NCBI GenBank assembly: GCA_035546615.1
Contig: DASZWM010000007.1
Span: 1-64,000 of the forward strand
Direction of reading: 5' to 3'
Length of the DNA: 64,000 nt
From: Minisyncoccota bacterium
GTDB taxonomy: Bacteria > Patescibacteriota > Minisyncoccia > Phycocordibacterales > SBAW01
In this document: positions 1-64,000 of the stretch, one piece after another
Layout: every line of letters starts with the position of its first letter
Position numbering within the stretch: the first letter of the stretch is position 1
Program-made: the position numbers and the translations under genes
Notes under the pieces: generated by a model
Database searches by the model: none
Told to the model about the DNA's origin: nothing
What the model saw: the letters and a program-made list of their open reading frames with translations, nothing else

Positions 1-3000
1 GTTAATGGTCGAGATGGCGGTAATGCCGCTGGTCCTTGCAGCCTGGAGCGCCTCGGCCGGAACGTTCGTGCCGATACCGACATTACCCGCGATATATGCA
101 TTGCCGGTGGTCGTTGCGCCTCCATATATAGTGAGTCCCCCAGCCTGCGTTCCGTTGCCGATGGTTGAGGAAGCGTTTACTTGGATGCCGATGGTCGTGG
201 TCGGCGTAAGCGCGCCTGCCACGATCTTCCAGTCGCGGAACGCGTTGGCGTAGTAATTTTCTGAGGTAGTGCTGAAAGCAAGACCCTGCGACGCCCAGTA
301 GTTGGCGCTCGTGGTGGAGAAGAAGTTGTTTTGAGACTGCCAGTAGTTTGCAGAAGTGGTGCTGAAGGAATTCGCGAGGTAGAACGAGCCTTCGTTGCCG
401 TCGAGGGTGCCGGTCCAGTCGCCGGTGCGGTCCAGCGTGAGCGCGCCCCCGACGTTGGTGAGGCCGCTGCCGGTGAGGTCGGAGAAGTACTCGCTGTTGA
501 GGCCAAGGATGGACGTATATATAGAAGAGGAGGTGGCATTTGTGAGGGTAGTGTTGCCGTTAAAGCGGTTGGTGCCGCTGAAGGTGTTGTTGTCGGCAAG
601 GAGGGTCGACGAGGCGAACGTCCAGGTAGAGGTGGAGAAGGTGTAGAGCGTGCCGTTGGATGTGACGCCGAGGGCGCCATTTGCGTAGTTGGAGAGCTGC
701 ACCGTTCCGGTGGCAGTAAGGCTGCCGCCGAGGTACGTGTTGCCGCCGACCGAGAGCCGGGCGAACGGGCTGGTGGTGCCGATGCCGAGGTTGCCATTTC
801 CGTCCACGCGAGCGCGCTCAATGTTATTGGTACCGATCACGAACGGCTGCGCCGTAAGGGTGCCCACGTAGTAGCCGAGGTTCGAAGCGCCGTCGGCGAA
901 CATGAACAAGCGGTCCGCGCGCGGCGCGCCGAAGAGGCTGCCGAGGCTGCTTGAGGAACCGCCATAGAGGAAACCGCCGTACGATGCGAATGAACCGCGA
1001 TCGTTCTCAAGGTAGAACGACGCCTGATTGCTTGCGCTCGTGCCCTGGAAGTACGCGTTGTAATAGCCGGGATTCTTAACGCTGAGCGGGAATCCGGTCG
1101 TGGTATAAGAAGCCTGGATATCGAGCCGGGCGCTCGGCGACTGCGTGCCGATGCCGACGTTGCCCGCGATATACGCGTTCCCCGTCGTCGTCGCCGAGCC
1201 ATTTACCGTAAGGCCGAGCGTGCCGTTGCCGATGGTCGAGCTTGCATTAACGATGATGCCGAGCGTCGTGGTCGGCACGAGCGCGCCGTTGACTATCTTC
1301 CAGTCGCGGAAGGCATTGGCGTAGTAATTCTCAGACGTGGTCGAGAAGGCGAGGCCCTGAGATGAGAAGTAGGAAGCGGACGTGGTCGAGAAGAAGTTGT
1401 TCTGCGTCTTCCAGTAGTCGGCGCTAGTCGTGGAGAAGAAGTAGCCCTTATCGAAGAGGCTAAGGAAGTAGGTAGCCGATGTGGTCGAGAACGCGTTGCC
1501 CTGGTTCTGGCTCAAGAAGTAGACGGCCGAGGTAGTACTGAAGCTGTTGGCAAGATAGTACGAGCCTTCCTGTCCATCGAAGGTACCGGTCCAGTCGCCG
1601 GTGCGGTCCAAAGTGAGAACGCCACCAACGTTGGACAAGCCCGAGCCAGTTAGGTCGGTAAAGGTCTCGTTGTTGATGCCGAAGGAAGTGGTGGTTGCGT
1701 TAGTGGAGAGCAGGTTCGGGAGGACGTTCTGTGCCGAGGTGGTGGCAATATAGTTTGCCGCAACTACCTGGCCGACTACCGAGAGCTTGCTGTACGGCGA
1801 GGTGGTGCCGATGCCGAAGTTGCCGGCAGGTGCGATGACGTTATTAGAAGAGCCGACGGCGAGGTAGAGGTCATTAAGGCCGCCCGGGGTATAGATACCG
1901 GCATCGCTTGAACCGTCGACGTTGGTAGTGACGTGCGCGTCGCGGTTAAGCGTGATGCCGGAGGTGAAGTAACCATATCCGCCGCTTACTTGCAGGGCGG
2001 CAAGCGGATTGCTGGTGCCGATGCCAACGTTGCCGCTAAAATATGCGCGGCCAGTTGTGGTCGCCGGGCCGTTGACCGTAAGGCCGAGCGTGCCGTTGCC
2101 GATGGTCGAAGAAGCATTTACCTGGATGCCGAGAGTTGTTGTAGGCGTGAGCGCGCCTGCAACTATCTTCCAGTCGCGGAACGTGTTGGCATAGTAGTTC
2201 TGTGAAGTAGTGCTGAACGCGTTGCCCTGGTTGACAGAGAGGAAGTATGCGGCCGAAGTAGTAGAGAACGCCTGGCCCTGATTTTGCGCGAGGAAGTACA
2301 AAGCGCTGGTGGTCGAGAAGAAGTAGCCCTTGTCGAAGAGGCCGAGCGTCGTGGTGGAGAGGCGCGAGTTGAACGAGTTCCAATCGCTTGATGAGAGGTA
2401 GCCGTCGGTAGAAGCGCCCGACTGGCTGATGGTAAACACGCCGGTCGACGGGTTGTACGAGAGCGGGCCGGTTGCCGAGAGCGAGGTCGAGGAGATCTTG
2501 TTGTTGAAGGTGGTCCAGTCAGTGCTTGAGAGATAGCCGTTCTGCGCGCCGTTGGCCTGCTGGATGGACAAGGTATTGCCGGAGAAGGAGAGCGGACTCG
2601 AGACCGTGGTCGAGATGACGGAACCGTTTGCATTTGTGGAGAGAAGAGTGTTCAGGAGGCTGGTGATGGCGAGATTGGTCGTTGTCGCCTGCTGGGTCGT
2701 AAAATTGCCGCTCGCGTCGATCCTGGTCAAGACCGTGCCGGCGTTATTGAGGAACTGCGCCAAGTCCGCGGTCTGGGCCGAAGCGCCCTGTACCGTAAAG
2801 ACCTTCTTCGCGGCGCTTGAGTTAATGAGGCCGAAGAGCGATATAGGCACCGTCGTATTGGTCCAATTGAGGTCGGTTATCTGGGTCGAAGACGCATTGA
2901 ACTGCAGGCGGTTGAGCTGGGTGTCCGCGCCGTAGGTGCCGCCCATGAAGGTCGCGTTATTGTTGCTCGCGTTCGTTATCTGGAAGTACGTGGTCGAGGT

Positions 3001-6000
3001 CGCCGTGGCGCCGCCGCCCGTCCAGCCCCCGCTGTTATACACAACGCGCAGTTGGCCGCCGCCGCCCACGACATTGTCGCCCTTGAGGATGACGCCGTTG
3101 CCGGAGGTCTGGTTGTAGATGGTCGGGTTCGCGCCGACGGAGTTAAGCGTAAGCGTGTTGTTTGTAGAGTCGAATGCAAAGTCGGAATCATCGGTTATCT
3201 GGCTGCCTGCGCCGATAAAAGGCACGCGGCCGGCAGTGAGGCTCGTAACCCGCAGATTAGTGGTTGTCGCGGTGCCGTTTACCGTTAGGCCGCCGCCCGC
3301 CGCGCCGTTGCCAATCGTTGAGCTTCCGAAGACGCCGATGGATTGCACCGTCGAGCTTGGCGTGAGGAAGGCTGTAGCGCCGGAACCAACGATCTTCCAG
3401 TCACGGAACGCGTTGGCGTAGTAGTCCTGGGATGTGGTCGAGAATGCGCCGCCGGTCGAGGCCCAGTAATTTGCGGATGTGGTCGAGAAGAAGTAGCCCT
3501 TGTCGAAGAGAGCGAGCGTCGAAGTGGAGAGGCGCGAGTTGAAGGTGTTCCAGTCGGTCGACGAGAGATAGCCGTCGGTCGAGCCGCCGGACTGGCTGAT
3601 AGAGAACACGCCGGTTGAGACATTGTACGAAAGCGGGCCGGTCGCGGAGATAGAGGTGGAGCCGAGCAGGCCCAGCGTGTTGGTTGCAGTAAGGCTGTAG
3701 CCGCCGGTGCTGTTGCCTACCAGAATATTTCCGTACGAAGGAGCGGCCGAAAGTCCGGTGCCGCCGTACATGACGCCGAGCGATGAGGTTGCAACCACCG
3801 AGCCCTGCGCGTTGGTGGTAAGGAGCGCGGAGCGCACGCCGAGGATAGCCAGGCCGGTGGTCGTGGCGGTCGTCGTGGTGGAGTAGCGGCCGACGAAGTC
3901 GGTGAGCGTCGTGGTGCCCAAGACCGCGAGGCCGCCGCGGGAGAAGATGCCCGAGATGCCGACATTAATGCCCCCCTGCGCGTATATGTCGCCGCCGACA
4001 TTGAGGTTGTCGGCAATGTTCGCAACGCCGACCTCAAGCGAGCCGATGTTGGCGGCCGGGAGCTTCGCGCCGTTTATATCGACCACCTTCACCGTACTGC
4101 TGTTGCTGGTGACGTAGGCGTATTTGCCCGAGAGGCTCAGGCCGCGCGGGTTGCCGCCGGTCGCGAACGTGCCGACCGAAGTGATGCTCGCGAGGTTGTG
4201 CACGTCGAGCACGACGAGGTTGCCGGACGTGTCGGTAACGTACGCGTAGTCGCCGGCCGCCTCAACCGTGTAGTAGCCGGTGCCGGTCTTGGAGCCCGCC
4301 AGGCTGATGGAGGCCGGGTTGCTTATGTCGAGCACGTAGAGGCCGCCGGAAGCGTCCGCAACATAGAGGTAGCGGCCGGACGCGTACAAGGTCGCCGGAA
4401 CGCTCAGGCCGGTGTAGCTGTATACGGCCGTCGGGCTTGCCGGGTTGCTGATGTCGACGGAAGTGACGGAGCCGTTGTAGATGGAGCCCACGTACAGGTA
4501 CTTGCCCTGCACCGCGACCGAAGACCCCGAGCCGATAGGCGTGCCGGGGGACGAGTACTGGCCCACGATAACGGGCGCCGCCGGGTTGGCGATGTCGACG
4601 ATGTTGACCATGCCGGTGTCGAGGTTCGGCGCGTAGAGGTAGCGGCCGGAGAGCGCGAGCGAAATAGGATGGCCCGCGCCGGAGAGCGTGGAAACGAGGG
4701 TCGGTACCGCCGGGTTGGAGACGTCGATGATAACGAGACCCGCGGACGCGTCGCCGACGTACGCGTACTTGCCGGAGACTACGATGCTCTGCGCTTGGGT
4801 GGTGCCCGTGTAGGAGCCGACGAGCTTGGGGTTGCCCGGCTGGGTGATGTCGAGGATGCGCACGTTTCCGGCGGCAACGTAGGAGTAATGGCCGGAAGTG
4901 TTGATGCCGTATGAAGTCCCGCCGACTAAGGTCGAGGTCGCCAGGGTCGGCGTGCCGCTTGCCACCTGGAGTATATTGCCGCCCGCGACGGTGAGCTTCT
5001 GGGAAGGCGACGTGGTGCCGAAGCCGGCGAGACCGCCGAAGGACGCGATGCCCGAGTTGTAGAAGCCGGTCGTGGTGGCGTTGTCGATGGTCGCGCCTCC
5101 GACCACTTCGAGCTTGGAGAGCGTCGAGGTCGAGGTAAAGCCGATGAGCACCTGGTCGGTCGCGGTCGTCAGGCGGATGCCCGAGCCGTTGAAGTGGGTC
5201 CAGTTGACGTCCGAGCCGGACGCGCCCGCGTCGGTGCCGCACTGGAATTGTCCGGTCGCGGAGTTCCATAGGAGCTTGTCGACCGAGCCGGAGCAGGAAG
5301 AGAGGTTGGCGCCGGTTATCCTGCCGTTTATGTACAGGTTCGTCGTGGTCGAAGTGCCGCTCGTAATGACATCGCCCGGGAAGGTATACACGCTCGAGGA
5401 ATTGCCGCCGAAGGTTCCCGCCTGCGTGGTGATGACGCCGGTGGATGAGGTGTACGAGATGACCGACTGGCCCGAGAGGCTGGTCGAGGAGATCTTGTTG
5501 TTGAAGACGCTCCAGTCGGTATTTGTCAGGAAGCCCGGCTGGGAAGCGTTGGCCTTTTGAGCGCCGGCGTAGTCGATGGAGATAAGGCCGGCGCCGTTAT
5601 CGTTGAAGTCGGACGAAGCGAAGGATGCGGCGCCCTTAGTGCTGCCGTCTGCCTTCGCGTCCTGAATGGAGAACGTGCCGGAGCTTGGGTTGTAGAACAG
5701 CGGCGCGGTGGCGTTGAGCGAGCCGGTCGTAACGAGGCCGAGGCTCGAGGTCGAGGTAAGCGTGTACGTACCATTGCTGTTGCCCACCAAAAGGTTTCCG
5801 TAGCTCGGAGGGGTCGAGAGTCCCGTGCCGCCGTAGATGACCGAGAGCGTCGACGTTGCCGACACGGCGCCGTTAATGGCCTGCAGGGGTCCGGTGATGT
5901 TGGAGATGGTTACGCCGCCGTTGAATGTGTTGCTGTTCGTAAACGTATTGCTGGAGTAGGTCTTCGGAATCGTGCTTGATGCGTCGACGAAATGGATAGC

Positions 6001-9000
6001 CGACGTGGTTGAGAAGAAATTGTTCTGCGTCTTCCAGTAGTCGGCCGAACTGGTCGAGAAGCCGACGAGCGTCTGCTGGGAGAGGAAGTAAAGGGCTGAT
6101 GTCGTGGAGAACGCCTGACCCTGATTGACAGAGAGGAAATATGAAGCAGAAGTCGTGGAGAAGAAATTATTCTGCGTCTTCCAGTAATCGGCCGAGGTGG
6201 TGGAGAACGAGTTCGCGAGGTAGTACGAGCCTTCCTGGCCGTCCAGCGTGCCCGTCCAGTCGCCCGCGCGGTCGAGCGTCAATGCGCCGCCGACATTCAG
6301 GAGGCCGGAGCCGGTGAGGTCGGTGAAGTACTCGGAGTTGAGACCCAGTATCGCGGAGTACAGCGAGGTAGAGGTCGCGTTGGTGGTGGTGCCGAAGGTA
6401 ACGGTGAGAGCGGAAATGGTCGACGACGAGTATGCGGTGAGGCCTGCGCCGAACTGCTGCAAGGCGGCCCAGGTATTCGAGTTCGAGAGGTTAAGGCCCC
6501 AATCGCTTATCCCCGCGCTGCCGTCATAGCTTGAGCCGGCGAGCGTCGCGTTGTGGGAAAGCGCGCTGAGGCTGGTGCCGAGCTGCTTGCCGCTGATGGT
6601 CGAGTTAGTAAGTCCCGCGTTATCGAGCGTGCCGGAAAGCGTAGGGGCGAACGTGAATGCGCCGCCCGTGTTCGTTATCCTGATGCCGAGAGTCTGCCCG
6701 TTCTGCGTGAGCGTCGAGGTGGAAAGCGTAAGCGCGCCCGTCTGCGCCGTGCCGCCGCCGGTCTGCGAAAGCGACAGGACGCCGGTGTTTGAGATGACGC
6801 CCGTTGCGGGAACATAGCTGATGCCCGTACCCGCCGAGAGAGAAGTGGAGCCGAGCAGGCCCAGTGTGTTCGTGGCGGAGAGCGCGTAGCCGCCGGTGCC
6901 GTTCCCTACCAGAATGTTTCCGTACGACGGCGCTGCGGTCAGCCCCGTGCCTCCGTACAGGACGCCGACGGAAGAGGTTGCGGAAACTACGCCATTGATC
7001 GCCTGGAGCGGGCCGGTGAGGTTGGAGATAGTTACGCCGCCGTTGAAGGTATTGGAATTCGTGAACGTGTTGGCGGTGTAGGTCTTCGGGATGGTCGTGG
7101 AAGACGTAACGAACCACATAGCGGAAGTGGTGGAGAAGAAGTTATTCTGCGTCTTCCAATAGTCTGCAGAGGTAGTCGAGAACGCAAGATTCTGGTTATT
7201 TGCTAGGAAGTAGAGGGCGGAGGTGGTGCTGAAGGCATTGCCCTGGTTCTGCGAGAGGAAGTATGCGGCGCTGGTGGTCGAGAAGAAATAGCCCTTGTCG
7301 AAGAGGCCGAGGGTGGAGGTGGAAAGGCGGCTGTTGAAGGAATTCCAGTCCGTGCTTGAGAGATAGCCGTCGGTCGAGCCGCCGGACTGGCTGATAGTGA
7401 AAATACCGGTCGAAGAGTTATAGGCGAGCGGCGCAAGTGCCGAGAGGCTGGCCGGGGTAAGGAAGCCGAGGCTGGATGTCGGCGCAAGGTCGTAGCCGCC
7501 TGCGCTGTTGCCCAGGAGCACCTGGCCGTAGGCCGGAGCGAGCGTGAGGCCGGTGCCGCCGTACACGACACCGATGCTCGTAGTTGCCGACACGAGGCCG
7601 TTAATAGCCTGCAGCGGCCCGGTGAGATTGGAAACGTACAGCGAGTCGATGGTTGCGAGCGTTGTCGACGAAGTAAGGACGCGCGTGCTGGTGGCGAAGA
7701 AGCTGCTTGAGGTCGCGTTGGTAAACTTTGCCGTTGAGGGGGTCGTGGCGCCGATAGGCGTGCTGTTTATCGTGCCGTTCGAAATAGTGAGGTTGTCGGC
7801 TACGTACGCGTCGGCTACGATGCTGCCGTGCCAAACGCCGGTCGAGACGGTTCCGACGTTGGAGGAGCCGAGCACCGTCAGCGTGGTGAAGACCGCGCCC
7901 GGCGCGTTGAGCGTCGTGCCGTCGAAGGTGAAGGTATTGTCCCCGACGACCGCGTCTTCCGCCTGGTTGGTGAAGAATATCTGTCCTGCAACGTACGTAT
8001 CCGGCGCATCAGTGAGCCCGAGGAACGTGGTTGAGCCGCCTCCGCCGCCGGTGCCGCAGTCGCTGCCGGTGCCCGACACCACGCCCGCCGCGTTGACGCG
8101 CAAGCACTGCGTCGTACCGGTAATGGAGCCGAGCGTAAGTCCGCCCCCGAGCGTGAGCGCGCCGGTCGATGAGAACGTCGAGGTCGCCGTCGCGCCGAAG
8201 GAGGCCGACTGGTAGACCGAGAGCTTCGACGTGGAAGCCGCGTTGAACTGCTGGAGCTGGGACCAGGCGTTTGCGGTAGTGGTGCCGAAGGCGAGGCTGA
8301 ACTGTCCGGTGGTCTGGTTGTACTGGACCGGGTACGAACCGGAGATGCTGGTGGTGCCGAGCTTGCCGTTGAAAAGGGTCCAATCGCTCGAGGAAAGATA
8401 TCCGTTCGTTGAGCCGTTAGCCTGCGCGATGGAGAACACGCCGGTGTTCCCGTCGTACGAAAGCGGCGCGAGCGCGGAAAGCGACGATGTGGAGAGCAGG
8501 CCGTTGGCGGCGGCAAAGTAGCTTGCGGAAGTCGTGGAGAAGAAATTGCTGACCGACTTCCAGTACTCCGCGGAGGTGGTGCTGAAGGCATTGCCCTGGT
8601 TCTGCGAGAGGAAATACGCGGCCGAAGTTGTCGAGAACGCGTTGCCCTGGTTCTGGGCGAGGAAGTATGCGACGCTGGTGGTTGAGAAGAAATTATTCTG
8701 CGTCTTCCAGTAGTCAGTCGAGGTGGTCGAGAAGAAATTGCTGACAGACTTCCAGTACTCAGCGGATGTCGTGGAGAAGCCGGTCGAGGTGCCGCCGAAC
8801 ATGATGCCGAGGCTGGAGGTCGAGACGAGGTCGTAGCCGCCGGTTGCGTTTCCGACAAGCACCTGGCCGTAGGCCGGCGCGGTCGTCGTGCCGGTGCCGC
8901 CGTTTGCAACGCCGAGCGTGCCGCCGAGCACCAAAGTACCCGAGGACGTGATGGGGCCGCCCGTGAAGGAGAGCCCGGTGGTGCCGCCGTTGGCTGCAAC

Positions 9001-10629
9001 CGATGTTACCGAGCCGCCGCCCGAGCCGCCCAGGCCCAGAGTCGAGGTTGAGGTTACAGCCCACTTCACGCCGTCCCACACCAGCACGTCGCCGAACGCG
9101 CCGCCGCCGATGTGCGGCACCGTTGAGGAAGCGGAGATGTACGCGCCGACAGCATAGTTGCTGGAAGTGGTGGAGAAGAAGTCGCGAGCCGTCTTCCAGT
9201 AGTCGGCGGAGGTGGTGGAAAATCCGCTAAGGCTCTGAAGCGAGAGGAAGTATGCCGCTGAGGTTGTAGAAAATGCCTGGCCCTGATTTTGGCTGAGGAA
9301 GTACGCGGCGGAGCTGGTCGAGAAGAAGTAGCCCTTGCCGATGGAGTCGAGATACGCCTGCGCGTTCTGCGGCGTGAAGTACAGGTTGGTGGCGCCTTCG
9401 TCGAGGCCGTCGGTCGTGGTCGCGTACCACGCGGAGAGCGACAGCTTCGAGTCAAGCGCGTTCTGGAGATCGGTTTGGTTGGAAAGCGTGCCGACGATAT
9501 TGCCCCACGACGGATTGCCGCCCGCGGCGATGCCGAGCGTCGAGGTGGAAACCAGGTCGTAGCCGCCCATGGAATTGCCGAGAAGGAGCTGGCCGTAGGT
9601 CGGGGCAGTGGAAGTGCCGGTGCCGCCGTTTATCGCATTGAGCACGCCGGAGAGCGTGAACGTGCCGGTCGACGTGATAGGCCCGCCGAGGAAGGAGAGG
9701 CCGGTCGTGCCGCCGCTTGCGTCAACCGACGTTACCGAGCCGTTCCCGCCGCCCGAATTGCCGCCGCCGTTGTGGCTGTGCGAAGGGTTCGGCGAAAGCG
9801 CCGCGGCCTCTATTTTCGGGAGAAGGAAATTCTGCAGCGCGAGCAGGCGGAGGTTGAGTATGTCTTCGGTGACGCCGGAACCCTGCACCAGACGCTCGGT
9901 AACCGGATAGGTGTTGTAGACCGGGTACGAGTTCTGGACGATCGTCGTGGTCGCGGTGCCTGCGGCGACCGGAGCAGACGGGCCGTACGCCGGCGAGGTC
10001 TGCGTGCCCGCCGCATACTGCGCGGGAACGCGCGGGCCGAAGAGGAACGAAAATACCTGCGAGAAGACATCGGACGCGACAGACGGCGATGACTTCGCCG
10101 GAAGGGAGAATCCGAACTGGAGCGGATGCGCCCCGAAGAACGGCGACTCCACCTGCGCGAGCGACGCCGCAAGCGTGGTCTGGTTCTGCATCGCGACCTC
10201 GCGCTGGTGCATCGCGCCGGCGTACGCTACGGCGCCGAAGAGCAGCATGCCCCCCAGCGCCATCACCGCGTTGCGCGCCAGAAGCGAAGAGAAGCGCGAG
10301 GCGACGCCGTTCGCGGAAGGAACGGCGTCGGCCTCAACCGCCTTCTTCGCAGGCAGGCCGTTTGCCTTGCGGTACGTCTCGTTCTCAAGCTTGCGCTCCT
10401 TCGCTAACGCAGACGCGCGCTCAAGCTTTGCCTGAGCGCGCGCCGCCTCGAATTCTCCAAGGGACTTCTCCTCGACGAACCATGCGCCGTTTATCTGCGA
10501 GCCGCGCAGCTTGCCGTCGCGCAAAAGGCGGCCGACATAGTCCTGAGCGCAGTTCATCCGCTTGGCGGCAGAACGGGCCGAGAGCATCGGTTCGCCTGAA
10601 TTTGAGATGATTTGTTTAGCGGGTGACAT
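1..10629 (-). CDS. Giant repetitive cell-surface protein, 3' partial (at least 3543 aa in window; stop lies beyond window start). N-terminal HTH_17-like domain, coiled segment, single TM helix, then Gly/Ser/Thr-rich repeats, FSTTSA-type 16-aa tandem repeats and a 7-blade LVIVD beta-propeller. Alternative start ATG 10587.
   Basis: Revcomp of 1-60 gives ...GIGTNVPAEALQAARTSGITAISTIN, revcomp of 4981-5040 gives ...SFGGLAGFGTTSPSQKLTVAGG, and the ATG at 10629 is in frame with the codon ending at nt 1 (10629 = 3 x 3543). No listed ORF on either strand in 1-10600 carries the FSTTSA repeats, so the true frame is uninterrupted and lacks an in-window stop. All listed ORFs here are Ser/Thr/Pro/Arg-rich alternative-frame artefacts. 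Confidence 0.8.
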   Translation of the reverse strand, partial: MSPAKQIISNSGEPMLSARSAAKRMNCAQDYVGRLLRDGKLRGSQINGAWFVEEKSLGEFEAARAQAKLERASALAKERKLENETYRKANGLPAKKAVEADAVPSANGVASRFSSLLARNAVMALGGMLLFGAVAYAGAMHQREVAMQNQTTLAASLAQVESPFFGAHPLQFGFSLPAKSSPSVASDVFSQVFSFLFGPRVPAQYAAGTQTSPAYGPSAPVAAGTATTTIVQNSYPVYNTYPVTERLVQGSGVTEDILNLRLLALQNFLLPKIEAAALSPNPSHSHNGGGNSGGGNGSVTSVDASGGTTGLSFLGGPITSTGTFTLSGVLNAINGGTGTSTAPTYGQLLLGNSMGGYDLVSTSTLGIAAGGNPSWGNIVGTLSNQTDLQNALDSKLSLSAWYATTTDGLDEGATNLYFTPQNAQAYLDSIGKGYFFSTSSAAYFLSQNQGQAFSTTSAAYFLSLQSLSGFSTTSADYWKTARDFFSTTSSNYAVGAYISASSTVPHIGGGAFGDVLVWDGVKWAVTSTSTLGLGGSGGGSVTSVAANGGTTGLSFTGGPITSSGTLVLGGTLGVANGGTGTTTAPAYGQVLVGNATGGYDLVSTSSLGIMFGGTSTGFSTTSAEYWKSVSNFFSTTSTDYWKTQNNFFSTTSVAYFLAQNQGNAFSTTSAAYFLSQNQGNAFSTTSAEYWKSVSNFFSTTSASYFAAANGLLSTSSLSALAPLSYDGNTGVFSIAQANGSTNGYLSSSDWTLFNGKLGTTSISGSYPVQYNQTTGQFSLAFGTTTANAWSQLQQFNAASTSKLSVYQSASFGATATSTFSSTGALTLGGGLTLGSITGTTQCLRVNAAGVVSGTGSDCGTGGGGGSTTFLGLTDAPDTYVAGQIFFTNQAEDAVVGDNTFTFDGTTLNAPGAVFTTLTVLGSSNVGTVSTGVWHGSIVADAYVADNLTISNGTINSTPIGATTPSTAKFTNATSSSFFATSTRVLTSSTTLATIDSLYVSNLTGPLQAINGLVSATTSIGVVYGGTGLTLAPAYGQVLLGNSAGGYDLAPTSSLGFLTPASLSALAPLAYNSSTGIFTISQSGGSTDGYLSSTDWNSFNSRLSTSTLGLFDKGYFFSTTSAAYFLSQNQGNAFSTTSALYFLANNQNLAFSTTSADYWKTQNNFFSTTSAMWFVTSSTTIPKTYTANTFTNSNTFNGGVTISNLTGPLQAINGVVSATSSVGVLYGGTGLTAAPSYGNILVGNGTGGYALSATNTLGLLGSTSLSAGTGISYVPATGVISNTGVLSLSQTGGGTAQTGALTLSTSTLTQNGQTLGIRITNTGGAFTFAPTLSGTLDNAGLTNSTISGKQLGTSLSALSHNATLAGSSYDGSAGISDWGLNLSNSNTWAALQQFGAGLTAYSSSTISALTVTFGTTTNATSTSLYSAILGLNSEYFTDLTGSGLLNVGGALTLDRAGDWTGTLDGQEGSYYLANSFSTTSADYWKTQNNFFSTTSASYFLSVNQGQAFSTTSALYFLSQQTLVGFSTSSADYWKTQNNFFSTTSAIHFVDASSTIPKTYSSNTFTNSNTFNGGVTISNITGPLQAINGAVSATSTLSVIYGGTGLSTPPSYGNLLVGNSNGTYTLTSTSSLGLVTTGSLNATAPLFYNPSSGTFSIQDAKADGSTKGAASFASSDFNDNGAGLISIDYAGAQKANASQPGFLTNTDWSVFNNKISSTSLSGQSVISYTSSTGVITTQAGTFGGNSSSVYTFPGDVITSGTSTTTNLYINGRITGANLSSCSGSVDKLLWNSATGQFQCGTDAGASGSDVNWTHFNGSGIRLTTATDQVLIGFTSTSTLSKLEVVGGATIDNATTTGFYNSGIASFGGLAGFGTTSPSQKLTVAGGNILQVASGTPTLATSTLVGGTSYGINTSGHYSYVAAGNVRILDITQPGNPKLVGSYTGTTQAQSIVVSGKYAYVGDASAGLVIIDVSNPAVPTLVSTLSGAGHPISLALSGRYLYAPNLDTGMVNIVDIANPAAPVIVGQYSSPGTPIGSGSSVAVQGKYLYVGSIYNGSVTSVDISNPASPTAVYSYTGLSVPATLYASGRYLYVADASGGLYVLDISNPASISLAGSKTGTGYYTVEAAGDYAYVTDTSGNLVVLDVHNLASITSVGTFATGGNPRGLSLSGKYAYVTSNSSTVKVVDINGAKLPAANIGSLEVGVANIADNLNVGGDIYAQGGINVGISGIFSRGGLAVLGTTTLTDFVGRYSTTTTATTTGLAILGVRSALLTTNAQGSVVATSSLGVMYGGTGLSAAPSYGNILVGNSTGGYSLTATNTLGLLGSTSISATGPLSYNVSTGVFSISQSGGSTDGYLSSTDWNTFNSRLSTSTLALFDKGYFFSTTSANYWASTGGAFSTTSQDYYANAFRDWKIVGSGATAFLTPSSTVQSIGVFGSSTIGNGAAGGGLTVNGTATTTNLRVTSLTAGRVPFIGAGSQITDDSDFAFDSTNNTLTLNSVGANPTIYNQTSGNGVILKGDNVVGGGGQLRVVYNSGGWTGGGATATSTTYFQITNASNNNATFMGGTYGADTQLNRLQFNASSTQITDLNWTNTTVPISLFGLINSSAAKKVFTVQGASAQTADLAQFLNNAGTVLTRIDASGNFTTQQATTTNLAITSLLNTLLSTNANGSVISTTVSSPLSFSGNTLSIQQANGAQNGYLSSTDWTTFNNKISSTSLSATGPLSYNPSTGVFTISQSGASTDGYLSSSDWNSFNSRLSTTTLGLFDKGYFFSTTSALYFLAQNQGQAFSTTSAAYFLSVNQGNAFSTTSQNYYANTFRDWKIVAGALTPTTTLGIQVNASSTIGNGTLGLTVNGPATTTGRAYFSGNVGIGTSNPLAALQVSGGYGYFTSGITLNRDAHVTTNVDGSSDAGIYTPGGLNDLYLAVGSSNNVIAPAGNFGIGTTSPYSKLSVVGQVVAANYIATTSAQNVLPNLLSTNATTTSFGINNETFTDLTGSGLSNVGGVLTLDRTGDWTGTFDGQEGSYYLANSFSTTSAVYFLSQNQGNAFSTTSATYFLSLFDKGYFFSTTSADYWKTQNNFFSTTSASYFSSQGLAFSTTSENYYANAFRDWKIVNGALVPTTTLGIIVNASSTIGNGTLGLTVNGSATTTGNAYIAGNVGIGTQSPSARLDIQASYTTTGFPLSVKNPGYYNAYFQGTSASNQASFYLENDRGSFASYGGFLYGGSSSSLGSLFGAPRADRLFMFADGASNLGYYVGTLTAQPFVIGTNNIERARVDGNGNLGIGTTSPFARLSVGGNTYLGGSLTATGTVQLSNYANGALGVTSNGTLYTFSTSTWTFASSTLLADNNTFSGTNRFNGNTTLTNATSSSIYTSILGLNSEYFSDLTGSGLTNVGGALTLDRTGDWTGTLDGNEGSFYLANSFSTTSANYWQSQNNFFSTTSANYWASQGLAFSTTSENYYANAFRDWKIVAGALTPTTTIGIQVNASSTIGNGTQAGGLTIYGGATTTGNAYIAGNVGIGTNVPAEALQAARTSGITAISTIN

Positions 10630-10966
10630 GTTGCCGAAAAAACTTTTGTTTGTGCGGAGAGTTCGGGTATTTCGTGTTTCAACAGAAGAGGTAGCGACCC
10701 GCCGATGTGCCGCTACCCTGTTACTAATTATTTTACGCGAGTGTCGCGCTTTTTCCGTCTATAATATGCGAAGAAAAATGTGGATATCTTATTGCACTGC
10801 AACGGAATTTTGAAAATTTATTTTCAAAAAATAATCAGCTTAAAATGAGTTTGCTGTTTAAAATTCCATGAAAAAATATTCGGCTTACATACCCTTTTCT
10901 CGTCTTAAAAATTGTATAGGAGAGATATGTTGTAATCAAAAGCTACATCGGCTCTCCCATACGATA

Positions 10967-10997
10967 TCTCGGATAACTTCTCGGCTAATCTCGGATA
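10967..10997 (-). promoter_or_regulatory. Three direct repeats TCTCGG(A/C)TA spaced 12 and 10 bp (one helical turn), in the AT-rich region upstream of the giant gene; candidate transcription-factor binding sites
   Basis: tctcggata (10967), tctcggcta (10979), tctcggata (10989), read directly from sequence; sits in the 500-bp low-GC intergenic region 10630-11138. Confidence 0.3.
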
Positions 10998-11065
10998 GCT
11001 TCATAATGCTATTTTACCTCCTAAGTATGCCGGAGGGGCAAAAAACCAAGTTCTAGTATTAAAAA

Positions 11066-11099
11066 CGGCGTCTTTTGACAAGTTGTCAAACTGACGCCG
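11066..11099 (-). terminator. Rho-independent terminator of the 11139-11978 gene. Imperfect 16/17-bp stem cggcgtcttttgacaa / ttgtcaaactgacgccg with a TTGACAA-G-TTGTCAA core, followed on the minus strand by TTTTT
   Basis: Inverted repeat read from sequence; T-run is the revcomp of aaaaa at 11061-11065; located 40 nt after the stop at 11139. Confidence 0.55.
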
Positions 11100-11138
11100 A
11101 ATACTAAATAAAATATGAATTCGAAAATCTGACGCGAT

Positions 11139-11978
11139 CTAATGCAAAGAGTAGCCGACGCTTGCGGTCTTCCCCGCTTCTATGACCGTCGTTGAATTGA
11201 CGAGCAGTGAGCTCAGCGCGACGACCGCGAACACGACGGCGCCGAGCGTCATGATGCTGAATGCCGGCATGAGCATGCCGACGGAATATTTTTTTGACGG
11301 CGCGTATTCCGTTATTGTCACTTCCTCGTCCGCGTCCTCTTCTGCCGCTTTCGGCATGACCGACGCTTTCGCTTTTTTGCTTGCGGGCTTCTGTATTTCC
11401 GGCAGCGAAGGCGCCGCGTCTTCTATATAGCGCAGGCCCGTCTTTTTCTTTGTCTCCGCAAGGCGTATCGGGATATGTATAGATTCGCGCGCCGCTTCGG
11501 GCTCTATCTCCACAAAAACTTTTTCTTCCGCCTCTTCAACTTTTATTTCTTCAGGCGCGAAGTCTGCTATCAGCTCTTCCACTTGGATCGGGCGGCGGAA
11601 ACTTTGTATCGGTTCCGGAATGACGGGAGCAGTCGCCTCAGCTTCGGTCTCCTCTTCTTCAGCTGTCTCTTCTTCTTTTTCCGCAGCCGGCTCCGGCTTC
11701 TCTTCCTCGGTCTCAGCGGGTTCCGGAACTTCTTCAGCCGCTTCGGCACGCACGACGGGCGCTACCGAAAGTATCTTCTTCGGCTCCTCCGCCGGCTTCG
11801 GGTTCTTGAGGTAGTCAGCCAGAAACTCGGCATCCACATACCAGGAGCGGCCCACTTTCTGGCCCACTATCTTTTTGGCGCGTATGAGCTGGCCGATATA
11901 GTCGGCATGGTATTTATACTGCTTTGCGGCAAGCCGAGTCGAGATATACCGCTTGCCCGAGATTTCCAGTTCGTCCAT
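11139..11978 (-). CDS. Membrane-tethered HTH_17 (excisionase/MerR-like) domain protein, 279 aa. N-terminal HTH, about 170-aa Glu-rich acidic linker, C-terminal TM helix
   Basis: N-term ISTRLAAKQYKYHADYIGQLIRAKKIVGQKVGRSWYVDAEFL fits the HTH_17 pattern (AAxxLxVSxxTVYRLIxxGxLPAxRIGRxWRI). C-term MLMPAFSIMTLGAVVFAVVALSSLLV is hydrophobic. N-term is paralogous to the giant gene N-term LSARSAAKRMNCAQDYVGRLLRDGKLRGSQINGAWFVEEKSL. Confidence 0.7.
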   Translation of the reverse strand: MDELEISGKRYISTRLAAKQYKYHADYIGQLIRAKKIVGQKVGRSWYVDAEFLADYLKNPKPAEEPKKILSVAPVVRAEAAEEVPEPAETEEEKPEPAAEKEEETAEEEETEAEATAPVIPEPIQSFRRPIQVEELIADFAPEEIKVEEAEEKVFVEIEPEAARESIHIPIRLAETKKKTGLRYIEDAAPSLPEIQKPASKKAKASVMPKAAEEDADEEVTITEYAPSKKYSVGMLMPAFSIMTLGAVVFAVVALSSLLVNSTTVIEAGKTASVGYSLH

Positions 11979-12032
11979 GCACTTAGAATATACCTCTGGC
12001 CGAGGTACGCAAGCAAGGGGCGGAAAATGAGC

Positions 12033-13442
12033 CTAGCCGAGAATCTTTATGAAAACCTCGCGAAGGACGCCGGGATTGCCTGCGCCCTTTGTTTCCTTCA
12101 TTCCCTGCCCTATCAGGAATTGGAGCGATGCGGTCTTCCCCGCTTTGTAGTCGGCCGCAACCTGTGGATAAGCGTCGATGATCTTCTGAGCGACGGCCTC
12201 AAGCGCGCCGGCATCAGACTGCTGAATATATTTCTTTGAAACCTCCGCAAGATCGCCGCCGTTCGCGAACACGTCCGCAATAGCGTCTTTGGCGCCGCGC
12301 GAAGATATGTCATTTTTTGAAAGCATGGCCATGAGCGCGCTCAGGCCTTCCGGCGTTATGTGCGCGAGCCCTGCCTCCCCCGCTTTCGCCGCGAGCCCGA
12401 CAATGTCGGAGCCGATATAATTCGCCAGCAGTTTTTTAGCTTCCGGCGCAAGCGCGGACGCTTTTTCAAAAAGGTTTCCCAGCCGCTCGTCGGCGACGAA
12501 CATTTCCGCATATTCCGGATTGATGCCTTCAGCAACGTACCTTTCACGCTTGGCCCACGGCAGCTCCGGCAGCTCTCTTTTCAGCGTCTCAAGCGAGTAT
12601 TCGGGGAGTTCCGAGAGCTTGAGCTTCGGCAGGTCCGGGTCCGGGAAGTAACGGTAGTCGTGGGAGGACTCCTTCTTGCGCTGGGAAAATGTTTCCTGCT
12701 TCGCCTCGTCCCAGCCGCGGGTTTCCTGCACCACCTTCTCTCCCCTTTCGAGGAGCTGGGCTTGGCGCTTGGCCTCAAAAGCGATGGCTCGCTCGACCGA
12801 GCGGAACGAGTTGAGGTTCTTTACCTCTACCTTCGTGCCGAGATTCTCGTCAGAACTTATGGAAATGTTGGCTTCAACACGCATCTCCCCCTTCTCCATA
12901 TTCGCCTCCCCTGCCCCGAGCGTGCGAAGAAGGAGCTGCAATTCCCGGGCAAAGCGGCCGGCCGTCTCGGCATCATGGATGACCGGCTCGGTAACGAGCT
13001 CCATAAGGGGCACCCCGGCGCGGTTATAGTCCACTAGGCTTTTCTCGCCTTCGTGCTGGGAGCGGGCGGTGTCTTCCTCAAGGTGTATGCGGGTAAGCTC
13101 CACCCCGGCGAGATTCCCCCCCGAGACGAGCGGATACTGGTATTGGCTTATCTGGTAGCCCTTGGGAATGTCGGGGTAGAAGTAATTCTTGCGGTCGAAC
13201 TCGGTAAAGTCGGCGAGATTGCCGCCAACAGCGGTGCCCATAAGCAGTACCTTATGCACGGCGTCCTTGTTTATGACCGGCAAAGTTCCCGGATGCGCCA
13301 TGCACACCGGGCAGATATTGAGGTTGGGCGTCTTCTCGTCAGGATCGTTGAGGCACGCGCAGAACATCTTGGTCTGGGTCTTGAGCTCTGCGTGCACCTC
13401 GAGCCCTACGGTCAGTCGATACTCGGCCATATATAGAGGCAA
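12033..13442 (-). CDS. gatB: Aspartyl/glutamyl-tRNA(Asn/Gln) amidotransferase subunit B (likely true start MAEYRLT at 13430)
   Basis: MAEYRLTVGLEVHAELKTQTKMFCAC...FDRKNYFYPDIPKGYQISQYQYP, canonical GatB N-terminal and core motifs. Confidence 0.9.
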   Translation of the reverse strand: MPLYMAEYRLTVGLEVHAELKTQTKMFCACLNDPDEKTPNLNICPVCMAHPGTLPVINKDAVHKVLLMGTAVGGNLADFTEFDRKNYFYPDIPKGYQISQYQYPLVSGGNLAGVELTRIHLEEDTARSQHEGEKSLVDYNRAGVPLMELVTEPVIHDAETAGRFARELQLLLRTLGAGEANMEKGEMRVEANISISSDENLGTKVEVKNLNSFRSVERAIAFEAKRQAQLLERGEKVVQETRGWDEAKQETFSQRKKESSHDYRYFPDPDLPKLKLSELPEYSLETLKRELPELPWAKRERYVAEGINPEYAEMFVADERLGNLFEKASALAPEAKKLLANYIGSDIVGLAAKAGEAGLAHITPEGLSALMAMLSKNDISSRGAKDAIADVFANGGDLAEVSKKYIQQSDAGALEAVAQKIIDAYPQVAADYKAGKTASLQFLIGQGMKETKGAGNPGVLREVFIKILG

Positions 13443-13501
13443 ATATAGCAGAAGCGGCCTCTTTATAGAAGCTACCTATTCTGGACTTCGTAAGTCCAGA
13501 A

Positions 13502-15601
13502 TTACTGCCCCAGCAGATAGAGCTGCCTGACCTCCGCAGCCGGGAGCGCGCGGTTGTAGACGCGCACATCGTCGAGCTTGCCGTTGAAGGTATACATAGC
13601 CCCGCTTCCGTTTCCCATGCTGCCGATATATGTATTAAAAGAAGCGGGCGTACCGGGATCGGTGGTCTGCGCGGAGGAAGCATCGAGGGAGCCGTTGATG
13701 TATATTTTCTTTGTCGCCCCGTCGTAGGTAAAGACGACATGCGTCCATGTAGAAGTCGCTATCGTAGCGGCGGATACGATCTGGCTCAGCGAACTGTTCC
13801 AAATGCCTCCCGAGACCTTTCCTGCTTGTATGTACATATCTATGCCTTTGTACGTGCCGCAGCAGTCCCGGGCGTTGCTGTACACGTAGTTGTATAGATA
13901 GGTCTGAGGAGTATTGTCGTATATCCATGCGGAAATAGTAAATCGGCTCGGGGTCAGCGAATTGCTGCTGCCCACATTTATTCCGCCGGTATTCATCCCG
14001 CTAAAACTGAACCCCTGTCCCATCCTGCCTATCGTCTTGCGGCTCGAAGTGGCGTTGTTGGTACCGACTAAGTATCCATTAAAACCACTCCCCGAACGGT
14101 CGTACACCTTGTCGGTTACGTCCGGCCCGTCGAAGGTCCAGAGGCCGACCAGCCCGCTTGAGAGGCTGCTGTCGGAAGACAAGTCGGGTGAAGGCGTATT
14201 TATCTGTGCGGTACCCTGCCTATATAAGGCCGCTATTTCCGCCGCCGAGAGCGCGCGGTCGTAGATGCGCACATCGTCCATGAGGCCGCCGAAGAACGAG
14301 GCGGAAGGATTGATATTGGCGTCCTTGCCGATAAAGAGGACGCTCGGTGCTGTGAGCGACTGGGTCCCCCCGGTACCCGTGTTGTCAAGAACCCCGTTCA
14401 CGTACACTGTCATGGCGCCGGTCGATTTGACGCGGGTCGCGGTTACGAGCACCCAATTGCCTGTGTTAACATCGGCATTCGAGAATACGGTCGTATCAGA
14501 GTTACCGACGCCGAAAGCAAGTTTGCCGTTATAAACCGTCATGCCGAAGTCGTTCGTTACGCCCCCGACTTCGCCGTCTACTATCCCCTGCCCGCAGTAC
14601 CATTGCCCTGCGCAGCCCGCGGTATTCTGCGTCGTCTTTATCCATGCGGAGAGCGTGAAGTCGTCCGATACGGTGCGATTGACGGGTATATAGCTGGTGC
14701 TCCCGTCGAACAAGAGCGCCTTGCCGTGCTTTCCGCTTGCCCAGGCCGGAAGCGTCGAGCCGGAGAGCGTCCCGTCGTTGCTATTGCCGCTTGAGTCCCC
14801 CGCAATAGTACCCGTACCCTCGTTGAAGTCCCACGAGCCGACGAGGCCGACGTTGTTAGGCGCGCGCACCTGCGCCGCCCCGCCCCTGTACAGAGCGACG
14901 ATTTCCGCATCCGACAACGCGCGATTGTAGAAACGGAAATCATCAATCGTCCCGACGGTAGGCTCGCCGCCCGAATACTTTCCCAATATCCAGGAAGACT
15001 TCGCAATGCTGGTGGTGTCTGTCTGGGCGCTTCCCAGTGACGCGCCATTCACAAAAACGGACACATTCGAGCCGCTTCTCTTTGCAACAATGTTGTACCA
15101 AACGCCTGCCGCGGGGGTAAACGGCCAGCTGAGCGTATGAGGCCCGGAAGGCGTTCCCCGTATGTATAGCATCACCACATGCGCCGTATTATCGAACTCG
15201 ATCAATACTCCGGCGGTTCCCGCATATCCGCCGTCAAATGTCGTCTGGTAGCGCGCGGGGAAGCCGTCGAACCTGATCCAATGAGAAATAGTAAAATCTC
15301 CCGTTCCTATCTGGAATGCGTCGCTGACCGGGATGCTTACGTAATTGTCGCTGTTCGTGAATGAAAGGCCCTTGCTGAACCTGCCCGTAACCCATGTTGG
15401 CAGCGTGGTGCCCGAGAGCGTGCCTATGTGGCCGTTCCCGCTCAAATCGCCCAGCTTAGTTCCCGAGGCGTCGTTGAAGCTCCAGTACGCTATGAGCCCT
15501 AAATTATTCGCGGGTTTGGCAAGCGCGGCGGCCTGCGCGGCGGCGGGCAGAAAAAATGCCGCGAATATGAAACATATCGCGATGCCGGGAAATACCCTCA
15601 T
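13502..15601 (-). CDS. Secreted protein with signal peptide and three tandem LamG-like (concanavalin A-like lectin/glucanase, Laminin_G_3) domains
   Basis: Signal peptide MRVFPGIAICFIFAAFFLPAAAQAAA. Three repeats begin with LxxxWxFxxxxGxxxxDxSGxGxxGTL and end with IDDFRFYNRALSDAEIVALY / MDDVRIYDRALSAAEIAALY / LDDVRVYNRALPAAEVRQLY. Confidence 0.7.
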   Translation of the reverse strand: MRVFPGIAICFIFAAFFLPAAAQAAALAKPANNLGLIAYWSFNDASGTKLGDLSGNGHIGTLSGTTLPTWVTGRFSKGLSFTNSDNYVSIPVSDAFQIGTGDFTISHWIRFDGFPARYQTTFDGGYAGTAGVLIEFDNTAHVVMLYIRGTPSGPHTLSWPFTPAAGVWYNIVAKRSGSNVSVFVNGASLGSAQTDTTSIAKSSWILGKYSGGEPTVGTIDDFRFYNRALSDAEIVALYRGGAAQVRAPNNVGLVGSWDFNEGTGTIAGDSSGNSNDGTLSGSTLPAWASGKHGKALLFDGSTSYIPVNRTVSDDFTLSAWIKTTQNTAGCAGQWYCGQGIVDGEVGGVTNDFGMTVYNGKLAFGVGNSDTTVFSNADVNTGNWVLVTATRVKSTGAMTVYVNGVLDNTGTGGTQSLTAPSVLFIGKDANINPSASFFGGLMDDVRIYDRALSAAEIAALYRQGTAQINTPSPDLSSDSSLSSGLVGLWTFDGPDVTDKVYDRSGSGFNGYLVGTNNATSSRKTIGRMGQGFSFSGMNTGGINVGSSNSLTPSRFTISAWIYDNTPQTYLYNYVYSNARDCCGTYKGIDMYIQAGKVSGGIWNSSLSQIVSAATIATSTWTHVVFTYDGATKKIYINGSLDASSAQTTDPGTPASFNTYIGSMGNGSGAMYTFNGKLDDVRVYNRALPAAEVRQLYLLGQ

Positions 15602-15610
15602 GCCTCTATA

Positions 15611-16582
15611 TTAGCGCAAGTGCGAGACAAGCCTCTGCCTGAGCGTTTCCACGGCCGCGTCGTCCAAAACCGAAACGACGGCCGTTTCTTTCTTGAATTC
15701 CTTGGTGAAAGACTTTCGCACCTTCTCTATATATGCCGTGTCGCGGGTGTCGGACTTGGTAAACAGCACCAGCTCGGGCTTGCCCGCAAGCGCGCCGCCT
15801 TCGAATGCGTCTATTTCCCCCCGTACCGCGCGATAGTCCGCTACCGGGTCTTCGGATTCCAGCGACACGCAATGTATGAGCAATTTTGTCCGGGCGATAT
15901 GGCGCAGGAATTTGGAGCCGAGGCCCTTTCCGCCCGACGCGCCCTCGATAAGTCCCGGGATATCCGCCAGCACGTAGCCGTAGAGCATGCCGAGGTTGGG
16001 GTCGAGCGTCGTGAACGCGTACGAGCCGACCTTGGCCGCCGCGCCTGTGAGAGCATTGAGAAGCGACGATTTCCCCGCGTTGGGCAAGCCGATAAGCCCC
16101 GCGTCGGCAATGAGCCTGAGCTCGATCTTCAGCTGAGCCTCCTCGCCCGGCGCCCCCGGCGTGCTTTCCTCCGGCGTCTGGTTGACCGACGATTTGAAGA
16201 CCGCGTTCCCCGCGCCGCCGCGCCCGCCCTTGAGTATCAGGATGCGCTGGCCTTCCTCCATAAGCTCGTGCACTTCGCGCGTCTCCTTGTTCGTCACGAC
16301 CGAGCCTATCGGAAGGTCGACGACCATGTCCTTGCCGCTCTTGCCCGCCTTGTTCTGGTTTTCCCCGTCGTTGCCCGCCTCCGCTTCGAAGCGCTTCTCG
16401 CCGCGGTAGCGCGACAGCAGGTTCACGTCGCGCACGCCGCGTATGTACACGTTGCCGCCGTTGCCGCCGTTGCCGCCGGCCGCGCCTGAATATTCCTTGC
16501 CCTTGAGGTGCAGCCAGCGCACGACGCCGTCGCCCCCCTTCCCCGCGCGGGCGAGTATCGTAAGTTCATCAACGAATGCCAT
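15611..16582 (-). CDS. obg: GTPase Obg/CgtA
   Basis: Obg fold N-term (GGNGGNGGNV glycine-rich) plus G domain GLIGLPNAGKSSLLNALT ... DIPGLIEGAS ... FTKSD. Confidence 0.9.
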   Translation of the reverse strand: MAFVDELTILARAGKGGDGVVRWLHLKGKEYSGAAGGNGGNGGNVYIRGVRDVNLLSRYRGEKRFEAEAGNDGENQNKAGKSGKDMVVDLPIGSVVTNKETREVHELMEEGQRILILKGGRGGAGNAVFKSSVNQTPEESTPGAPGEEAQLKIELRLIADAGLIGLPNAGKSSLLNALTGAAAKVGSYAFTTLDPNLGMLYGYVLADIPGLIEGASGGKGLGSKFLRHIARTKLLIHCVSLESEDPVADYRAVRGEIDAFEGGALAGKPELVLFTKSDTRDTAYIEKVRKSFTKEFKKETAVVSVLDDAAVETLRQRLVSHLR

Positions 16583-16584
16583 GT

Positions 16585-16920
16585 CTAAAGTGCGGCGTTG
16601 AGCGCCCAGGCGACTATCGTGAGTATGACCGAGCCTTCAAGCGCGGGAATGAATCCGGCCACGCTGAAGCCCGGCACGAATGCCGCAAGCAGCCAGAACA
16701 TCAAGGCGTTCAGGATGAAAGAGAACAGCCCGAACGTAATGAGGTTTATAGGAAGGGTCAGGAGCCCCAGTATCGGGCGGATAGTGAGCCCCATAAGGCC
16801 CCATACTATCGCCGCGATAAGCGCGGTCGTGAAGCTCGCCACCGCGATGCCGGGGATGAAATTAGCGATAAGGAGTATGGCCGCCGCCGTTGCAAGCACC
16901 TTGAGCAGGATTTTTATCAT
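16585..16920 (-). CDS. Small 4-TM membrane protein, DUF360 / phage holin family IV-like
   Basis: 111 aa, entirely hydrophobic helices; pattern GLFSFILNALMFWLLAAFVPGFSV typical of DUF360; 3 nt after obg stop. Confidence 0.55.
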   Translation of the reverse strand: MIKILLKVLATAAAILLIANFIPGIAVASFTTALIAAIVWGLMGLTIRPILGLLTLPINLITFGLFSFILNALMFWLLAAFVPGFSVAGFIPALEGSVILTIVAWALNAAL

Positions 16921-16937
16921 ATGCCTATAGTAGTTGA

Positions 16938-17663
16938 TTACAGGTGCTCAAGCAATCGCCCGTAGCCGAGGCCTCCGAAGAGGCCGTAGCCCCATTGTAT
17001 GAGAAGCCCCATGTCGCCGAGCAGCATCAGGACCCCGATCGCTATGAGAATCGCGCCGCCTATCTTTGAAAGAACGCTCACGAACCCGCTCCAGTGCCCG
17101 AATGTCTCATGGAGCTTCTCAAGAAATATCGCCGTCAGCAGGAACGGGATGCCGAGCCCCAGCGAAAAGGCCGCGAGCAGAAGTGCTCCCACCGCCGCGG
17201 TCGAAGAGGTCGAGGCGATGAGCAGGACAGTGCCGAGAATAGGCCCGATGCACGGGCTCCAGCCCAGCGCGAACAGGGCGCCTATCAAAAACGAGCTTTG
17301 CGGATGCCCGACCGCAAGGAATTTCGGCAGTCGTATATGGTGCTCGCCGCCGAGCCCCGGTACGCGAAGAAGCCCTAGCATCGTGAGGCCGAACAATATG
17401 ATAACTGCGCCGGCGAGCCTGCCCAGAAGATCTTTCCAGGGAGCGAGAAACTCGCCGAAGAATCCGGCGAACGTGCCGAGCAGGATGAAAACGACGGAAA
17501 AGCCCAGCACGAACGCGATAGCGTTGCGCACCACGCGCCCGCGGCCTCCGGCGATGAACGCTAAATACCCGGGCACTATGGGAAGCGTGCAGGGCGCCAG
17601 GAACATCAGAACGCCCGCCAGAAATGCTGCAGGCAGGAGCACAAGCGGGTCAAGCGGCGTCAT
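16938..17663 (-). CDS. ccdA: Cytochrome c-type biogenesis / thiol-disulfide transporter CcdA (DsbD transmembrane domain family)
   Basis: Six-plus TM helices, MFLAPCTLPIVPGYLAFIAGG and WSPCIGPILG motifs (paired Cys in TM1 and TM4). Confidence 0.8.
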   Translation of the reverse strand: MTPLDPLVLLPAAFLAGVLMFLAPCTLPIVPGYLAFIAGGRGRVVRNAIAFVLGFSVVFILLGTFAGFFGEFLAPWKDLLGRLAGAVIILFGLTMLGLLRVPGLGGEHHIRLPKFLAVGHPQSSFLIGALFALGWSPCIGPILGTVLLIASTSSTAAVGALLLAAFSLGLGIPFLLTAIFLEKLHETFGHWSGFVSVLSKIGGAILIAIGVLMLLGDMGLLIQWGYGLFGGLGYGRLLEHL

Positions 17664-17687
17664 TTCGCTATTGTAGCGTATCTAAGC

Positions 17688-18173
17688 CTAATGCCTTCCC
17701 CACTCCGTCTTTATTCCCTTCCTCTGGTTGTCGGCCATGACAAGCTCGTCGTAGATGCCGTCGATAAGCTGGTAGTTCTTCGCTTCCTCCAGGCTCACCC
17801 ACGCGAATTCGTCGCACTCTTCCTTCTGGAGCGTTACCTCGCCGCTCTTGTAATCTGCCAGGCAGGAGATGACGAGCGACGGGTCCTTGCCTTCGTGCAC
17901 GGCGGCCAGGCTTGTGACGTATGCGATGTTCTCTATCTCAAGCCCCACTTCTTCCCGTACTTCGCGGCGGAGCACTTTCTCAAGCACGTTGTACCAGTAA
18001 TCGGTCGTGTCTTTCGGCAGGCTTATATAGTCGTCGGTCTCGAGCTTGCCGCCCGGCACCGTCCACATGTTGGGAAAGCGCTTCTTCTGGGCCGAGCGCT
18101 TCGTTATCAAATACTTCCCGTCCCTGATGATAATGGCGGTGATGGCGACCTCATGGAGATACTTGTTTTCCAT
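17688..18173 (-). CDS. NUDIX hydrolase (161 aa). The ORF-track entry 17688-18590 is an Arg-rich 5' over-extension
   Basis: MENKYLHEVAITAIIIRDGKYLITKRS...GGKLETDD...REVREEVGLEIE Nudix box; ATG at 18173 verified in sequence. Confidence 0.75.
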   Translation of the reverse strand: MENKYLHEVAITAIIIRDGKYLITKRSAQKKRFPNMWTVPGGKLETDDYISLPKDTTDYWYNVLEKVLRREVREEVGLEIENIAYVTSLAAVHEGKDPSLVISCLADYKSGEVTLQKEECDEFAWVSLEEAKNYQLIDGIYDELVMADNQRKGIKTEWGRH

Positions 18174-18592
18174 GCTGTTAATACTACAATACAAACGCTG
18201 TTTGAGCCGCTTGTCCTCATAAGACACCGGCGAAAGGACGGTCAGGTGCCGGCCCCGCGCACATGTGTGCGCCCTCGGCAAGTATCTGAAGTAGCGGAGT
18301 TTTCGGGAGGTTTTTGAGGCTTCACTGAAAAATCTCTCCCTGGGTCTCATCTGGGATACAAAATGAGCGCGGACTTGTTGACCTGCGATAGTGGTCGAGA
18401 TAAGACCCCGGATAGGTGGACCGGCTCCCGACCTCGAGGCGGAACAACTCGTTAAAAAGCCTTTCGGGACTGTGCATGGCAGTATATCCCGTAAAGACTG
18501 CCTAGGGTGTAAGCGGGACCACCGACCAAAGAAAAGCCCGCGACGTATCCAAGAAAAGAGATATAGCTTGAGGCTCGAATGCCTCCACACTG

Positions 18593-18622
18593 CCCGGCCT
18601 CATGGTCGGGTATTTTTTATTT
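18593..18622 (+). terminator. Plus-strand intrinsic terminator-like hairpin CCCGGCC-TCAT-GGTCGGG followed by TATTTTTTATTT; overlaps the secA stop codon
   Basis: Stem/loop/T-run read from sequence. Both flanking genes are minus-strand, so it implies a plus-strand transcript (candidate ncRNA 18360-18620), or it is a fortuitous structure. Confidence 0.4.
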
Positions 18623-21115
18623 CTTCGCTGCCATCAAGCGCTGATGTTCTTCCGTGTTCTTCATGCCGCAGTTCTTCCACTTCTTGCCTGAGCCGCAGGG
18701 GCATAGGTCATTGCGCCCGATGCCCTCCTCCGCGGCCATGGCCGCAAGATTAATGGTGGGCGTGGCCGCGGTCGGTGTTGCGGCGAGCGAAGAAGAATTC
18801 TGCGCGGCCTGCGGGGTCACCTTTTCGAGCATCTCGAACACCTGGTTCTTGAGCACCATTTCCATCTCCTTGTACATCTGGGTGCCTTCCCTGCGGTATT
18901 CGACAAGCGGGTCGCGCTGGCCGTAGGCGCGCAGGTTCACGGAGCCGCGCAGGTATTCCATGCTCTCCAAGTGCTCTACCCATAGCATGTCGAGCGTCTG
19001 AAGCACGATGTTGCGCGCGCTGGTAAGCAGCGCTTCGCGGCCGAGCTCCTCTTCTTTCTTCTTCAAAAGCTCCTGCGCTTCCGGGCTTCCCTCGGACAGC
19101 TCCGCAAGCACCGCGGCGACCTCCTCCGGCGTGCCTACGAGCACCGCGCGGCGCTTCTGGTATACGGCGCGGCGCTGGCGGTCGAGCACGTTGTCGAACT
19201 CAAGCACGTGCTTGCGGGCGTCGAAGTTGAATCCTTCTATCTTGGTCTGCGCGCTCTCAAGAGCGCGTGACACGAGCCTGTTCTGTATGGGCTCGTCCTC
19301 GGGAATGCCGAAGCGGCCCATCATCGTCTTGATGGTATCGGAGGCGAAAACGCGCATAAGGGTGTCCTCGAGCGACACGAGGAACTGCGTCTCGCCCGGG
19401 TCGCCCTGGCGGCCGGAGCGGCCGCGCAGCTGGTTGTCGATGCGGCGCGCCTCGTGGCGCTCGGTACCCACGACAAAGAGCCCGCCGAGCGAGCGCACTT
19501 CGTCGGCCTCTTCGGGGCTGGCCATGGCGCCGCCCAACTTGATGTCGACGCCGCGGCCCGCCATGTTGGTGGCGACGGTAACGCGGCCCTTCTTGCCGGC
19601 TTCGGCGACTATCTCGCCTTCGCGCTCGTGGTTCTTGGCGTTGAGTACTTCGTGCGGAATGCCTTCGCGCTTGAGGTACGCCGACAGAAGCTCGTTCTTT
19701 TCTATTGATACGGTGCCCACCAGGACCGGCTGGCCCTTTTCGTGCATGAGCTTTATCTGCTTGGAGAGCGCGCTGAACTTGCCGTTCTCGGTCTGAAAGA
19801 TGAGGTCGTTGTGGTCTTTGCGCACGACCGGCTGGTTGGTCGGCACTTCGGCGACCTCAAGGCCGTATACCTTATAGAATTCCTCGCTCGACGTGGCGGC
19901 GGTGCCGGTCATGCCCGCGAGCTTCCCGTACAGCTTGAAATAGTTCTGATAGGTTATCGAGGCGAACGTGCGCGATTCCTTCTGCACGACCACTCCTTCC
20001 TTGGCCTCTATGGCCTGGTGCAGGCCCTCGCTCCAGCGGCGGCCCGGCTGCATGCGGCCGGTCGACTCGTCTACGATGATGACCTCGCCGTCCTTCACGA
20101 CATACGCGATATCACGCTTGTAGAGGGCGCGTGCGCGCACGGCGGTCTCCAGGTGATGCACGTACTTGATGCCCTTTTCGGTGTAGAGGTCGTCGATGCC
20201 CAGGAGCTTCTCCGCATGGGTGATGCCTTCGTCCGTCATCTGTATCGCCTTGCGCTTCTCGTCCACGGTGTAGTCGGTCTCCGGAGAAAGCGCCGCGGAG
20301 ATGCGCGCGAAGGTGCGGTACAGGTCCTCCGAATCCGCGCCGGGGGCGGAGATGATGAGCGGCGTGCGCGCCTCGTCGATGAGGATGGAGTCAATCTCGT
20401 CCACTATCGCGAAGCTGTGGCCGCGCTGGCGCAGGTCGGACGCCTTGTACGCGATGTTGTCGCGCAGATAATCGAACCCGAATTCGGAATTGGTGCCGTA
20501 CGTGATGTCGGCGGCGTACGCCTGCGCGCGCGAGCACGGGCGCAGAAAATCATGAAAGACGCGGAAGCTCCCTTCCTGGTCGCGCATCGCGTCCTCTTCC
20601 TTCTTCACGTGCGAAGAATCGTACAGGTAGGAGGAGTCGTGATTGATGACGCCGACGGAAAGCCCGAGCGCCGCGTACACCTGGCCCATCCATACGGCGT
20701 CGCGGCGGGCGAGATAGTCGTTGACGGTGATGACATGCACGCCCTTGTTCTCAAGCGCGTTCAAGTACGCGGGCAGGGTGGCGACCAGTGTCTTGCCTTC
20801 GCCGGTCTTCATCTCGGCGATGCCGCCGCGGTGGAGCACCAGGCCGCCGATGAGCTGCACGTCGAAGTGCCGCAGCTTCATTGTGCGCTTTGCCGCCTCG
20901 CGCACGGCGGCGAACGCCTCCGGCAGGATGTCGTCCAGCGTGGCGCCGGCGGCGAGCCGGTTGCGGAAGGCATGCGTCTTTTCCCTCAGCGCCTCCGGGG
21001 AAAGCGCCTGCATATCGGCCTCCAGGCCGTTTACGGCCTCTACCGCCGCCGAAGCTCCTTTCAGGGCCTGGGCGGGGGCGGAGCCGAAGAGATTCTTGAG
21101 CGAAAACATGAGCAA
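18617..21115 (-). CDS. secA: Preprotein translocase ATPase SecA (TTG start per track at 21115; in-frame ATG at 21109 more likely)
   Basis: MFSLKNLFGS..., DEAD-like motor motifs, C-terminal zinc-binding CPCGSGKKWKNCG. Confidence 0.95.
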   Translation of the reverse strand: MLMFSLKNLFGSAPAQALKGASAAVEAVNGLEADMQALSPEALREKTHAFRNRLAAGATLDDILPEAFAAVREAAKRTMKLRHFDVQLIGGLVLHRGGIAEMKTGEGKTLVATLPAYLNALENKGVHVITVNDYLARRDAVWMGQVYAALGLSVGVINHDSSYLYDSSHVKKEEDAMRDQEGSFRVFHDFLRPCSRAQAYAADITYGTNSEFGFDYLRDNIAYKASDLRQRGHSFAIVDEIDSILIDEARTPLIISAPGADSEDLYRTFARISAALSPETDYTVDEKRKAIQMTDEGITHAEKLLGIDDLYTEKGIKYVHHLETAVRARALYKRDIAYVVKDGEVIIVDESTGRMQPGRRWSEGLHQAIEAKEGVVVQKESRTFASITYQNYFKLYGKLAGMTGTAATSSEEFYKVYGLEVAEVPTNQPVVRKDHNDLIFQTENGKFSALSKQIKLMHEKGQPVLVGTVSIEKNELLSAYLKREGIPHEVLNAKNHEREGEIVAEAGKKGRVTVATNMAGRGVDIKLGGAMASPEEADEVRSLGGLFVVGTERHEARRIDNQLRGRSGRQGDPGETQFLVSLEDTLMRVFASDTIKTMMGRFGIPEDEPIQNRLVSRALESAQTKIEGFNFDARKHVLEFDNVLDRQRRAVYQKRRAVLVGTPEEVAAVLAELSEGSPEAQELLKKKEEELGREALLTSARNIVLQTLDMLWVEHLESMEYLRGSVNLRAYGQRDPLVEYRREGTQMYKEMEMVLKNQVFEMLEKVTPQAAQNSSSLAATPTAATPTINLAAMAAEEGIGRNDLCPCGSGKKWKNCGMKNTEEHQRLMAAKK

Positions 21116-21182
21116 ATACTATACCACGAAAGGCTTCATACCGTCAGGGAGCGCTTTGCCGGGCGGCATAGGAAACGGAAAA

Positions 21183-21205
21183 GGCGTCTGCCCAGGACAG
21201 ACGCC
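21183..21205. terminator. Bidirectional intrinsic terminator: perfect hairpin aaaaGGCGTCTG-cccagga-CAGACGCCtttt
   Basis: 12-bp stem including A/T extensions, T-runs on both strands; between murB and the secA promoter region. Confidence 0.55.
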
Positions 21206-21472
21206 TTTTCCTTCGAGAGGATATTCTCGCTCTTCTACAGGAAGAAGAGCGAGTCGCGCATTATCTGCGCTTCTTTGCGGCCTTCTTTGCCTTCTTTTTC
21301 TTTGCCATAATTTTTGTGCGATACGTATCGCAAATTTAAGTGTTGCACCGATCGACCTTGTTTTTTGCGCGCTCGCGAGGGACGTCGCAAGAACAATGCT
21401 CGATGCCCTACATACCAGTATTGTTCATTGCGTATCGATGCACAATGAAAAAAAGATTTCTAGTGTGGATAA

Positions 21473-22471
21473 CTATACGATGCGAACTTCGGGTTCTATT
21501 TCAATCTTAAATGATCGCCGTATTTTTTCTTGCACAAATTCGGCGAGGGTGCGGACATCTTCAGCGGTAGCGCCGCGATCCGCGACAATAACAAGCGGCT
21601 GCCGTTCGAACAGGCGAGCTGTTCCCATGCGGTAACCGCGCAGGTTAAGCGCATGATCTAGAAGCCACGCGAGAGGCACCTTCACTTCTTTTGACTCCGG
21701 CAGATCAAACAGGGGCATTCCCGGGTGGTGCGCCTGGAGTTTAAGAGCGTCTTCCCGAGGCAAAAGCGGGTTCTTGAAGAACGAGCCGGCAGTTCCCTCT
21801 TTGCTGATGTCAGGAAACTTCGCCGCACGTATCTTGAGCACCGCGCTGCGTATCGCGGGCAGAGCCGGCTCCCTGCCGGCGAACCGCTGTGCAAGGTCTT
21901 TGTATGAAATGTTCGGCGAGGGCGCGTCCGAAAGCGCGAAAGCCGCGCGCAAAATGGCGTACCGGCCTTCGTGATGCTTGAAAATGCTCTCGCGGTAGCC
22001 GGATGCGTATTCTTCTTTGCTTATTCTCTTTACCCGCGCGTCTGTCGTATCAAACACTTCGGCCCACTGAAATGTCTGCGACAGCGCCGCGCCGTACGCG
22101 CCGATATTCTGCACGACCGCGCCGCCGACGGTTCCCGGAATGCCGGAAAGATTCTCGATGCCCCACAGCTTACTTTCCACTGCTTGCCCGACAAGCGCGT
22201 CCCAGTTCTCCCCCGCCCCGACGATGAACGCAGTCCTATCGCGCTCGACGCCTTCTATCGCGACCTGCACGACGAGCCCGTCGAAGCCCGCATCATCGAA
22301 CAGCACGTTCGAGCCGCCGCCCAATATAAAAATCTTCCGTTCCTTTTCTTTCGCGAACGCCAACGCCTTGCGCACATCCTCCACGGTCCGCGCAAGCGCG
22401 AGATACCGCGCGGGCCCGCCTATCTTAAAAGTCGTCAGCGGCGCGAGCGAGACGTTTTCCCGTATATCCAT
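21473..22471 (-). CDS. murB: UDP-N-acetylenolpyruvoylglucosamine reductase MurB
   Basis: FAD-binding PCMH domain LAPLTTFKIGGPARY...ILGGGSNVLF and MurB C-terminal domain. Confidence 0.9.
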   Translation of the reverse strand: MDIRENVSLAPLTTFKIGGPARYLALARTVEDVRKALAFAKEKERKIFILGGGSNVLFDDAGFDGLVVQVAIEGVERDRTAFIVGAGENWDALVGQAVESKLWGIENLSGIPGTVGGAVVQNIGAYGAALSQTFQWAEVFDTTDARVKRISKEEYASGYRESIFKHHEGRYAILRAAFALSDAPSPNISYKDLAQRFAGREPALPAIRSAVLKIRAAKFPDISKEGTAGSFFKNPLLPREDALKLQAHHPGMPLFDLPESKEVKVPLAWLLDHALNLRGYRMGTARLFERQPLVIVADRGATAEDVRTLAEFVQEKIRRSFKIEIEPEVRIV

Positions 22472-22591
22472 CGTCGTAAGGTGTGCTCTGTGTGGGAAGC
22501 GGATGCGAGCTCCAAAACATTGTCATGATGTGAGTGCAGACGCTCCCCACGCAAAGCGCACTCCTTGAGTATAACAGGTGTGAGAGGCTCG

Positions 22592-22740
22592 TCAGATTCA
22601 CTAGGCCGGATGGAGCGCGAGGCGTCGAGGAGCGAAAAAGTGAGGCATAGGTTGCTATGGCGAGCTTTTTCGCGACAAAGGCAACGATGCGATACGCCGG
22701 CCTAGTGAATCTGAAAACGAAAATCCCCCATTGCTGGGGG
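22592..22740. repeat. 18-bp perfect inverted repeat (tcagattcactaggccgg / ccggcctagtgaatctga) flanking 87 nt that contain a nested 9-bp IR (gcgaaaaag / ctttttcgc). Followed by hairpin CCCCCA-ttgc-TGGGGG 22725-22740 with a minus-strand T-run
   Basis: Repeats read directly; arms at 22592-22609 and 22697-22714. Confidence 0.45.
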
Positions 22741-23039
22741 CTTTCGTTGACAATGTTTCTGAAGAGCCGGCGCATCCCGGCACTCACATATAATAAGTAT
22801 AGCAAAACTCACTACTATGTCCATAAATGCGCGGGACGTCGATGAGATGCGAGGCGCAGATGAGGATCGGACTGAGCAATAGGCCGCCTATTGTGAAGGT
22901 GAGAACGTGCGGGGCACGTTCGCAAGACCTTTTGAGATAGTTTGTTCCTTTCTGAAGGGATCGAACTATCCAAAAGGTGTACTGCTCCTGTAAGGAGAAC
23001 CGGAATCCGCAACAAAGCAGATCGCGGCGTCCAGCGCGT

Positions 23040-25319
23040 TTATTGTCCAGGTTTTAGAGTGCCGTTCTTTATATTCGTGATAAGCCCCTGCACCTGTCCC
23101 GCCGCCGCGGGATTGAGCCTGATGACCTCTTCGAGCTCGGCGATGGTCTCGGCGGTCTTCCCTGCGGTGAAGTACGCGGAGGCGAGCTGCACGTGCATAT
23201 TGGCGTCGTTCGGATTCTTCGCGACCCGAGCCTGCCAGACGGCGACGATGCGGCCGTACTGCTTGGTGTCGGTATATATCTGGAGGAGCTGGTCGTTATC
23301 GACCGCCGTGGTGCCGTACGCCTGCATAAGCAGCGCATCGGCTGCGGCGTTCTGGCCGGCGTAGTACAGGGCGCCGGCGTAGGCGATGCGCGCCTGCTCG
23401 TAATCGGGCGATAGGTCGAAGGCTTTCTTGAAGGCGGCCAGGCCGTTGCTCAAATCGCCCTTCTGTATATAGGTCTGGCCCTCTTGGAAGAGGATCTGCT
23501 GCTTGCCCGGCGAGAGCTTCGCGGCCGTAGCCAAATGCTTAAGCGCATCGTCGTACTGGCCGTACTGGGTCAGGAACAGGCTGTCGAACAACTCAAGGCG
23601 CGCGTCATTCTTACGCTGAGCAAGCATCGCGTCTCCCGCGGCGCGCGTATAGGCGTATACGGTTTGGGTCAGCTCCGGGCTCGCGCCGGAAGAAGCCTGC
23701 CGCAGGCCGTTTGCGAACTGGAAGAGCTGTTCCGTGGTTTCCTGCCGGCCGAGCTCGGCCCCGTCGTCGAGTGCCGCCTTGAAGGAGGCGAACCGCTTGT
23801 CCGGCGTGCGCGGCGCGCCCGTGGGCTCGTTCGTCTGCAGGCCGTCGATAATGGTCTGCGCGCGCGCCATGCCGCCGGCGTTGAGCATCCACGCTCCGCC
23901 GAGCACCAGCACGGCCACAAGCGGCGCGACTATGGCGACCGTATGGTCATTAACGGGCCTGAGCCAGAACATCCACCGCGGCAGCGCCTTCCACGAAAGC
24001 ACGTGGAGGTACGCCAGCAGCAGGAAGAAGTACGCGATGCTCAAAAGGTTGTCGAACACGAACAGGTTGTTGAAGGCGTAGGCCGCCAGAAGGCCCAGCA
24101 ATACGGCCTGCTCGGGGCTGGTAAGCTCAGCCGAGCGGAGTATCGCCCACACGCCAAGCCCGAACAGCGATATGTACAAAAGGAGCGCCGGAACGCCGCC
24201 GGCGACGAACCAGTCGAGAAATTCGTTGTGCGCGCGGTCGAACCACTGCTCCTGCGCCCACATGGCCGGATTGTAATGCTCGTTGAATATGTAGCTGAAG
24301 TTCTCCTGGCCCCAGCCGGTAACCGGCTTCTCGAGCGCGCCCTGCACGGCCATAGGCCATATATAGAAGAGGCGGGCCTTGGTCGTGCCGTCCTCAAGCG
24401 ATATAGACGCGAGGCGTCCGAGGCCGGGAGAGTTGCGGACGAAGTCCGTATCCTTCACCGCGATGAAGAGCGCCGCGCATATCGCGATGACGCCAAGCGC
24501 TCCCCATGACGCGCGGCGAAGCGTCCTGTACTGCTCTTCCCTGGCGCGCAGCGCCACGTATACGGCGGCCACGATAAGCCCGCCCACAAAGCCCAAAAGC
24601 GCGCCGCGGGTCTCGGTAAAGTAGAGCGCCGGCAACTCGAGCAGGAGCGCGATGCCGTAGAGCGTCAATGCGGTCGGCGACCTGCGGTCGCGCACCATCA
24701 TATAGAGCGTCAGGAAGAGGTTGAGCAGCATGAACACGGCCAGGTACGTCGCGTTGCCGAAGCTGGTATCGGCGCGCACGCCGGACTGGGTCGAGGGCGA
24801 CAGGCCGAACAGGTGGAACACCTGGAAAAGCGCGTAGATGCCTTGCGTTGCTGCTACCGCTATAGAGATGCGGAAGAACGCGTCCCACCAGCGCGACGCG
24901 TTGAATACTGCGCCGGCCACCACGAACAGCGCGAACAGGTGTATGACGGTAATGTAGCCGTCCATGCGCTCGAAGTTGCTCCAGAAGCTCTTTATCGGGT
25001 CGACGCTCAGCGCGGTCGCAAGAGCCATCCACAGCACGAACGCGCCGGCGGCCCACATAAGGTACGAGGCCTTGGGGCGGTATGCCGGCTCCTTTATCGC
25101 GAGTATGGCGTACAGCAGGACGATAAGCTCGACGAGCAGGCGGAACACGAAGTTCTTGCCCGTAATGTACGGGAAGTACATGGCCGGCACCCAGCCGCTG
25201 CCGGCGACGATAAAGGAGATGCACGGGACGGCGCACAGCCCGCCGATAATAGCCCAGCGCAGATAGGTGGTATACGACATACGCGACACTATACCACAAC
25301 ACAGGCCGCCGATCCCCAA
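23040..25319 (-). CDS. O-antigen ligase family (Wzy_C-like) polytopic membrane protein with C-terminal TPR repeats
   Basis: About 12 TM helices in the first 450 aa, then TPR-like repeats (LAAFKKAFDLSPDYEQARIAYAGALYYAGQ...). Start may be internal (MSYTTYL). Confidence 0.7.
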   Translation of the reverse strand: MGIGGLCCGIVSRMSYTTYLRWAIIGGLCAVPCISFIVAGSGWVPAMYFPYITGKNFVFRLLVELIVLLYAILAIKEPAYRPKASYLMWAAGAFVLWMALATALSVDPIKSFWSNFERMDGYITVIHLFALFVVAGAVFNASRWWDAFFRISIAVAATQGIYALFQVFHLFGLSPSTQSGVRADTSFGNATYLAVFMLLNLFLTLYMMVRDRRSPTALTLYGIALLLELPALYFTETRGALLGFVGGLIVAAVYVALRAREEQYRTLRRASWGALGVIAICAALFIAVKDTDFVRNSPGLGRLASISLEDGTTKARLFYIWPMAVQGALEKPVTGWGQENFSYIFNEHYNPAMWAQEQWFDRAHNEFLDWFVAGGVPALLLYISLFGLGVWAILRSAELTSPEQAVLLGLLAAYAFNNLFVFDNLLSIAYFFLLLAYLHVLSWKALPRWMFWLRPVNDHTVAIVAPLVAVLVLGGAWMLNAGGMARAQTIIDGLQTNEPTGAPRTPDKRFASFKAALDDGAELGRQETTEQLFQFANGLRQASSGASPELTQTVYAYTRAAGDAMLAQRKNDARLELFDSLFLTQYGQYDDALKHLATAAKLSPGKQQILFQEGQTYIQKGDLSNGLAAFKKAFDLSPDYEQARIAYAGALYYAGQNAAADALLMQAYGTTAVDNDQLLQIYTDTKQYGRIVAVWQARVAKNPNDANMHVQLASAYFTAGKTAETIAELEEVIRLNPAAAGQVQGLITNIKNGTLKPGQ

Positions 25320-25323
25320 GGCG

Positions 25324-25647
25324 CTAGCTAACCGTGCCCCACGACGGCGTCATAAGGTCGCCTATCTGCCAATCCGCTATCTCGCGCAATATCTCGTTGT
25401 GCTCCCGGTGCTTGGGATGGTTGCGATATGTCTGCAGGGCCTCGTTGTCCCGGAATAGCCCGATGACGACGAGATGCACATTCTTGCGCATGTCGAGATT
25501 GTGCCCCGCCTGGAAGTACAAAATGCCCGCCTCCTTGCCGCCGCATTCCTCGGCGAGCGTCTGGAACCGGTCGTACACCTCCTTCTTCTTTTCCTCCGGA
25601 GCACTGTCGTAGAACGATATCAATACGATGTGCGAGAGGTATTCCAT
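25324..25647 (-). CDS. Stress-responsive alpha/beta-barrel (Dabb) domain protein
   Basis: 107 aa, HIVLISFYDSAPEEKKKEVYDRFQTL...HLVVIGLFRDNEALQTYRNHPKH. Confidence 0.65.
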   Translation of the reverse strand: MEYLSHIVLISFYDSAPEEKKKEVYDRFQTLAEECGGKEAGILYFQAGHNLDMRKNVHLVVIGLFRDNEALQTYRNHPKHREHNEILREIADWQIGDLMTPSWGTVS

Positions 25648-25667
25648 ATGAAAAATATACTACGGCT

Positions 25668-27032
25668 TCACTGCCGCAGTTTAGCGGCCGCCGCCCGGCG
25701 GCCATGCGCCACGTACATCACGTGCTTCGGGAGCGCACGCGCGTCGAACATTCCCCACGGGTCTATGACGACCGTGCGCTTCTTCGCCTTTGCAAGCAGC
25801 GCGGGAAGTTCGCTGAAAAGCGGATCGGGATTGGATACGAATATGACTGAGCTCTGGCGCGCCAAGTCAGCAAGCGTCGGCACATGCAGAACCGACGTGC
25901 CCAGCAGGGTTTGTGCTTCCGCGCTGCCTAAAGGCTCGAACACCGCGACGCGGTAGCGATTGCGCAGCATGCGCTCCACGAGCGCCAGCGCCTGCGAGGC
26001 TTCGCCGTGCGTGGTCTTGGGCTTGTAGGAAATGCCGAGGAATCCGACGACGTCGCGCTTGCTCCCGGCATGCTCCTCCAAAAGCGCATACATGCTCTCT
26101 TCCATCGTTTGGTTGAGGATGTCGGTGGAGCGCGCCAGGTGCGCGGTGAAACCGCGCCGCTTTGCCATCGCATAGAACGCGCGGTTGTCGCGCGGGAAGC
26201 AGGGGCCGCCGAAGCCGAGCCCAGCCTTCAGGAACTTGCGCCCGATGCGCGAGTCCTTCCCTATCGCATTGGTTATCTCGTCGACATCGGCGTTCGGGAT
26301 GCGCGAGGCGATGGCGGCCAGGCCGTTGGCGAACGATATCTTCATCGTCAAGAACGAATTGAGCGCAATCTTGGCAAGCTCCGCGCTCTCCACGCTCATG
26401 CGCTCTATGGCCTGCGACCCCGGATACAGGGTCGTAAAGATCCCCTCCACCGCGTCGCCCGCGCGCCCGTCGTGCGCGCCGAGGAACACGAAGTCGGGGC
26501 GCTCGAGGTTGTTAAGAATGTCGCCGATGGCGATGAGGCTCGGGCTGTAGACGTAGCCGAAGTCGCGGCCGCAGACCTTGCCCGACGCGCGTTCGAATTC
26601 GGGTATGATGCGCTCGCGCGAGTCCCCCGGCAATACGGTGCTCACCAGCACGAACGTGTGCCATCCCTTCTTGCGCCTGAGCGCCGGGCCCATCGTGCGC
26701 GCCGCGGCGGCCACGTAGTCGACCGAGAACAGCCCGCTCTTTTCGCTCGGCGTGGGCACGATGATAAACGTGATGTCGGTCTCGGCTATGAGCCGGTCCA
26801 TGTCGGTTGTTGCCGAAAGGCGGCCCCTCGCCGCGGTTATGTAGTCCTGGAGGCCCGGCTCGGGCACGGGCGCCTTGCCCGCCTCGATGCTCGCGACCTT
26901 ATGCTCATCAACGTCGAACCCGAGCACCTCGAATCCGGAGCGCGTAAGGAACGCCGCATAGCACGCGCCGAGCTTCCCGAGCCCCACCACCGAAAGGCGC
27001 GGGAGTTTTTTCTTTGTGGTTTTTGTTTTCAT
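25668..27032 (-). CDS. Nucleotide-sugar dehydrogenase (UDP-glucose/GDP-mannose dehydrogenase family)
   Basis: N-terminal Rossmann VVGLGKLGACYAAFL, catalytic GFGGPCFPRD, C-terminal UDPG_MGDP_dh domain. Confidence 0.85.
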   Translation of the reverse strand: MKTKTTKKKLPRLSVVGLGKLGACYAAFLTRSGFEVLGFDVDEHKVASIEAGKAPVPEPGLQDYITAARGRLSATTDMDRLIAETDITFIIVPTPSEKSGLFSVDYVAAAARTMGPALRRKKGWHTFVLVSTVLPGDSRERIIPEFERASGKVCGRDFGYVYSPSLIAIGDILNNLERPDFVFLGAHDGRAGDAVEGIFTTLYPGSQAIERMSVESAELAKIALNSFLTMKISFANGLAAIASRIPNADVDEITNAIGKDSRIGRKFLKAGLGFGGPCFPRDNRAFYAMAKRRGFTAHLARSTDILNQTMEESMYALLEEHAGSKRDVVGFLGISYKPKTTHGEASQALALVERMLRNRYRVAVFEPLGSAEAQTLLGTSVLHVPTLADLARQSSVIFVSNPDPLFSELPALLAKAKKRTVVIDPWGMFDARALPKHVMYVAHGRRAAAAKLRQ

Positions 27033-27134
27033 GACAGCAGACGGTCGCTGGTATTCGCCTAATCCTACAGAACGCTTACTGATAAATCAATTTCAAAGGT
27101 GTTACGGCGGGGATACGCGAAGCGCAATAAAGAT

Positions 27135-27163
27135 ATTGACAAAAAGTCATAAGGTGATACAAT
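27135..27163 (+). promoter_or_regulatory. Sigma70-like promoter TTGACA-17-TACAAT for the NUDIX gene
   Basis: ttgacaaaaagtcataaggtgatacaat read from sequence; 29 nt upstream of ATG 27192. Confidence 0.5.
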
Positions 27164-27191
27164 TATAAAGAACGTACCGACGCGCAACAGT

Positions 27192-27692
27192 ATGGAAAGG
27201 AAACGTTACGTGGGAAGACTGACCAATGAAGACTACGCACGGATATTCGACCGGACGACGGGACTCGGCATTGTCCGCGCCGCATGGGACCTCCTCATTC
27301 TCGACGAGGACAAGCGGGTCGCGCTCGTGCAGCGGGACATCCCGCCGGAGCTGGGCACCTGGCATTTGCCGGGCGGCAAGATAAACGGCGGCGAAAGCTT
27401 CCAGGAGTTTGCTTCGCGGGTCGCGAAGCACGATCTCGGCATCGGCGTCGAGTTCGTTGACGCGGTAGGCGGCCTCAACTTCCCTGCAGAGGTATCGACG
27501 ATGGAAGTAGAGGGCGAAGAGCGCGAGCTCACCATCCATACCGTCTCGACTATCCTGCTGTGCAAGCCGCTGTCAGCCGGTTTGCGCGGCAGCGCCGAAG
27601 GCAAGAATGTCGGATGGTTCGCAACGGCGCCGAAGCCTGCGCACAGCGTCCATATTCCGTGGCTCCTGAAGCACGGCTACCTGCAGGCCTAA
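27192..27692 (+). CDS. NUDIX hydrolase
   Basis: GGKINGGESFQEFASRVAKHDLGIGVE Nudix box-like; 166 aa. Confidence 0.75.
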   Translation: MERKRYVGRLTNEDYARIFDRTTGLGIVRAAWDLLILDEDKRVALVQRDIPPELGTWHLPGGKINGGESFQEFASRVAKHDLGIGVEFVDAVGGLNFPAEVSTMEVEGEERELTIHTVSTILLCKPLSAGLRGSAEGKNVGWFATAPKPAHSVHIPWLLKHGYLQA

Positions 27693-27715
27693 CGGCCGGC
27701 GGAACAACAGAAAAG

Positions 27716-27744
27716 AGGGCGGGGAAATATCCCCGCCCTTTTTA
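27716..27744 (+). terminator. Intrinsic terminator AGGGCGGGG-aaatat-CCCCGCCCT + TTTTT
   Basis: Read from sequence directly after NUDIX stop. Confidence 0.6.
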
Positions 27745-27787
27745 TATAAAAAAGATATAGAAGTTACCGTGCGAGCCTTATAGTGAT

Positions 27788-27816
27788 ATTGACATATAGT
27801 ATCAAAAGTGCTATAA
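27788..27816 (+). promoter_or_regulatory. Consensus sigma70-like promoter TTGACA-17-TATAAT
   Basis: ttgacatatagtatcaaaagtgctataat. The -10 ends 10 nt before the annotated GTG start at 27827. Confidence 0.55.
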
Positions 27817-27826
27817 TAGAGAATAG

Positions 27827-28669
27827 GTGACCGGATGCATTTCTGCAACCAGCACGAACACGGAGGTCATTGATTTGTCTACGTTCAAAACGTATTTGGA
27901 GACGCTGCAGGCGCAGCTCATCCCCTCTTACACGCCGCCGGCCACACCCGGCGGCTACGACGTCAACCACGTCCTCGAGATGGCGGCCCTGGGTCCGAGC
28001 ATCAAGGCGCTTCCGCGCTATAAGACCCTCGACATGGAGGAGTTCGTCACGGCGGTCTGGCTGCACAACAGCGACCGACCCGACAGCATGGTGAACTTCC
28101 TGCACAACAAGGACTACCCGCGCGGGGACGACGGCTGGAAGAACGACAACTGGAAGCCATACCTCCAGAAGCTGCTCGCCGACAGCCCCTTCGACGATGA
28201 GGCACGGAACCGCATCATTGACGCTGTGCTCGAGCACTCCAAGAAGGACGATGAGGAAGGCGATTCAGTCCTTCTCACCGCGCTGCGCATCGCCGACAAG
28301 GTGGTTCGCTTCGGGCCGCTTGGCATGATGGGCCAGCCCGCCAATCGCGGGCGCACCCAGATGTTCTACGACCCCGAGGAACCGTTCGTCTACGGCTCGA
28401 CGGCGGAGGACAAGCTGCGCGCGGTATGGAACGACTACTTCCGCGTGCTCGAGTGGCTTACGATGCTTCTCAAGCGCGCGCTGACCGAAGACGAGCTGTG
28501 GTCGCTGGTGGACAAGGCGGACATCGCCGACGAAGTCCACTACATCCGCGGCGTCGGCCGGCAGATCGCCCGCGTCACCGGGGGCGAGAACAAGGTCGAA
28601 GAGTGCGTGCAGAAGGCGCTCGGCGATCTCTACAAGCAGTTCCCGCCGATGCAGCTCGTGCCCGCCTAG
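27827..28669 (+). CDS. Hypothetical protein, possibly HD-superfamily phosphohydrolase-like. GTG start per track; alternative TTG at 27875 preceded by GGAGGT
   Basis: 280 aa; weak HD-like motifs (VNHVLEMAAL, WLHNSDRPD, LLTALRIADKV); own promoter and terminator. Confidence 0.5.
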   Translation: MTGCISATSTNTEVIDLSTFKTYLETLQAQLIPSYTPPATPGGYDVNHVLEMAALGPSIKALPRYKTLDMEEFVTAVWLHNSDRPDSMVNFLHNKDYPRGDDGWKNDNWKPYLQKLLADSPFDDEARNRIIDAVLEHSKKDDEEGDSVLLTALRIADKVVRFGPLGMMGQPANRGRTQMFYDPEEPFVYGSTAEDKLRAVWNDYFRVLEWLTMLLKRALTEDELWSLVDKADIADEVHYIRGVGRQIARVTGGENKVEECVQKALGDLYKQFPPMQLVPA

Positions 28670-28698
28670 CGGACACCGGCTAAGGCCGAAAAAGTAAA

Positions 28699-28726
28699 GG
28701 GCGGACCCGGTGGGTCCGCCCTTTTT
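28699..28726 (+). terminator. Intrinsic terminator GGGCGGACCC-ggt-GGGTCCGCCC + TTTTT
   Basis: Read from sequence after stop at 28669. Confidence 0.6.
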
Positions 28727-28847
28727 ATATGTTTAGTGTGCCATTAGGAAACTTTTCTGCCACACGAGGTGTTTACAAAGGATCCGCAGCGGGCGGTCCG
28801 TTTTTTATTTGCGGGCATAAGGGAAAAATGCTACCACTATCCTACCT

Positions 28848-29843
28848 ATGTACCAGAATCGGGAGATAAAAACGGCCCTTGTCCTGGGCGCCGGCGGCTT
28901 TATCGGCAGCCACCTGGTTCGCCGCCTCAAGAAAGAGGGCTTCTGGGTCCGCGGCGTCGACCTCAAATACCCTCAGTTCAGCATCCCCGAGGCCGACGAG
29001 TTCGTCCTGGGCGACCTGCGCGACCAGGCGGTGTGCCTCGGCGTGTTCGACCGGCCGTTTGATGAGGTGTATCAGCTGGCAGCGGACATGGGCGGCGCCG
29101 GCTATATCTTTACCGGCGAGCATGATGCCGACGTCATGCACAATTCCGCGACCATCAACCTCAACGCGGCGTACTACGGCCGCCAGGCGGGCGTGAAGAA
29201 GTTCTTCTACTCGTCCTCCGCATGCATGTACCCCGCCTACAACCAGGTGGACCCGGACAACCCCAATTGCGCGGAAGACTCCGCGTATCCGGCAGCCCCC
29301 GACAGCGAGTACGGCTGGGAGAAGCTTTTCAGCGAGCGCCTGTACCTCGCCTTCAAGCGCAACTACGGCCTCAACGTGCGCATCGCCCGCTTCCACAATA
29401 TCTTCGGCCCCGAAGGCACCTGGCAGGGCGGCAAGGAAAAGGCGCCGGCCGCGATATGCCGCAAGGTCGCTGAAGCGCCTCAGGGCAGCAGCATAGAGAT
29501 ATGGGGCGACGGCGAGCAGACCCGCTCCTTCCTATATATAGATGAGTGCCTCGAGGGCATGCGTCGCCTCATGGACTCCGAGTTCGAGGGCCCGGTCAAC
29601 ATCGGCTCCGACGAAATGGTAACCATCAACCAGCTGGCGCAGATGGCCATGGATGCCGCCGGAAAACAGCTTTCCATAAAGCACATTGACGGTCCGCTCG
29701 GCGTGCGCGGCCGCAACTCGGACAACACGCTCATACGGCAAATGCTCGGCTGGGCACCGTCTGCACCGCTGCGTGAGGGTGTCGAGAAGACGTATCGCTG
29801 GATAGAACAGCAGCGCCTGCTCAATTCGATACGTCCCCGGTAA
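28848..29843 (+). CDS. NAD-dependent epimerase/dehydratase (extended SDR) family sugar-nucleotide enzyme
   Basis: ALVLGAGGFIGSHLVRRL Rossmann motif, YSSSACMYP catalytic region, YxxxK. Confidence 0.85.
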   Translation: MYQNREIKTALVLGAGGFIGSHLVRRLKKEGFWVRGVDLKYPQFSIPEADEFVLGDLRDQAVCLGVFDRPFDEVYQLAADMGGAGYIFTGEHDADVMHNSATINLNAAYYGRQAGVKKFFYSSSACMYPAYNQVDPDNPNCAEDSAYPAAPDSEYGWEKLFSERLYLAFKRNYGLNVRIARFHNIFGPEGTWQGGKEKAPAAICRKVAEAPQGSSIEIWGDGEQTRSFLYIDECLEGMRRLMDSEFEGPVNIGSDEMVTINQLAQMAMDAAGKQLSIKHIDGPLGVRGRNSDNTLIRQMLGWAPSAPLREGVEKTYRWIEQQRLLNSIRPR

Positions 29844-29866
29844 GCGCGGGCGGTATACTAAAGGGA

Positions 29867-30688
29867 ATGCAAACCACGACCATCATCCAGCCCCGCAAGA
29901 AGCTGGGGCTCGCCGACCTGGCAGAGCTCTGGCGCTACCGCGAGCTGCTTTTTTTCTTTTCCTGGCGCGACCTTAAGGTGCGCTACAAGCAGACCGCTAT
30001 CGGGGTGGCGTGGGCGGTGTTCCAGCCGCTGGCTACTATGCTTATCTTTACCCTGTTCTTCGGGACGCTCCTCAAGGTCCCGTCCGACGGCATTCCCTAC
30101 CCGATCTTCGTCTATACCGGCCTTCTGTTCTGGCAATTCTTTTCCTCGTCGCTTGGCGACGTCAGCGGCAGTCTGGTGTCCAACCAGTCCATCATCACCA
30201 AGGTCTACTTTCCCCGCCTCATACTGCCGCTTGCGGTCGTGGCGACCAACTTCATCGACTTCTGCGTCGCCTCGGGCGTCCTGGTCGCGCTGATGGTCTA
30301 TTACGGGTTCCTGCCCAACCTCATGGGCCTCTTCATACTGCCCGTCTTGCTGCTTATGACCTACTTCGCGGCGCTCGGCGGCGGCCTATTCCTTTCCGCG
30401 CTCAACGTGAAATACCGCGACGTGCGCTATATCCTTCCCTACTTCATGCAGATGCTCCTCTTCATCACGCCGGTCATCTACCCGGCCAGCATCGCGGGAA
30501 AGTACTCCTGGCTACTCGCCATAAACCCGATGACCGGCATCATCAAGGCCGCGCGCGGCGCTTTGCTCGGCACGGAGCCGGTCAACTGGGCGCTTTTGGG
30601 AATTTCTTCGCTCGCCATCCTCGTGCTCTTTGCCGTGGGACTTGTCGTGTTCAAGAAGACCGAGCGTTACTTTGCCGATATCGTATAA
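29867..30688 (+). CDS. wzm: ABC-2 type polysaccharide/O-antigen export permease
   Basis: 273 aa, 6 TM helices, ABC2_membrane signature LWRYRELLFFFSWRDLKVRYKQTAIGVAWAVFQP. Confidence 0.85.
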   Translation: MQTTTIIQPRKKLGLADLAELWRYRELLFFFSWRDLKVRYKQTAIGVAWAVFQPLATMLIFTLFFGTLLKVPSDGIPYPIFVYTGLLFWQFFSSSLGDVSGSLVSNQSIITKVYFPRLILPLAVVATNFIDFCVASGVLVALMVYYGFLPNLMGLFILPVLLLMTYFAALGGGLFLSALNVKYRDVRYILPYFMQMLLFITPVIYPASIAGKYSWLLAINPMTGIIKAARGALLGTEPVNWALLGISSLAILVLFAVGLVVFKKTERYFADIV

Positions 30689-30759
30689 ACAAAAAGTTGA
30701 AAGTCAATTATGTCCATAAAGTCAAAAGTCTTTAATGCCTGTACAGTGAGAGAAGGGAT

Positions 30760-31104
30760 ATGACCATAGAACGATTCGAGGACATACTTGCATGGCAGAA
30801 AGCAAAAGAGTTGACGCTTTTGGTATATGCGGCATTCAAGGATAATAAGGATTACGGCTTCAGGGACCAGATACAAAGGGCCTGCGTTTCAATAATGAAT
30901 AATATCGCTGAAGGTTTTGAAAGAAAGGGCGATAAGGAATTCAAACAATTCTTATACATTGCCAAAGGGTCCTGCGGAGAAGTCAGATCTATGTTGGACA
31001 TCGCCCTGGGCTTGGCGTATGTAGATCAAGAGCACTATACGCGCTACCGCGATCTATCCGTCGACACTTCTAAATTGCTGTCGGGATTCATCAAGACGCT
31101 TTAG
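30760..31104 (+). CDS. Four-helix-bundle protein (23S rRNA intervening-sequence protein family), inserted between wzm and wzt
   Basis: AWQKAKELTLLVYAAFKD...IAEGFERKGDKEFKQFLYIAKGSCGEVRSML signature; local GC clearly lower than flanks. Confidence 0.85.
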   Translation: MTIERFEDILAWQKAKELTLLVYAAFKDNKDYGFRDQIQRACVSIMNNIAEGFERKGDKEFKQFLYIAKGSCGEVRSMLDIALGLAYVDQEHYTRYRDLSVDTSKLLSGFIKTL

Positions 31105-31124
31105 ACATTCAACATTCTGACTTT

Positions 31125-32381
31125 ATGGACAATTTACCCATCATCGAGATACAGGGCATCGGAAAGAAGTATGACATCAACCACCAGCGCGGCGGCTATA
31201 TCGCCCTGCGCGATGTGCTTGCGTACATGCTCAAGCGGCCGTTCAGCTTCTTCAAGGCAAAGGCCAAGCGCGCCGTCGGGTTCGATAAAAAGGAGGAGTT
31301 CTGGGCCCTGCGCGACGTATCGTTCTCGGTCGGAAAAGGCGAGGTAGTGGGCGTCATCGGCCGCAACGGCGCGGGCAAGTCGACGCTTCTCAAGATCCTG
31401 ACCGGCATCACGCCGCCCACCGAAGGCCGGGCCGTCATGCGCGGACGCGTGGCGTCGCTGCTTGAGGTCGGGACCGGCTTTCATCCGGAGCTGACCGGCC
31501 GCGAGAACATCTTCCTCAACGGAGCCATCATCGGCATGACGCGCCGCGAGATAGCGCGCAAGTTCGACGATATCGTCGCGTTCTCCGGCATCGAAAAGTT
31601 TCTCGATACGCCGGTGAAGCATTACTCAAGCGGCATGTACGTGCGGCTCGCCTTTTCGGTGGCCGCGCATATGGAGCCGGACGTCCTTATCGTGGACGAA
31701 GTGCTCGCGGTCGGCGACGCGGAGTTCCAGAAAAAGTGCCTCGGCAAGATGGAGGAGGTGACCCGCTCCGATGGCCGCACGATACTCTTCGTGAGCCACA
31801 ACATGGCGGCGGTCGCGGCCCTATGCAAGAAGGTTGTCGTACTCGAGCACGGTACGGTAGCTTTTTACGGGCCGACGCACGAGGCTATAGACTTTTATAT
31901 GAATCGGTTTACATCCGCCGCCGGCGGCGCTCCTGCCAGCTTCTCGCTCGGACCCGTACGCTTGGACAATTTTACCCTCAACGGCGCTCCGGCGAACGCA
32001 ATACCGCAGATTGCCTCCGGCGAGCCTCTTTCGATAGGTGTCCGCGTTGAGAGCACGGATCCCACTGGCAGGCTCAATATCGGCTATGGCATCCGCCGGC
32101 GCAGCGACGCATCGCTCATGGTGTTCTCGCACGCAGACCTCGAAAGTGCTAAATTACCTTCTGCCTCCGGCATCATAGAAGCCCGGTTCGATATGCCGCG
32201 GCTCGCGCCCGGCGACTACATCGTGGAATTCCAGGCCAAATACAATGACGCGGCGGGCATCCCGGAAAAAGAGATAGGCGGGTTCACGGTGCCTGAAACG
32301 CGGGCCTTCAAGGCCGAGCAGACGTTTAGGGACTTTCCCTCCGCCGTATTGGCCAACTCGAACTGGAACCATATTCGATAA
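31125..32381 (+). CDS. wzt: ABC transporter ATP-binding protein Wzt/TagH-like with C-terminal glycan-binding (Wzt_C-like) domain
   Basis: Walker A GRNGAGKST, signature YSSGMYVRL, Walker B LIVDEVLAVGD; about 170-aa C-terminal beta-rich extension. Confidence 0.85.
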   Translation: MDNLPIIEIQGIGKKYDINHQRGGYIALRDVLAYMLKRPFSFFKAKAKRAVGFDKKEEFWALRDVSFSVGKGEVVGVIGRNGAGKSTLLKILTGITPPTEGRAVMRGRVASLLEVGTGFHPELTGRENIFLNGAIIGMTRREIARKFDDIVAFSGIEKFLDTPVKHYSSGMYVRLAFSVAAHMEPDVLIVDEVLAVGDAEFQKKCLGKMEEVTRSDGRTILFVSHNMAAVAALCKKVVVLEHGTVAFYGPTHEAIDFYMNRFTSAAGGAPASFSLGPVRLDNFTLNGAPANAIPQIASGEPLSIGVRVESTDPTGRLNIGYGIRRRSDASLMVFSHADLESAKLPSASGIIEARFDMPRLAPGDYIVEFQAKYNDAAGIPEKEIGGFTVPETRAFKAEQTFRDFPSAVLANSNWNHIR

Positions 32382-32440
32382 ACAATGATGAAGAAAAAAC
32401 TTGTTACAGGTTCAGGTGTCATGCTGAGCCCACTAGAAAA

Positions 32441-34969
32441 ATGAAAAAGGCTCTTCTTTCTTTCTCGAAAAAGCATTTCGATCCTTCTGGTGAGGAGCAA
32501 GTCTTTTATGCTTCGAGCATGAGCATTATGATTGAGGGATTATACAATGCTCTCCGGAAAGCCGATTATGCGGTCGACTACATAGACTCCTGTGAAAATC
32601 CCAAGGGTCCGGGTCCCTATGATTTGTTTGTCGGTAATCTTACACGATGGATGGATATCGCTTCGCAAAGCGAGGCGACTGTAAAGATCATCTTTATGGA
32701 AACCAGCCATCCGGTTAATCGCAACGAGCGCATGAAAGCATTGCGTGCAAGGTGGAACGTGCCACGAGACGAGGAATTGCTCGACACATCGTATACCGCA
32801 CTACGCGCGTTCGAGCTTGCGGATTACGTTATACAGGTGGGCAACGGAGTCAATATGGACGCTCTTGTTGCTAATGGAGTGCCCCGGGACAAAATTATCC
32901 CTCTCCACTATGGTCTTCCGTTAGCATGGAACAAACACGACATTCTTGCGCGCGGCGCGCTGAATAGATATGTTCATACGGCTGCGGAAATGGGATTACG
33001 CAAGGGGCTTCAGGAACTGATAGGGGCGTTCGGCTCCCCTACGTTCAAGAATATGTATCTGACTCTTATCGGGAACGTACGCAAAAAGGAGAACTACGCT
33101 TTTTGGAACTCTCGACTGGAGACTCTTAAGAAGGAAAATCCTGGTGTTGTGCACCTAGGATTTATCGACGCATCGTCGAGAAGATACTCCGAAATTTTGG
33201 CCGAACACGCATGGTATCTGTTCCCGTCGGCAGAAGAAGGCGAACCGGGAACCGTACTGGAAGCGATGACTCTTGGTTTAGTGCCAATCCTGACGCGAGA
33301 TAGTGGGATAGATTTCGCGCTCGATGGGAACTTTGAGGCTACGTTCAAGGAATCTCTTGATAAAACGCTTGCCATATCGAAAGAACAGTGGAGCATTCTC
33401 TCAGAAAAGGCCCGGCACTATATAATATTATTCCACGATCACGCCCTTTTTGAGAATCGGCTGGCCGAATTGTTCGGCAAGATAGCCGGTGGCGCGCGCG
33501 ATTTGCGTCCTACCGCGAGCATTATACTGACTGTCCACGACAAAGAAAAACATATCGTACGGCTGCTACAGACCCTTCTTACGAATACTCGCTCCTATCC
33601 TCACTGGGACCTACATATTATCTATGATGGCTGCAGCGACGCGTCGCGGCAAGTAGCGCAGGAAACCCTGAAGGACTTCCCTGTTACGGTATACGAGTAT
33701 GAAACGCCTGACGTATGGGAAGTAAAAGCAAACAATTACGGTCTCAAGCGGGCGCAAGGTAAATATTGCGTCATTCTACAGGACGACAACTTCATATATG
33801 AAGAAGGGTGGCTCGAAAAGATGCTCTCTTGGCTCGAGGAGCACCCGAAGGTCGGCATATTAGGAGGCTTGGCAGGCGTAAACTTCTTCCATCTCGACTC
33901 CTCCGATCCGAAGGGCCCGGGGGTGAACCGCTCCGCATTCGAGCTTCACCAGCGACTCGACCCAGCAGTACAGATTGAACTGCGGGATTTCATCTTCGAA
34001 GTTGACGCGGTCATGCGCGGGCCAATCATCCTTCGGAAAGCTCTGCTTGAGAAGCACGGTTACTTCGACGAAACGTACGCCCCGCTCTACAACGACGACA
34101 TGGACTACTGCTTCCGAATGCGGAGCCTTGGCTATGGGGTATTCTGCTACCCCATCAATGTGGTGAACGAGAGCCTTACGGTGGCACAGTATAAGAACCC
34201 GGTAAAGGACAAATTCTGGAAAGATACGGCGGAAAAGAACCAGAAACTATTATATAGGCGCTGGAGCGGAGATATAGAGAAATATCATGCGATCCAGATA
34301 AAAGTACCGAAACCCACCCTTGCAGCAGTCGGGGCTTTCCGGAAACAGCATACGGCGCGTCTGCCCAGGCTCAACATGTATGATATTCGCGTGCGGTCCC
34401 GCGCCGCAGCCCGCGCGATGTTCCTGCGCCTGCCCGCTTCTTTGGTGCGCGGCCTGATTCAAACGCTAAGATACGCGGGAGGTCGCGGAATCGCGGAGAA
34501 GCTCCGCGTGCACTATTTCGAGGGTAAGACTATTCCGTGGCGGCTCGCAAACGGCGATGCGAACCTGCGGGTCGAGTACCCACTCGCTTCCTCCTCGCTC
34601 ATATACAGCATCGGCGAGAAAAACGCGCAATGGGCGGAAGTTATGCGGCGCCGGTACGGATGTATGGTGCGTACACTTGCCTCCTGGCCTGCCGTGACGG
34701 ATGTGGGAAAAGACCTCGAAGCGCGCATACGAGGGCAGGGGGATATAGATCTGCTGAGTCTCTACATGGATGGTGGAGAATACGAGCTCCTGGAAATGCT
34801 GCTTGATAGCGGCACGGTGCAGAGTATTAGGAATATCCAGATAAAATTCGACGACAGCGCCCCCGACGCCATATCGCGCGTGCGTGCTATCCGCAAGCGG
34901 CTACGCGAGACGCACGCACCGACCTACCAATATGATTTCGTGTGGGAGAATTGGGAAAGAAAGAAGTAA
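32441..34969 (+). CDS. Tri-domain glycosyltransferase: GT4-like, GT2 (DxD QDD), and a C-terminal FkbM-methyltransferase-like region
   Basis: GT4 E-x7-E EEGEPGTVLEAM; GT2 ILTVHDKEKHIVRLL...IYDGCSDAS...ILQDDNF; C-term DLLSLYMDGGEYELL resembles the FkbM IDLLKxDIEGAE motif. Confidence 0.75.
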   Translation: MKKALLSFSKKHFDPSGEEQVFYASSMSIMIEGLYNALRKADYAVDYIDSCENPKGPGPYDLFVGNLTRWMDIASQSEATVKIIFMETSHPVNRNERMKALRARWNVPRDEELLDTSYTALRAFELADYVIQVGNGVNMDALVANGVPRDKIIPLHYGLPLAWNKHDILARGALNRYVHTAAEMGLRKGLQELIGAFGSPTFKNMYLTLIGNVRKKENYAFWNSRLETLKKENPGVVHLGFIDASSRRYSEILAEHAWYLFPSAEEGEPGTVLEAMTLGLVPILTRDSGIDFALDGNFEATFKESLDKTLAISKEQWSILSEKARHYIILFHDHALFENRLAELFGKIAGGARDLRPTASIILTVHDKEKHIVRLLQTLLTNTRSYPHWDLHIIYDGCSDASRQVAQETLKDFPVTVYEYETPDVWEVKANNYGLKRAQGKYCVILQDDNFIYEEGWLEKMLSWLEEHPKVGILGGLAGVNFFHLDSSDPKGPGVNRSAFELHQRLDPAVQIELRDFIFEVDAVMRGPIILRKALLEKHGYFDETYAPLYNDDMDYCFRMRSLGYGVFCYPINVVNESLTVAQYKNPVKDKFWKDTAEKNQKLLYRRWSGDIEKYHAIQIKVPKPTLAAVGAFRKQHTARLPRLNMYDIRVRSRAAARAMFLRLPASLVRGLIQTLRYAGGRGIAEKLRVHYFEGKTIPWRLANGDANLRVEYPLASSSLIYSIGEKNAQWAEVMRRRYGCMVRTLASWPAVTDVGKDLEARIRGQGDIDLLSLYMDGGEYELLEMLLDSGTVQSIRNIQIKFDDSAPDAISRVRAIRKRLRETHAPTYQYDFVWENWERKK

Positions 34970-34990
34970 TGCAATACAGAATTATCCTGG

Positions 34991-36500
34991 TATGCGCAAA
35001 TATCTATCTCCAAAAACATATCTACGCTTTATACGATACAAAATTCGCAAACTGAAAAAGGAACCCCTGCCTTCCTCGTCACGGCCCGTGTTCTGGATAG
35101 GTATCGGCGCTTGCGGTTTCTTGCGCACCTACAACTTGCTCACGTACAGCGGACAAACATCGGTATATTTTAAAAGCCGCAATAAACTTCAGAACCATAA
35201 CGTGCATCTGCATCCCGAGCGGGAACTCATGTGGGAGCGCGGCGAGGACGAGGGCGAACGGGTGCGCGCGTATTTCAAGCACGAAGGCGTATACGACCAC
35301 CACATAGCGCCCTACACCATCCGGTACGCCGAAGAAATACTCGCACACTTCAGCGGCGAGGCCGTGTTCCTCTGCCTTCGCTCGCGGAAGTCCGTCCGCT
35401 CGCTCTGGCTGCAGTGGGGATACCGCAACCCGCTCATGGCCGACCGCGCGCGCAAGAACCGCTATCCGGTCGAGTTCTATCCGGACTTGTCCGGTACCGC
35501 CAAAGACGGCAGGGAGGCGGTCGAGCGGTACAATGCTATTTATGACGAGCTTGCGGACTCGCTCGCAGCGGCTCACCCCGATACTTTTTACGTCGTAGAT
35601 GCGGACCGGTTCTTTAGCGATGAGGAATATTTCAACTCGATCAACGGGCGGTTCGGCTTGAGGCTGGCGTTCAAAGCCCAGGCGCCGGATTGCGATAGCG
35701 GCGGCGTAACGACAACGCTCGACGGAGGGCTGGGCAACAACCTGTTCCAAATGGCGGAGCCGGTTGCCTTCTGCGCCGAGCACGGCCTCCCCGCCCCGCA
35801 ATTTTCAACATGGCAGATGCCGGACTTTCCGCCCTCCTACCGCAGTGATCGTTTTTTGGGCGGGCATACGGGGTCGCAGGAAGAACTGAAGCGCACCTTC
35901 CCGGGAGTTGCATGGCTTCCGCCTTCCATAGCCTCTTTCGACCATAAATTCATGGTAACGGATATGTTCTCCTTCGAGGATGCGCATCCGCAGCGCGAAG
36001 CCATACTCAAGCATCTCGGCCCCTCTGAAGAGATGAGGCAGGAACTCGCGCAAAAGTATCCCGCTCTGGTCAAAGAAAATACGGTTTCCCTCCACTACCG
36101 GACCGGAGGCCTCAAGGCGGATACGCGCTCTTTCAGCGGGCTGAGTACCGAGTGGTATAAAAAGGTATTCGCTGACTATTTCCCGAAAGGGTACGACTGT
36201 TTCGTGTTCTCCGACAATAACGAGGCCGCCAAGAAGCTTATTGCGGAACTGGCAGGCAACAGCGAGAATACGTACCACCTTATAGAAGAAGGCGTCTTTC
36301 CGTCGCTCATTATGATGAGCATGTGCAGGAACCACATACTCAGCAACTCAACGCTCAGCTTTTGGGGAGCATATCTCGACCCCCGCCAGCCTGCCGGTAA
36401 GACCATCCTCCATCCCAGCTTTGAGACCTACCATTCCGAGCCCCATATCGAGTGCCGCATGATTCCGTATCCGGAATGGATACGGTACGATACGGCGTAA
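34991..36500 (+). CDS. Fusion protein: uncharacterised N-terminal domain plus C-terminal GT11-like (alpha-1,2-fucosyltransferase family) domain. The track ORF 34884 start is a 5' over-extension overlapping the upstream gene
   Basis: C-term HYRTGGLKAD ... HILSNSTLSFWGAYL matches GT11 HxRRGD and SNSTFSWW motifs; ATG at 34991 follows the upstream stop. Confidence 0.65.
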
Positions 36501-36503
36501 GCT

Positions 36504-37223
36504 ATGGAGCGCTTCAAAAAATATTTGGTTCCGAGAAACTACCTGCACCGCCTGCGGCTTATACTGGGGATGGATTACAAGGCAAGCTATGCGCAAAATG
36601 GCGAGGACCTGCTTATAGACTTTATCTTCCGCGCTCTCAAGATAGACTGCCCTTCATATATTGATATCGGCGCACACGATCCCCTACATAAGAGCAATAC
36701 TGTTCGCCTGTATAAACAAGGGTCCAGGGGCATCAACATCGAGGCAAATCCCGTCTTGTATAAGTGCTTCCCGCGCAAACGCCCAGGAGACATTAATCTC
36801 AATATCGGCATTGCTCCTCATGCCGGCACGCTGGATTTTTACGTCATGAACAATCCCGGATTAAGCACCTTTTCAAAAGAAGAGGCCGAACGCCTGGTCC
36901 GGGACCATGGGTTTGCGATCGCCAGCGTGTATCCGGTCCGGGTGCGGACGGTTGCGGACGTGATAGAGGAATATTGCGGCGGCACGTGCCTGGACCTGCT
37001 CACTATAGACACGGAAGGGCTGGACGAGGATATTCTGCGATCCGTCGATTTCTCCAAATATCGGCCCAAGGTCATATGCGTTGAAACGATATCCTTTTCC
37101 AAAACGCGCGGCGGCGTTAAGGACGAAAGACTTATAAGCTTCCTGAAAGAACAGGGATACCTGCTGTTGGCGGATACGTATATAAATTCCCTTTTCGTCG
37201 ATGCAAGCGTATGGAAAGAATAG
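36504..37223 (+). CDS. FkbM family methyltransferase
   Basis: YIDIGAHDPLHKSNTVRLYKQGSRGINIEANP ... LDLLTIDTEGLDEDIL. Confidence 0.8.
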   Translation: MERFKKYLVPRNYLHRLRLILGMDYKASYAQNGEDLLIDFIFRALKIDCPSYIDIGAHDPLHKSNTVRLYKQGSRGINIEANPVLYKCFPRKRPGDINLNIGIAPHAGTLDFYVMNNPGLSTFSKEEAERLVRDHGFAIASVYPVRVRTVADVIEEYCGGTCLDLLTIDTEGLDEDILRSVDFSKYRPKVICVETISFSKTRGGVKDERLISFLKEQGYLLLADTYINSLFVDASVWKE

Positions 37224-38209
37224 ACGCGCGCTACGAAGCTCAGGTATATCGCGGGCCGCGCATCGCGGGGCTTTTGCACGCCATGCTCGGGAATGCGCCA
37301 TTCGCATGGTACCGCCGCGCGCGCAACGCGGCGATCGCCCCGTTCCTTAGGAAGCCGGCCCTTGCCACGGCCGTGTACAAGAACGGCCTGCGCTTCTGGG
37401 ACGCCCGCTCCTACCGAAAGGCCCTGGCCTACTATCTCGCCAAACGCCAGACGTTTGAGGAATACAGCGAGGACCGGTCGAATGAGCCGAAGGAATATCT
37501 CGATCTCGATTTCTGCGCGTACTTCCAATGCTACAAGAACAGACGCGCCACCCGCGAAGCGCTGCGTTCGTTCCGGCGGCAGTACCCTGCAGTACCCGTG
37601 CTGCTCCTCTCCGACGGCGGCGACGACTTCAGCGAACTGGCGCGCGAATTCGGCTGCGAATACGAGCACGACCCTAAAAATATCGGTTACTGGCCGTGCA
37701 AGGACATGCTGCTATGGTTCAAGCGGCTTGCGCTCGCCTGCGAGCGGTTCGGCAAAGAGTGGGTGCTTATTCTTGAGGACGACGTGCGTACGCGCGACAG
37801 GATAAGCAAGTACCCGCACGCGCACCTTTCCGGCCAAGGCGGCAGCCGGGGCGCGCGGATAACGAAACAGCTGTCGCCTGCGGCGGTGGCGTATATACAA
37901 GAGAAATATCCGGATGCCGGAGCATTCGGCATCTCGGGCTGCGGCGGCTCCATATTCCATCGCGCGTCTTTTATGGACTGCTACGCAAAGCTGACGCCGG
38001 AGGATCTTGCGCGATGGTCCATGCTCGATCCCGGCTCTGAAGGAGCCACTGATATCGCGCTTACATTCCTGTTCCTCGCGAACGGATACACGGTGCGCCG
38101 CTGGCTGGACTTAAGCCACGACAGTATCGGCAATTGGGGGCCGGGCAGCGCGTTCGATCATCAGTTCAAGGAGTTTTACGGGCCAAAATCGGAGGGATCG
38201 CCGGTATGA
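37211..38209 (+). CDS. Hypothetical protein (putative glycosyltransferase-associated); overlaps neighbours by 13 nt and by ATGA
   Basis: 332 aa, no motif recognised with confidence; operonic overlaps support it being coding. Confidence 0.5.
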   Translation: MERIDARYEAQVYRGPRIAGLLHAMLGNAPFAWYRRARNAAIAPFLRKPALATAVYKNGLRFWDARSYRKALAYYLAKRQTFEEYSEDRSNEPKEYLDLDFCAYFQCYKNRRATREALRSFRRQYPAVPVLLLSDGGDDFSELAREFGCEYEHDPKNIGYWPCKDMLLWFKRLALACERFGKEWVLILEDDVRTRDRISKYPHAHLSGQGGSRGARITKQLSPAAVAYIQEKYPDAGAFGISGCGGSIFHRASFMDCYAKLTPEDLARWSMLDPGSEGATDIALTFLFLANGYTVRRWLDLSHDSIGNWGPGSAFDHQFKEFYGPKSEGSPV

Positions 38210-39108
38210 TCATCGTCAAGATACACGGCGGCCTCGGCAATCAGCTGTTCCAATACGCGCTTGGAAAGGCGGTGGCGGATCGCAACAATATGCCGCTCAT
38301 GCTCGACATCTCGGGCTACGGCCGCGTGGCCGACCGCTCCTACGGACTCTCCCCATTTTCCGTTTCCGCCGCAATCGCGTCGCCCGGTGATATTGCCACC
38401 CTCCTGCCGCCCGCGGATGGGAGCTTTCTCTCCCGCGTACGCAGAAAAGCATTCTACGGGGTGCAGCAGCTCCTGCCGATTGAGAAGCGGGCATACGTGC
38501 GAGAGCCGCATTTCCATTTTGCGCCGGAGATATTGCGCGCCGGCAAGAATGCCTATCTGGACGGCTATTGGCAGTCGCAAAAGTACTTCGCGGACATCGG
38601 GCCCGAGATCCGCAAACAGTTCGCTCTGGCTGCGCCGTTTGGCCCCGCCGCGGCAGCCATCGCTAGCGATATCGCAAAAGACGCACGGCTGGGCCGCGCC
38701 GTGTCGGTGCATGTGCGGCGCGGCGATTACGTGACGAATCCCAACGTAACCGCAATGAACGGCGTGTGTCCGCCGGAATATTACCGCGCTGCGGCGCACG
38801 CCATGGCGAACCGCCTGGGGCAGCCGCCCGTATATTACGTATTTTCCGACGACATCGAGTGGGTGCGCGAGCATATGCCCTTTCTCTCGCCGGCCGTGTT
38901 CGTATCCCGCCCCGGCATAGCTCCGCACGAGGACATTGCGCTCATGAGCCGCTGCTCGGCGCATATCCTTGCCAACAGCACCTTCAGCTGGTGGGGCGCG
39001 TGGCTTGATCCGAATCCTGCTAAGATAGTCATTGCGCCCAAAGAATGGTTCCGGGACCGGAGCGTCAATACCAAGGACGTGCTGCCGCCTGAGTGGATAC
39101 AGCTATAG
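38206..39108 (+). CDS. GT11 family alpha-1,2-fucosyltransferase-like glycosyltransferase (paralog 1)
   Basis: MIIVKIHGGLGNQLFQYALGK ... VHVRRGDYV ... ANSTFSWWGAWL. Confidence 0.8.
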   Translation: MIIVKIHGGLGNQLFQYALGKAVADRNNMPLMLDISGYGRVADRSYGLSPFSVSAAIASPGDIATLLPPADGSFLSRVRRKAFYGVQQLLPIEKRAYVREPHFHFAPEILRAGKNAYLDGYWQSQKYFADIGPEIRKQFALAAPFGPAAAAIASDIAKDARLGRAVSVHVRRGDYVTNPNVTAMNGVCPPEYYRAAAHAMANRLGQPPVYYVFSDDIEWVREHMPFLSPAVFVSRPGIAPHEDIALMSRCSAHILANSTFSWWGAWLDPNPAKIVIAPKEWFRDRSVNTKDVLPPEWIQL

Positions 39109-39119
39109 GCGCAAACGAC

Positions 39120-40019
39120 ATGATAATCATCAAATTACAGCACGGCCTCGGCAATCAGCTGTTCCAGTATGCGCTCGGCAAAAAGCTCGCGCTTCTGCAC
39201 GGCACCGAACTGAAGCTCGACATATCGACCTACACGCAGCGCATCGGCTATCGCCATTTCGGGCTCGAGCCTTTTGCGATTACCGCGCCCGTCGCGGCAC
39301 CGGAGGACTTCAGGCGCATACGCGTGCCCCCTCCTACCCAGGACCTGCTGTCGCGCATCAGGCGCAAGGCGCTGCGCATGCGGGAGCAGGGCACACCACT
39401 CAATGAGAGGCGTTTTATTACGGAACCCCGGCCGACATTCATCCCCGAAGTGCTTCAGGCGCGCGATAATGCATACCTCGTAGGCGATTGGCAGAGCGAA
39501 AAGTACTTCAAGGACATCGCGCCCGTCATACGCCGCGAATTCGCGCTTAAAGAGCCCTTGCAGGGCGCCGCTCTGCGCGTGGCCGAGCAGATCAGGCAAT
39601 CGCACGGCACGCCGGTGTCGCTTCATGTGCGGCGCGGTGACAGCGTGAGCAACCCGAAGTCCATACAGAAGTTCGGCACGATGCCGCTCTCCTATTATCT
39701 TGAGGCGGCGCGGATGATGCGGCAGAAGGTGCCCGACGCCGTGTTTTTCGTATTCTCGGACGACATTCTCTGGGCGCACGAACATCTGGCAGAGCTTGCC
39801 CCCATAGTGTTCGCGTCAGATCCCGAGATAAAGGATTACGAGGACCTGACGCTCATGAGCCTATGCGCCCACCATATCCTTCCCAACAGCACGTTCAGCT
39901 GGTGGAGCGCCTGGCTCAATCCCAGCCCTCATAAGCTGGTTATCGCTCCCAAGAAGTATTTCCAAGACCCGTCCATGGACACCAGCGACCTTATGCCGCC
40001 TGAGTGGATACGGCTGTAA
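39120..40019 (+). CDS. GT11 family alpha-1,2-fucosyltransferase-like glycosyltransferase (paralog 2, tandem duplicate)
   Basis: MIIIKLQHGLGNQLFQYALGK ... LHVRRGDSV ... PNSTFSWWSAWL. Confidence 0.8.
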   Translation: MIIIKLQHGLGNQLFQYALGKKLALLHGTELKLDISTYTQRIGYRHFGLEPFAITAPVAAPEDFRRIRVPPPTQDLLSRIRRKALRMREQGTPLNERRFITEPRPTFIPEVLQARDNAYLVGDWQSEKYFKDIAPVIRREFALKEPLQGAALRVAEQIRQSHGTPVSLHVRRGDSVSNPKSIQKFGTMPLSYYLEAARMMRQKVPDAVFFVFSDDILWAHEHLAELAPIVFASDPEIKDYEDLTLMSLCAHHILPNSTFSWWSAWLNPSPHKLVIAPKKYFQDPSMDTSDLMPPEWIRL

Positions 40020-40049
40020 CAGCGCGGGCGGATATGCTACTGTAATCGA

Positions 40050-40847
40050 ATGCAATCATCATTTGCCCAAGTCCCCGTCGATGCCGTCCGCGATTTCTGG
40101 AACCGCCGTCCGTGCAACATCCGCCACTCCCCCAGCCCCGTCGGTACAAAAGCCTATTTTGACGAGGTGGAGGCACGCAAATACAAAGTCGAGCCGCACA
40201 TTCCCGGTTTTGCGGACTTTCCGCGCTGGAAGGGGAAAAAAGTGCTCGAAATAGGGGGCGGCATCGGGACCGACTCCGTCAATTTCGCGCGAGCCGGAGC
40301 GAAGCTTACCGTGACCGAGCTGTCGGAGGAAAGCCTCAAGATATGCCAGGAGCGCTTCAAGGTATTCGGCCTGCAGGCATCGTTCTATACCGGCGACGCG
40401 GAGCGCCTTTCGGACATTGTCCCGGTCGAGAAGTACGACCTCGTATACTCCTTCGGCGTCATTCATCACTCGCCGCATCCGGAGCGCATCATCGAGGAAA
40501 TAAAGAAGTACATGGGTCCGGACTCGGAGCTGCGCATCATGCTCTACGCCAAATACTCCACCAAGAACCTGCTTATTCTCCTAGGCCTGATGCAGCCGGA
40601 GGCCCAGACGGGGTGCCCAATCGCCTACACCTACAGCGGCCGCGACGTGCGCAAGCTTCTGAAGGGCTTCGACGTCGTCTCCATCAAGAAAGACCATATA
40701 TTCTCCTACCAGATAGAGCCGTACAAGCGCTACGAGTACAAGAAGTCGTTCCCCTGGAACCTCACTCCTGAGCCGATATTCCACATGTTCGAGCGGCTCT
40801 TCGGCTGGCACCTTCTCATCACCGCGAAGCTGCCGAAGCATGGCTAA
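40050..40847 (+). CDS. Class I SAM-dependent methyltransferase
   Basis: [31 protein letters not shown] ... [12 protein letters not shown]. Confidence 0.8.
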
Positions 40848-41760
40848 GAAGAGAGGCTGTATCGTATATCTCGTACGCACATCGCAGGAGGATCTGGACA
40901 TGCTCAATAAGTCCCTTGGACTCGTTGAGCGCAACCTCCTGCCCTCAATGCAGGAGAAGCCGGACATACTTCTTTTCCATGAACCGTCGTTCGGTCCGGA
41001 ATTCAAGAGCAAGGTCCGTCCGGTGACGGCGGGCGCCGTCCTGTTTCAGGAGATCGAGTTCCGCCTCCCTCCGTATCCGCCGCGCATAGCGGACGCCATA
41101 CCGGAGTACGTTCCCCACCCCACACACGGTAACGGTCCGCTTGGATGGGGGCACCCGGGATTCGGCATGGGATACCGGTTCATGTGCGACTTTTTCGCCG
41201 GCTCCATGTACGACCAGGCCGTCTTGCAGGGCTACGAATACTATTTGCGCCTCGATACCGACTCGTTCATCCTATCGCCCGTCAGGTACGACATGTTCGA
41301 GCGCATGCAGTCATCCGGATGCGAATACGGCTTCATAGAAACGGCCCTGCAGCAGGACGAGCCTGCGGTCATTGAAGGCCTTTGGAGCGAGACGAAGCGC
41401 TGGATCGACAGCAACGCAATACGCACGCAGGTGCCGATAGCGGCGCTGCCGGAGGGCCGGATGTTCTATACCAATTTCGAGCTTGGGAAGGTCGCTTCGT
41501 TCTCGCCGGGTTCCGACTATTACCGCTTCTATTCGTTCATACGGGAAACCGGCAATATATTCATCCGCCGCTGGGGCGACGCGCCCATCAAGTATCTCGG
41601 CGTGAACCTGTTCATACGGCCCGAAGCCGTACAGGGCGCGCGCGGCTTCCGATACCAGCACGGCGCCATATTCGATCTGCCCGGCTACCACAAGCCGTTT
41701 CCCTGGAAAGATCCAAGGCCCCGGCGCATCGCGGGCTGGCTCAAGAGCCTGCTCTCGTAG
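40840..41760 (+). CDS. Putative glycosyltransferase (nucleotide-diphospho-sugar transferase fold, GT15/Kre2-like [10 protein letters not shown] motif)
   Basis: 306 aa; DxD-like LDTDS; operonic overlap with upstream methyltransferase. Confidence 0.45.
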
Positions 41761-41773
41761 CTACGCAAAGCGC

Positions 41774-42400
41774 TTACTTCTTTAAAAAAACAAAGTAGCC
41801 GCTCGTTTGCTTGGAGGAGTGTTTTTTGAAAAGCAGGTCGAGCAGAAAGCCGAGGTCTTCGAACACGCGCCAGCGTCCCAATGGGCTCAGCCGCACCAGC
41901 GTTTCCAAAGGGCCTCGTACCGGCTGCATGGCAATGCTGCCGAACGGCTTGAAGATATGCCTTAGCGAATCTTCGGTAAAGCGCCAATAATCGCCGTAGT
42001 ACCCCTTCTCGGCATGATAATAGTAGAGAAAAGGAACGTAGACGAAGCAGTATCCCCCGGGCTTCAGCACGCGGTGCATTTCGCTCGCCGCCTTGATCGG
42101 GTTCTCGACGTGTTCAAGCACGGCATTGCATACGACAGCCTCCTGCGTGTCGCTGCCGAACGGCAGGTCCTGAACGTCACCCACGATATCCGGATTGAAG
42201 TCCGGCACGTAATCCAATATCTTATACGATGTCTTTTGCTCCTCCATCAGCGCGCGTATCCACTTATGCGATGCATCAAGGCGGTTGGAACGGTCGCGCG
42301 CGATGCGCAGGCCTCCGCCGATATCGACGACTTCATGTTTCTCCCGAAGGATGCGCCCTATGCTTTCCTTATAAAAGACGTCCCAAGGGCGTGTAAGCAT
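41774..42400 (-). CDS. Class I SAM-dependent methyltransferase (start at MLTRPWDV; the track 42637 start is an over-extension)
   Basis: VVDIGGGLRIARD ... AVVCNAVLEHVENP ... LKPGGYCFV; ATG 42400 abuts upstream stop as TAAcATG. Confidence 0.75.
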   Translation of the reverse strand: MLTRPWDVFYKESIGRILREKHEVVDIGGGLRIARDRSNRLDASHKWIRALMEEQKTSYKILDYVPDFNPDIVGDVQDLPFGSDTQEAVVCNAVLEHVENPIKAASEMHRVLKPGGYCFVYVPFLYYYHAEKGYYGDYWRFTEDSLRHIFKPFGSIAMQPVRGPLETLVRLSPLGRWRVFEDLGFLLDLLFKKHSSKQTSGYFVFLKK

Positions 42401-42401
42401 G

Positions 42402-43109
42402 TTACTTTTGTAGCACGTATACCTTCTCGTGCGCCAGGCCGGGCGCAACAGGCAGCATACACGCCTCAGCGAGCCGTTGAAGAACGCGCGCCAGGGCCGG
42501 GAATCTCCATATGAACGGGACGAAAAATCCGCACGGTACCGTTTGCACGATCGTGAACAAGGAGCGCATATACTCTTCATACTCCCGGTACGAAAGCATG
42601 TTCTCAAATCCTTCCTCCCCACCCCGCATCCGCGCATGGAGCGATCCCTGCCCGGCTATGGAACAGATGTACACGCCGCCCGGCCGCAAGGCGCCGTGCG
42701 CAGCCTTGAGGTCTTCCTGCCACGGCGCATAGTTGAGCACGCCCACCTCAAGCACCACGTCAAAGCCCCCGTGCAGAAGGGCGCCTTCGCGCACGAAGTA
42801 CGCAATGGGGCGGGCGCCGTTTGCCGCCTTCGCCGCCGCAACCATGTCGGGCGCGATGTCGTTCCCTTCCACCCGGCCGAGCTTCGCGCTAAAAGCGTCA
42901 TATGCCGCCCGGAGAACGACCCCATCAGCGATCCCCACTTCCAGAAGCGCCGCAGGCGCGGGGCGATTCTTGAGAAATCTTCCAAGCATGCCGAGGACGA
43001 GCTTCAGGCGGCGTTTGAAGAAATACTGCACGTAATCGGTCTCCCGTTCGGGATACCGCTTGCGCGAGTAATTGACGCTTTCTTGGTTGTAATAGTCGGT
43101 GTCTTTCAT
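42402..43109 (-). CDS. Class I SAM-dependent methyltransferase (start MKDTDYY; ATGA overlap with upstream GT4 stop)
   Basis: LEVGIADGVVLRAAY ... FDVVLEVGVLNYAP ... LRPGGVYICS; tcat at 43106-43109 verified. Confidence 0.75.
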   Translation of the reverse strand: MKDTDYYNQESVNYSRKRYPERETDYVQYFFKRRLKLVLGMLGRFLKNRPAPAALLEVGIADGVVLRAAYDAFSAKLGRVEGNDIAPDMVAAAKAANGARPIAYFVREGALLHGGFDVVLEVGVLNYAPWQEDLKAAHGALRPGGVYICSIAGQGSLHARMRGGEEGFENMLSYREYEEYMRSLFTIVQTVPCGFFVPFIWRFPALARVLQRLAEACMLPVAPGLAHEKVYVLQK

Positions 43110-44209
43110 ACTGCTTTGAGTACTGAGGCCGCCCTTTCCGCCCATGAAAATCCTTTCGCTTTTTCCTGCGCCGCCGAGGCGCGTTCGCGCGCGCCGGCGC
43201 GATCCGCAAGCGCCCTTGCTATCGCCTCCGCCAGCGCCTCCGGGTCGTCGGGCGCGGCAAAGTACGCCGTCTCGCCGTCAAGCACTTCGCGGATGCTCGG
43301 GAGATCAGAAGCCACTATCGGCTTCCCCGCCGCCATGTATTCGAACATCTTGAGCGGCGACGTATACAATCGCGAAATATCCTCCTGGGCGCTATTGGGC
43401 AGTACAAGAACGTCAGCCGTGCTCAAATGCCCGGGCAACTCCGCATGCGGCCGCCAGCCCACGATACGCACGTTCTTTTGCGCGCCGTAGGCGGCCTTGA
43501 ATCGTCCCAGCTCCTGGTCCGTACCTCCTATGAATACGAAAAATGCGTCGGGCAGATACGAGGCCGCTTGCGCCAGCGCGTTGGCGCCCTTCCATGCATA
43601 CAAATGGCCCGTATACATGATGAGCGGCACGTCCGCATGGATGCCGAGCTCCTGCCTGAGCATGCTCGGCGGAGCCCCCGCAAACAGGGCGTAATCGGCC
43701 GCATCAGGAAGAAGCAGGAGCTTGTTCTCCGGAACGCCCCGCTCCCTGAAAAAGTCCGCCAGCCCCTGTGAAATAACAGCCAGGAACCGGCAGACGCGGG
43801 AGGCCCGCCGAACGGCGAAATTCCAGCGACCCTCATGCGCTTCGAAAACCATAGGCAGTCTCAGGAAGAAGCTCAAAAGCCAGATTGCCAGCTCATCGCG
43901 GCTGTACAGCAGTCCCTCCTTTTCGTGGCGCAAGCGCCATGCGCATGCAACGCTGAAGGTCAGGCGGTGCAGCCAGAAGCCCGCCTTTCCCTGCACGCTC
44001 GTATCAAGCGATGGAAGCGCTTGTATCCTGAAACTCGGTTCGACTCCGTAATACGCGAAGGGGTCTGCCGTAATGCTGTTCGGGCGCCTGGGGACCAGCA
44101 GTTCTACGTCCGCGCCCTGCGCGGCGAGCGCCTCGCACATCTTCATGACCTGGAGCCCGTGGGCTTTTTCCGTCGGCAGGCGGATGGCGGCGATATAGAA
44201 GAGTTTCAT
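43106..44209 (-). CDS. Glycosyltransferase family 4
   Basis: MKLFYIAAIRLPTEKAHG ... GKPIVASDLPSIREVL (GT4 E-x7-E region). Confidence 0.8.
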   Translation of the reverse strand: MKLFYIAAIRLPTEKAHGLQVMKMCEALAAQGADVELLVPRRPNSITADPFAYYGVEPSFRIQALPSLDTSVQGKAGFWLHRLTFSVACAWRLRHEKEGLLYSRDELAIWLLSFFLRLPMVFEAHEGRWNFAVRRASRVCRFLAVISQGLADFFRERGVPENKLLLLPDAADYALFAGAPPSMLRQELGIHADVPLIMYTGHLYAWKGANALAQAASYLPDAFFVFIGGTDQELGRFKAAYGAQKNVRIVGWRPHAELPGHLSTADVLVLPNSAQEDISRLYTSPLKMFEYMAAGKPIVASDLPSIREVLDGETAYFAAPDDPEALAEAIARALADRAGARERASAAQEKAKGFSWAERAASVLKAV

Positions 44210-44272
44210 ACGGCAGTAACAGGACCCCAACTCATCGGACGCGCGGTCATGGCCAGAATATAGCACGGAAGG

Positions 44273-45340
44273 CTACATCAGCGCCTTCCACAGCGCGATA
44301 TGCTTTTGCGCGGCGCTCTCCCACGTATGCGGGGCTATGGAGGCCGCTACGGCCTCCTGAGACGGCACGGGCAAGCCGGGAAGCGCCCGCAGCAAGGCAC
44401 CAAGATCCTGCACGTCCCTGAAGACGTATCCGTTGCGCCCGTGGCGGACCTGCTCCGCGCCCGGAATATCGCGCGCAATGACCGGAAGCCCGAGCGAAAG
44501 GGAAAGCTGTATCGAGCCGGACGTCAATTCCGAATCATCGAAATAAAAGACGGCGTAGTCGGCGCACGCCGCGTACGAAGCCATGCGGTCGTCGGGAATG
44601 AAGGCGTCGCCGAACACGGTGCCCGGCACATCGGCCGCCAGGGCCTTGAGCTTTTGCAGATATCCTTCATCCCCACCCCCCGCAATCCACAGCCTGATTC
44701 GGGGATCCAGATCCGCGCCGGCCGCGCGCATGGCTTCAAAGATGCGCTCTATCTTTTTATACGGCCGTACCGCGCCAAGCGCCGCAAGCACGATGTCCCC
44801 GGACGCGAAGCCGAGCCGCTCGCGCAGTGCCGGGTCCCGCTGCGCGAGCGGTCCGAAGAAAGAGCCGTAATTGCTGTGCGGTATATATGCTACCTTTTTG
44901 CGGGGATACAGGATTTCGCAAGTCTTTGCGGTAGATGCCTGCTGCGCGACCAGGCCGTCGGCCGCAAGCGCGACGAGGAAGCGGCCCAGCCGGTCTATGC
45001 GCGGATGCGGGTAGTCATGCTCGCGCGCGTTATGGAGCACCCACACTATCTTGAAGCCGAACAGCGCCTTAAGCGCGAAGAGCGTCGGAATATTCACGCA
45101 CAGCCGGAGGATGGAGCGCAGGGCGTACCTGCTGCCATAGAGCACGGTCGGCCAGTGGATGCACAGGATGCGCCGAGGGCTTGTCCAGGGGTGCTGTAAG
45201 AGAAGGAGGAACACGCTCTGCCGCGGCACCTCCCGGAGGACGGCTTCGCCTCTATGCGCCTCAAGCGCGCGGCGCCACAGCAGGAAATACGGGTTCCCGC
45301 GGGCGTTATAGGGCATGGAAAACACCTCGATCTCAGCCAT
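44273..45340 (-). CDS. Glycosyltransferase (GT4/GT1-like)
   Basis: C-terminal GT-B domain LSLGLPVIARDIPGAEQVRHGRNGYVF. Confidence 0.7.
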   Translation of the reverse strand: MAEIEVFSMPYNARGNPYFLLWRRALEAHRGEAVLREVPRQSVFLLLLQHPWTSPRRILCIHWPTVLYGSRYALRSILRLCVNIPTLFALKALFGFKIVWVLHNAREHDYPHPRIDRLGRFLVALAADGLVAQQASTAKTCEILYPRKKVAYIPHSNYGSFFGPLAQRDPALRERLGFASGDIVLAALGAVRPYKKIERIFEAMRAAGADLDPRIRLWIAGGGDEGYLQKLKALAADVPGTVFGDAFIPDDRMASYAACADYAVFYFDDSELTSGSIQLSLSLGLPVIARDIPGAEQVRHGRNGYVFRDVQDLGALLRALPGLPVPSQEAVAASIAPHTWESAAQKHIALWKALM

Positions 45341-46094
45341 GCGGAGTGAAGATGAAATTATTCACGTACGAAGGGCTCTTGAAATCCTCCGGACGCTGGT
45401 TGTGACCCGCGCTGAAATCCGACAGCGGCCGGAGCACCTGCGAGGCGCGGTCCCAGAAGGATCCTTCGTACCCGCGCGCGAGTATCCACGCGAAGATATC
45501 CTCTATCGGCTCGGTGTGGTGGCGCTGCTCTATCTCGACGATAAGAGCGGGACGATCTTCGGCGAGGGTCTTCTGCGCGCCAAGCAGTACGTCTTTCTCA
45601 TGGCCCTCGACATCTATCTTGATGCACCCGACCGGCCCGCAATGGGCGGCGGCTTTTGCCTCATCGAGCGTCAGGGTGGCAACCGTCTCTACCTGCGCGG
45701 CCTCCTCCCCGTCCTCTTTAAAATCTTCAAGGGTCCCGCGCGTCGGGTATTCCCGCCCGCGTATCGTGGGCACCTTGAACCGCGCCTCTCCGGCGCGCGA
45801 GGAAAGGGCCGCCTGCGCGATATGCGCGCCCGGAAACAGCTGCTTGAGTTGGGAAACGTACTGCGCCTGCGGCTCGAAGGCGTATATGCGGGAAAGGGGC
45901 AGGTGCGCGCTTGCCGCGTATACGTACGCTCCTACGTTGGCGCCTACGTCGAAGAACGCTTTATTCGGATCGATCAGGTCCCCGAGCAGGAACAGCTCGG
46001 GTTCCGCGCTCGTGCGCGCGATATCGCCGGGGCGCATAGGGCCGAGGTGGCGGAATTGCCGGTACCGCAGGATGGCCGCTATAAGGGTGTTCAT
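45333..46094 (-). CDS. FkbM family methyltransferase
   Basis: FFDVGANVGAYVYAASAHLP ... IYAFEPQ ... IKIDVEGHEKDVL. Confidence 0.8.
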   Translation of the reverse strand: MNTLIAAILRYRQFRHLGPMRPGDIARTSAEPELFLLGDLIDPNKAFFDVGANVGAYVYAASAHLPLSRIYAFEPQAQYVSQLKQLFPGAHIAQAALSSRAGEARFKVPTIRGREYPTRGTLEDFKEDGEEAAQVETVATLTLDEAKAAAHCGPVGCIKIDVEGHEKDVLLGAQKTLAEDRPALIVEIEQRHHTEPIEDIFAWILARGYEGSFWDRASQVLRPLSDFSAGHNQRPEDFKSPSYVNNFIFTPHG

Positions 46095-46119
46095 ACTACG
46101 GATCAGGATGCCTGCGAGG

Positions 46120-47184
46120 CTACGAGGACAGGATGTCGTAGAAGCGCTCGATGAGGCGGTCGAGATTGTGCGACTTCACTACGACGTCCCGAAGCTCCCG
46201 GTTCTTCCCCCGCACATCCATGAAGGAGAGGATGCCGCGCGCTATGACATCGGGCTCGTTGCTCTCCAGAAAGTGGTTGGGAGGCAGCAGCTCCTTGAAC
46301 GTCCGGTTGCTGGTCAGTATGTTGAGGCCGCAGGCCATGGCTTCGAGCCCCGCCTTGTCGAGGCCCGTATTGCCCGCAAGATTGAGAAAGAGGTCGTGCG
46401 CGTTGTATACGGCTGGCATATCCTGGTTCTCCGCCCGTCCGCCGAAGCGCACGTATCCCTCAAGCTTTTCCCGGGCGATATAGTCTTCGATCTCCTTGTA
46501 GTACGCTTTGTCGCTCTCGAGGAACGGCTGGCCGTATATGTCGAGCTGAAGCTTGGTATGGCCCTGCCCCACCAGCAGGCTGACCGCCCGGCACATCAGG
46601 AGCTGGTTCTTGGTCGGCGTAATGCGCCCTGTCGACAACAGGCGCAGTTTCGGGGACGGGCTTCCTTCGGGCTCCGGACTGTAGAAATCGGTGTCTATTC
46701 CGTGCCCGGTATATATCCGCTTCGCCGTCTCGTATGGAAATGTCGTAGGCGAGGCGGTGACGACAGCGTTGACCAGCGCGACGGCAAGCTTTACGTCCCA
46801 CGTTATCGTCCGATGGTTGTACCAAAGAACGCGCTTTTTGCCGAACAGCGCATACAAGGGCCATCCAAGGATGGCGTATATCTGGTTCATGTGGATGAAC
46901 ACGCCGCCTACGCGAGGAACGAACTTCCACAGGTAGTAGTACAGATTCAGAGCCTCCCGAAGGCGCGAGTAGCCCTTTTCCTTGCCCAGGCTCACCACTT
47001 CCACATTCCCAGGAAGCGGCGCGTACGTGCCTTCAAAAAGGCATACCACTTTTACCTCGTCGAAGTGCTTTGCGAACGTGCGTATCCAGTTGGTGAAGAA
47101 CCACAGGTCAAAGTCGGTCTCGTCGACCTTCTGGGTCAGGATAAGTATCGAGCGCGGCTGGTCGGAATGGTTCATGCGATACAA
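46120..47184 (-). CDS. Glycosyltransferase family 4
   Basis: GRITPTKNQ ... GLDKAGLEAMACGLNILTSN. Confidence 0.8.
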   Translation of the reverse strand: MYRMNHSDQPRSILILTQKVDETDFDLWFFTNWIRTFAKHFDEVKVVCLFEGTYAPLPGNVEVVSLGKEKGYSRLREALNLYYYLWKFVPRVGGVFIHMNQIYAILGWPLYALFGKKRVLWYNHRTITWDVKLAVALVNAVVTASPTTFPYETAKRIYTGHGIDTDFYSPEPEGSPSPKLRLLSTGRITPTKNQLLMCRAVSLLVGQGHTKLQLDIYGQPFLESDKAYYKEIEDYIAREKLEGYVRFGGRAENQDMPAVYNAHDLFLNLAGNTGLDKAGLEAMACGLNILTSNRTFKELLPPNHFLESNEPDVIARGILSFMDVRGKNRELRDVVVKSHNLDRLIERFYDILSS

Positions 47185-47245
47185 TAAACTATTTCATTAA
47201 AAGGGCGTCCGGGCAAATCGTTTCTACAAAGACGTTGGAACGGAT

Positions 47246-48163
47246 TCACAGCGTCTGTTGCCATGCCTCTGCCCATGCTACTTCTGATAGAACCGGGATC
47301 TTCAATTCCCCTCGCGCTCCGGTCTGGAATACCTCAACGACCGCATCAGCGAGCCTGCCGCGGGAGGCGATGCGCGCGCCGGCCTCGCGCGCAATGCCGA
47401 CATCATACGATACTACCGGAACGCCCGCGGCAAGCGCCTCCACGATGGAGGCGCCGTAGCTTTCGTGGGGCGAAGTAGACAGCACCACATCCGCCATAGC
47501 CAGATAGGGAGCCGGATCCTGCCAGCCGGCGAACTCCACATATCCCCCAAGCGGCTTGGCCTGCGCGCGCAAGGGCGCTTCCAGGCTGCCGCTTCCGAGG
47601 AATATAAGCCCCGCATCCGCGCCGCGCTTTCGTGCCTGCTCCAGCACCCCAAGCGCCTGCGCGGGGTCCTTCTCGCGCTCGAGCCGCCCTATCCAAAGAA
47701 TGGTTTTTGCGAATTTCGGGTGCCGTTTCTTCTCCAAGTTCCTGAACTTCGAAACATCAATAAAGACCGGCAGTACGTGAACGGGGGCAGAAATCCGCAT
47801 CCGTTCGATTTGTTTTTTTATTTTTTCCGATACCGCGCGTATCGAATCCGCCTGGCCAAGCACCATCTGCGCCAGCGCGTAACGAATGAATCCCTGCCCC
47901 ATCAGGTCCGCGTGCACCTGAATGTTGAGCCGGGCCTTCAGCCTGCGCGCCACAACCCAGGCGACAAGACCCCGCCAGAAGGGATCCTGCGCGGTAATGA
48001 CGTCATAGCTGCCTTCCGTAAGCAAAGGAGAAAAGATGGCGCCGCGGCCCCAGTATACGACATCAAGCGCCTCTATCTGTTTCTTCTGCAATTCCATGCG
48101 CGCATGCGCCGCCGTGCCCCGCTTAAGCACATTCCTGTCGCCGGTTACCATCAATACTTTCAT
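47246..48163 (-). CDS. Glycosyltransferase family 4-like
   Basis: ILWIGRLEREKDPAQALG ... HESYGASIVEALAAGVPVVSYDVG. Confidence 0.75.
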   Translation of the reverse strand: MKVLMVTGDRNVLKRGTAAHARMELQKKQIEALDVVYWGRGAIFSPLLTEGSYDVITAQDPFWRGLVAWVVARRLKARLNIQVHADLMGQGFIRYALAQMVLGQADSIRAVSEKIKKQIERMRISAPVHVLPVFIDVSKFRNLEKKRHPKFAKTILWIGRLEREKDPAQALGVLEQARKRGADAGLIFLGSGSLEAPLRAQAKPLGGYVEFAGWQDPAPYLAMADVVLSTSPHESYGASIVEALAAGVPVVSYDVGIAREAGARIASRGRLADAVVEVFQTGARGELKIPVLSEVAWAEAWQQTL

Positions 48164-49173
48164 GCAATGCTGTTTGCCGTGTCCAATACTTCGTCGGCTA
48201 TCTGCGCCCAGGAGTGCGTATAGGAGAACGCCCGGATGCGCCCGACGTACTGCTTATACTTCTCCGCATCAAGCAGTTCTTCCAGTCCCGCTTCCATCGC
48301 CTTTTTGTCGAGGGTATCCGCGAACACGCCAAGGCCCTGCAGCTTTTCGAACATGCCGCTGTCGCGGGGCGCCATGAACGGTTTTCCGTACTTGAGCGCT
48401 TCGATAATGTTGTTGGAGTTTACCTCGCTCACCGACGGCACGACGTATGCGTATATGCCGGCCAGGCGGGCCAAGTGCTCTTCCCGCGGAAGCGGCCGCG
48501 TATCAAGCTCGATATCGGGATGCCGTTTCGCCGCTTCGCTGAAAGCTTCCTCAAATCCGGCGATATTCTTATACGCGATGCCGCGGCCGGCGGCGAGAAA
48601 TATTTTCTTGCCGCGGGGTGCGGGCGTTTCATGCCGCTCGCCTGAATACTCGTTCTCAAGCAGGCGCATCCGGCCTATGTCGATGTTATAGGCTTTCCGC
48701 CATATCTCCATCTGCCAGAGCGTATTGAAAAGGAGCATACCGGCGTGCCGCGCCAAAAAGCCGGTCACCCCGTATATAACGCGCTCCTTAAGCGTAAAGT
48801 TGCGCTTTGTGGCGTAAAAGCCCGACAGCGGGACCATCTCTCCGGTGCGCTCTATATACCCTTCCCACAGAATGTCCCCGCCCACGCGCGCCAGGAACTT
48901 TTCCCCGCATAGCTTCGCCGCGCATAGCGCCGGGAAGCCGACGCTCCAGGTATCGAGCGCAAGCACCGCATCCGAACCTATAACGCGCGGCAGCAGCCTG
49001 AAGAAATACCATAGGTGCCGCGCGCCCCACGGCAGCAGCCGCTCGGCCCGGCCCCATACGACCAGCCGGGGCTTGAGCCCGCGGCGGTTCAGCTCGTCAA
49101 AAAGCTCTTTTGCGTACTTCGCCGGGCCGCCGATCTGCGGCGGAAAAAGAGGCGCCGCTATTGTTAATCTCAT
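48160..49173 (-). CDS. Glycosyltransferase (GT4-like)
   Basis: MRLTIAAPLFPPQIGGPAKYAKEL; GT-B C-terminal domain; 4-nt overlap with downstream gene. Confidence 0.7.
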   Translation of the reverse strand: MRLTIAAPLFPPQIGGPAKYAKELFDELNRRGLKPRLVVWGRAERLLPWGARHLWYFFRLLPRVIGSDAVLALDTWSVGFPALCAAKLCGEKFLARVGGDILWEGYIERTGEMVPLSGFYATKRNFTLKERVIYGVTGFLARHAGMLLFNTLWQMEIWRKAYNIDIGRMRLLENEYSGERHETPAPRGKKIFLAAGRGIAYKNIAGFEEAFSEAAKRHPDIELDTRPLPREEHLARLAGIYAYVVPSVSEVNSNNIIEALKYGKPFMAPRDSGMFEKLQGLGVFADTLDKKAMEAGLEELLDAEKYKQYVGRIRAFSYTHSWAQIADEVLDTANSIA

Positions 49174-49174
49174 A

Positions 49175-50182
49175 TCACTGCCACAGGGAGCGCTTGCGGG
49201 TCCCCCGCTCGCGTATCCATTTCGCTACCGGCTCAAGCCCTTCCTCGAGCCCGACCTTCGGCGACCAGCCAAGCTTCTCGCGTATCTTCGCGATATCGAC
49301 CTCGCGGCGCAGGGCCGTATCGGCTTGCGTATCGACGACCGCGTATTTAAAGGGCCGGTCGCCGCCGTATTTCTCCCAGATACGCTTGCCGAGCTCGAGA
49401 ATGGTGTAATGGGTGTCGTTTCCTATATTAAAGTCCTCGTTCTTCACCATATCTTCTGCCCGGGCGGCGCGCATCACCACCGCAACCGTCGCCTCAACGG
49501 CGTCGTCGATATATACGAACGGCCGGGTGGCTTCCGGGTTTCCGAGGAACTCAAGCGGATACTGGCCGCCCAGTACTTTCTGAAGGAGTGCCGGGATGAC
49601 ATGGATATCGCCCGGGGTGGAGCCTTTGGAATCCTCGCCGGGGCCGTAAATATTGTGATAACGGATGATCGTATACTCCAGGCCGAACTGGGCCGCATAC
49701 GAGCGGCAGAAGTATTCTCCCCCGAGCTTTGCGAAGCCGTACACGTTGGACGGCGGCCGGATGTCGCGGATATCCTTCTCGGTGTACGGAAATTGCGGCG
49801 GATATTGGAATACCGCCGAGCTTGAGGAATAGATGACCCACGGGATCTTGTTCGCGACAAGCGCCGGGTAGACGGCGGCGTCTATGGCCGAGTTGTTGGT
49901 GAGTATCTCGGCCTGGTGATCGTGCATGTACGTGAGCGAACCGATATCCGCCGCCAAGTGGAGCACGAGATCGGCGCCGGCAAGACCCTTCAGCGCCTCG
50001 CCCGGGATGCGCAGGTCGTGCCGGCGGAACTCGATGCCCGGCGAGAAGGTGATGCCGCGCTCCTCGGGGGTTGCGATGTCGACCACGAGAACCTTTTCTC
50101 CCGCCTTATTGAGCGCCTCGGCCACGCGGCTGCCGACGTAGCCGGTGCCGCCGGTGATGAGAATGGTTTTGCCCGTAGCCAT
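49175..50182 (-). CDS. NAD-dependent epimerase/dehydratase (SDR). Start MATGKTILITGG at 50182; the track start 50209 is a short over-extension
   Basis: ILITGGTGYVGSRV ... YSSSSAVF ... YGFAKLGGEY (YxxxK). Confidence 0.85.
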   Translation of the reverse strand: MATGKTILITGGTGYVGSRVAEALNKAGEKVLVVDIATPEERGITFSPGIEFRRHDLRIPGEALKGLAGADLVLHLAADIGSLTYMHDHQAEILTNNSAIDAAVYPALVANKIPWVIYSSSSAVFQYPPQFPYTEKDIRDIRPPSNVYGFAKLGGEYFCRSYAAQFGLEYTIIRYHNIYGPGEDSKGSTPGDIHVIPALLQKVLGGQYPLEFLGNPEATRPFVYIDDAVEATVAVVMRAARAEDMVKNEDFNIGNDTHYTILELGKRIWEKYGGDRPFKYAVVDTQADTALRREVDIAKIREKLGWSPKVGLEEGLEPVAKWIRERGTRKRSLWQ

Positions 50183-50225
50183 ATAGCCTATAACTATGCA
50201 TAATGGCATAAAATTGCAAAAAGAA

Positions 50226-50250
50226 AAGGGCGGCCCGTGGGGCCGCCCTT
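50226..50250 (-). terminator. Intrinsic terminator AAGGGCGGCCC-gtg-GGGCCGCCCTT with a minus-strand U-run (TTTCTTTTTGC)
   Basis: Perfect 11-bp stem read from sequence, 10 nt after stop of 50261-50743. Confidence 0.6.
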
Positions 50251-50260
50251 TCTGCGTCTT

Positions 50261-50743
50261 CTAGTCGTCTGTGTAGTACGAGCTACCGTTCCCGGAAAAG
50301 GAATTCCTTGGATGCTCGGATTGGAGGCGGAGATGGATCTTTACATGGAACTCCTGCGCGAGCAATTCCGCCAACTTCTTGAAAGACTCAAGACGTTCGC
50401 GCCCGTAGAGCTCCATCACCCACTCCTTGGGATTCGCGCCGTGTTCCTTGCTTGCGAACCACAGCATTGCAATAAGGGAGCGGGGCTTCTCGCCAAAAGC
50501 GTGCCGCAGGTACCATTTATTCCACCTGCGGCTCTTCTCGTTTTCCGCCACAAACCCGTACTGGTTTGTTTCGCGGGGACCGGAGTGACCCCAGCTTTCG
50601 TTAAGGGTTAACAATACCTCTGGGTGCGTGCCAGCGAGATACTTCTCGATGGATTCGCCGATGCTTTTGCTCTTTACTTGGAACGATTCCGCGAACGAGA
50701 CAGATTCCTTTTCGCTCTGCAATGAAGACATGAGATTCTCCAA
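50261..50743 (-). CDS. Hypothetical protein (160 aa), orphan with its own promoter and terminator inside the glycan locus
   Basis: ORF with AT-rich TATAAT-containing upstream region (50790-50830) and downstream terminator; no recognisable family. Confidence 0.45.
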   Translation of the reverse strand: MENLMSSLQSEKESVSFAESFQVKSKSIGESIEKYLAGTHPEVLLTLNESWGHSGPRETNQYGFVAENEKSRRWNKWYLRHAFGEKPRSLIAMLWFASKEHGANPKEWVMELYGRERLESFKKLAELLAQEFHVKIHLRLQSEHPRNSFSGNGSSYYTDD

Positions 50744-50874
50744 TGTGCTGCGTCATGGATCTCCCATGACGGTTGGCGGATCTCCGCTCAACAAATTATA
50801 TTATATACTATACAAGTAAACTTGTCAATAGAAGCCGACCGAGGCGTGGTTGAAGTGAGTGGTTCTCTAAAAGC

Positions 50875-51891
50875 TTAAAAGGCCAGGAGAAGAATAGCAT
50901 CGATAACGACTATGGCCGCCGCAAGCACCAAAAACGGCCGCCAGTAGCGCGCAAGAAACTCGCGCGGGTCGGAGATATTCTTATACAAAGAGAACCACAG
51001 CTCGCGCCATGCGACGAAGCCCGACATGTGCGGCGTCTGCCATGCGGAGAACCACTCCGGCAGCGCCGGATGCCGCACCGAAAGCGCCTCATGCGCCGCG
51101 TTGGACGCGTACACGCCGCGAAGAAGGTCGACGTTCTTCCCCTGCTCGCCGAACCACTTCACGAACGCCCGCGTATCCTTGGGAAGGCAGTGTCCACCGA
51201 ACGCGCGCCCGTAGCGGGTGTACCCTTCCCCGCCGAGCACGAAGTTAAGAACGCGGCTGATGGAATCGACATCCTGGGGAGTCGAGGGTTCCGCTATCGC
51301 GTCGCCGAACTCGTTGACGAAGGCGATGCGCGTCGCGTTCCAGAGATTTGAAAGATATTTCACGAAAGCGGCCTCCCGCGGAGTGCCGCCGAACTGGAGC
51401 GGCGTCGCGCGCTGCCACGCGTCGAAGAACGCCGGCCGCGAGGTTTTCGTGTCGCGGATACCGAGCACGAAGAAGTGCGGCGAGAGGCATTCCTCGACTG
51501 CCGTTTTCTCGTGCAGGAATTCCGGCATGTAGAAATCAAAGTTGAGGCTTTCGAGCAGGTCGGGGATGACCGTGGAGCGCAGCACCACAGCGCCCTTCGC
51601 ATCTTTCAGCGATTCAAGCGCCGCGCGTATGGCGCTTATGTCCTGCGTGCCGTCCTCCGCCACCTTGTCGCCGACGCATACGATGTACGCCGTGTCCGCC
51701 GCATCGCGCTCAAGAACACCCGAAAGCCGCGTAATGCGCCCGTACGCATCCGCGTACGTATCTGTATAGTGCAGCGACGGATTGCCCGGGTCAAAATAGG
51801 AAACATGGAATCCCATGCGCGAAAGCGCCAGGGCGTTCGCCTGCCCTACCCATCCGAAGCCCACTATCACAACCGTGCCGCCCGTTTGCAT
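50875..51891 (-). CDS. Divergent nucleotide-sugar dehydrogenase-like protein (UDPG/MGDP dehydrogenase N-terminal and catalytic region) with C-terminal TM helix
   Basis: VVIVGFGWVGQANALAL Rossmann, GGHCLPKD catalytic Cys motif, C-term FLVLAAAIVVIDAILLLAF hydrophobic. Confidence 0.65.
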   Translation of the reverse strand: MQTGGTVVIVGFGWVGQANALALSRMGFHVSYFDPGNPSLHYTDTYADAYGRITRLSGVLERDAADTAYIVCVGDKVAEDGTQDISAIRAALESLKDAKGAVVLRSTVIPDLLESLNFDFYMPEFLHEKTAVEECLSPHFFVLGIRDTKTSRPAFFDAWQRATPLQFGGTPREAAFVKYLSNLWNATRIAFVNEFGDAIAEPSTPQDVDSISRVLNFVLGGEGYTRYGRAFGGHCLPKDTRAFVKWFGEQGKNVDLLRGVYASNAAHEALSVRHPALPEWFSAWQTPHMSGFVAWRELWFSLYKNISDPREFLARYWRPFLVLAAAIVVIDAILLLAF

Positions 51892-51925
51892 AGGAGTTAC
51901 CGTACCATTTCGGGAAAATAAGTAA

Positions 51926-53038
51926 ATGCTATATGCTTGCAGTATGGATAACCGCGCTCCGTTGATATACGTTTCCCCCTATTACGACCCCAAGGTGCCT
52001 TCGGGAGCTAACCGCCGGTTCGACGAGATATGCCGGCGATACAGCCGCGACTACGGCGACCGCTTTACGCTCATTGTCGCCAAAGGAAAGGTCCCCCTAT
52101 GGTGGAACGGCAAGAACCTGGTCGAAGTCGACTACAAGTTCGACCACCCCAGCAAATTCACCGCGGCGCGGCAGATAGCGAAAGTGCTCGACGCCTTGCC
52201 CCCGTCCATCGTCGTTATCGAGTCGGTCCCGGTCCCCTACCGCGCGCTCAGGCGCCACATGCAGGTCCAGGTAGTGTACGATTTCCGCTACTTCACCGGC
52301 GACAGCAAAAGCTTCCTCTACCGCCTCATATTTACGCCGTACCTTAAGTGGCAATGGGGCCGCTCGCAATTCCTCCTTACCTGCAGCGACTTTTCGGTGG
52401 CTGAAGCGCGCAAGTACCTGCGCTACGACCCGGCCCGCGTCATAAAGAGCTACTTCGGCATCGACGAGAAAGTGCTCGACCTGGCGAACACGCCCGCGCC
52501 CGCCAAGGACGTCGACATCATATACGTCGCCCATTTCGAGAAGCGCAAGAATCACGAGCCGCTCATCCGCGCTATCGCGCGGCTTAATAAGGATTTGCGC
52601 GTGGTATTTAACGGCCGCGACAACGGCATGCAGGCGGAGCTCGAAGCCTTGTGCCGCGAGCTCGGGCTTACGAACGTTACCTTCAGCGGGGGCAAGTCTG
52701 ACGCGGAGCTGTGGAACATGTATCGCAGGAGCCGCGTCTTCGCCTACCCTTCTTTGTACGAAGGCTTCGGCATCCCGCTTATCGAGGGTCTGGCGCTCGG
52801 CGTGCCGGTAGCCGTCGCGGACACGGAAGTGTTCCATGAGGTCGGTAGCGATCTGGTATCGTATTTCGACGGCCGCGACCCAGAGGATATTGCCCGCGTA
52901 CTTAAAGGAATTCTGGATAACCCGCAGGTGCCGTCTCCCGAGAAGGTCCGCGCGCACTTGGAAAAATTCTTCTGGGAGAATATCTACAAAAAGATGGTGG
53001 AGGATACGGAGGCCGAGGCCGGGCCGCTTTTGCGCTAA
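51926..53038 (+). CDS. Glycosyltransferase family 4
   Basis: FEKRKNHEPLIRA ... YPSLYEGFGIPLIEGLALGVPVAVAD. Confidence 0.8.
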   Translation: MLYACSMDNRAPLIYVSPYYDPKVPSGANRRFDEICRRYSRDYGDRFTLIVAKGKVPLWWNGKNLVEVDYKFDHPSKFTAARQIAKVLDALPPSIVVIESVPVPYRALRRHMQVQVVYDFRYFTGDSKSFLYRLIFTPYLKWQWGRSQFLLTCSDFSVAEARKYLRYDPARVIKSYFGIDEKVLDLANTPAPAKDVDIIYVAHFEKRKNHEPLIRAIARLNKDLRVVFNGRDNGMQAELEALCRELGLTNVTFSGGKSDAELWNMYRRSRVFAYPSLYEGFGIPLIEGLALGVPVAVADTEVFHEVGSDLVSYFDGRDPEDIARVLKGILDNPQVPSPEKVRAHLEKFFWENIYKKMVEDTEAEAGPLLR

Positions 53039-53748
53039 GGCACTATCTCGAATTCGTCGCCGGGCTGCGGCTTTTGCGGCGTGAGCGCGCGCTTTTGCAT
53101 GCGGGCCCACAGCGCTCCGGCGGTACCCAGCGCCATGACAGCCGCCGCGCCCGCGCCCCACACCAGCAGGGGCGGAAGCTGCGCCGATCCGGCCGCGGCC
53201 GCAAGCTCTTCCGGTTCGGTATAGGAAAGCTCGCCCGGATTCGCTGCAGAACCGGCCGCTGGCGTCTTCGCTTTTGCGGTGGAAGTTTTTGAAGCGGCCG
53301 GCTTTTTTGCGGCAGGCGCGGGCTTCGGCTTGGGTGCTGCGGTATACGACATGGAGTACTCAGTTTTCCCGGAGGCATTCACAAGGGCGAGCGTCTCCCC
53401 TTCGTTTGAAAGCGAGAACGAGCTCTTGAATACGCTGCGGGTCTCCCCGGGATGCTCGCTCAAGTAGGTCGTCGGATCTTCCGCGATTACCGCCGACGCC
53501 CCGGGCGAGAGCGTGGCGCTTCCGGCAGCCGCGGTCAGCTTGTGATTGACGCCTCCTTCGAGGAACTTGTATTTTGAAATATCGACGCTGTCCTTCCCTT
53601 TGTTGGCTATCTCGACCCACTCGCGCCCGTCGTCGCTGCCCGGCAGGTCGTACTCGACATGCGTGATTTCAACGGCCGCAAAGGCGCTCGCAGGGAGCGC
53701 TAGAAATGCGAATAGAAGAAAAAGGCGGAGGCTAGTGTTTGCGCGCAT
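53035..53748 (-). CDS. Lamin-tail-domain (LTD) surface protein: signal peptide, LTD, Ala/Pro/Lys-rich linker, C-terminal TM anchor
   Basis: MRANTSLRLFLLFAFLALPASAFA; VEITHVEYDLPGSDDGREWVEIANKG...GETLALVNASG (LTD); C-term LPPLLVWGAGAAAVMALGTAGALWA. Confidence 0.7.
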   Translation of the reverse strand: MRANTSLRLFLLFAFLALPASAFAAVEITHVEYDLPGSDDGREWVEIANKGKDSVDISKYKFLEGGVNHKLTAAAGSATLSPGASAVIAEDPTTYLSEHPGETRSVFKSSFSLSNEGETLALVNASGKTEYSMSYTAAPKPKPAPAAKKPAASKTSTAKAKTPAAGSAANPGELSYTEPEELAAAAGSAQLPPLLVWGAGAAAVMALGTAGALWARMQKRALTPQKPQPGDEFEIVP

Positions 53749-55663
53749 CGGGGTCGTCTGACCCGTAGTCGGCGTCCGGCGCGAGGTCGGGGTCGACGGA
53801 AAGCATAGACCGCAACACGTCTTCTGGCAACCCGGCCGGCTCCTGCGCGGGCGTCGCCTGCGGTTTTGGCTTCGGAAGCTCTTCTGCGGCGGCGGGAGCC
53901 ACCTTCTTGAGAGCGTCTTTAAGAGCCGTACCGTATCCCTGGTCCTGGCGCGGCGGGGGTGCCGGAGGAGCGTCCGCCTTTCGCGCTACCACCTCGGCAA
54001 GCGCTTCCCGCAGGCTCTTGGCGCCGCTTAAAGGCGGGGTTTCAGGGACGGGCGGCGGAGTGGGGCGCGGGCGTTCAGCTCGCCTTTCGGGCTCGCGGCG
54101 AGGCTCGGGCGCCTTTGGCCGGGGCGGGCGGGGCGCTTCTTCGACGCGGGCCGCGGGTTCCGGAGCGGGAGCGGGCCTTTCAGCCGGCGGCGCAGGGCGT
54201 TCGGGAGCGCGCTCAGGAGCCGCTATCTCCACAAAAACGGGCGTTGGGGCCGGAGGCTGAGGTTTTGGCTCTGCCCTGGGCGCCGCCGGAGCAGGGCGCG
54301 GACGGGGCGCTGAAGATGCGGCAGGCTTGCGGTCCGGAACGAACTTCGGCTTCTGAAGCGGCTCCATTGGGTCCTCCTCGTGCCACTTGCGAATCGTTTC
54401 CTCGACTTCCGCGCGCGGCCGGCTGAACACCCGGCGGGAATTCTCGATGACCTGGTCGACGTACTTCTGGGGCGGCGGGTCAAACGGCGGCAGGGTCGTG
54501 GCGGAGAAGGGCGTCGAGCCTACGCCGTCTATCATGAGCGTCAGGTATATCTGCGCGAAGCCAAGGTTTACGAGGTCGGTCGCCTCGAACTGCGGGCTGA
54601 ACACGGTCTCGAGCACCTCGGCGTCGAACGGCCCCACGCGGAAGGTCACGGTCGTGCCTACGTTGCCGAACACGGCGTCCCGCACCTCCTCCTCCATCTG
54701 TTCTATATATTGGTGCGCGATGATGAGGTTCAGCTTATATTTGCGGGCCTCCGAGAGGATATCGGCGAAGGATTGGTTGGAAAAGCTCTGGAATTCGTCC
54801 ACGTAAAAGTAGAACTGCGGCAGGGTCGCCAGCACGTCGGCAGAAACATCGGCGCGCGACATCGCCGCCAGGTATATCTTCGTGACCAGCATGGAGCCGA
54901 GCAGCGTCGCGTTTACTTCCCCCACGCGGCCCTTGGAGAGGTTGATAATGAGTATCTTCTTGTCGTCCATCGCCTGCCGGAAGTCGAACGACGACTTCGC
55001 CTGCCCGACGATATTGCGAATGAGCGGGTTGCTGGTGAATTGCCCTATCTTGTTCTGAATAGCCGGTGTGGCCTCCTGCGTGTAGCGGTCGCTGTAGGCG
55101 GCGAACTCGTCCGCCCAGAAACTCTTCACGATTGGGTCGGTCACGTTGTCCACTACCTTCGCGCGGAACTTCTTGTTGACGAGCATCCGGTTGACGTCCA
55201 GGAGCGTCGAGCCCTCGTACTCCAGGAGGGCCAACAGGGTATTGGCGAGGATGTACTCCATGCGGGCGCTCCACGCGTCCACCCATATCTTGCGGAAGGC
55301 TGAGAGCAGCCCGGACACCACGAGATGCCGCTTGTCGTAGCCCACGTCCTCCATAACGTTGAAGGCGATGGGGTGCTCCATGTCGAACGGCGCGAAGTAC
55401 ACCACGTCCTTGATGCGGTGCTCGGGCACGTACTCCATGATGCGGTCGGCCGTGCCGCCGTGCGGGTCGATAAAGGCCATCCCCTCGCCGTTGCGGATAT
55501 CCTGTATCGCCATGTTCTCCAGCAGGGTCGATTTGCCCATACCGGTCTTGCCGATGATGTACATGTGGCGCACGCGGTCGCGGCGCTTTATCCCGAAAGC
55601 CTGGTCCTTGCCGCGGGAGTTCGTCTGGGCGAAATAGGTTATCTTCTGATCGTCGTCAGCCAT
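53732..55663 (-). CDS. FtsK/HerA/TraG-VirD4 superfamily P-loop ATPase (type IV coupling protein-like) with about 220-aa Pro/Ala/Arg/Glu-rich disordered C-terminal tail. Probable start MADDDQK at 55663; track start 55687
   Basis: HMYIIGKTGMGKSTLLENMAIQDIRNGEGMAFIDPHG (Walker A plus the DPKGE-like motif of TraG/VirD4), FYVDEFQSF (Walker B), KYKLNLIIAHQYIEQM (GIRLxLIxQS-like). No N-terminal TM. Confidence 0.6.
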   Translation of the reverse strand: MADDDQKITYFAQTNSRGKDQAFGIKRRDRVRHMYIIGKTGMGKSTLLENMAIQDIRNGEGMAFIDPHGGTADRIMEYVPEHRIKDVVYFAPFDMEHPIAFNVMEDVGYDKRHLVVSGLLSAFRKIWVDAWSARMEYILANTLLALLEYEGSTLLDVNRMLVNKKFRAKVVDNVTDPIVKSFWADEFAAYSDRYTQEATPAIQNKIGQFTSNPLIRNIVGQAKSSFDFRQAMDDKKILIINLSKGRVGEVNATLLGSMLVTKIYLAAMSRADVSADVLATLPQFYFYVDEFQSFSNQSFADILSEARKYKLNLIIAHQYIEQMEEEVRDAVFGNVGTTVTFRVGPFDAEVLETVFSPQFEATDLVNLGFAQIYLTLMIDGVGSTPFSATTLPPFDPPPQKYVDQVIENSRRVFSRPRAEVEETIRKWHEEDPMEPLQKPKFVPDRKPAASSAPRPRPAPAAPRAEPKPQPPAPTPVFVEIAAPERAPERPAPPAERPAPAPEPAARVEEAPRPPRPKAPEPRREPERRAERPRPTPPPVPETPPLSGAKSLREALAEVVARKADAPPAPPPRQDQGYGTALKDALKKVAPAAAEELPKPKPQATPAQEPAGLPEDVLRSMLSVDPDLAPDADYGSDDPDARKH

Positions 55664-55676
55664 TGGATAAAGTATA

Positions 55677-56714
55677 TCACTTGGCAAGTTCGAAAGAGCC
55701 CGTCGTGAGTATCGACTCCGATATATCCGCCGGCAGGTCGGGCGCTATAAGGTCCGCTAGCACCGCTTTTGTAGTCGTTGCATTCGCAATCGAAGCTTCT
55801 TTGAATGTATTCACGCCTGTAAGGCTGAAACGGATTTTATCGCTTGAGAACTCTATGCCGACGGCCAGCCCTCGCCGCACTTCGGGCTTCCACCCCTGAT
55901 CGAAGATAAAGTTGCCGAGCGAGTAAAATATTGCCTTGTTTTTGTAGATCTCCACAGGCTCCACGATATGCGGATGCGCGCCGATAACGACATCGACTCC
56001 CGCATCTATGAACATATGCGCCGCATTGCGCTGCGCCTGCGTGGGCTCATGCTGGTATTCTTCGCCCCAGTGCGCTACAAGCACTATGTGCGAACATTCC
56101 GGACGAATTCGCGCTATTTCCTCAAGCATCGAGGAGGGGTTCGGATCGTACAACTGATGAAAGCCGACCAGGCATAGTGTCTTGCCGTTTACCTGAAGTG
56201 CGGCCGAAATATTCTCGTTGTTAAGCGGCGACCCAAAGAAAGAAATTCCCTGCCCGCTCAGATATTGAGTAGTCTGCGCATAGCCGGACTTTCCGAAGTC
56301 AAGCGCGTGGTTATTCGCCAGGGAAACCGCATCGAATCCGGCGTCCTTCAGCACAGCCGCGTACTTCGGGTCGAACGTGAAGCGCAAAACAGTCGAGCTT
56401 GCCTGCGATAGGGAAGGGTTTGTCGTAATAGAACCTTCTAAATTCCCCACTCGCAGATCGTAGCCCTGAAACAATTCTCGAACGCCTGCAAAGAGCGCCT
56501 CGTCCCCCGCGGCTCGCGCATGCGTCGCCACCGTTCGGTCGAGCATGATGTCCCCCACGAAAAGAGCAGTGAAAGAAGGCTCGGGCAGCGATATATACGC
56601 AGTGCGGACTATCTGTACAAGCGCGTCATGCAGCCGCTCGGGCCATAACACAGCGGCGGCGCCTAATATGACGAGTACCGTCAAAAAGCATCGGAGAAGC
56701 CATGCATTCTTCAT
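55677..56714 (-). CDS. CapA/PGA_cap family metallophosphatase (poly-gamma-glutamate capsule biosynthesis protein CapA-like)
   Basis: N-terminal TM, FVGDIMLDR ... GNLEGSIT ... ANNHALDFG ... VAHWGEEY ... GAHPHIVEPVE. Confidence 0.8.
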   Translation of the reverse strand: MKNAWLLRCFLTVLVILGAAAVLWPERLHDALVQIVRTAYISLPEPSFTALFVGDIMLDRTVATHARAAGDEALFAGVRELFQGYDLRVGNLEGSITTNPSLSQASSTVLRFTFDPKYAAVLKDAGFDAVSLANNHALDFGKSGYAQTTQYLSGQGISFFGSPLNNENISAALQVNGKTLCLVGFHQLYDPNPSSMLEEIARIRPECSHIVLVAHWGEEYQHEPTQAQRNAAHMFIDAGVDVVIGAHPHIVEPVEIYKNKAIFYSLGNFIFDQGWKPEVRRGLAVGIEFSSDKIRFSLTGVNTFKEASIANATTTKAVLADLIAPDLPADISESILTTGSFELAK

Positions 56715-57865
56715 TATTGATACTGAATGTATATCGGCGCGGGCGTCAGCTCAAGCACCTGCGGCGGGGTCAGCATCGTCGTGCCGTCCAACACGTCGTT
56801 CTTGTAGAACAGCTTGAAGCCGGTGAATTGCACGGGCTCGGGAGCGATAACGTTGTTATATGTTCCCTGCTTCTTGGCCTGCCCGCCCCAGCCGTCCATA
56901 TCCACCACCACCTGCACTTCGGGTGTGGGCTTGATGCGCTGGTAGCCCGTGAGCATATCGTGCGTGAAGCGGTGGATAACCAGGATTTTCGGCGGCAGGT
57001 CATATTGCCGTACCAGCGCGGAGAGATACTGTATCGCCCAGTTGATGTCGTCAGCATCAAGCGAACCGATAACTTTGCCTGGCGGCGTGCCGTTGTGCAT
57101 TGCGAACTCGGGGTCCAGTCCCAGGTGCACGTTCGGGAGCTTCCAGAAATTCTCCAGCATCGGCACCTCCGTCTGCACGTCGGACAACGCCACCTGAATA
57201 TCGAGGAATACGACGCCGTCCACTTCCTTCGCGAGCGCGAGGGCCTGCTCCACTTGGCTGTCGGGCATGCGCGTACGGTATTTGCCGTCCTTGCCCGCGC
57301 TCCCCTGCGCCACGACCGCGATGTAGTGGATAGCGGGGATGACCGGCGTCGACGGGTCCGCAGTGCGCCACTGCGCCGCGGCGTTCTTCAGGCGGGTAAC
57401 CATCTCCTCCGGCGGATACTGGCCGAGCACCCCCATGCCCTTTGCGTAAAAATTGCCGTAGTACGCGACGATGCGGTTGAACGGCAGGAGCGCGCGGCTG
57501 TCGCGCGGATATGCGGCCGAGACGGGCCAGGGCTTTTTAGCCACATGCACCGAAGTGGTTGCGTTCGGAAGCGTTACGGTTGTCGTGCCCTGAAGGAACG
57601 CCGCGTACCACGGGCTCGAAGTCGCAACATGCGCGAGCGCGAGCAGCTTCAAGTTGTACGCGGTTGTATCAAGCGGCGGCGGAGGCGGCGGGCCCTTGGG
57701 TACGGCAGCCTGGGTCGAAGTCGCAGCGGTGCGCGAGTAGGACACCGACATAAGCTCCGGAAGCGCGCCGTATGCCAAGACGAAAGCGGCGCCCGCGACA
57801 AGTGCGGCCGCGCCGATCATGACGAATGCGTTCTTAGTTGAGGGAGTTGATGCCTTCTTGGTCAT
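56714..57865 (-). CDS. Membrane-anchored hypothetical protein (N-terminal TM, Pro-rich linker, about 300-aa extracytoplasmic domain, possibly glycosyl-hydrolase-like). Start MTKKAST at 57865; the track 58081 start is an Arg/Ser-rich over-extension
   Basis: VMIGAAALVAGAAFVLAYG TM; PPPPPP linker; 1-nt TAATG overlap with capA. Confidence 0.5.
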   Translation of the reverse strand: MTKKASTPSTKNAFVMIGAAALVAGAAFVLAYGALPELMSVSYSRTAATSTQAAVPKGPPPPPPLDTTAYNLKLLALAHVATSSPWYAAFLQGTTTVTLPNATTSVHVAKKPWPVSAAYPRDSRALLPFNRIVAYYGNFYAKGMGVLGQYPPEEMVTRLKNAAAQWRTADPSTPVIPAIHYIAVVAQGSAGKDGKYRTRMPDSQVEQALALAKEVDGVVFLDIQVALSDVQTEVPMLENFWKLPNVHLGLDPEFAMHNGTPPGKVIGSLDADDINWAIQYLSALVRQYDLPPKILVIHRFTHDMLTGYQRIKPTPEVQVVVDMDGWGGQAKKQGTYNNVIAPEPVQFTGFKLFYKNDVLDGTTMLTPPQVLELTPAPIYIQYQ

Positions 57866-58109
57866 AGCGTCTGTCCTGCGGGTGCCAAGGCATCTCGCGC
57901 TCCTCCTCCGGCATATTCTCGACGAACGGATGGTGGACCGAGCGCTTGCCGCTGCGGGCAAGGGACTCTGCGCGCAGCACGAATCCGAGCAGGGCGATCG
58001 CGAGGCCGGAAAAAATGAGAATGGTCGTGCGCCATGAGCCGGGGATGCCGAGGTATGGCACCGCCAGTATCCAGACGCCAAGGGCTATGACCGTCATCTC
58101 TTTGGACAT
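57834..58109 (-). CDS. Small membrane protein (91 aa, 2 TM)
   Basis: MTVIALGVWILAVPYLGIPGSWRTTILIFSGLAIALLGFVL; overlaps start of downstream gene by 32 nt. Confidence 0.4.
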   Translation of the reverse strand: MSKEMTVIALGVWILAVPYLGIPGSWRTTILIFSGLAIALLGFVLRAESLARSGKRSVHHPFVENMPEEEREMPWHPQDRRYDQEGINSLN

Positions 58110-58134
58110 GACCCGAGTGTATCACACGAGGCGT

Positions 58135-58190
58135 CACCCTGTTAACTCGCCGCCTTGCGGCGACTGTGCGGAGCACAGAGTTAACAGGGT
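58135..58190. repeat. 56-nt compound stem-loop: 13-bp perfect IR accctgttaactc / gagttaacagggt enclosing inner hairpin tcgccgc-cttg-cggcga
   Basis: Read from sequence between rsmI stop (58199) and small-membrane-protein start (58109). Confidence 0.4.
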
Positions 58191-58198
58191 TTCGGTCG

Positions 58199-58900
58199 CT
58201 ACGCTCCCTCCACTATCACTACGAATTCGCCGCGCTGTTTCTGCGGATCGCCCATAAGGCGGGCCCGGACTTCGCTGGCCGAGCCGATTATGGACTCTTC
58301 ATACATCTTGGTGAGCTCGCGAAAGATGCCGACGCGGCGCGCAGGCGGCAGGACCTTATTCAGCGCCTCAAGCGCCTTCATAATGCGATGCGGGGATTCG
58401 TAAAAAACGCTCGCGCGCTTGCTCTCGGCAATTTCCTTAAACAAAGTCTCGCGACCTTTCTTGAGAGGCAAGAAACCGTAGAAGGTGAATGACGCTGCGC
58501 GCAGGCCTGCGATAGAAAGTGCGGCGGCCAGCGCCGAAGCGCCCGGTATCGCTTCTATTGTGATATCCGCAATGCGCTCGCGAACAACCGAGACAAGTTC
58601 CAGCCCCGGATCTGACACGCCCGGCGTGCCGGCGTCGGAAACGAGCACGAGATGCTTGCCCTCCTCAAGCAGCTGGATTATTTTCTCAAATCCCTTGGCG
58701 CCGCTATTTGCGTGGAAGGCAACGGTAGGCGTATGAATGTCGTAGTGGCTGAGAAGCTTCTTCGTAACACGCGTATCCTCGCAGGCAATAACGTCCGCTT
58801 CCTTGAATACCTCAAGAGCCCGCAAGGTGATGTCCTTCAGGTTCCCGATAGGCGTGGCGACGACCGAAAGCTTTTGCATAACGTCTGTACCGTACCACAA
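58199..58900 (-). CDS. rsmI: 16S rRNA (cytidine1402-2'-O)-methyltransferase RsmI
   Basis: SVVATPIGNLKDITLRALEVFKEADVIACEDTRVTKKLL ... LVSDAGTPGVSDPG. Confidence 0.85.
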   Translation of the reverse strand: MWYGTDVMQKLSVVATPIGNLKDITLRALEVFKEADVIACEDTRVTKKLLSHYDIHTPTVAFHANSGAKGFEKIIQLLEEGKHLVLVSDAGTPGVSDPGLELVSVVRERIADITIEAIPGASALAAALSIAGLRAASFTFYGFLPLKKGRETLFKEIAESKRASVFYESPHRIMKALEALNKVLPPARRVGIFRELTKMYEESIIGSASEVRARLMGDPQKQRGEFVVIVEGA

Positions 58901-58904
58901 AATA

Positions 58905-58933
58905 TTGACTTTTTCAAGTAAGCCCAGTAGTAT
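58905..58933 (+). promoter_or_regulatory. Sigma70-like promoter TTGACT-17-TAGTAT. The -10 ends 2 nt before the track ATG 58936, implying the real start is downstream
   Basis: ttgactttttcaagtaagcccagtagtat read from sequence. Confidence 0.5.
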
Positions 58934-58974
58934 CCATGCGGATACGGACTTCTACACGCACCAGCGAGGTATTG

Positions 58975-59754
58975 ATGAGCAAGCATGTGAACCCCCGGAT
59001 GCAGGGCGTTACCTATAACCTGCTCCATAACGGGGTGAGCCTGACATACTACGGCGGCGAAGGGCTGATTCTACCGTCGGACTTCCATGACAACATGGCG
59101 GCGCATGAATCGGTGCTCCGCCAGATAACGAAAAACCATCGCATTACCCAAGCGGTTGTGCCTGACTTCCGCGGCGCGACTCGAAGAGCGACACTGGAAA
59201 AGGATCTGCGACCATTCGGGCCGAGTTCGACTTTCTTCGGCACGTCGCCGACTGACGCGGTAGTAACCGACTTGCCCGTGATATCAATCACTGCTGATTG
59301 CCACACCTTGGTCGTCAAAAACGCCAGGAACGGCATGCGCGCGGTAGTGCACGGCTCGCGTGACGCTCAGCATCCGATTGCCCGCGACGGGAAGACCAAA
59401 TCGGGAAATACCAACGTCTTCGAGGCGCTTAATCCGGCCCTGTTCGGCTCCGAAACCTACGCGTTCATCGCGTGCGGCATCGGCTCAAGCCACTTCGACA
59501 ACCGTACGGATTATGACGAGTTCCATGGAAGCCTCATCCGCTATCTTGTAAGGAAATGGGGCGGGGATATCGTGGACGGCGGCATCGAGATGGGGAGGCT
59601 CAATGTTCCTCTTCTCTTGCGAAGGCAACTTGAGGCCCGTGGCGTTCCCGGAGATAACATCGCCTGGGACGGCATCGACACCTATACTGACCCGCGGTTT
59701 AACAGTCGCCGGGCGGGCAGCAAGGCTAGCAACTGCCTAGTGATCGAGTGGTAA
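58975..59754 (+). CDS. pgeF: YfiH/PgeF (DUF152, purine-nucleoside phosphorylase / peptidoglycan editing factor) family protein. Start MSKHV preceded by GAGGT; the track 58936 start overlaps the promoter
   Basis: ADCHTLVVKNARNGMRAVVHGSRD and SHFDNR resemble the YfiH ADCxPVLL...AxVHAGWRG and His/Cys motifs. Confidence 0.6.
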   Translation: MSKHVNPRMQGVTYNLLHNGVSLTYYGGEGLILPSDFHDNMAAHESVLRQITKNHRITQAVVPDFRGATRRATLEKDLRPFGPSSTFFGTSPTDAVVTDLPVISITADCHTLVVKNARNGMRAVVHGSRDAQHPIARDGKTKSGNTNVFEALNPALFGSETYAFIACGIGSSHFDNRTDYDEFHGSLIRYLVRKWGGDIVDGGIEMGRLNVPLLLRRQLEARGVPGDNIAWDGIDTYTDPRFNSRRAGSKASNCLVIEW

Positions 59755-59825
59755 CCTTTCTACCTACAATGGGCGAGGCCGCGGATTCCCGCGGCCTCTT
59801 CGCTTTCATACAACAAGGCTGCTAT

Positions 59826-61118
59826 TTAATTGGTTTCAACCGCCTTCTCCCCCGCTTTGTAAATGTCTCCCGCGCCCATAGTAACCACTATATCGCCTTG
59901 TTTTGCCTCGTTTTTTATATAGTCCGTCACTTCGTCCAAAGATGCTGCCGCTCGCGCCGTCCTGCCCTCCTTTTCGATACGCTCGGCCAAGACAGCGCTT
60001 GATACGCTCGGATCAGGCTCTTCTCGTGCGGCAAATATGGGAGCCACGACGACTTCATCGGCATCCATGAAGGCTTTCGCAAATTCATCCATGAATATCC
60101 TGGTGCGGCTGTAGAGATGCGGGTGGAACGCAACCAAGATGCGTTTGTCGGGGAATTGCTGCCGCACGCTCTTAAGAGTGGTTGCTATTTCGGTCGGATG
60201 ATGTCCGTAATCGTCATATACCGCCGCTCCCCGTGCGGTCAGTCCCTTATATTCGAACCTGCGCCACGTTCCCGCAAAGTCTGCGAGCGCCTGCCTGGCG
60301 ACTACAAGGTCGATCTTCAGGATATCTGCAACAGCAAGTACCGCGGCCGCGTTTATGCGATGGAGCGGCAGTACCTTGAGCGCGAGCGCCGGATCAAAAT
60401 AGTTCCTATAATCGACGACCGTGCACGCGACACCTTCCACGACCGGACGCACGGTAACACTTTCCGTATCGCATACCACGAATCCATCAGCAGGGATCTT
60501 TTGTATCAGCTCGCGGAACGCTGATTGTATGTCAGCCAGGTCTTTGTAGTAATCGAGATGGTCCGCTTCGATGTTGGTAATAACAAGGATATGCGGCGCG
60601 AAGTTGAGGAAATGCCGGCGATATTCGTCTGCTTCAACGACAAAATACTCGCCCTTGCCCGCCCTGAAGTTGCTTTTGGTCTTCGCGCGAAGCGAGCCGA
60701 CTATGCCGGTCGGGTCCAGCCGTCCGGCTTCCGCGACATCTATCATCATCGCGGTCGTGGTCGTCTTGCCGTGGGCGCCCGAGATCGCAATAACCTTCTT
60801 GCCTTCGGTTACCTTGCCCAATGCCTCGAAATACGAAAGCTCCGGTATGCCGAGTTCGCGGGCGCGCAGGCGCTCGACATAGCCGTCGGAGCCTTCCAAT
60901 ATGGCGTCGCTGTATACGAGCAGATCCGCACCGGCAGGCACATGCGCCGCATCGTGTCCTATAAATATTTCTATTCCTTTTGACCGCAGAAGGTCGGTCG
61001 TTGGCGAATCTCCTCTGTCGGAACCTGAGACGGATGCGCCTTCATGCAGGTACAATTGCGCCAAAGCGGAAAGCCCGATACCGCCGATGCCGACTATATA
61101 TATCTTTTTTTCCTGCAT
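59826..61118 (-). CDS. murC: UDP-N-acetylmuramate--L-alanine ligase MurC (start MQEKKIYIVGIGGIG at 61118; track start 61169 overlaps murD)
   Basis: IVGIGGIGLSALA ... ISGAHGKTTTTAMM Mur ligase motifs. Confidence 0.9.
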   Translation of the reverse strand: MQEKKIYIVGIGGIGLSALAQLYLHEGASVSGSDRGDSPTTDLLRSKGIEIFIGHDAAHVPAGADLLVYSDAILEGSDGYVERLRARELGIPELSYFEALGKVTEGKKVIAISGAHGKTTTTAMMIDVAEAGRLDPTGIVGSLRAKTKSNFRAGKGEYFVVEADEYRRHFLNFAPHILVITNIEADHLDYYKDLADIQSAFRELIQKIPADGFVVCDTESVTVRPVVEGVACTVVDYRNYFDPALALKVLPLHRINAAAVLAVADILKIDLVVARQALADFAGTWRRFEYKGLTARGAAVYDDYGHHPTEIATTLKSVRQQFPDKRILVAFHPHLYSRTRIFMDEFAKAFMDADEVVVAPIFAAREEPDPSVSSAVLAERIEKEGRTARAAASLDEVTDYIKNEAKQGDIVVTMGAGDIYKAGEKAVETN

Positions 61119-61122
61119 AGGT

Positions 61123-62451
61123 TTATGTAACCTTCTCTGCGGCTTTATTGAACTGATCCCCGCGGTCATACTCGTTCTTGAACATGCCGAACGAGGCGAA
61201 AGCAGGGCTCATAAGCACAATGTCGCCATCCTCCGCGCCCTCTATGGCAAAGCCAACTGCTTCAGCCATAGTTCCATATATAGGACTGCCTGGTAACTCG
61301 CTTTTTACCCTCTCCGTACCGGTCCCCGCGAGCAGTAATACTTTCTTGCAGTACTTCGGGATCTCCGCAAGGAGCCCTTTCATTTCAAGGCCCTTATCCG
61401 CGCCGCCCATGATAAGCACGATGTTCTTTTTTGATTCATCTCCCAGCGCATACAGGGCGGCAATAGTAGCCTCCGGTACCGTTGCCGTCGTGTCGTTGTA
61501 GATCTTCACTCCTTTTATTTCCCGCAGGAACTGAAGCCGCCCCGGAACCCCGTCGAACGACTCAATCGCCTTCTGTATAACATTCTCTTCAACTCCAAGC
61601 GCGCGGACAGCTGCGGCAGCAAGAGCCGCGTCATAGCGATTATGCTCGCCGGGAATCTTCAAACGCCATTCGGCGGGGATATCTTGCGTCCGCGCAATAA
61701 CGGTACGAGCAAGGATCTGATCCTTAAACCCGTATTTTTTTGCATCCGGCATTACTTGCTCGCCGAGAATAAGCACATCCTCCGGCTTTTGGAACAAAAA
61801 GATATTCGCCTTATCGGCGAAGTAGGCCGCCATATCGTTCTTGTAATAGTTCATATGGTCGGGCATGAAGGTGGTAAATACCGCCACATGGGGGCTTATC
61901 TTCGCCTCCCCGAGGCCCTGGCACTGCCACGAATCGAGTTCGAGTACGGCAGCGCTATCCGCTTGTACCTGCGGTAAAAGCGCGAGCGTCGAGACACCCT
62001 GCACGTTTCCGCCCAGAAGTACGCTCTTCCCTGCCTCCTTCAGGATATGGGCGATAAGATGCGTGGTTGTCGATTTACCGCGCGTGCCGGTAATGCCTAC
62101 TGACGCGACACCCGAGAATTCCATAAAAAGGTCGGCGCTCATGCGCACGGGTACGCCGTTTTTCTTCGCCTCGGCGATAAACGGAGAATCGAGCGGCACG
62201 CCCGCCGCCTTGATAATAAGGTCGCGGTCTTTAAAATCTTCGAGACTGTGTCCGCCAAGGCGGAACGTTATGTTCGAAAACTGCTTCAGTTGCGCTAAAG
62301 AATCGGCAAGGTCCTCTTCTGATTTTAAATCGGTAACTACCAACTCCACCCCCTGTTCCGCTAGAAATCGCGCATCCCCCACCCCGCGGCCCAAAAGGCC
62401 GAGCCCCATGAGGGTTACCCGCTTGCCTTTGAAATAGTCTTTCCAATCCAT
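61123..62451 (-). CDS. murD: UDP-N-acetylmuramoylalanine--D-glutamate ligase MurD
   Basis: VTLMGLGLLGRG ... GITGTRGKSTTTHL. Confidence 0.9.
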   Translation of the reverse strand: MDWKDYFKGKRVTLMGLGLLGRGVGDARFLAEQGVELVVTDLKSEEDLADSLAQLKQFSNITFRLGGHSLEDFKDRDLIIKAAGVPLDSPFIAEAKKNGVPVRMSADLFMEFSGVASVGITGTRGKSTTTHLIAHILKEAGKSVLLGGNVQGVSTLALLPQVQADSAAVLELDSWQCQGLGEAKISPHVAVFTTFMPDHMNYYKNDMAAYFADKANIFLFQKPEDVLILGEQVMPDAKKYGFKDQILARTVIARTQDIPAEWRLKIPGEHNRYDAALAAAAVRALGVEENVIQKAIESFDGVPGRLQFLREIKGVKIYNDTTATVPEATIAALYALGDESKKNIVLIMGGADKGLEMKGLLAEIPKYCKKVLLLAGTGTERVKSELPGSPIYGTMAEAVGFAIEGAEDGDIVLMSPAFASFGMFKNEYDRGDQFNKAAEKVT

Positions 62452-62457
62452 ACTATT

Positions 62458-62543
62458 GGTGCCCAGGAGAGGACTTGAACCTCCATTCCCTTGCGGGAAC
62501 TACGACCTGAACGTAGCGCGTCTACCAATTTCGCCACCTGGGC
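62458..62543 (-). tRNA. tRNA-Leu(CAG), class II with long variable arm, CCA encoded
   Basis: Minus-strand cloverleaf folded by hand: acceptor GCCCAGG/CCTGGGC; D arm GCG-AAATTGGTAGA-CGC; anticodon stem CTACG/CGTAG with loop TTCAGGT; variable arm TCCC-GCAA-GGGA; T arm GGAGG-TTCAAGT-CCTCT; discriminator A + CCA. Confidence 0.85.
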
Positions 62544-63195
62544 ATGACCTGATTATACGCAAGGAATTCCTGATCTTGAGGTACTTCCTGCGCAAGTGAG
62601 GCAGTGGTGTAGTGTAATACATGCCCTGTGCGAGCACAATCGCTTCTTTCTTCGCGTACCTCAGTTGTACGTACGACTTGCCCGTATACCCTCCGACCGA
62701 ACCACGTATACGCAACAGTCGCGTTATCTTTGCGCGGAACCAATCGACGAAGATCGGGCTTGCCGAGGTAAATGATATGTAAAACCGATAACTGTTCTTA
62801 AAGACAGGATCGTAATAGGAATAACTGCATCCGTCCCCGTCGAAGTATCCTCGCGCAAAGTCCATAAAGTACACATCGGGCACCGCTACTGATTCAAGCG
62901 TTTTCGACTTTGCCGGCGTCAGGCCTATGCCCAGAAGGAACCGATACAAAAGCACATCGCCGAATTGGGTACAATACGCCATATCGCCGCTGCCCGAGTA
63001 CTTTTTCGCGGTCTTTGTCTTGATACCCAGGCATTTTTTAAAAAGAGAGATCTGTGCCTTGTCGGTCGAGGTCAGGCTGATATGCCGGCCGTCTTTTGAT
63101 AAGCAGCCGTCGGCGGTTAGCAAGCCTACCGCATATGCAAAATCTGAAGACCATCTGCGTTTTGCTTTGCCTACCGGCTTAGGACCCCTTTTCAT
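62500..63195 (-). CDS. LAGLIDADG-family homing endonuclease (two-motif, single-chain), lower-GC. Its 3' 44 nt overlap the 5' half of tRNA-Leu
   Basis: Motifs LLTADGCLS and YFDGDGCSY; C-terminal residues CPGGEIGRRATFRS are encoded by tRNA nucleotides. Confidence 0.75.
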   Translation of the reverse strand: MKRGPKPVGKAKRRWSSDFAYAVGLLTADGCLSKDGRHISLTSTDKAQISLFKKCLGIKTKTAKKYSGSGDMAYCTQFGDVLLYRFLLGIGLTPAKSKTLESVAVPDVYFMDFARGYFDGDGCSYSYYDPVFKNSYRFYISFTSASPIFVDWFRAKITRLLRIRGSVGGYTGKSYVQLRYAKKEAIVLAQGMYYTTPLPHLRRKYLKIRNSLRIIRSCPGGEIGRRATFRS

Positions 63196-63429
63196 GTATA
63201 CTCCCGCGAGTTCTTACTATACTGAAGCAATAATGTATACCATATCATTTTGCCAAAAATCGGGTATTTTTACAAAAAACATGGGGGAGCCGGCTGGGCT
63301 GCCGGACTCCCCCAATTCCGTCGCCCGGCCCCGGGCTACGGAAAAACTTTCTCGAATATCCACCTGAATGGCTTCGAGTAAAAACACTGTACAAGCAAAG
63401 CTTAGAAAATAAAAGATGTGGATAAAAAG

Positions 63430-63453
63430 GGGCCGGTCGTTTCCAACCGGCCC
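63430..63453 (-). terminator. Intrinsic terminator GGGCCGG-tcgtttccaa-CCGGCCC with minus-strand T-run (TTTTTATCCACATCTTTTATTTTC)
   Basis: Read from sequence 40 nt after the cold-shock gene stop. Confidence 0.5.
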
Positions 63454-63493
63454 TCATCCCAGTGATCCGCCCGCGTGGCGCCGGCGTGTTCCT

Positions 63494-64000
63494 TCACGCA
63501 CTGTCCAAGCGGACTTCCGCGGCCATAAGGCCCTTCGGACCGCTGCCGTAGCGCACAAGCACTGCCTGCCCGGTCTTGAGCTCGAGGAGCCCGAACCGGC
63601 GCAGCGTCTCCATGTGAACGAAGATGTCTCCGTCACCGCCGTCGCAGGTGAGAAAGCCGTAGCCGCGCACGCGGTTGAACCACTTCACCATTCCCCGCTT
63701 GGGGTCACCGACGTTCGAGATCTTGAAAGATCCCTGAATAACAGTAGAGCTGTCCATGCTGATAATGCGATGGGCGCTGAGACCCTTGTCGCGCTTCAGC
63801 ACTTCAACGACGACCCGCGCGCCTTCGTAGGCGGTCTCGAAGCCGCAGCGCCGAAGGCACTCCAGGTGCAGCATCACGTCCGACAGGCCGTTATCAGACA
63901 CGATAAAGCCGTAGCCCTTGCTTGGATTGAACCACTTTATGACGCCGGCGATCTCAACGATACCCTCGAGTGGCGCGGCATCCGGCTCCTCCCGAGAGAC
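63494..64000 (-). CDS. Two-domain cold-shock-domain protein, 5' partial (N-terminus beyond window end). The track start 63901 is internal
   Basis: Revcomp of 63902-64000 continues in frame: ...[25 protein letters not shown]. Second CSD is [27 protein letters not shown]. Confidence 0.8.

Follow-up and report, generated by a model that had tools for sequence, protein, structure and literature searches.

A giant protein, probably an N-terminally anchored surface fibre for host attachment, at a contig end of Candidatus Paceibacterota

The window, by which we mean the whole 64,000-nucleotide stretch of DNA that was analysed, opens in the middle of a gene. Its first nucleotide is also the end of the 65,450-nt source contig, and the minus-strand gene that spans 1–10629 is cut there. 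A preliminary description of the same DNA had proposed that this span is one uninterrupted gene of more than 3,500 codons, and the translation bears this out: in the reverse-complement frame whose last codon is nt 3–1 there are 3,543 residues and zero stops, with 55 stops in each of the two other minus-strand frames over the same span. The probability of such a stop-free run by chance is about 1e-24. GC3 in this frame is 0.815, like that of neighbouring genes in the same window (SecA, 0.845; Obg, 0.809). The first start codon is the ATG at 10629; the frame upstream stays open as far as nt 10758, and alignment of ortholog N-termini backs the start at M1. Comparison with two orthologs gives dN/dS of 0.12–0.26 and thus indicates purifying selection. 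The frame is intact and belongs to a real gene that is under purifying selection.

Across the first 10.6 kb, the list of open reading frames (ORFs) that accompanied the sequence holds only alternative-frame ORFs of at most 373 aa. These are rich in Arg, Ser and Pro on the minus strand and in Val, Ala, Gly and Arg on the plus strand, and both their compositions and the frame statistics agree with the earlier reading of them as shadows of one long high-GC gene. The supposition that the gene itself had been dropped for want of an in-window stop was also correct, as the list by design excludes any ORF that runs off the end of the source. It is from this list only that the gene is absent: GenBank already has the identical 3,543-aa partial CDS, HVV15503.1, annotated as "hypothetical protein, partial" from Candidatus Paceibacterota. 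Coordinates of the features discussed below are collected in Table 1.

Table 1. Features of the giant gene and its upstream region in the window (aa, residues of the giant protein).
Feature	Position (nt)	Strand	Basis and remarks
Giant gene, 5' portion	1..10629	-	3,543 codons, no stop; GC3 0.815; identical to HVV15503.1; dN/dS 0.12–0.26
N-terminal winged helix-turn-helix, aa 11–62, Xis/BldC/MerR class (HTH_17-like), predicted cytoplasmic	10444..10599	-	
Long Lys/Arg/Glu-rich alpha-helix, aa 54–90, after the winged helix	10360..10470	-	AF2 pLDDT >96; columns conserved in ortholog alignment
Predicted single transmembrane helix (signal-anchor), about aa 116–140, N-in/C-out	10210..10284	-	Hydropathy; AF2 helix 106–159; charge bias
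SPFFGA motif, aa 162–167, just past the transmembrane helix, predicted extracellular	10129..10146	-	Invariant in ortholog alignment
Repeat-module region 1, aa 290–1880	4990..9762	-	Motif map, chunked self-BLAST, FSTTS consensus units; no Pfam match
LVIVD block, aa 1880–2195, six Pfam repeats	4045..4992	-	PF08309, 164 bits against a cut-off of 20.2
Repeat-module region 2, aa 2240–3543	1..3912	-	FSTTS arrays and four FRDWK..SSTIGNG..GNVGIGT units
Unique insert of about 180 aa, aa 2460–2640	2710..3252	-	No self-match or ortholog counterpart
Domain flanked by two GN(V/L)GIGT motifs, aa 3160–3300	730..1152	-	81–86% identity to the L002 ortholog
Non-coding, AT-rich stretch of 510 nt preceding the giant gene; presumed promoter/leader	10630..11138	.	
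Small anchor-module paralog, 279 aa	11139..11978	-	34% identity to the winged helix of the giant protein, E 5e-10; family profile 101 bits

From its N-terminus, the giant protein consists of a winged helix-turn-helix (wHTH) domain, a charged helix, a predicted single transmembrane (TM) signal-anchor and Thr/Ser/Gly-rich modules with a central LVIVD block. A match to HTH_17 (PF12728) had been expected. At the level of the sequence score this part of the expectation failed, the 18.9–19.2 bits obtained (E 0.0015–0.0019) lying below the gathering threshold of 27; all seven relatives that were scanned also match HTH_17 (best E 8e-6), a consistent signal that is nevertheless sub-threshold for the giant protein. 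The predicted fold upholds the rest. AF2 models aa 11–90 with pLDDT of 96–98, and in fold comparison the predicted structure matches BldC, Xis, RdfS, TraN, RacA and MerR, its beta-alpha-alpha-beta-beta winged helix superimposing on excisionase/BldC/MerR N-terminal structures. On this model, aa 11–62 are clearly predicted to be a winged helix of the Xis/BldC/MerR class. A profile of the domain searched against PDB sequences returned noise only, and Trans_reg_C, the OmpR-type winged helix, has no match in the giant protein. Five residues of the second helix and the wing, D30, Y31, L35, R37 and W50, hardly vary among 62 family members.

The sole strongly hydrophobic 19-mer in the 3,543 residues lies at aa 116–123 (Kyte-Doolittle 1.8), within a helix that AF2 predicts at aa 106–159. 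Six Lys/Arg are found in the approximately 30 residues before this helix and one after it, a positive-inside bias. Since this single TM helix is N-terminal, the remaining ~3,400 residues are placed outside the cell. The SPFFGA motif is invariant in an alignment of the window protein, P0001, P0079 and the L003 ortholog.

After the TM helix, the ectodomain runs for more than 3,400 aa of Thr/Ser/Gly-rich diverged modules. The fragment contains 13.9% T, 13.5% S (Ser+Thr together ~27%), 12.6% G and 7.3% N, with 7% charged residues and 0.1% Cys. The recurring FSTTSA-type repeats reported earlier are found in the translation, where nine clusters contain 32 copies of FST[TS]S in all, spaced at 15 and 17 residues. 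Region 1 is a mosaic of GGTG..P.YG..L.GN, DGYLSS.DW..FN, FSTTS arrays (15/17) and DLTGSGL..GDWTGT modules; by chunked self-BLAST, module copies in the protein are 30–80% identical to each other. The FSTTS 15/17-residue repeat looks specific to Patescibacteria. LVIVD, also expected in advance, scores 164.3 bits (PF08309, threshold 20.2) over six repeats at about aa 1880–2190, the best of them at aa 1945–1980, and the orthologs carry it at collinear positions with 162 and 172 bits. A Pfam search of six sub-segments of the fragment found nothing except LVIVD, and about 90% of the fragment has no usable match in Pfam, NCBIfam, PHROGs or PDB sequences. The insert at aa 2460–2640 has no self-match and no match in L002 or L003 at E < 1e-5, which makes it a candidate variable domain. 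Among homologs of the domain at aa 3160–3300, P0240 carries Peptidase_S74 and P0231 carries K1-lyase_C, both C-terminal domains of the tail-fibre type. An AF2 model of aa 3100–3400, built on a 22-sequence alignment, reaches a pLDDT of 51.

The ortholog in L003 is complete at 6,790 aa. Its N-terminus is 61% identical to that of the window protein, its LVIVD block stands at the same position, and its aa 2968–2987 are identical to the last 20 residues of the window protein. The L002 ortholog has at least 6,975 aa, is 70–86% identical and has a collinear LVIVD block. The fragment is collinear with these independently assembled orthologs over the N-terminus and aa 1560–2270. Given syntenic orthologs of 6,790 and at least 6,975 aa, about half of the giant gene is absent here, and the complete protein would have about 6,700–7,300 aa. 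The ortholog sizes, together with the single N-terminal TM helix, agree with the earlier proposal of a giant repetitive surface protein that extends past the window. Scans of genome contigs and metagenome contigs for the gene's own 3' half and stop codon did not reach them, returning only relatives with best identities of 83% and 70%, respectively. In the complete L003 ortholog and the L002 ortholog, a Pfam scan found LVIVD and Bact_surface_Ig-like only, the Ig-like domain being C-terminal; the C-termini read ...GDIGTTTPQQ and ...GEGTTTPAE. The orthologs also display a possible C-terminal auto-chaperone motif (DIAELYP ... GRVPVKV ... GD.I), which has no supporting Pfam match.

Between GatB and the giant gene lies a small paralog of the anchor module, in which an acidic linker joins a wHTH at the N-terminus to a TM helix at the C-terminus. 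The three genes keep this order, with synteny in L001 and L003, and the neighbours GatB, Obg, SecA, MurB and DsbD follow the same order in two other genomes. In the gap upstream of the giant gene there is one sigma-70-like match, at 10939–10911, which is not above shuffle expectation.

A word-index homolog search with the first 150 aa gave a single match, and the family of the wHTH-TM anchor was instead defined by an exhaustive profile search. It comprises 10,485 clusters, the named members of which are all Patescibacteria. The best 152 members, which we examined, share the same order of a wHTH (in one or two copies), a TM helix and an ectodomain, and their ectodomains range from tens of residues to more than 7,000; across the clusters most ectodomains are tiny. 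The relatives found are overwhelmingly labelled Patescibacteria. Their names are automatic annotation: 'tail fiber domain-containing protein' (PGAP, one member), 'immunoglobulin-like domain-containing protein' and, for P0102, 'trimeric autotransporter adhesin' (JGI). Many members of the family are cut short by contig ends in public assemblies, or have frameshifted tails. The repeat modules and the wHTH-TM anchor are previously undescribed, and a search of the literature on LVIVD in CPR, HTH_17 in Patescibacteria and giant proteins in Parcubacteria found no description of this family.

We think it probable that window 1–10629 encodes the N-terminal half of a giant N-anchored surface fibre or adhesin of Candidatus Paceibacterota, likely used for host attachment. 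CPR bacteria have giant membrane proteins that are thought to mediate host attachment (PMC8080830), and in Saccharibacteria adhesins are essential for epibiotic growth (PMC10633639, PMC11665869); it is from this published biology, combined with the architecture of the protein, that we infer attachment. The hydrophobic helix at about aa 116–140 would serve as a Sec-dependent signal-anchor, keeping the wHTH in the cytoplasm while the rest is threaded outside. On the ultra-small cell, the exported part would build a tail-fibre-like filament of great length, probably an oligomer, and serve as an adhesin towards a host or partner cell. Candidate binding parts are the LVIVD block, the non-repeated inserts and the C-terminal Ig-like domain, and the FSTTS, GGTG and GNVGIGT modules would make up the shaft. 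As the one body segment that was modelled reached a pLDDT of 51, the grounds for a fibre shape are the composition, the repeats and the names given to relatives. As for the cytoplasmic wHTH, it may fasten the fibre at its base to DNA or to some other partner inside the cell, or report the state of the fibre. We know of no characterised adhesin that has a cytoplasmic DNA-binding-type domain, and since this domain is foreign to them, part of the role of the giant protein may be other than adhesion.

It is unlikely, in our judgement, that signalling or DNA handling is the main job of the protein, as it would be for a contact sensor or a membrane-tethered DNA-binding protein. A sensor would respond to contact or tension on the ectodomain with a change in wHTH DNA binding, brought about by clustering or proteolytic release, compare ToxR/CadC; a tether would hold the nucleoid at the attachment site, compare RacA at the Bacillus cell pole. 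The predicted fold is indeed that of proven DNA binders, the five residues listed above are near-invariant, the invariant SPFFGA adjoins the membrane, and the wHTH-TM unit recurs across more than 10,000 clusters with mostly tiny ectodomains, which argues that the module has a function of its own. However, the window offers no link between the giant gene and a regulon, ~7,000 aa would be a lavish size for a sensor in so small a genome, and such a role is compatible with an adhesin rather than exclusive of it. A bolder and rather improbable proposal is that the wHTH-TM module is a Patescibacteria-specific coupler of cell surface to DNA, by which attachment switches genes or holds the nucleoid at the site: contact of the host with a fibre that measures hundreds of nanometres would be passed through one TM helix to a domain of the Xis/BldC type. 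If true, such coupling would represent a new class of contact-sensing one-component system and would explain what more than 10,000 clusters of uncharacterised CPR proteins do.

The Ser+Thr content of ~27% and the very low charge would also suit a structural envelope coat, that is, a non-specific, possibly glycosylated S-layer- or glycocalyx-like layer or spacer that shields the cell or sets its spacing to neighbours, instead of a specific host adhesin. A Wzy_C/PglL-type protein and a polysaccharide gene cluster 12–35 kb away in the same window, and the conserved position of the gene beside housekeeping genes, fit this too. We doubt it nonetheless: S-layer proteins are usually abundant, far smaller and self-assembling, whereas a single-TM anchor on a 7,000-aa chain suggests few long filaments, and non-repeated inserts, shuffled modules and LVIVD-like and Ig-like ends are the pattern of diversifying binding proteins. 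The housekeeping neighbours and their recurring order tell against a prophage or tailocin tail-fibre gene at the contig end, as does an N-terminal cytoplasmic domain with a membrane anchor, which is incompatible with a virion fibre. The modules are tail-fibre-like, some relatives are so annotated, and in some homologs the C-terminal domain is Peptidase_S74 or K1-lyase_C; there are also weak tblastn matches to an uncultured 636-kb phage record and two structural proteins of Roseobacter phages. Yet these three marginal matches are all that 50,697 phage records yielded, each with at most 7% query cover, and the best PHROG match (E 0.0018, 19 bits) is at noise level. On context, anchor and missing phage-family matches we reject a prophage tail fibre, and consider phage derivation of the gene very improbable. 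Least probable of all is that the gene is a mis-assembly of collapsed repeats or a decaying, unexpressed remnant, even though the contig breaks within it and many public family members are truncated at contig ends or frameshifted in the tail. Its DNA repeats are 60–80% identical to one another, too diverged for assembly collapse, and on this ground and that of the collinearity with independently assembled orthologs we reject a collapsed-repeat chimera; zero stops in 10.6 kb and the dN/dS of 0.12–0.26 also speak against an artefact or pseudogene.

Outside a few cultured Saccharibacteria, little is known of how ultra-small, host-dependent Patescibacteria recognise their hosts and hold on to them. 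The giant locus described here belongs to a conserved family that encodes surface proteins of ~7,000 residues. Going by published CPR genome sizes, the whole genome is likely about 1 Mb, and ~21 kb is a great deal of it to devote to a single gene, which makes the giant proteins prime candidates for determinants of host range. Because short-read assemblies systematically break at such genes and leave partial hypothetical proteins behind, the genes are under-counted. Giant surface proteins as such are expected in CPR bacteria; the Xis/MerR-type wHTH with its TM anchor is common to thousands of small CPR membrane proteins.

As a potential attachment fibre, the protein is best compared with the giants of Vampirococcus lugosii, the ten longest proteins of which have 1,392–4,163 aa and were proposed to form a fibrous surface for host recognition and attachment (PMC8080830). 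In both cases, very large, predicted membrane-localised, repeat-rich proteins are found in ultra-small host-dependent Patescibacteria, and with 3,543 aa and one TM helix the fragment falls in the CPR giant membrane protein class (more than 1,000 aa, membrane-predicted, Patescibacteria; PMC8080830). The V. lugosii proteins are built of WD40, PKD, integrin, fibronectin and DUF11 domains, whereas here we find LVIVD and the FSTTS, GGTG and GNVGIGT modules; the orthologs here are about twice as long, and a cytoplasmic wHTH anchor has not been reported for the V. lugosii giants. Phage tail fibres and tailspikes share the Thr/Ser/Gly/Asn-rich modular shafts, short periodic repeats and GNVGIGT-type linkers, but the giant gene has no PHROG match, a chromosomal housekeeping context and an N-terminal anchor with a cytoplasmic domain. 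In the orthologs, Pfam found no Peptidase_S74, and a C-terminal Ig-like domain stands there instead.

Megadalton-scale, repeat-built surface filaments for attachment are also formed by LapA, SiiE, MpIBP, Ebh and trimeric autotransporter adhesins. S. aureus Ebh is held by a single TM helix, as is predicted here, but the anchor of those giant adhesins is C-terminal and ours N-terminal. Pfam found neither a YadA-type anchor nor RTX repeats (HemolysinCabind or related) in the window fragment or the L003 and L002 orthologs, and neither the window fragment nor the ortholog C-termini have an LPXTG sorting signal, with no Gram_pos_anchor match in the orthologs. With the defining domains missing, membership among the trimeric autotransporter, RTX and LPXTG adhesins is rejected. 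The CPR envelope is of the monoderm type according to published CPR biology.

On the cytoplasmic side, RacA likewise has both a fold of the Xis/MerR class and a long helix, and it anchors DNA at a site on the membrane. What distinguishes the giant protein from Xis, BldC, RacA, TraN and MerR is that its wHTH is fused via a TM helix to a giant extracellular chain. ToxR, CadC and TcpP have the same layout of an N-terminal cytoplasmic DNA-binding-type domain, one TM helix and an external domain, and the likeness is one of layout only: they join an OmpR-type winged helix to a small periplasmic sensor, while the protein described here joins a predicted winged helix of the Xis/MerR type to an ectodomain of thousands of residues.

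Read on the reverse complement of window 1-10629, with nt 3-1 as its last codon, the giant gene has 3,543 codons and not a single in-frame stop, so the one uninterrupted minus-strand gene proposed in the preliminary description stands. The frame stays open as far as nt 10758, and its earliest start codon is the ATG at 10629. Because the other two minus-strand frames contain 55 stops each across the same stretch, the probability of such a stop-free run arising by chance is ~1e-24. Third-position GC is 0.815, versus 0.845 for SecA and 0.809 for Obg in the same window. Conservation of the ortholog N-termini (MSPAKQIISNSGEP in the window, MTPVKKIISNTGEP in the related locus L003 and MTHSKRILSPSGEI in P0001, the relative encoded at locus L001) supports M1 as the predicted start of the protein. 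The mechanical ORF list offers only alternative-frame ORFs of up to 373 aa across the first 10.6 kb, the minus-strand ones rich in Arg, Ser and Pro and the plus-strand ones in Val, Ala, Gly and Arg, much as the preliminary description had it; the gap in the ORF track arises because the tool leaves out ORFs running off the end of the source, and lack of an in-window stop was indeed the reason suggested. The earlier observation was thus sound and its interpretation essentially right. A GC skew of +0.15 to +0.21 (window 1-10000, plus strand) is limited to the giant gene, with values near zero in the rest of the window; it reflects the extreme amino-acid and codon bias of the gene, not a replication feature.

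An exhaustive profile search recovered GenBank HVV15503.1, whose 3,543 aa match the fragment exactly and which is encoded on a 65,450-nt contig; therefore, the window starts at the contig end and the gene had already been called as a partial CDS. It is present in GenBank solely as a partial hypothetical protein. The same gene, and so its stop codon, was found neither in a scan of species-representative genomes (best 83% identity) nor in one of metagenomes (best 70%). Our literature search returned no published description of the giant-protein family, its repeats or its anchor, a winged helix-turn-helix (wHTH) followed by a transmembrane (TM) helix.

Features of the giant protein (aa numbering) and of its surroundings (window coordinates)
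Feature	Position	Strand	Remarks
Long charged helix	aa 54-90		
TM segment	aa about 116-140		sole strongly hydrophobic stretch among 3,543 residues
SPFFGA motif	aa 162-167; 10129-10146	minus	invariant in four orthologs; directly outside membrane
Mosaic of diverged modules	aa about 290-3543		copies 30-80% identical to each other
Mosaic module GGTG..P.YG..L.GN			
Mosaic module DGYLSS.DW..FN			
Mosaic module FDKGYFF, then FSTTS arrays			
Mosaic module FRDWK..SSTIGNG..GNVGIGT			
Mosaic module DLTGSGL..GDWTGT			
LVIVD block, within mosaic	aa 1880-2195		164 bits, six repeats
Non-repeated insert (one example)	aa 2460-2640		no paralog in giant protein, no counterpart in either ortholog
AT-rich non-coding gap, 510 nt	10630-11138		upstream of giant gene; genome otherwise tightly packed
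Small paralog, 279 aa	11139-11978	minus	wHTH 34% identical to giant's, roughly 170-aa acidic linker, C-terminal TM
699-aa protein, three Laminin_G_3 (concanavalin-like lectin) domains	13502-15601	minus	between GatB and Obg
Wzy_C (O-antigen-ligase or PglL-type) and TPR protein	23040-25319	minus	
Surface-polysaccharide cluster beside Wzy_C protein	about 25.6-47 kb		UDP-glucose dehydrogenase, epimerase, Wzt-type ABC ATPase, several glycosyltransferases
651-aa protein, TrwB/VirD4-type type IV secretion coupling-protein domain	53732-55687	minus	E 9e-11

An N-in, C-out orientation is indicated by the predicted TM helix, since six Lys/Arg residues precede it and one follows. The SPFFGA motif could be where the protein is processed or attached to the wall. 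FSTTS-type repeats do recur in the frame, as described: FST[TS]S occurs 32 times in nine clusters, with unit types of 15 (FSTTSADYWKTQNNF) and 17 residues (FSTTSAAYFLSQNQGNA). The fragment is rich in T (13.9%), S (13.5%), G (12.6%), A (10.0%) and N (7.3%); D+E+K+R total 7.2% and Cys 0.1%. Searches of the fragment against Pfam, NCBIfam, PHROGs and PDB sequences gave no match besides LVIVD, one of the two Pfam families that had been predicted.

L003, from another Paceibacterota MAG, contains a complete ORF of 6,790 aa that shares 61% identity with the window protein over its first 106 residues; its LVIVD block (about aa 1943) is placed as in the window protein. L003 residues 2968-2987 match the final 20 residues of the fragment exactly, with 3,803 residues beyond. 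In the closest relative, L002 (70-86% identity), the open frame spans at least 6,975 aa and is cut at the locus start; its aa 3585 aligns with window aa 3356. From these alignments the window gene is expected to encode about 6,700-7,300 aa, roughly half of it present here. Both full-length relatives (L002 and L003) end in Bact_surface_Ig-like (PF16403), LVIVD being their only other Pfam domain. At L002 about 1-20926 and L003 3248-23620, the C-terminal half of each ortholog carries further module types absent from the window fragment, WTFASSTLL units among them, with YadA-head-like S.A.G..A.A.G runs in L002 and, in L003, extended blocks rich in Gly (weak Gly_rich_2 match). A DIAELYP...GRVPVKV...GD motif, without Pfam support, precedes the final Ig-like domain and resembles tail-fibre auto-chaperone regions. 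Open frames of at least 3,000 aa occur in 17 of 72 related loci, many cut by contig ends; giant genes of this kind routinely break assemblies.

The wHTH-region profile matched 10,485 cluster representatives at E <=1e-3 and 4,065 at <=1e-10 (clusters at 50% identity). The 152 best members consist of one or two N-terminal wHTH copies, a TM helix and an ectodomain of tens to more than 7,000 residues; their median length is 330 aa, and 11 exceed 2,000 aa. Most wHTH-TM proteins are about 300-350 aa long, with two tandem wHTH, one TM and a short ectodomain whose last residues read ...ELVY.R. All family members with a named source are from Patescibacteria (CPR). Giant members bear automatic labels such as "tail fiber domain-containing protein", "trimeric autotransporter adhesin" and "immunoglobulin-like domain-containing protein". 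The small paralog, which may partner or regulate the giant protein, lies directly upstream of its gene with GatB on the other side, and the order GatB, small wHTH protein, giant gene is conserved at L001 and L003. P0001 (GCA_014379165.1, contig JACMMG010000006.1) is the closest N-terminal homolog, and GenBank lists it under 'Acetobacteraceae bacterium'. The contig, with 46% GC and the Patescibacteria-type synteny MurB, SecA, DsbD, Obg, GatB, small protein and giant gene, is probably mis-binned or mislabelled.

No clear Shine-Dalgarno sequence precedes ATG 10629, and the one sigma-70-like promoter match in the gap is not above chance. The polysaccharide cluster could serve a putative protein O-glycosylation of the giant protein (about 27% Ser/Thr). 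The Laminin_G_3 protein, absent from the otherwise syntenic L001, is a candidate further surface-binding protein, and the TrwB/VirD4-type protein is relevant given the essential T4SS reported for Saccharibacteria.

Could the gene be an artefact or a pseudogene? Repeat collapse during assembly is excluded because DNA repeats within 1-10800 are only 60-80% identical, a few 40-49-nt stretches reaching 88-92%; Tandem Repeats Finder reports just two short arrays in the region. Decay is countered by dN/dS values of 0.12-0.26 against two orthologs (Nei-Gojobori) in five collinear segments, among them the wHTH, repeat regions and the LVIVD block; by this measure it is a functional gene on which purifying selection acts. 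As to a phage-derived fibre, the domain between two GNVGIGT motifs (aa 3160-3300) has homologs in proteins with a Peptidase_S74 or K1-lyase_C end, so the module vocabulary overlaps that of tail-fibre-like proteins. However, there is no PHROGs match, 50,697 phage genomes yield only three marginal ones, housekeeping genes in a conserved order surround the gene, and a virion part could not have both a membrane anchor and a cytoplasmic domain. Of the retrieved loci, 33 of 49 labelled Patescibacteria have FSTTS arrays, versus 1 of 23 others, and 19 of 23 from Bacteroidota and Ignavibacteriota have the DW..FN module, a contrast that is indicative only, the loci having been chosen with query-derived patterns.

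We consider it fairly probable that the protein is a giant exported surface filament that binds a host or partner and keeps its wHTH inside the cell. This proposal builds on an intact selected gene, an N-terminal wHTH fold, one positive-inside TM helix, a modular low-charge body with an LVIVD block, ~7,000-aa orthologs with an Ig-like end, and the confinement of named anchor-family members to Patescibacteria. The TM helix would act as a Sec signal-anchor; the body would be exported and build a long filament, probably an oligomer, on the outside of the cell, with the repeat modules as shaft, and the LVIVD block, unique inserts and C-terminal Ig-like domain may bind the host or partner surface. 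The retained wHTH would bind DNA or another partner. Competing, less probable readings make contact sensing or nucleoid tethering the primary function, or see the protein as a non-specific glycosylated coat. The surface-filament reading fits published CPR biology, in which a Saccharibacterium requires multiple predicted adhesins to grow as an epibiont (PMC10633639, PMC11665869).

The giant protein would work like a giant adhesin but falls outside the TAA, RTX/BAP and LPXTG families, since their defining domains are absent from the fragment and the full-length orthologs. By Pfam's criterion it is an LVIVD-repeat protein. The predicted HTH_17 domain held up as a fold and not as a sequence match: the N-terminal domain scores under the HTH_17 threshold, but its predicted structure is a winged helix of the Xis/MerR class. 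ToxR-like bitopic regulators share the layout but differ in the type of DNA-binding domain. Giant surface proteins are of an expected kind in CPR bacteria; what is new is a cytoplasmic Xis/MerR-type domain on the anchor, together with an uncharacterised module set. In outline this biology is plausible but unsurprising, the wHTH anchor being its one odd, testable feature.

Follow-up and report, generated by a model that had tools for sequence, protein, structure and literature searches.

In-frame modules repeated within a giant Paceibacterota gene are probably ancient building blocks of a surface fibre or adhesin

Within the 64,000-nt window (the whole stretch of DNA analysed here), similar DNA segments recur inside one giant gene, and a first-pass annotation described those at positions 130-3430 as near-identical modules and as hotspots for recombination and assembly collapse. 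Are the copies fresh duplicates that still recombine or collapse, or older units of a repetitive protein? We consider it likely that they are ancient in-frame modules of a giant, membrane-anchored Paceibacterota surface fibre or adhesin, and that the flagged region is no strong present-day substrate for recombination or collapse.

The giant reading frame is uninterrupted for 10.7 kb and opens with a start codon at ATG 10629, the gene end that the first-pass annotation had implied; at its other end, the 65,450-nt source contig terminates within the ORF.

1..10629, minus strand: giant ORF, start ATG 10629, at least 3,543 aa, truncated at position 1 by the source-contig end
10444..10584, minus strand: N-terminal HTH_17-like segment (aa 16-62), scoring under the Pfam threshold
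10210..10284, minus strand: sole strongly hydrophobic segment (aa 116-140) in a hydropathy scan

The product is HVV15503.1 (100% identity over 3,543 aa), annotated as 'hypothetical protein, partial [Candidatus Paceibacterota bacterium]'. Two syntenic orthologues are 6,790 and 7,526 aa long, GatB is 78% identical, and the complete giant gene probably codes for ~7,000 aa. A hydrophobic signal is absent from the N-terminus, and the first hydrophobic stretch, aa 116-140, follows the HTH_17-like segment; we take this stretch, which is conserved in relatives L001 and L002, as a single transmembrane anchor. The HTH_17-like match covers nearly the whole profile in each of the three proteins (E = 4e-3 in the giant protein, 1.2e-4 in L002, and 1e-3 in L001). 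Thr, Ser, and Gly together make up 41% of the ectodomain, and ~85% of the giant-protein residues fall in recurring modules, with paralogous matches of 45-84% amino acid identity. The neighbouring genes code for GatB, Obg, SecA, MurB, glycosyltransferases, and Mur ligases, and these housekeeping neighbours, with no phage genes nearby, speak against a phage tail fibre or tailspike gene; a PHROGs search gave a single marginal match (E = 0.0018).

The 33-nt core GATCTTCCAGTCGCGGAACGCGTTGGCGTAGTA recurs at the four places where it had been reported, with 0-3 mismatches, against 0.00 copies expected from 100 shuffles. The larger similar blocks described around it are also present, aligning over 127-158 nt at 74-83% identity, with one pair extending just 67 nt (79%). 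At the protein level, the core lies within an 85-aa module.

3391..3423, minus strand: core copy 1, aa 2403-2413, 1 mismatch
2164..2196, minus strand: core copy 2, aa 2812-2822, YYANTFRDWKI, 3 mismatches
1294..1326, minus strand: core copy 3, aa 3102-3112, differing from the reference core by 3 mismatches
223..255, minus strand: core copy 4, aa 3459-3469, YYANAFRDWKI, 0 mismatches; final, variant unit of an FSTTS array
3184..3438, minus strand: 85-aa module copy 1, the most divergent copy, without the capping loop
1957..2211, minus strand: 85-aa module copy 2, from alignment A2 and the HMM
1087..1341, minus strand: 85-aa module copy 3, nearest relative L001:3901 at 81% amino acid identity, above any copy in the window
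16..270, minus strand: 85-aa module copy 4, FSTTS-YYANAFRDWKIV ... STIGNGT..GLT..G.ATTTG.AY..GNVGIGT..P...L, a beta-helix entry plus capping loop

In alignment A2, the other module copies share 61-73% identity with copy 1. The peptide YYANxFRDWKIV is the same in all four window copies and differs in the otherwise nearest orthologue copies, a pattern that hints at some past lineage-specific homogenisation. A long peptide shared by three off-frame ORFs had been offered as independent confirmation of DNA-level identity; it is indeed shared by 5..253 and 2009..2194, whereas 3119..3421 has only the last 10 residues, TIFQSRNALA, and since these peptides are antisense read-through of the same repeats, they confirm nothing independently.

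The remainder of the protein is a mosaic of other modules, among them the second and third repeat families of the first-pass annotation.

352..558, minus strand: LDRxGDWTG..DG.EGS.YL module copy 3
1528..1734, minus strand: LDRxGDWTG module copy 2
6193..6399, minus strand: LDRxGDWTG module copy 1
1297..1542, minus strand: FSTTS array of 5 units of 15-18 aa (motif map)
226-366, 2167-2319, 3394-3489, 5965-6207, 7087-7284, 8491-8778, and 9127-9324: seven further FSTTS arrays
2329..2628, minus strand: two adjoining GYLSSxDWxxFNxK modules; others at 3499-3663, 7294-7458, and 8329-8493
3649..3861, minus strand: GGTG...AP.YG..L.GN..GGY.L module; five others at 5716-5928, 6838-7050, 7444-7656, 8785-8997, and 9511-9723
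3925..4932, minus strand: LVIVD-repeat region of 6 repeats, beta-propeller type (~aa 1900-2235)

The second family (380-540, 1556-1686, and 6230-6381) corresponds to the LDRxGDWTG module, with 71-79% DNA identity and 67-81% amino acid identity (alignment A5), and the two copies of the third (6938-7026 vs 7544-7632) share 75% identity along 89 nt. The eight FSTTS arrays hold 32 units altogether, and 45/51-nt spacings are present in repeat family D1. The LVIVD region matches Pfam PF08309 with E = 3.5e-49 and 164.3 bits (cut-off 20.2), its 6 repeats lying around aa 1945-2230, and a search for PDB relatives of the LDRxGDW, GYLSSxDW, and GGTG modules found none.

How similar, then, are the copies at the DNA level? 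'Near-identical', taken as ~95% or more across at least 100 nt, proved too strong a description: the best 100-nt pair (2309 vs 3479) is 89% identical, no pair reaches 90%, the longest exact repeat in the gene is 44 nt (7217/8570), and DNA identity among repeat copies is about 62-89%. The similarity is nonetheless substantial, with 11 off-diagonals of at least 80% identity over 100 nt, so the dot-plot outcome named in advance as refuting the repeats did not occur, and all repeat offsets, these 11 included, are multiples of 3, as expected of the in-frame intragenic modules that had been proposed for a giant surface-protein gene. Repeat pairs match at 0.66-0.88 of codon positions 1 and 2 and at ~0.5 of position 3, and pooled four-fold sites match at 266/556 (0.48; 0.26-0.64 per pair) vs 0.444 by chance, which argues that the DNA likeness reflects amino acid constraint together with codon bias. 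For the core, synonymous codon matches are likewise at expectation (56 observed vs 56.0 expected), with a mild excess downstream of the core in copies 2-4 (41 vs 31.1, z = 2.6). Because synonymous sites are saturated, the duplications are ancient and homogenisation is not ongoing. Each copy is distinct and has its own nearest cross-species counterpart, and module identity within the giant gene is 59-73% (0.62-0.73 for the best matches), vs 64-81% for the best cross-species copies, such that the copies resemble one another no more closely than they resemble those of other species. The flagged copies are thus old in-frame protein building blocks, not fresh duplicates.

These properties bear directly on whether the repeats are active substrates of homologous recombination, expanding and contracting in frame today in 130-3430 and so varying the surface at the population level. 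Since every repeat is in frame, any unequal crossover would preserve the reading frame; in nine repeat pairs the exact match extends to 25 nt or more, and the maximum, 44 nt, is close to the minimal RecA processing segment in E. coli. The module turnover and recent duplications seen in relatives point the same way. However, the sequence flanking the exact matches is just 62-89% identical, synonymous sites match at chance, copies within the gene are not homogenised when set against orthologues, and TRF reports no well-matched tandem arrays, only two weak ones (75-81% matched). With exact matches no longer than 44 nt and no 100-nt stretch at 90% or more, the repeats make a poor substrate for homologous recombination, and we consider present-day activity unlikely; with copies this old and divergent, the flagged region looks like what genes of this kind ordinarily contain, not an active hotspot. 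The part of the expansion and contraction claim that does stand is the evolutionary one, as indicated by block indels and the repeats of relatives.

Could collapse or chimeric joining of repeats during short-read metagenome assembly instead have produced the repeats, or some portion of the gene? Assemblies are known to break up at giant genes rich in repeats (bioRxiv 10.1101/2023.11.21.568195), the source contig stops within this one, and exact in-frame repeats of 93-578 nt in the genes of some relatives could break or collapse assemblies. Within the window, however, exact repeats stop at 44 nt, shorter than short reads and large assembler k-mers (contigs of the relatives carry k141 names), so a collapse site in 130-3430 is improbable; moreover, the frame stays open, two orthologues from independent assemblies have a collinear backbone, and the individually distinct copies each have their own counterpart in other species. 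We regard an artefact as very unlikely here, although the half of the gene beyond the contig end may hold stronger repeats.

CPR surface proteins are frequent targets of diversity-generating retroelements (DGRs), which invites a reading of the repeats as template/variable-repeat pairs, or alternatively as slipped-strand phase-variation tracts. Adenine is not favoured among the mismatches (39% involve A vs 65% C) and transversions exceed transitions, the 3-6 copies are dispersed over kilobases, near-perfect short tandem tracts are absent, and a scan of 30 neighbouring ORFs turned up no reverse transcriptase. Programmed hypervariation is accordingly extremely improbable, and the lack of adenine bias and of a reverse transcriptase in the scanned ORFs effectively refutes a DGR target.

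Comparison with relatives shows how the modules have changed. Relative to each orthologue, the giant gene has at least eight block indels of 72-1,216 aa in a collinear backbone, such that, at species level or deeper, module number does differ among related genomes, as had been anticipated. The first 3,543 aa contain 32 FSTTS-type units here vs 17 and 8 in the orthologues, and the nearest metagenome relative is 54% identical. Module turnover is therefore real across the giant-protein family, yet old within the flagged region. We propose that modules are gained, lost, and shuffled family-wide by in-frame unequal recombination, with recent events in some relatives, and that DNA similarity is a by-product of amino acid selection and strong codon bias.

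What the modules build is suggested by one element that aligns to structures of the mosaic adhesive trimer (MAT) fibres, the prey-recognition fibres of Bdellovibrio bacteriovorus, which include Bd2133, Bd3182, Bd1334, and Bd2439 (Caulton et al., Nat Microbiol 2024, PMC10769870).

748..864, minus strand: GTLTAQPFVIGTNNIERARVDGNGNLGIGTTSPFARLSV, beta-helix/capping-loop element, aa 3256-3294

The super-repeat profile A1 matches 8ond_A (Bd2133) at 1.9e-12, 8ojn_C (Bd3182) at 1.5e-11, 8oml_A at 9e-6, and 8ol4_A at 9e-4. The capping-loop consensus published for MAT fibres, V-G-G/N-pi-x-x-P-x-x-x-L (PMC10769870), has four matches in the giant protein, at aa 2868, 3158, 3281, and 3517 (VGIGTSNPLAAL and others), and 6 and 15 in two orthologues. 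An AF2 monomer model of part of the protein is poor (pLDDT 53.5), with its sole high-confidence part (model residues ~261-300, aa ~3260-3300) adjoining the 748..864 element, and Foldseek matches of the model have TM scores of 0.1-0.3, a weak resemblance to trimeric beta-helix fibres. Such a low-confidence monomer would fit an obligate oligomer, as MAT fibres are intertwined homotrimers, without being evidence for one.

The likeness to MAT fibres thus comprises a beta-helix unit homologous by sequence profile, a shared capping-loop motif VG(G/N)x..P...L, and a mosaic modular build with conservation at one end, for retention, while the remainder is variable; Bdellovibrio also lives on other bacteria, as the carrier here would, a lifestyle predicted from its phylum. 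In contrast, MAT fibres are 627-1,151 aa long vs at least 3,543 aa here (~7,000 in orthologues), a 3-7x difference, and the giant protein has an HTH-like cytoplasmic segment and TM anchor instead of the N-terminal signal peptide that in MAT fibres leads straight into a conserved ~130-aa beta-rich N-terminal domain. Most of it consists of FSTTS, GGTG, GYLSSxDW, and LDRxGDW modules and the LVIVD propeller, which are missing from the solved MAT structures. MAT fibres end in an S74 chaperone/protease or another adhesive tip domain; Pfam finds no Peptidase_S74 in the visible 3,543 aa, the C-terminus of the full protein lying beyond the contig end, and the complete orthologues, which also lack it, end in a Bact_surface_Ig-like domain (PF16403). 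Phage tail fibres and tailspikes (for example K1F endosialidase and the T5 L-shaped fibre, with a triple beta-helix plus Peptidase_S74) share a weak fold-level likeness, and some super-repeat homologues carry Peptidase_S74 or K1-lyase_C tips at their ends alongside such modules, whereas the giant protein is membrane-anchored, far longer, without S74, and encoded among chromosomal housekeeping genes. The giant surface proteins of Omnitrophota and others (bioRxiv 10.1101/2023.11.21.568195) similarly have multi-kilobase genes in which assemblies break, repeated extracellular modules, a membrane anchor, and a proposed role in cell-cell adhesion, although they exceed 30,000 aa; the gene here is smaller, belongs to another phylum, and its module repertoire is without HEAT, dockerin, or TSP3 repeats.

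The gene belongs to an uncultured Candidatus Paceibacterota (Patescibacteria/CPR) bacterium, and its product is predicted to have a short cytoplasmic N-terminus, one TM anchor, and a strongly Thr/Ser/Gly-rich ectodomain. The ectodomain is a mosaic of CPR-typical FSTTS 15/17-aa arrays, GGTG, GYLSSxDW, and LDRxGDW modules, an LVIVD propeller, and beta-helix units with capping loops that have homologues in phage tail fibres and the MAT fibres of Bdellovibrio. From these modules a long fibre or adhesin on the cell surface would be built. We infer the fibre or adhesin role, the trimeric state, and host-cell binding, and with that inferred role the product is an ordinary modular giant adhesin. More speculatively, soil Paceibacterota and many other Patescibacteria might use a conserved, syntenic, ~7,000-aa membrane-anchored fibre, combining the MAT/tail-fibre beta-helix with CPR-specific FSTTS units, as an epibiont host-recognition device, its specificity re-tuned by in-frame module shuffling and its conserved cytoplasmic HTH-like N-terminus coupling the fibre physically to DNA or to gene regulation. 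We think this unlikely; if true, the prey-recognition fibre principle of Bdellovibrio would extend to the largest uncultured bacterial radiation. One module type, GYLSSxDWxxFNxK, is common to proteins of Bacteroidota, Ignavibacteriota, and Chlorobiota.

The first 10.6 kb of the window is a single minus-strand open frame (1-10758), and the giant protein predicted from its ATG at 10629 to position 1 is 3,543 aa long. It is 100% identical to NCBI HVV15503.1, the product of which is labelled partial, is exactly 3,543 aa in length, and comes from a contig of 65,450 nt; the giant gene is thus cut at window position 1 by the contig end. The complete orthologues in the metagenome-assembled loci L002 and L001 are 6,790 and 7,526 aa, respectively, which puts the missing part of the gene at about half, with a full length expected near 20 kb. 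This contig break, which falls just past a capping-loop module, is the true assembly problem here, rather than the repeat blocks at 130-3430 flagged as collapse sites in the first-pass annotation. The plus-strand GC skew is +0.15 to +0.21 along the giant gene (window 1-10000) and ~0 in the rest of the window, which is the composition of a Thr/Ser/Gly/Ala-rich coding strand and no replication signal.

The visible protein is highly repetitive, with 85% of its residues having a paralogous match elsewhere within it (E < 1e-6, 45-84% identity), and we recognized the following components.

226-9324, minus strand: 32 FSTTS-type units in eight arrays, with unit lengths of 15-18 aa, 15 and 17 being the commonest
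Giant protein: GGTG..AP.YG modules, six copies
Giant protein: GYLSSxDW modules, five copies
Giant protein: LDRxGDW modules, three copies
Giant protein: modules opening with YYANxFRDWKIV, four copies, three of which continue into a GNVGIGT..P...L motif
Giant protein: LVIVD-repeat region, its sole Pfam hit

The FSTTS units, such as FSTTSADYWKTQNNF and FSTTSAAYFLSQNQGNA, have no match in Pfam, NCBIfam, or the PDB and are almost confined to Patescibacteria (CPR) among the loci we fetched, with 611 in 33 of 52 CPR loci versus seven across 18 non-CPR loci. The sole non-CPR locus with more than one unit, L037 (CAZWVK010000139.1), is a 6.2-kb contig carrying five FSTTS-type units in a bin assigned to Pseudobdellovibrionaceae, a predatory lineage; the explanation is either mis-binning or a module held in common with predators. 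GYLSSxDW modules are also found in Bacteroidota, Ignavibacteriota, and Chlorobiota. PDB profile searches with the GYLSSxDW, GGTG, and LDRxGDW modules returned nothing credible, and neither a PDB sequence search with aa 2401-3543 nor an NCBIfam search gave a match.

The flagged repeats had been described as near-identical DNA modules built around a short core. A 33-nt core does recur, at 223, 1294, 2164, and 3391 with 0, 3, 3, and 1 mismatches, respectively (four matches, where shuffled sequence predicts 0.00; the window holds no further match); it is the reverse complement of the codons for YYANAFRDWKI and constitutes the final, variant unit of an FSTTS array. Around the core, similar blocks of 127-158 aligned nt are 74-83% identical, although for one pair the alignment extends over just 67 nt (79%), and the second and third module families are likewise present, with DNA identities of 71-79% and of 75% across 89 nt. 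A full self-comparison, in which all repeat offsets are multiples of 3, yields 11 diagonals with at least 80% identity over 100 nt; however, the best 100-nt pair (2309 vs 3479) reaches 89% and no pair reaches 90%, so the description as near-identical does not hold. The longest exact repeat in the giant gene is 44 nt, whereas three control stretches from the window give maxima of 13-24 nt. Two of the three off-frame ORFs said to share a peptide do share a long one, but the third has only the last 10 residues in common. The repeats are therefore real and well above chance, yet of moderate similarity.

Synonymous sites indicate the age of the copies. Codon positions 1 and 2 agree at 0.66-0.88 across 12 aligned pairs of repeats, whereas position 3 agrees at only 0.42-0.57. 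Where the amino acids are the same, 266 of 556 four-fold degenerate sites match (0.48), with 0.444 expected from the giant gene's own codon usage. The DNA identity of the core comes from invariant residues on strongly preferred two-fold codons (TAC, AAC, TTC, GAC, and AAG) plus TGG, and the Ser/Thr codons adjoining it are scrambled between copies. Mismatches are mainly transversions and show no adenine bias, by which a DGR mechanism is rejected; TRF reports just two weak tandem arrays, by which slipped-strand mispairing is rejected too. Together, these patterns show that the duplications are old, and amino-acid constraint together with codon bias accounts for the DNA similarity of the copies. 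In practical terms, invariant peptides on biased two-fold codons can by themselves give high local DNA identity, and a synonymous-site test tells this apart from recent duplication.

Because the peptide of the YYANAFRDWKIV core is window-specific, we asked whether the core had undergone recent local gene conversion: the four window copies all carry YYAN[AT]FRDWKIV, the copies in L001 and L002 that are closest in other respects deviate from it, and the strict form (YYANxFRDWKIV) is absent from 70 of 70 genome loci. Across the core and the preceding FSTTS unit, however, identical synonymous codon pairs are exactly at expectation (56 observed versus 56.0), and recent conversion is rejected; a mild synonymous excess lies downstream of the core, in copies 2-4 only (41 versus 31.1, z = 2.6). 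The shared peptide may instead reflect an old lineage-specific homogenization.

In a genome scan, members of the gene family fall in Patescibacteria, including Paceibacterota, Saccharibacteria, Kaiserbacteria, and others, and two MAGs hold complete syntenic orthologues; the adjacent GatB is 78% identical to that of a relative. A metagenome scan with the unique N-terminus found distant relatives only, with identities of at most 54%. The backbone is collinear with the orthologues (aa 1600-2300, for example, at 53-84%), and is interrupted by at least eight block indels of 72-1,216 aa relative to each of them. Within the first 3,543 aa there are 32 FSTTS-type units in the window protein versus 17 and 8 in the orthologues, and an HMM of the flagged 85-aa module finds four copies in the window, six in L002, and seven in L001. 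The window copies share 59-73% identity with one another, yet with certain copies from the other species they share up to 77-81%; they therefore predate the split of these species and are not being homogenized. Modules thus turn over between species.

Some relatives carry long exact in-frame DNA repeats, the longest in each giant ORF being as follows.

L020 giant ORF: 578 nt
L041 giant ORF: 428 nt
L003 giant ORF: 340 nt
L025 giant ORF: 322 nt
L022 giant ORF: 188 nt
L001 giant ORF: 93 nt
L002 giant ORF: 82 nt

Duplication or conversion within the gene has therefore occurred recently in the family, and the assemblies of the first five loci may be affected by their own repeats; in the visible half of the window's giant gene, no recent intragenic duplication is seen. 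The proposal that these modules promote recombination and changes in module number is accordingly borne out for the family over evolutionary time, in the block indels and unit counts between species and the recent exact repeats in relatives; it is not borne out for 130-3430 as a hotspot active today or a site of collapse. Unequal in-frame recombination presumably added and removed modules as long as copies remained similar, after which the copies would have drifted at synonymous sites. The window repeats, which carry little risk of recombination or mis-assembly, are ancient in-frame copies of protein-level modules in a giant surface protein anchored in the membrane, as is ordinary for the gene of a modular giant adhesin. 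Diverged in-frame repeats are normal anatomy for giant surface proteins, and the flagged finding in itself matters little.

Of modest side interest are the N-terminal anchor and homology to the mosaic adhesive trimer (MAT) fibres of Bdellovibrio. The N-termini of all three orthologues have sub-threshold HTH_17 matches (E = 4e-3 to 1e-4; window 10210-10584, minus strand, including the transmembrane segment), followed by the only hydrophobic segment, a predicted single transmembrane helix at aa 116-140; the rest of the protein is 41% Thr+Ser+Gly with very few charged residues. An HTH-like cytoplasmic segment with a transmembrane helix is an unusual fibre anchor, and the N-terminus may have a part in DNA binding or regulation. 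The complete orthologues terminate in a Bact_surface_Ig-like domain. Homologues of a 401-aa super-repeat from the giant protein are all unnamed, and some end in Peptidase_S74, K1-lyase_C, or SASA domains.

For aa 3000-3400, AF2 gave a poor monomer model (pLDDT 53.5), and Foldseek with this low-confidence model gave weak matches, mostly to trimeric fibres with those of Bdellovibrio at the top, which we took only as a lead and then confirmed by sequence profile. Against the PDB, the profile matches Bd2133 (E = 1.9e-12), Bd3182 (1.5e-11), Bd1334 (9e-6), and Bd2439 (9e-4), spanning the element GT..TNN.ERMRID..GNVGIGT..P..L.V. The window protein contains the MAT capping-loop consensus V-G-G/N-pi-x-x-P-x-x-x-L (PMC10769870) four times, and the two orthologues contain it 6 and 15 times. 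The flagged-module profile hits 13,934 representative proteins at E ≤ 1e-3, mostly through the beta-helix/capping-loop half alone and many times per protein. Like MAT fibres, the giant protein has at the sequence level a beta-helix unit and a capping loop; it differs from them in N-terminal anchoring, size, and most modules, and neither its visible part nor the complete orthologues have an S74 domain. We therefore call this putatively trimeric protein MAT-like rather than a MAT member.

By analogy with MAT and phage tail fibres, the giant protein would form a long, probably trimeric, fibre for host-cell contact, which fits the finding that a cultivated patescibacterium, the only species with genetic studies, needs adhesins to grow as an epibiont (PMC10633639). 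A conserved giant fibre is a concrete candidate for the means by which Patescibacteria recognize and hold host cells, and homology to Bdellovibrio prey-recognition fibres offers a testable parallel among epibionts, predators, and phages. The literature using the term mosaic adhesive trimer, as far as its accessible parts show, appears to concern Bdellovibrio-like or contact-dependent predators throughout, and we found no published description of giant Patescibacteria fibres in an incomplete coverage of the literature. A phage origin of the giant gene was rejected on a phage-family search and the gene neighbourhood. Other features of the window are as follows.

11139-11978, minus strand: 279-aa ORF between GatB and the giant gene, with no Pfam match
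13502-15601, minus strand: 699-aa protein with three Laminin_G_3 (concanavalin-like lectin) domains and a hydrophobic N-terminal leader
~23000-53000: large surface-polysaccharide gene cluster, with Wzy_C/TPR, UDP-glucose dehydrogenases, epimerases, many GT1/GT2/GT11 glycosyltransferases, a Wzt-type ABC ATPase, and an FkbM methyltransferase
53732-56714, minus strand: TrwB-like type IV secretion coupling protein (651 aa), adjoining a PGA_cap capsule-synthesis protein
62460-62543: tRNA, the single Rfam match across the window

The Laminin_G_3 gene lies two genes upstream of the giant gene, with the GatB gene between them; its product is syntenic in L002 yet only 36% identical, versus 78% for GatB, and is a fast-evolving, probably secreted, partner. 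Type IV secretion genes are reported to be essential in a cultivated patescibacterium (PMC10633639).

Follow-up and report, generated by a model that had tools for sequence, protein, structure and literature searches.

FSTTS repeats, a candidate stalk motif in a giant surface protein of a Paceibacterota bacterium

The shafts of the adenovirus fibre and of reovirus sigma1 are made of a 15-residue repeat that folds as a triple beta-spiral, and ice-nucleation proteins are made of 16-residue repeats that form a beta-solenoid. Giant surface proteins, almost wholly unannotated in sequence, are among the few clues to host attachment by CPR bacteria (Patescibacteria), a large and mostly uncultured bacterial group. 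An outer membrane is believed to be absent from these bacteria, a single membrane having been seen in Vampirococcus, and giant membrane-localised proteins of Vampirococcus lugosii [1392–4163 amino acids (AA)] have been proposed to form a fibrous surface and to act in host attachment (PMC8080830). In this work we analysed a short tandem repeat, here called FSTTS, in a giant protein from a CPR (Paceibacterota) bacterium, and we give about an even chance to the reading in which its units serve as the stalk or spacer of a giant extracellular fibre or adhesin anchored in the membrane.

The window, that is, the whole stretch of 64,000 nucleotides that was analysed, contains on the minus strand, from 10758 to 1, a single open frame, at least 3543 codons long, whose C-terminus is truncated by the contig end. 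The probable start is the ATG at 10629, which gives a product of at least 3543 AA, the frame itself being open up to 10758. This product is identical to NCBI HVV15503.1, recorded as 'hypothetical protein, partial [Candidatus Paceibacterota bacterium]'. The gene is chromosomal and is not in a phage tail module; gatB lies upstream and obg, secA and murB are in the vicinity. A Laminin_G_3 lectin-like gene and other surface genes are also found near the giant ORF. No plus-strand features were found at 8500–8800; overlapping ORFs in other frames are to be expected in DNA of about 59% GC. The features of the window protein are collected in Table 1. Its HTH_17-like N-terminal segment was recognized by alignment to a homologue, Pfam giving no HTH_17 match in the window protein itself, while among the relatives Pfam reports HTH_17 in 7 of 92 members, with weaker matches in P0006 and P0016. 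Past the putative membrane anchor come about 3400 residues rich in T, S, G and N and with little charge, and all of this part would be extracellular. The LVIVD region is the sole part of the protein recognized by Pfam, and is a globular insert that separates fibre segments.

Table 1. Features of the giant protein gene and its FSTTS arrays (window coordinates)
Feature	Position	Strand	Description
Giant ORF	1..10629	-	Frame analysis and identity to HVV15503.1
HTH_17-like N-terminal segment	10459..10587	-	MLSARSAAKRMNCAQDYVGRLLRDGKLRGSQINGAWFVEEKSL; alignment to homologue P0019
Lone hydrophobic segment, putative membrane anchor	10210..10269	-	AVMALGGMLLFGAVAYAGAM; sequence inspection
Array 1	9127..9324	-	4 units (17, 17, 15, terminal); leader ...GKGYF
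Array 2 (flagged by the initial annotation)	8491..8778	-	6 units (15, 15, 17, 17, 15, terminal)
Array 3	7087..7284	-	4 units; leader ...LFDKGYF; terminator ...SSTTIPKTY
Array 4	5965..6207	-	5 units; leader ...GDWTGTLDGQEGSYYLANS; terminator ...SSTIPKTY
LVIVD repeat region	4075..4908	-	6 Pfam stretches, E 3.5e-49 (Pfam)
Array 5	3394..3489	-	2 units; leader LFDKGYF; terminator YYANAFRDWK
Array 6	2167..2319	-	3 units; leader LFDKGYF; terminator YYANTFRDWK
Array 7	1297..1542	-	5 units, one of 18 AA ending DKGYF; terminator YYANAFRDWK
Array 8	226..366	-	3 units; leader ...GSFYLANS; terminator YYANAFRDWK

A regular expression and a unit HMM agree exactly on 32 FST[TS]S units in eight arrays, compared with a mean of 0.12 and a maximum of two occurrences in 2000 composition-preserving shuffles. 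All eight arrays located by the initial annotation, which had claimed at least that number, were recovered, and no further ones were detected. Its description of the arrays had to be refined: the units, given there as about 16 AA, are of 15 AA (…YWKTQNNF) or 17 AA (…YFLSQNQGNA), with one unit of 18 AA, and the copy number per array ranges from two to six rather than from three to six. The two flavours were said to alternate, which they do not do strictly, their orders in arrays 1–8 being FFW, WWFFW, FFW, WFFW, W, FF, FFWx and WW, each ended by a divergent terminal unit; in the family as a whole 15-AA units predominate and a 15-AA unit followed by another is the most frequent transition. The arrays account for 14.7% of the window protein and are 22% aromatic and 33% Ser/Thr, with a general richness in N, Q, S and T. 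Each occupies a fixed internal module junction, and together they are spread through the protein. Seven of the eight are entered via a '...LFDKGYF' or '...GS[YF]YLANS' leader, and seven end in '...S[ST]T[IV]P...' (which reads TVPHIG in array 1 and TIPKTY in two others) or in a 'YYANxFRDWK' terminal unit.

Units that are identical as peptides differ at 13–20% of their nucleotides, the Ser codons at motif positions 2 and 5 include all four TCN codons as well as AGC/AGT, hence both families, and the DNA copies are only 60–80% identical to one another. Recent tandem duplication or slippage of the DNA was rejected because identical peptides are encoded by diverged codons and because TRF finds just two arrays, both weak (75–81% matches). 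The FSTTS units are maintained by selection at the protein level, not by recent DNA duplication.

The repeat is not confined to this protein. An exhaustive profile search of 1.84 billion representatives yielded 316 protein clusters at E ≤ 1e-3 (68 at E ≤ 1e-30), with lengths of 135–5533 AA; the window protein (P0007) is the second-best match (E 3.5e-153), as expected for a profile built from its own arrays. An exhaustive HMM search was required to reveal the family, since a word-indexed protein search gave 5, then 37 matches, all shorter than 400 AA and all unnamed. Family members were defined as proteins with at least two tandem F-S-T-[TS]-S-A-x-Y-[WF] units at 15-, 17- or 18-residue spacing, and the window protein is one of them. 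The family comprises 1663 units and 428 arrays of 1–23 units apiece, and of about 1240 spacings 842 are of 15 AA, 263 of 17 and 90 of 18. The members that were checked are mostly long and bear signal peptides or HTH plus TM anchors, the N-terminus being a signal peptide or HTH_17 followed by a TM segment in most of the first 60 inspected. Some carry Peptidase_S74 and Peptidase_G2 intramolecular-chaperone domains, and there is also a weak C1q match; the Peptidase_S74 domain itself was found in P0009 and in two of 92 members, and the C-terminus of the L041 protein resembles an S74-type chaperone end by eye. The GIGTxxP motif is present in 48 of 148 members, and P0129 is labelled 'trimeric autotransporter adhesin' by JGI. 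Accessory domains that only a few homologues carry suggest that the fibre is probably a homotrimer. Of the genome loci found to carry the repeat, most belong to Patescibacteria; the others include prophages or integrative elements of Alphaproteobacteria and 14 phage contigs from IMG/VR.

In agreement with the initial annotation, no named repeat family covers the arrays. With the whole window protein as query, Pfam-A 2025 matched LVIVD and nothing on the arrays, NCBIfam r20 gave no match, and PHROGs v4 gave one weak match outside the arrays, none of its phage family models having an FSTTS repeat. None of the curated families against which 92+3+5 family members were screened covers the arrays. 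PDB sequences gave 0 matches, both by phmmer with the window protein (E ≤ 1) and by hmmsearch with a three-unit profile (E ≤ 10), and Foldseek with a low-confidence AF2 model gave no match at E < 1. A full-text literature search for 'FSTTS' returned unrelated papers only, and in the literature on CPR giant proteins and tail-fibre proteins we found nothing specific to the repeat. On sequence grounds, the FSTTS repeat is a real, so far unnamed repeat family, familiar in kind.

Several features suggest that each unit forms a short capped helix. In two independent monomer runs, AF2 gave 15 of 16 units a short alpha-helix at positions ~5–12. The confidence of these models is low (mean pLDDT 63.6 and 53.7, 45–65 within arrays and <50 in inter-helix loops; pTM ~0.25), and they show no tertiary packing or contacts. 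The position-specific profile of the unit has T/S at the N-cap and is enriched in G/N at the would-be helix C-cap; its aromatics F1, Y8 and W/F9 are conserved, hydrophobics are clustered at positions 8–10 (Y8, W/F9, L10), and a conserved mid-unit Pro/Gly turn and an alternating hydrophobic pattern are absent. In addition, position 7 covaries with position 10, an acid at the one going with a base at the other (odds ratio 14, Fisher p 1.6e-85), a signal that may come partly from the descent of the units from two ancestral flavours and not from physical contact. The initial annotation had suggested a beta-solenoid or a fibre-like spacer: the architecture of the protein and its homologues favour a spacer, while the predicted helices, the caps and the adjacent aromatics speak against a beta-solenoid.

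We regard it as unlikely that the arrays are nevertheless beta structure, either a monomeric beta-solenoid of the ice-nucleation type or a trimeric triple beta-spiral of the adenovirus type. The shaft repeats of adenovirus and reovirus have the same period of 15 residues that dominates here, and the protein has a fibre-like character and is probably a trimer. Trimeric beta fibres are frequently missed by AF2 run on monomers, so that the low pLDDT is compatible with a beta fold. Such a fold does not account for helices predicted in the same register in nearly all modelled units, or for clustered rather than alternating hydrophobics in units devoid of a mid-unit Pro/Gly turn; the acid–base covariation at i/i+3 suits a helix and not a strand, and the Pfam ice-nucleation and fibre-repeat models gave no match. 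It is likewise improbable that the units are ligand-binding repeats, comparable to choline- or glucan-binding ones, by which the arrays would tether the fibre to a polysaccharide of the cell's own or of the host envelope. The aromatic, N/Q/S/T-rich composition with conserved F1, Y8 and W/F9, the multivalent copies, the extracellular nature of the proteins and the nearby lectin-like and other surface genes would fit binding; against it, CW_binding and other carbohydrate-binding families gave no match in the curated-family searches, the arrays lie at internal module junctions throughout and not in a terminal binding domain, and the variation in unit number is spacer-like. A flexible Ser/Thr-rich linker, possibly O-glycosylated and with transient helices, which would make beads on a string instead of a rigid rod, finds some encouragement in the STTS cluster of every unit, in the low pLDDT between helices and in the missing tertiary contacts, but it is very unlikely, as linkers rarely hold invariant aromatics, exact 15/17-residue spacing and fixed leaders and terminators across 316 diverged clusters.

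The stalk or spacer reading can be put in mechanistic terms. Each unit would contribute one short alpha-helix (positions ~5–12), capped by T4/S5 at its N-terminus and by G/N at its C-terminus and steadied in the 15-AA flavour by the D/E7–K10 pair. The invariant aromatics (F1, Y8, W/F9 and the F/A at the unit end) would stack from unit to unit, and probably also from chain to chain within a homotrimer, and so build a rod. Its length, and with it the spacing of beta-rich and globular modules such as the LVIVD region, would be set by how many units an array has. The whole fibre would most likely serve for attachment to another cell, as the literature proposes for giant proteins of CPR epibionts. 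A spacer function within an adhesin is familiar in kind, which makes the finding useful more than surprising: the defined repeat, with its consensus, unit lengths, leaders and terminators and its ~316 clusters, provides an annotation handle, and it offers structural studies a candidate for a new fibre-shaft motif.

Among phage genomes, FSTTS proteins were found solely in uncultivated IMG/VR contigs; a tblastn search of 50,697 deposited phage genomes with a super-module of the window protein and with the Bradyrhizobium protein gave no match. One contig, L077, is a genuine tailed-phage genome, and on another, L073, a 1787-AA FSTTS protein is encoded directly after the tail-fibre gene, with minor tail, tape measure and tail genes preceding. 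The capsid, portal, tape-measure and fibre genes of the phage contigs have their best homologues across many phyla, at 25–47% identity. The phage-encoded members have signal-peptide-like N-termini, and may therefore be secreted or lysogenic-conversion products rather than virion fibres. The occurrence of FSTTS proteins also in phage tail modules and in mobile elements of Alphaproteobacteria suggests an exchange of fibre modules between phages and CPR cells. A bolder proposal, which we consider unlikely, is that the FSTTS array marks an attachment toolkit derived from phage tail fibres, which CPR episymbionts would share by horizontal transfer with phages or integrative elements of Alphaproteobacteria (Bradyrhizobium, Hyphomicrobium). 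The contents of such a toolkit would be a GGTG...YG..LLVGN module, a GYLSSxDW module, FSTTS arrays, GIGTxxP segments and an S74 chaperone, CPR cells anchoring the fibre in their own membrane via the N-terminal HTH and TM segments. If this were true, homologous receptor-binding fibres would be in use by ultra-small bacteria and by viruses on host surfaces that both exploit, and the FSTTS units would represent a new helical fold for fibre shafts.

Compared with described systems, the FSTTS arrays resemble the adenovirus and reovirus shafts in having tandem repeats of about 15 residues whose variable copy number would determine how long a receptor-binding fibre is, as in viral attachment fibres; they differ by the lack of sequence similarity, by clustered hydrophobics and a helix predicted with low confidence, and by unit lengths of 15, 17 or 18 residues. 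With ice-nucleation repeats they share tandem units that are short, Ser/Thr-rich and of comparable length, and an S-T-x-T-like core, but they have no Pfam match, a variable period, short scattered arrays (2–6 units) and a predicted helix. The Vampirococcus giant proteins are likewise giant membrane-localised CPR proteins, which were described via WD40, PKD, integrin and fibronectin domains with no mention of an FSTTS repeat (PMC8080830). The likeness to S74-terminated phage tail fibres and tailspikes lies in the Peptidase_S74/G2 domains and GIGTxxP motifs of some FSTTS proteins, in the low-charge, T/S/G/N-rich composition, and in the FSTTS gene right behind a tail-fibre gene in the L073 tail module, whereas the window protein is encoded on the chromosome, is anchored in the membrane and exceeds typical tail fibres in length about 10 times, with a C-terminus beyond the contig end. 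Finally, unlike the trimeric autotransporter adhesins (YadA, AtaA), the FSTTS proteins gave no match to YadA-type domains (the Pfam YadA_stalk, HIM, Hep_Hag and anchor domains were not detected in the window protein and 95 relatives), and the window protein, whose own C-terminus is unseen, has an N-terminal TM segment as its anchor; what they have in common with these adhesins is the design of very long modular surface fibres in which short stalk motifs alternate with globular inserts.

The stretch 8500–8800 is coding on the minus strand and belongs to a single uninterrupted frame of 3586 codons that runs from window position 10758 to 1, in which the first ATG, at 10629, gives a product of 3543 amino acids (AA). 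This product, P0007, is identical in length and sequence to NCBI HVV15503.1, annotated 'hypothetical protein VHD55_03845, partial [Candidatus Paceibacterota bacterium]'; the giant gene is therefore real, its annotation is hypothetical only and its C-terminus lies past the contig end. The surroundings are those of an ordinary bacterial chromosome (gatB, obg, secA and murB; GC content about 0.59), with genes for a DsbD-type membrane protein, a Laminin_G_3 protein and a Wzy_C/TPR protein also near, and a 279-AA ORF directly upstream of the giant gene. A related metagenome contig (L001; GCA_037975565.1, JBBCBH010008326.1, 2055–20489) has the same gatB-then-fibre synteny; its fibre region is broken up, with over 15 genes called at 66–1409 AA each, which suggests a frameshifted assembly or pseudogenisation.

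Exactly 32 FSTTS units were found in the protein by an FST[TS]S regular expression and by an HMM built from the units, which agree, and they form eight arrays at the very places listed in the initial annotation. The same motif gives a mean of 0.12 and a maximum of 2 matches in the shuffled protein. Units are of two lengths, 15 AA (FSTTSADYWKTQNNF type) and 17 AA (FSTTSAAYFLSQNQGNA type), with one 18-AA unit that ends in DKGYF, and a divergent terminal unit closes every array. The alternation of flavours described initially is not strict; F-F-W and W-F-F-W orders recur. The arrays account for 521 AA of the product (14.7%).

The protein is modular. Arrays begin after one of two leaders, '...GYLSSxDWxxFNxRLSTSTLGLFDKGYF' or '...DLTGSGLxNVGGxLTLDRxGDWTGTxDGxEGS[YF]YLANS', and exit via one of two terminators, either '...S[ST]T[IV]P...' (TVPHIG in array 1; TIPKTY in arrays 3 and 4, followed there by a '[LI]TGPLQAING...GGTG......YG..L[LV]GN' module) or 'YYANxFRDWKIV...' followed by a GIGTxxP segment. 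The exception is array 2, the flagged one, which is preceded by '...GIMFGGTSTG' and ends in '...SYFAAANGLLS'. At least four other modules recur, likewise without Pfam recognition; the sole Pfam-recognised part is the LVIVD region, a mid-fibre insert, and an LVIVD-like motif is present in 1 of 148 FSTTS-family representatives. The N-terminal segment is HTH_17-like (excisionase/MerR-like), aligns to the homologue P0019 and precedes the only hydrophobic segment; we infer that the N-terminus is in the cytoplasm, that the membrane is crossed once and that a very long fibre extends outside the cell. A DNA-binding-type domain would here be joined to the fibre's cytoplasmic end, and this HTH_17-type plus transmembrane (TM) N-terminus recurs in many family members, from CPR and from Hyphomicrobium elements; Pfam HTH_17 itself is found in 7 of 92 members and is sub-threshold in the homologues P0006 and P0016.

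Features of the giant gene and its neighbourhood (arrays as found by regular expression and HMM; ORF residues are numbered from window position 10758)
Feature	Position	Strand	Content
Wzy_C/TPR envelope gene	23040–25319	-	759 AA; Wzy_C O-antigen-ligase-like, fused to TPR repeats
Laminin_G_3 envelope gene	13502–15601	-	699 AA; three Laminin_G_3 (concanavalin-like lectin) stretches
279-AA ORF	11139–11978	-	Between gatB and giant gene; no Pfam match
Giant gene	1–10629	-	
HTH_17-like segment	10459–10587	-	
Hydrophobic segment	10210–10269	-	
Array 1	9127–9324	-	4 units
Array 2 (flagged)	8491–8778	-	6 units
Array 3	7087–7284	-	4 units
Array 4	5965–6207	-	5 units
LVIVD region	4075–4908	-	6 Pfam stretches, E 3.5e-49
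Array 5	3394–3489	-	2 units
Array 6	2167–2319	-	3 units
Array 7	1297–1542	-	5 units
Array 8	226–366	-	3 units
GGTG......YG..L[LV]GN module	ORF residues 378, 620, 1067, 1269, 1643, 2332 (examples)	-	6 copies
GYLSSxDWxxFN module	ORF residues 786, 1131, 2396, 2741, 2786 (examples)	-	5 copies
DLTGSGL...GDWTGTxDGxEGSYYLANS module		-	3 copies
YYANxFRDWK...GIGTxxP module		-	4 copies

The repeat was initially not recognised as a named family, and it has no match in the curated libraries (Pfam, NCBIfam, PHROGs) or in PDB sequences, and is absent from the literature searched. An exhaustive search of 1.84 billion representative proteins with the three-unit profile A1 matched 316 proteins at E<=1e-3 (135–5533 AA long), 211 at E<=1e-10 and 68 at E<=1e-30. 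The matches listed contain 1663 units, with spacings of 15 (842), 17 (263) and 18 (90) residues and the consensus units FSTTSADYWKSQGNF, FSTTSASYFLSQNQGAA and FSTTSANY[LW]LSTYDKGYF; there are 1–23 units per array and 1–21 arrays per protein. Among the first 60 members inspected, most start with a signal peptide, or with HTH_17 and a TM segment. Peptidase_S74 or Peptidase_G2 chaperone domains, Ig-like, LRR_5 or GH18 domains, or a weak match to C1q occur in a few members, and only one has a functional name, 'trimeric autotransporter adhesin' (JGI). Units with identical peptides differ by 13–20% in nucleotides, both the TCN and AGY codon families are used at the invariant Ser positions and all four codons at the Thr positions, Tandem Repeats Finder picks up no more than two DNA arrays, both weak, and DNA copies of units and larger modules are 60–80% identical. 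The repeats are therefore old and kept by purifying selection on the peptide: selection acts at the protein, not the DNA, level.

A scan of one genome per species gave 89 confirmed repeat stretches in 70 loci, 61 of them labelled Patescibacteria/CPR (Paceibacterota, Parcubacteria, Kaiserbacteria, Adlerbacteria, Nomurabacteria, Minisyncoccia, and many 'uncultured Ca. Saccharibacteria'), two only 'uncultured bacterium' and seven alphaproteobacterial. One of the seven comes from an isolate, Bradyrhizobium sp. AUGA SZCCT0431, where the same module kit occurs in a 422-AA protein. The region around this protein (L072, 298–19781) is prophage-like and low in GC (0.52), and it encodes an Erf recombinase, a metallophosphoesterase, a phage-type HNH endonuclease and a product that weakly matches a major head protein. 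In Hyphomicrobium sp. RBC040 (L044, NZ_CADEFI010000008.1, 272–19726), a 1584-AA protein that combines HTH, TM and FSTTS parts is encoded by an integrative element. The element's tyrosine integrase gene is next to tRNA-Arg(CCT), and it also has a Replic_Relax protein, a CHC2 primase and a papain-like protease. At both loci the FSTTS proteins sit on mobile DNA.

AlphaFold2 was run on a super-module of the window protein (ORF residues 1020–1250, 42-row alignment) and on a compact relative, P0028 (436 AA, 12 units by regular expression, 92-row alignment). Both runs are of low confidence (mean pLDDT 63.6 and 53.7, respectively; pTM about 0.25), which would fit an obligate oligomer; only the GGTG module, predicted as beta hairpins, exceeds pLDDT 80. 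The models show no tertiary arrangement, and Foldseek with the low-confidence model found no match. Of the beta-solenoid or fibre-like spacer proposed initially, the spacer fits the protein's architecture and its homologues, and the solenoid is disfavoured by a short helix that both runs place at positions ~5–12, in 15 of 16 units overall, at low confidence. A capped helix is also consistent with three features of the sequence. T4/S5 with D/E after it at position 7 is reminiscent of an N-capping box; G/N are enriched where a helix C-cap would fall; and an acid at position 7 covaries with a base at position 10 (odds ratio 14, p 1.6e-85, figures that overstate the evidence because units are not independent samples).

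We give about even chances to the FSTTS units being a structural repeat that serves as stalk or spacer in a cell-surface fibre or adhesin, probably a trimer, in which each unit would fold as one short capped helix, conserved aromatics would glue one helical unit to the next, and copy number would set segment length. A beta-spiral or beta-solenoid is unlikely, since hydrophobic residues alternate in beta strands whereas those of the unit are clustered (Y8, W/F9, L10). The arrays are 22% aromatic and 33% Ser/Thr; that the units are aromatic glycan- or wall-binding repeats is just as improbable, and flexible glycosylated linkers are less probable still.

The repeat is also carried by 14 IMG/VR viral contigs, and has no match in 50,697 deposited phage genomes. 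On one contig (L073) a 1787-AA, 24-unit protein (~7463–12646) follows minor-tail, tape-measure, tail and tail-fibre genes; another (L077) encodes a terminase, portal, protease and major head protein, the last of which shares ~32% identity with its counterparts in Pseudomonas phages (JBD67 and JD18, for example), and its 21-unit protein (9014–12853) has the head genes on one side and the tape-measure gene on the other. The N-termini of these proteins, and of those on L074, L076 and L080, are hydrophobic and signal-peptide-like, which is unusual in virion fibres. The phage-borne proteins may therefore be secreted rather than virion parts, and may represent secreted or lysogenic-conversion surface proteins placed beside tail genes.

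In surface fibres, as in those of viruses, tandem shaft repeats are well known. A further reading, improbable and based so far on co-occurrence only, is that the FSTTS array belongs to a phage-fibre-derived attachment kit, built on a new helical shaft fold, that CPR cells would share with phages or mobile elements of Alphaproteobacteria. For the stalk or spacer fibre, the likely role would be attachment to another cell, as proposed for giant membrane proteins in Vampirococcus, a CPR epibiont (PMC8080830).
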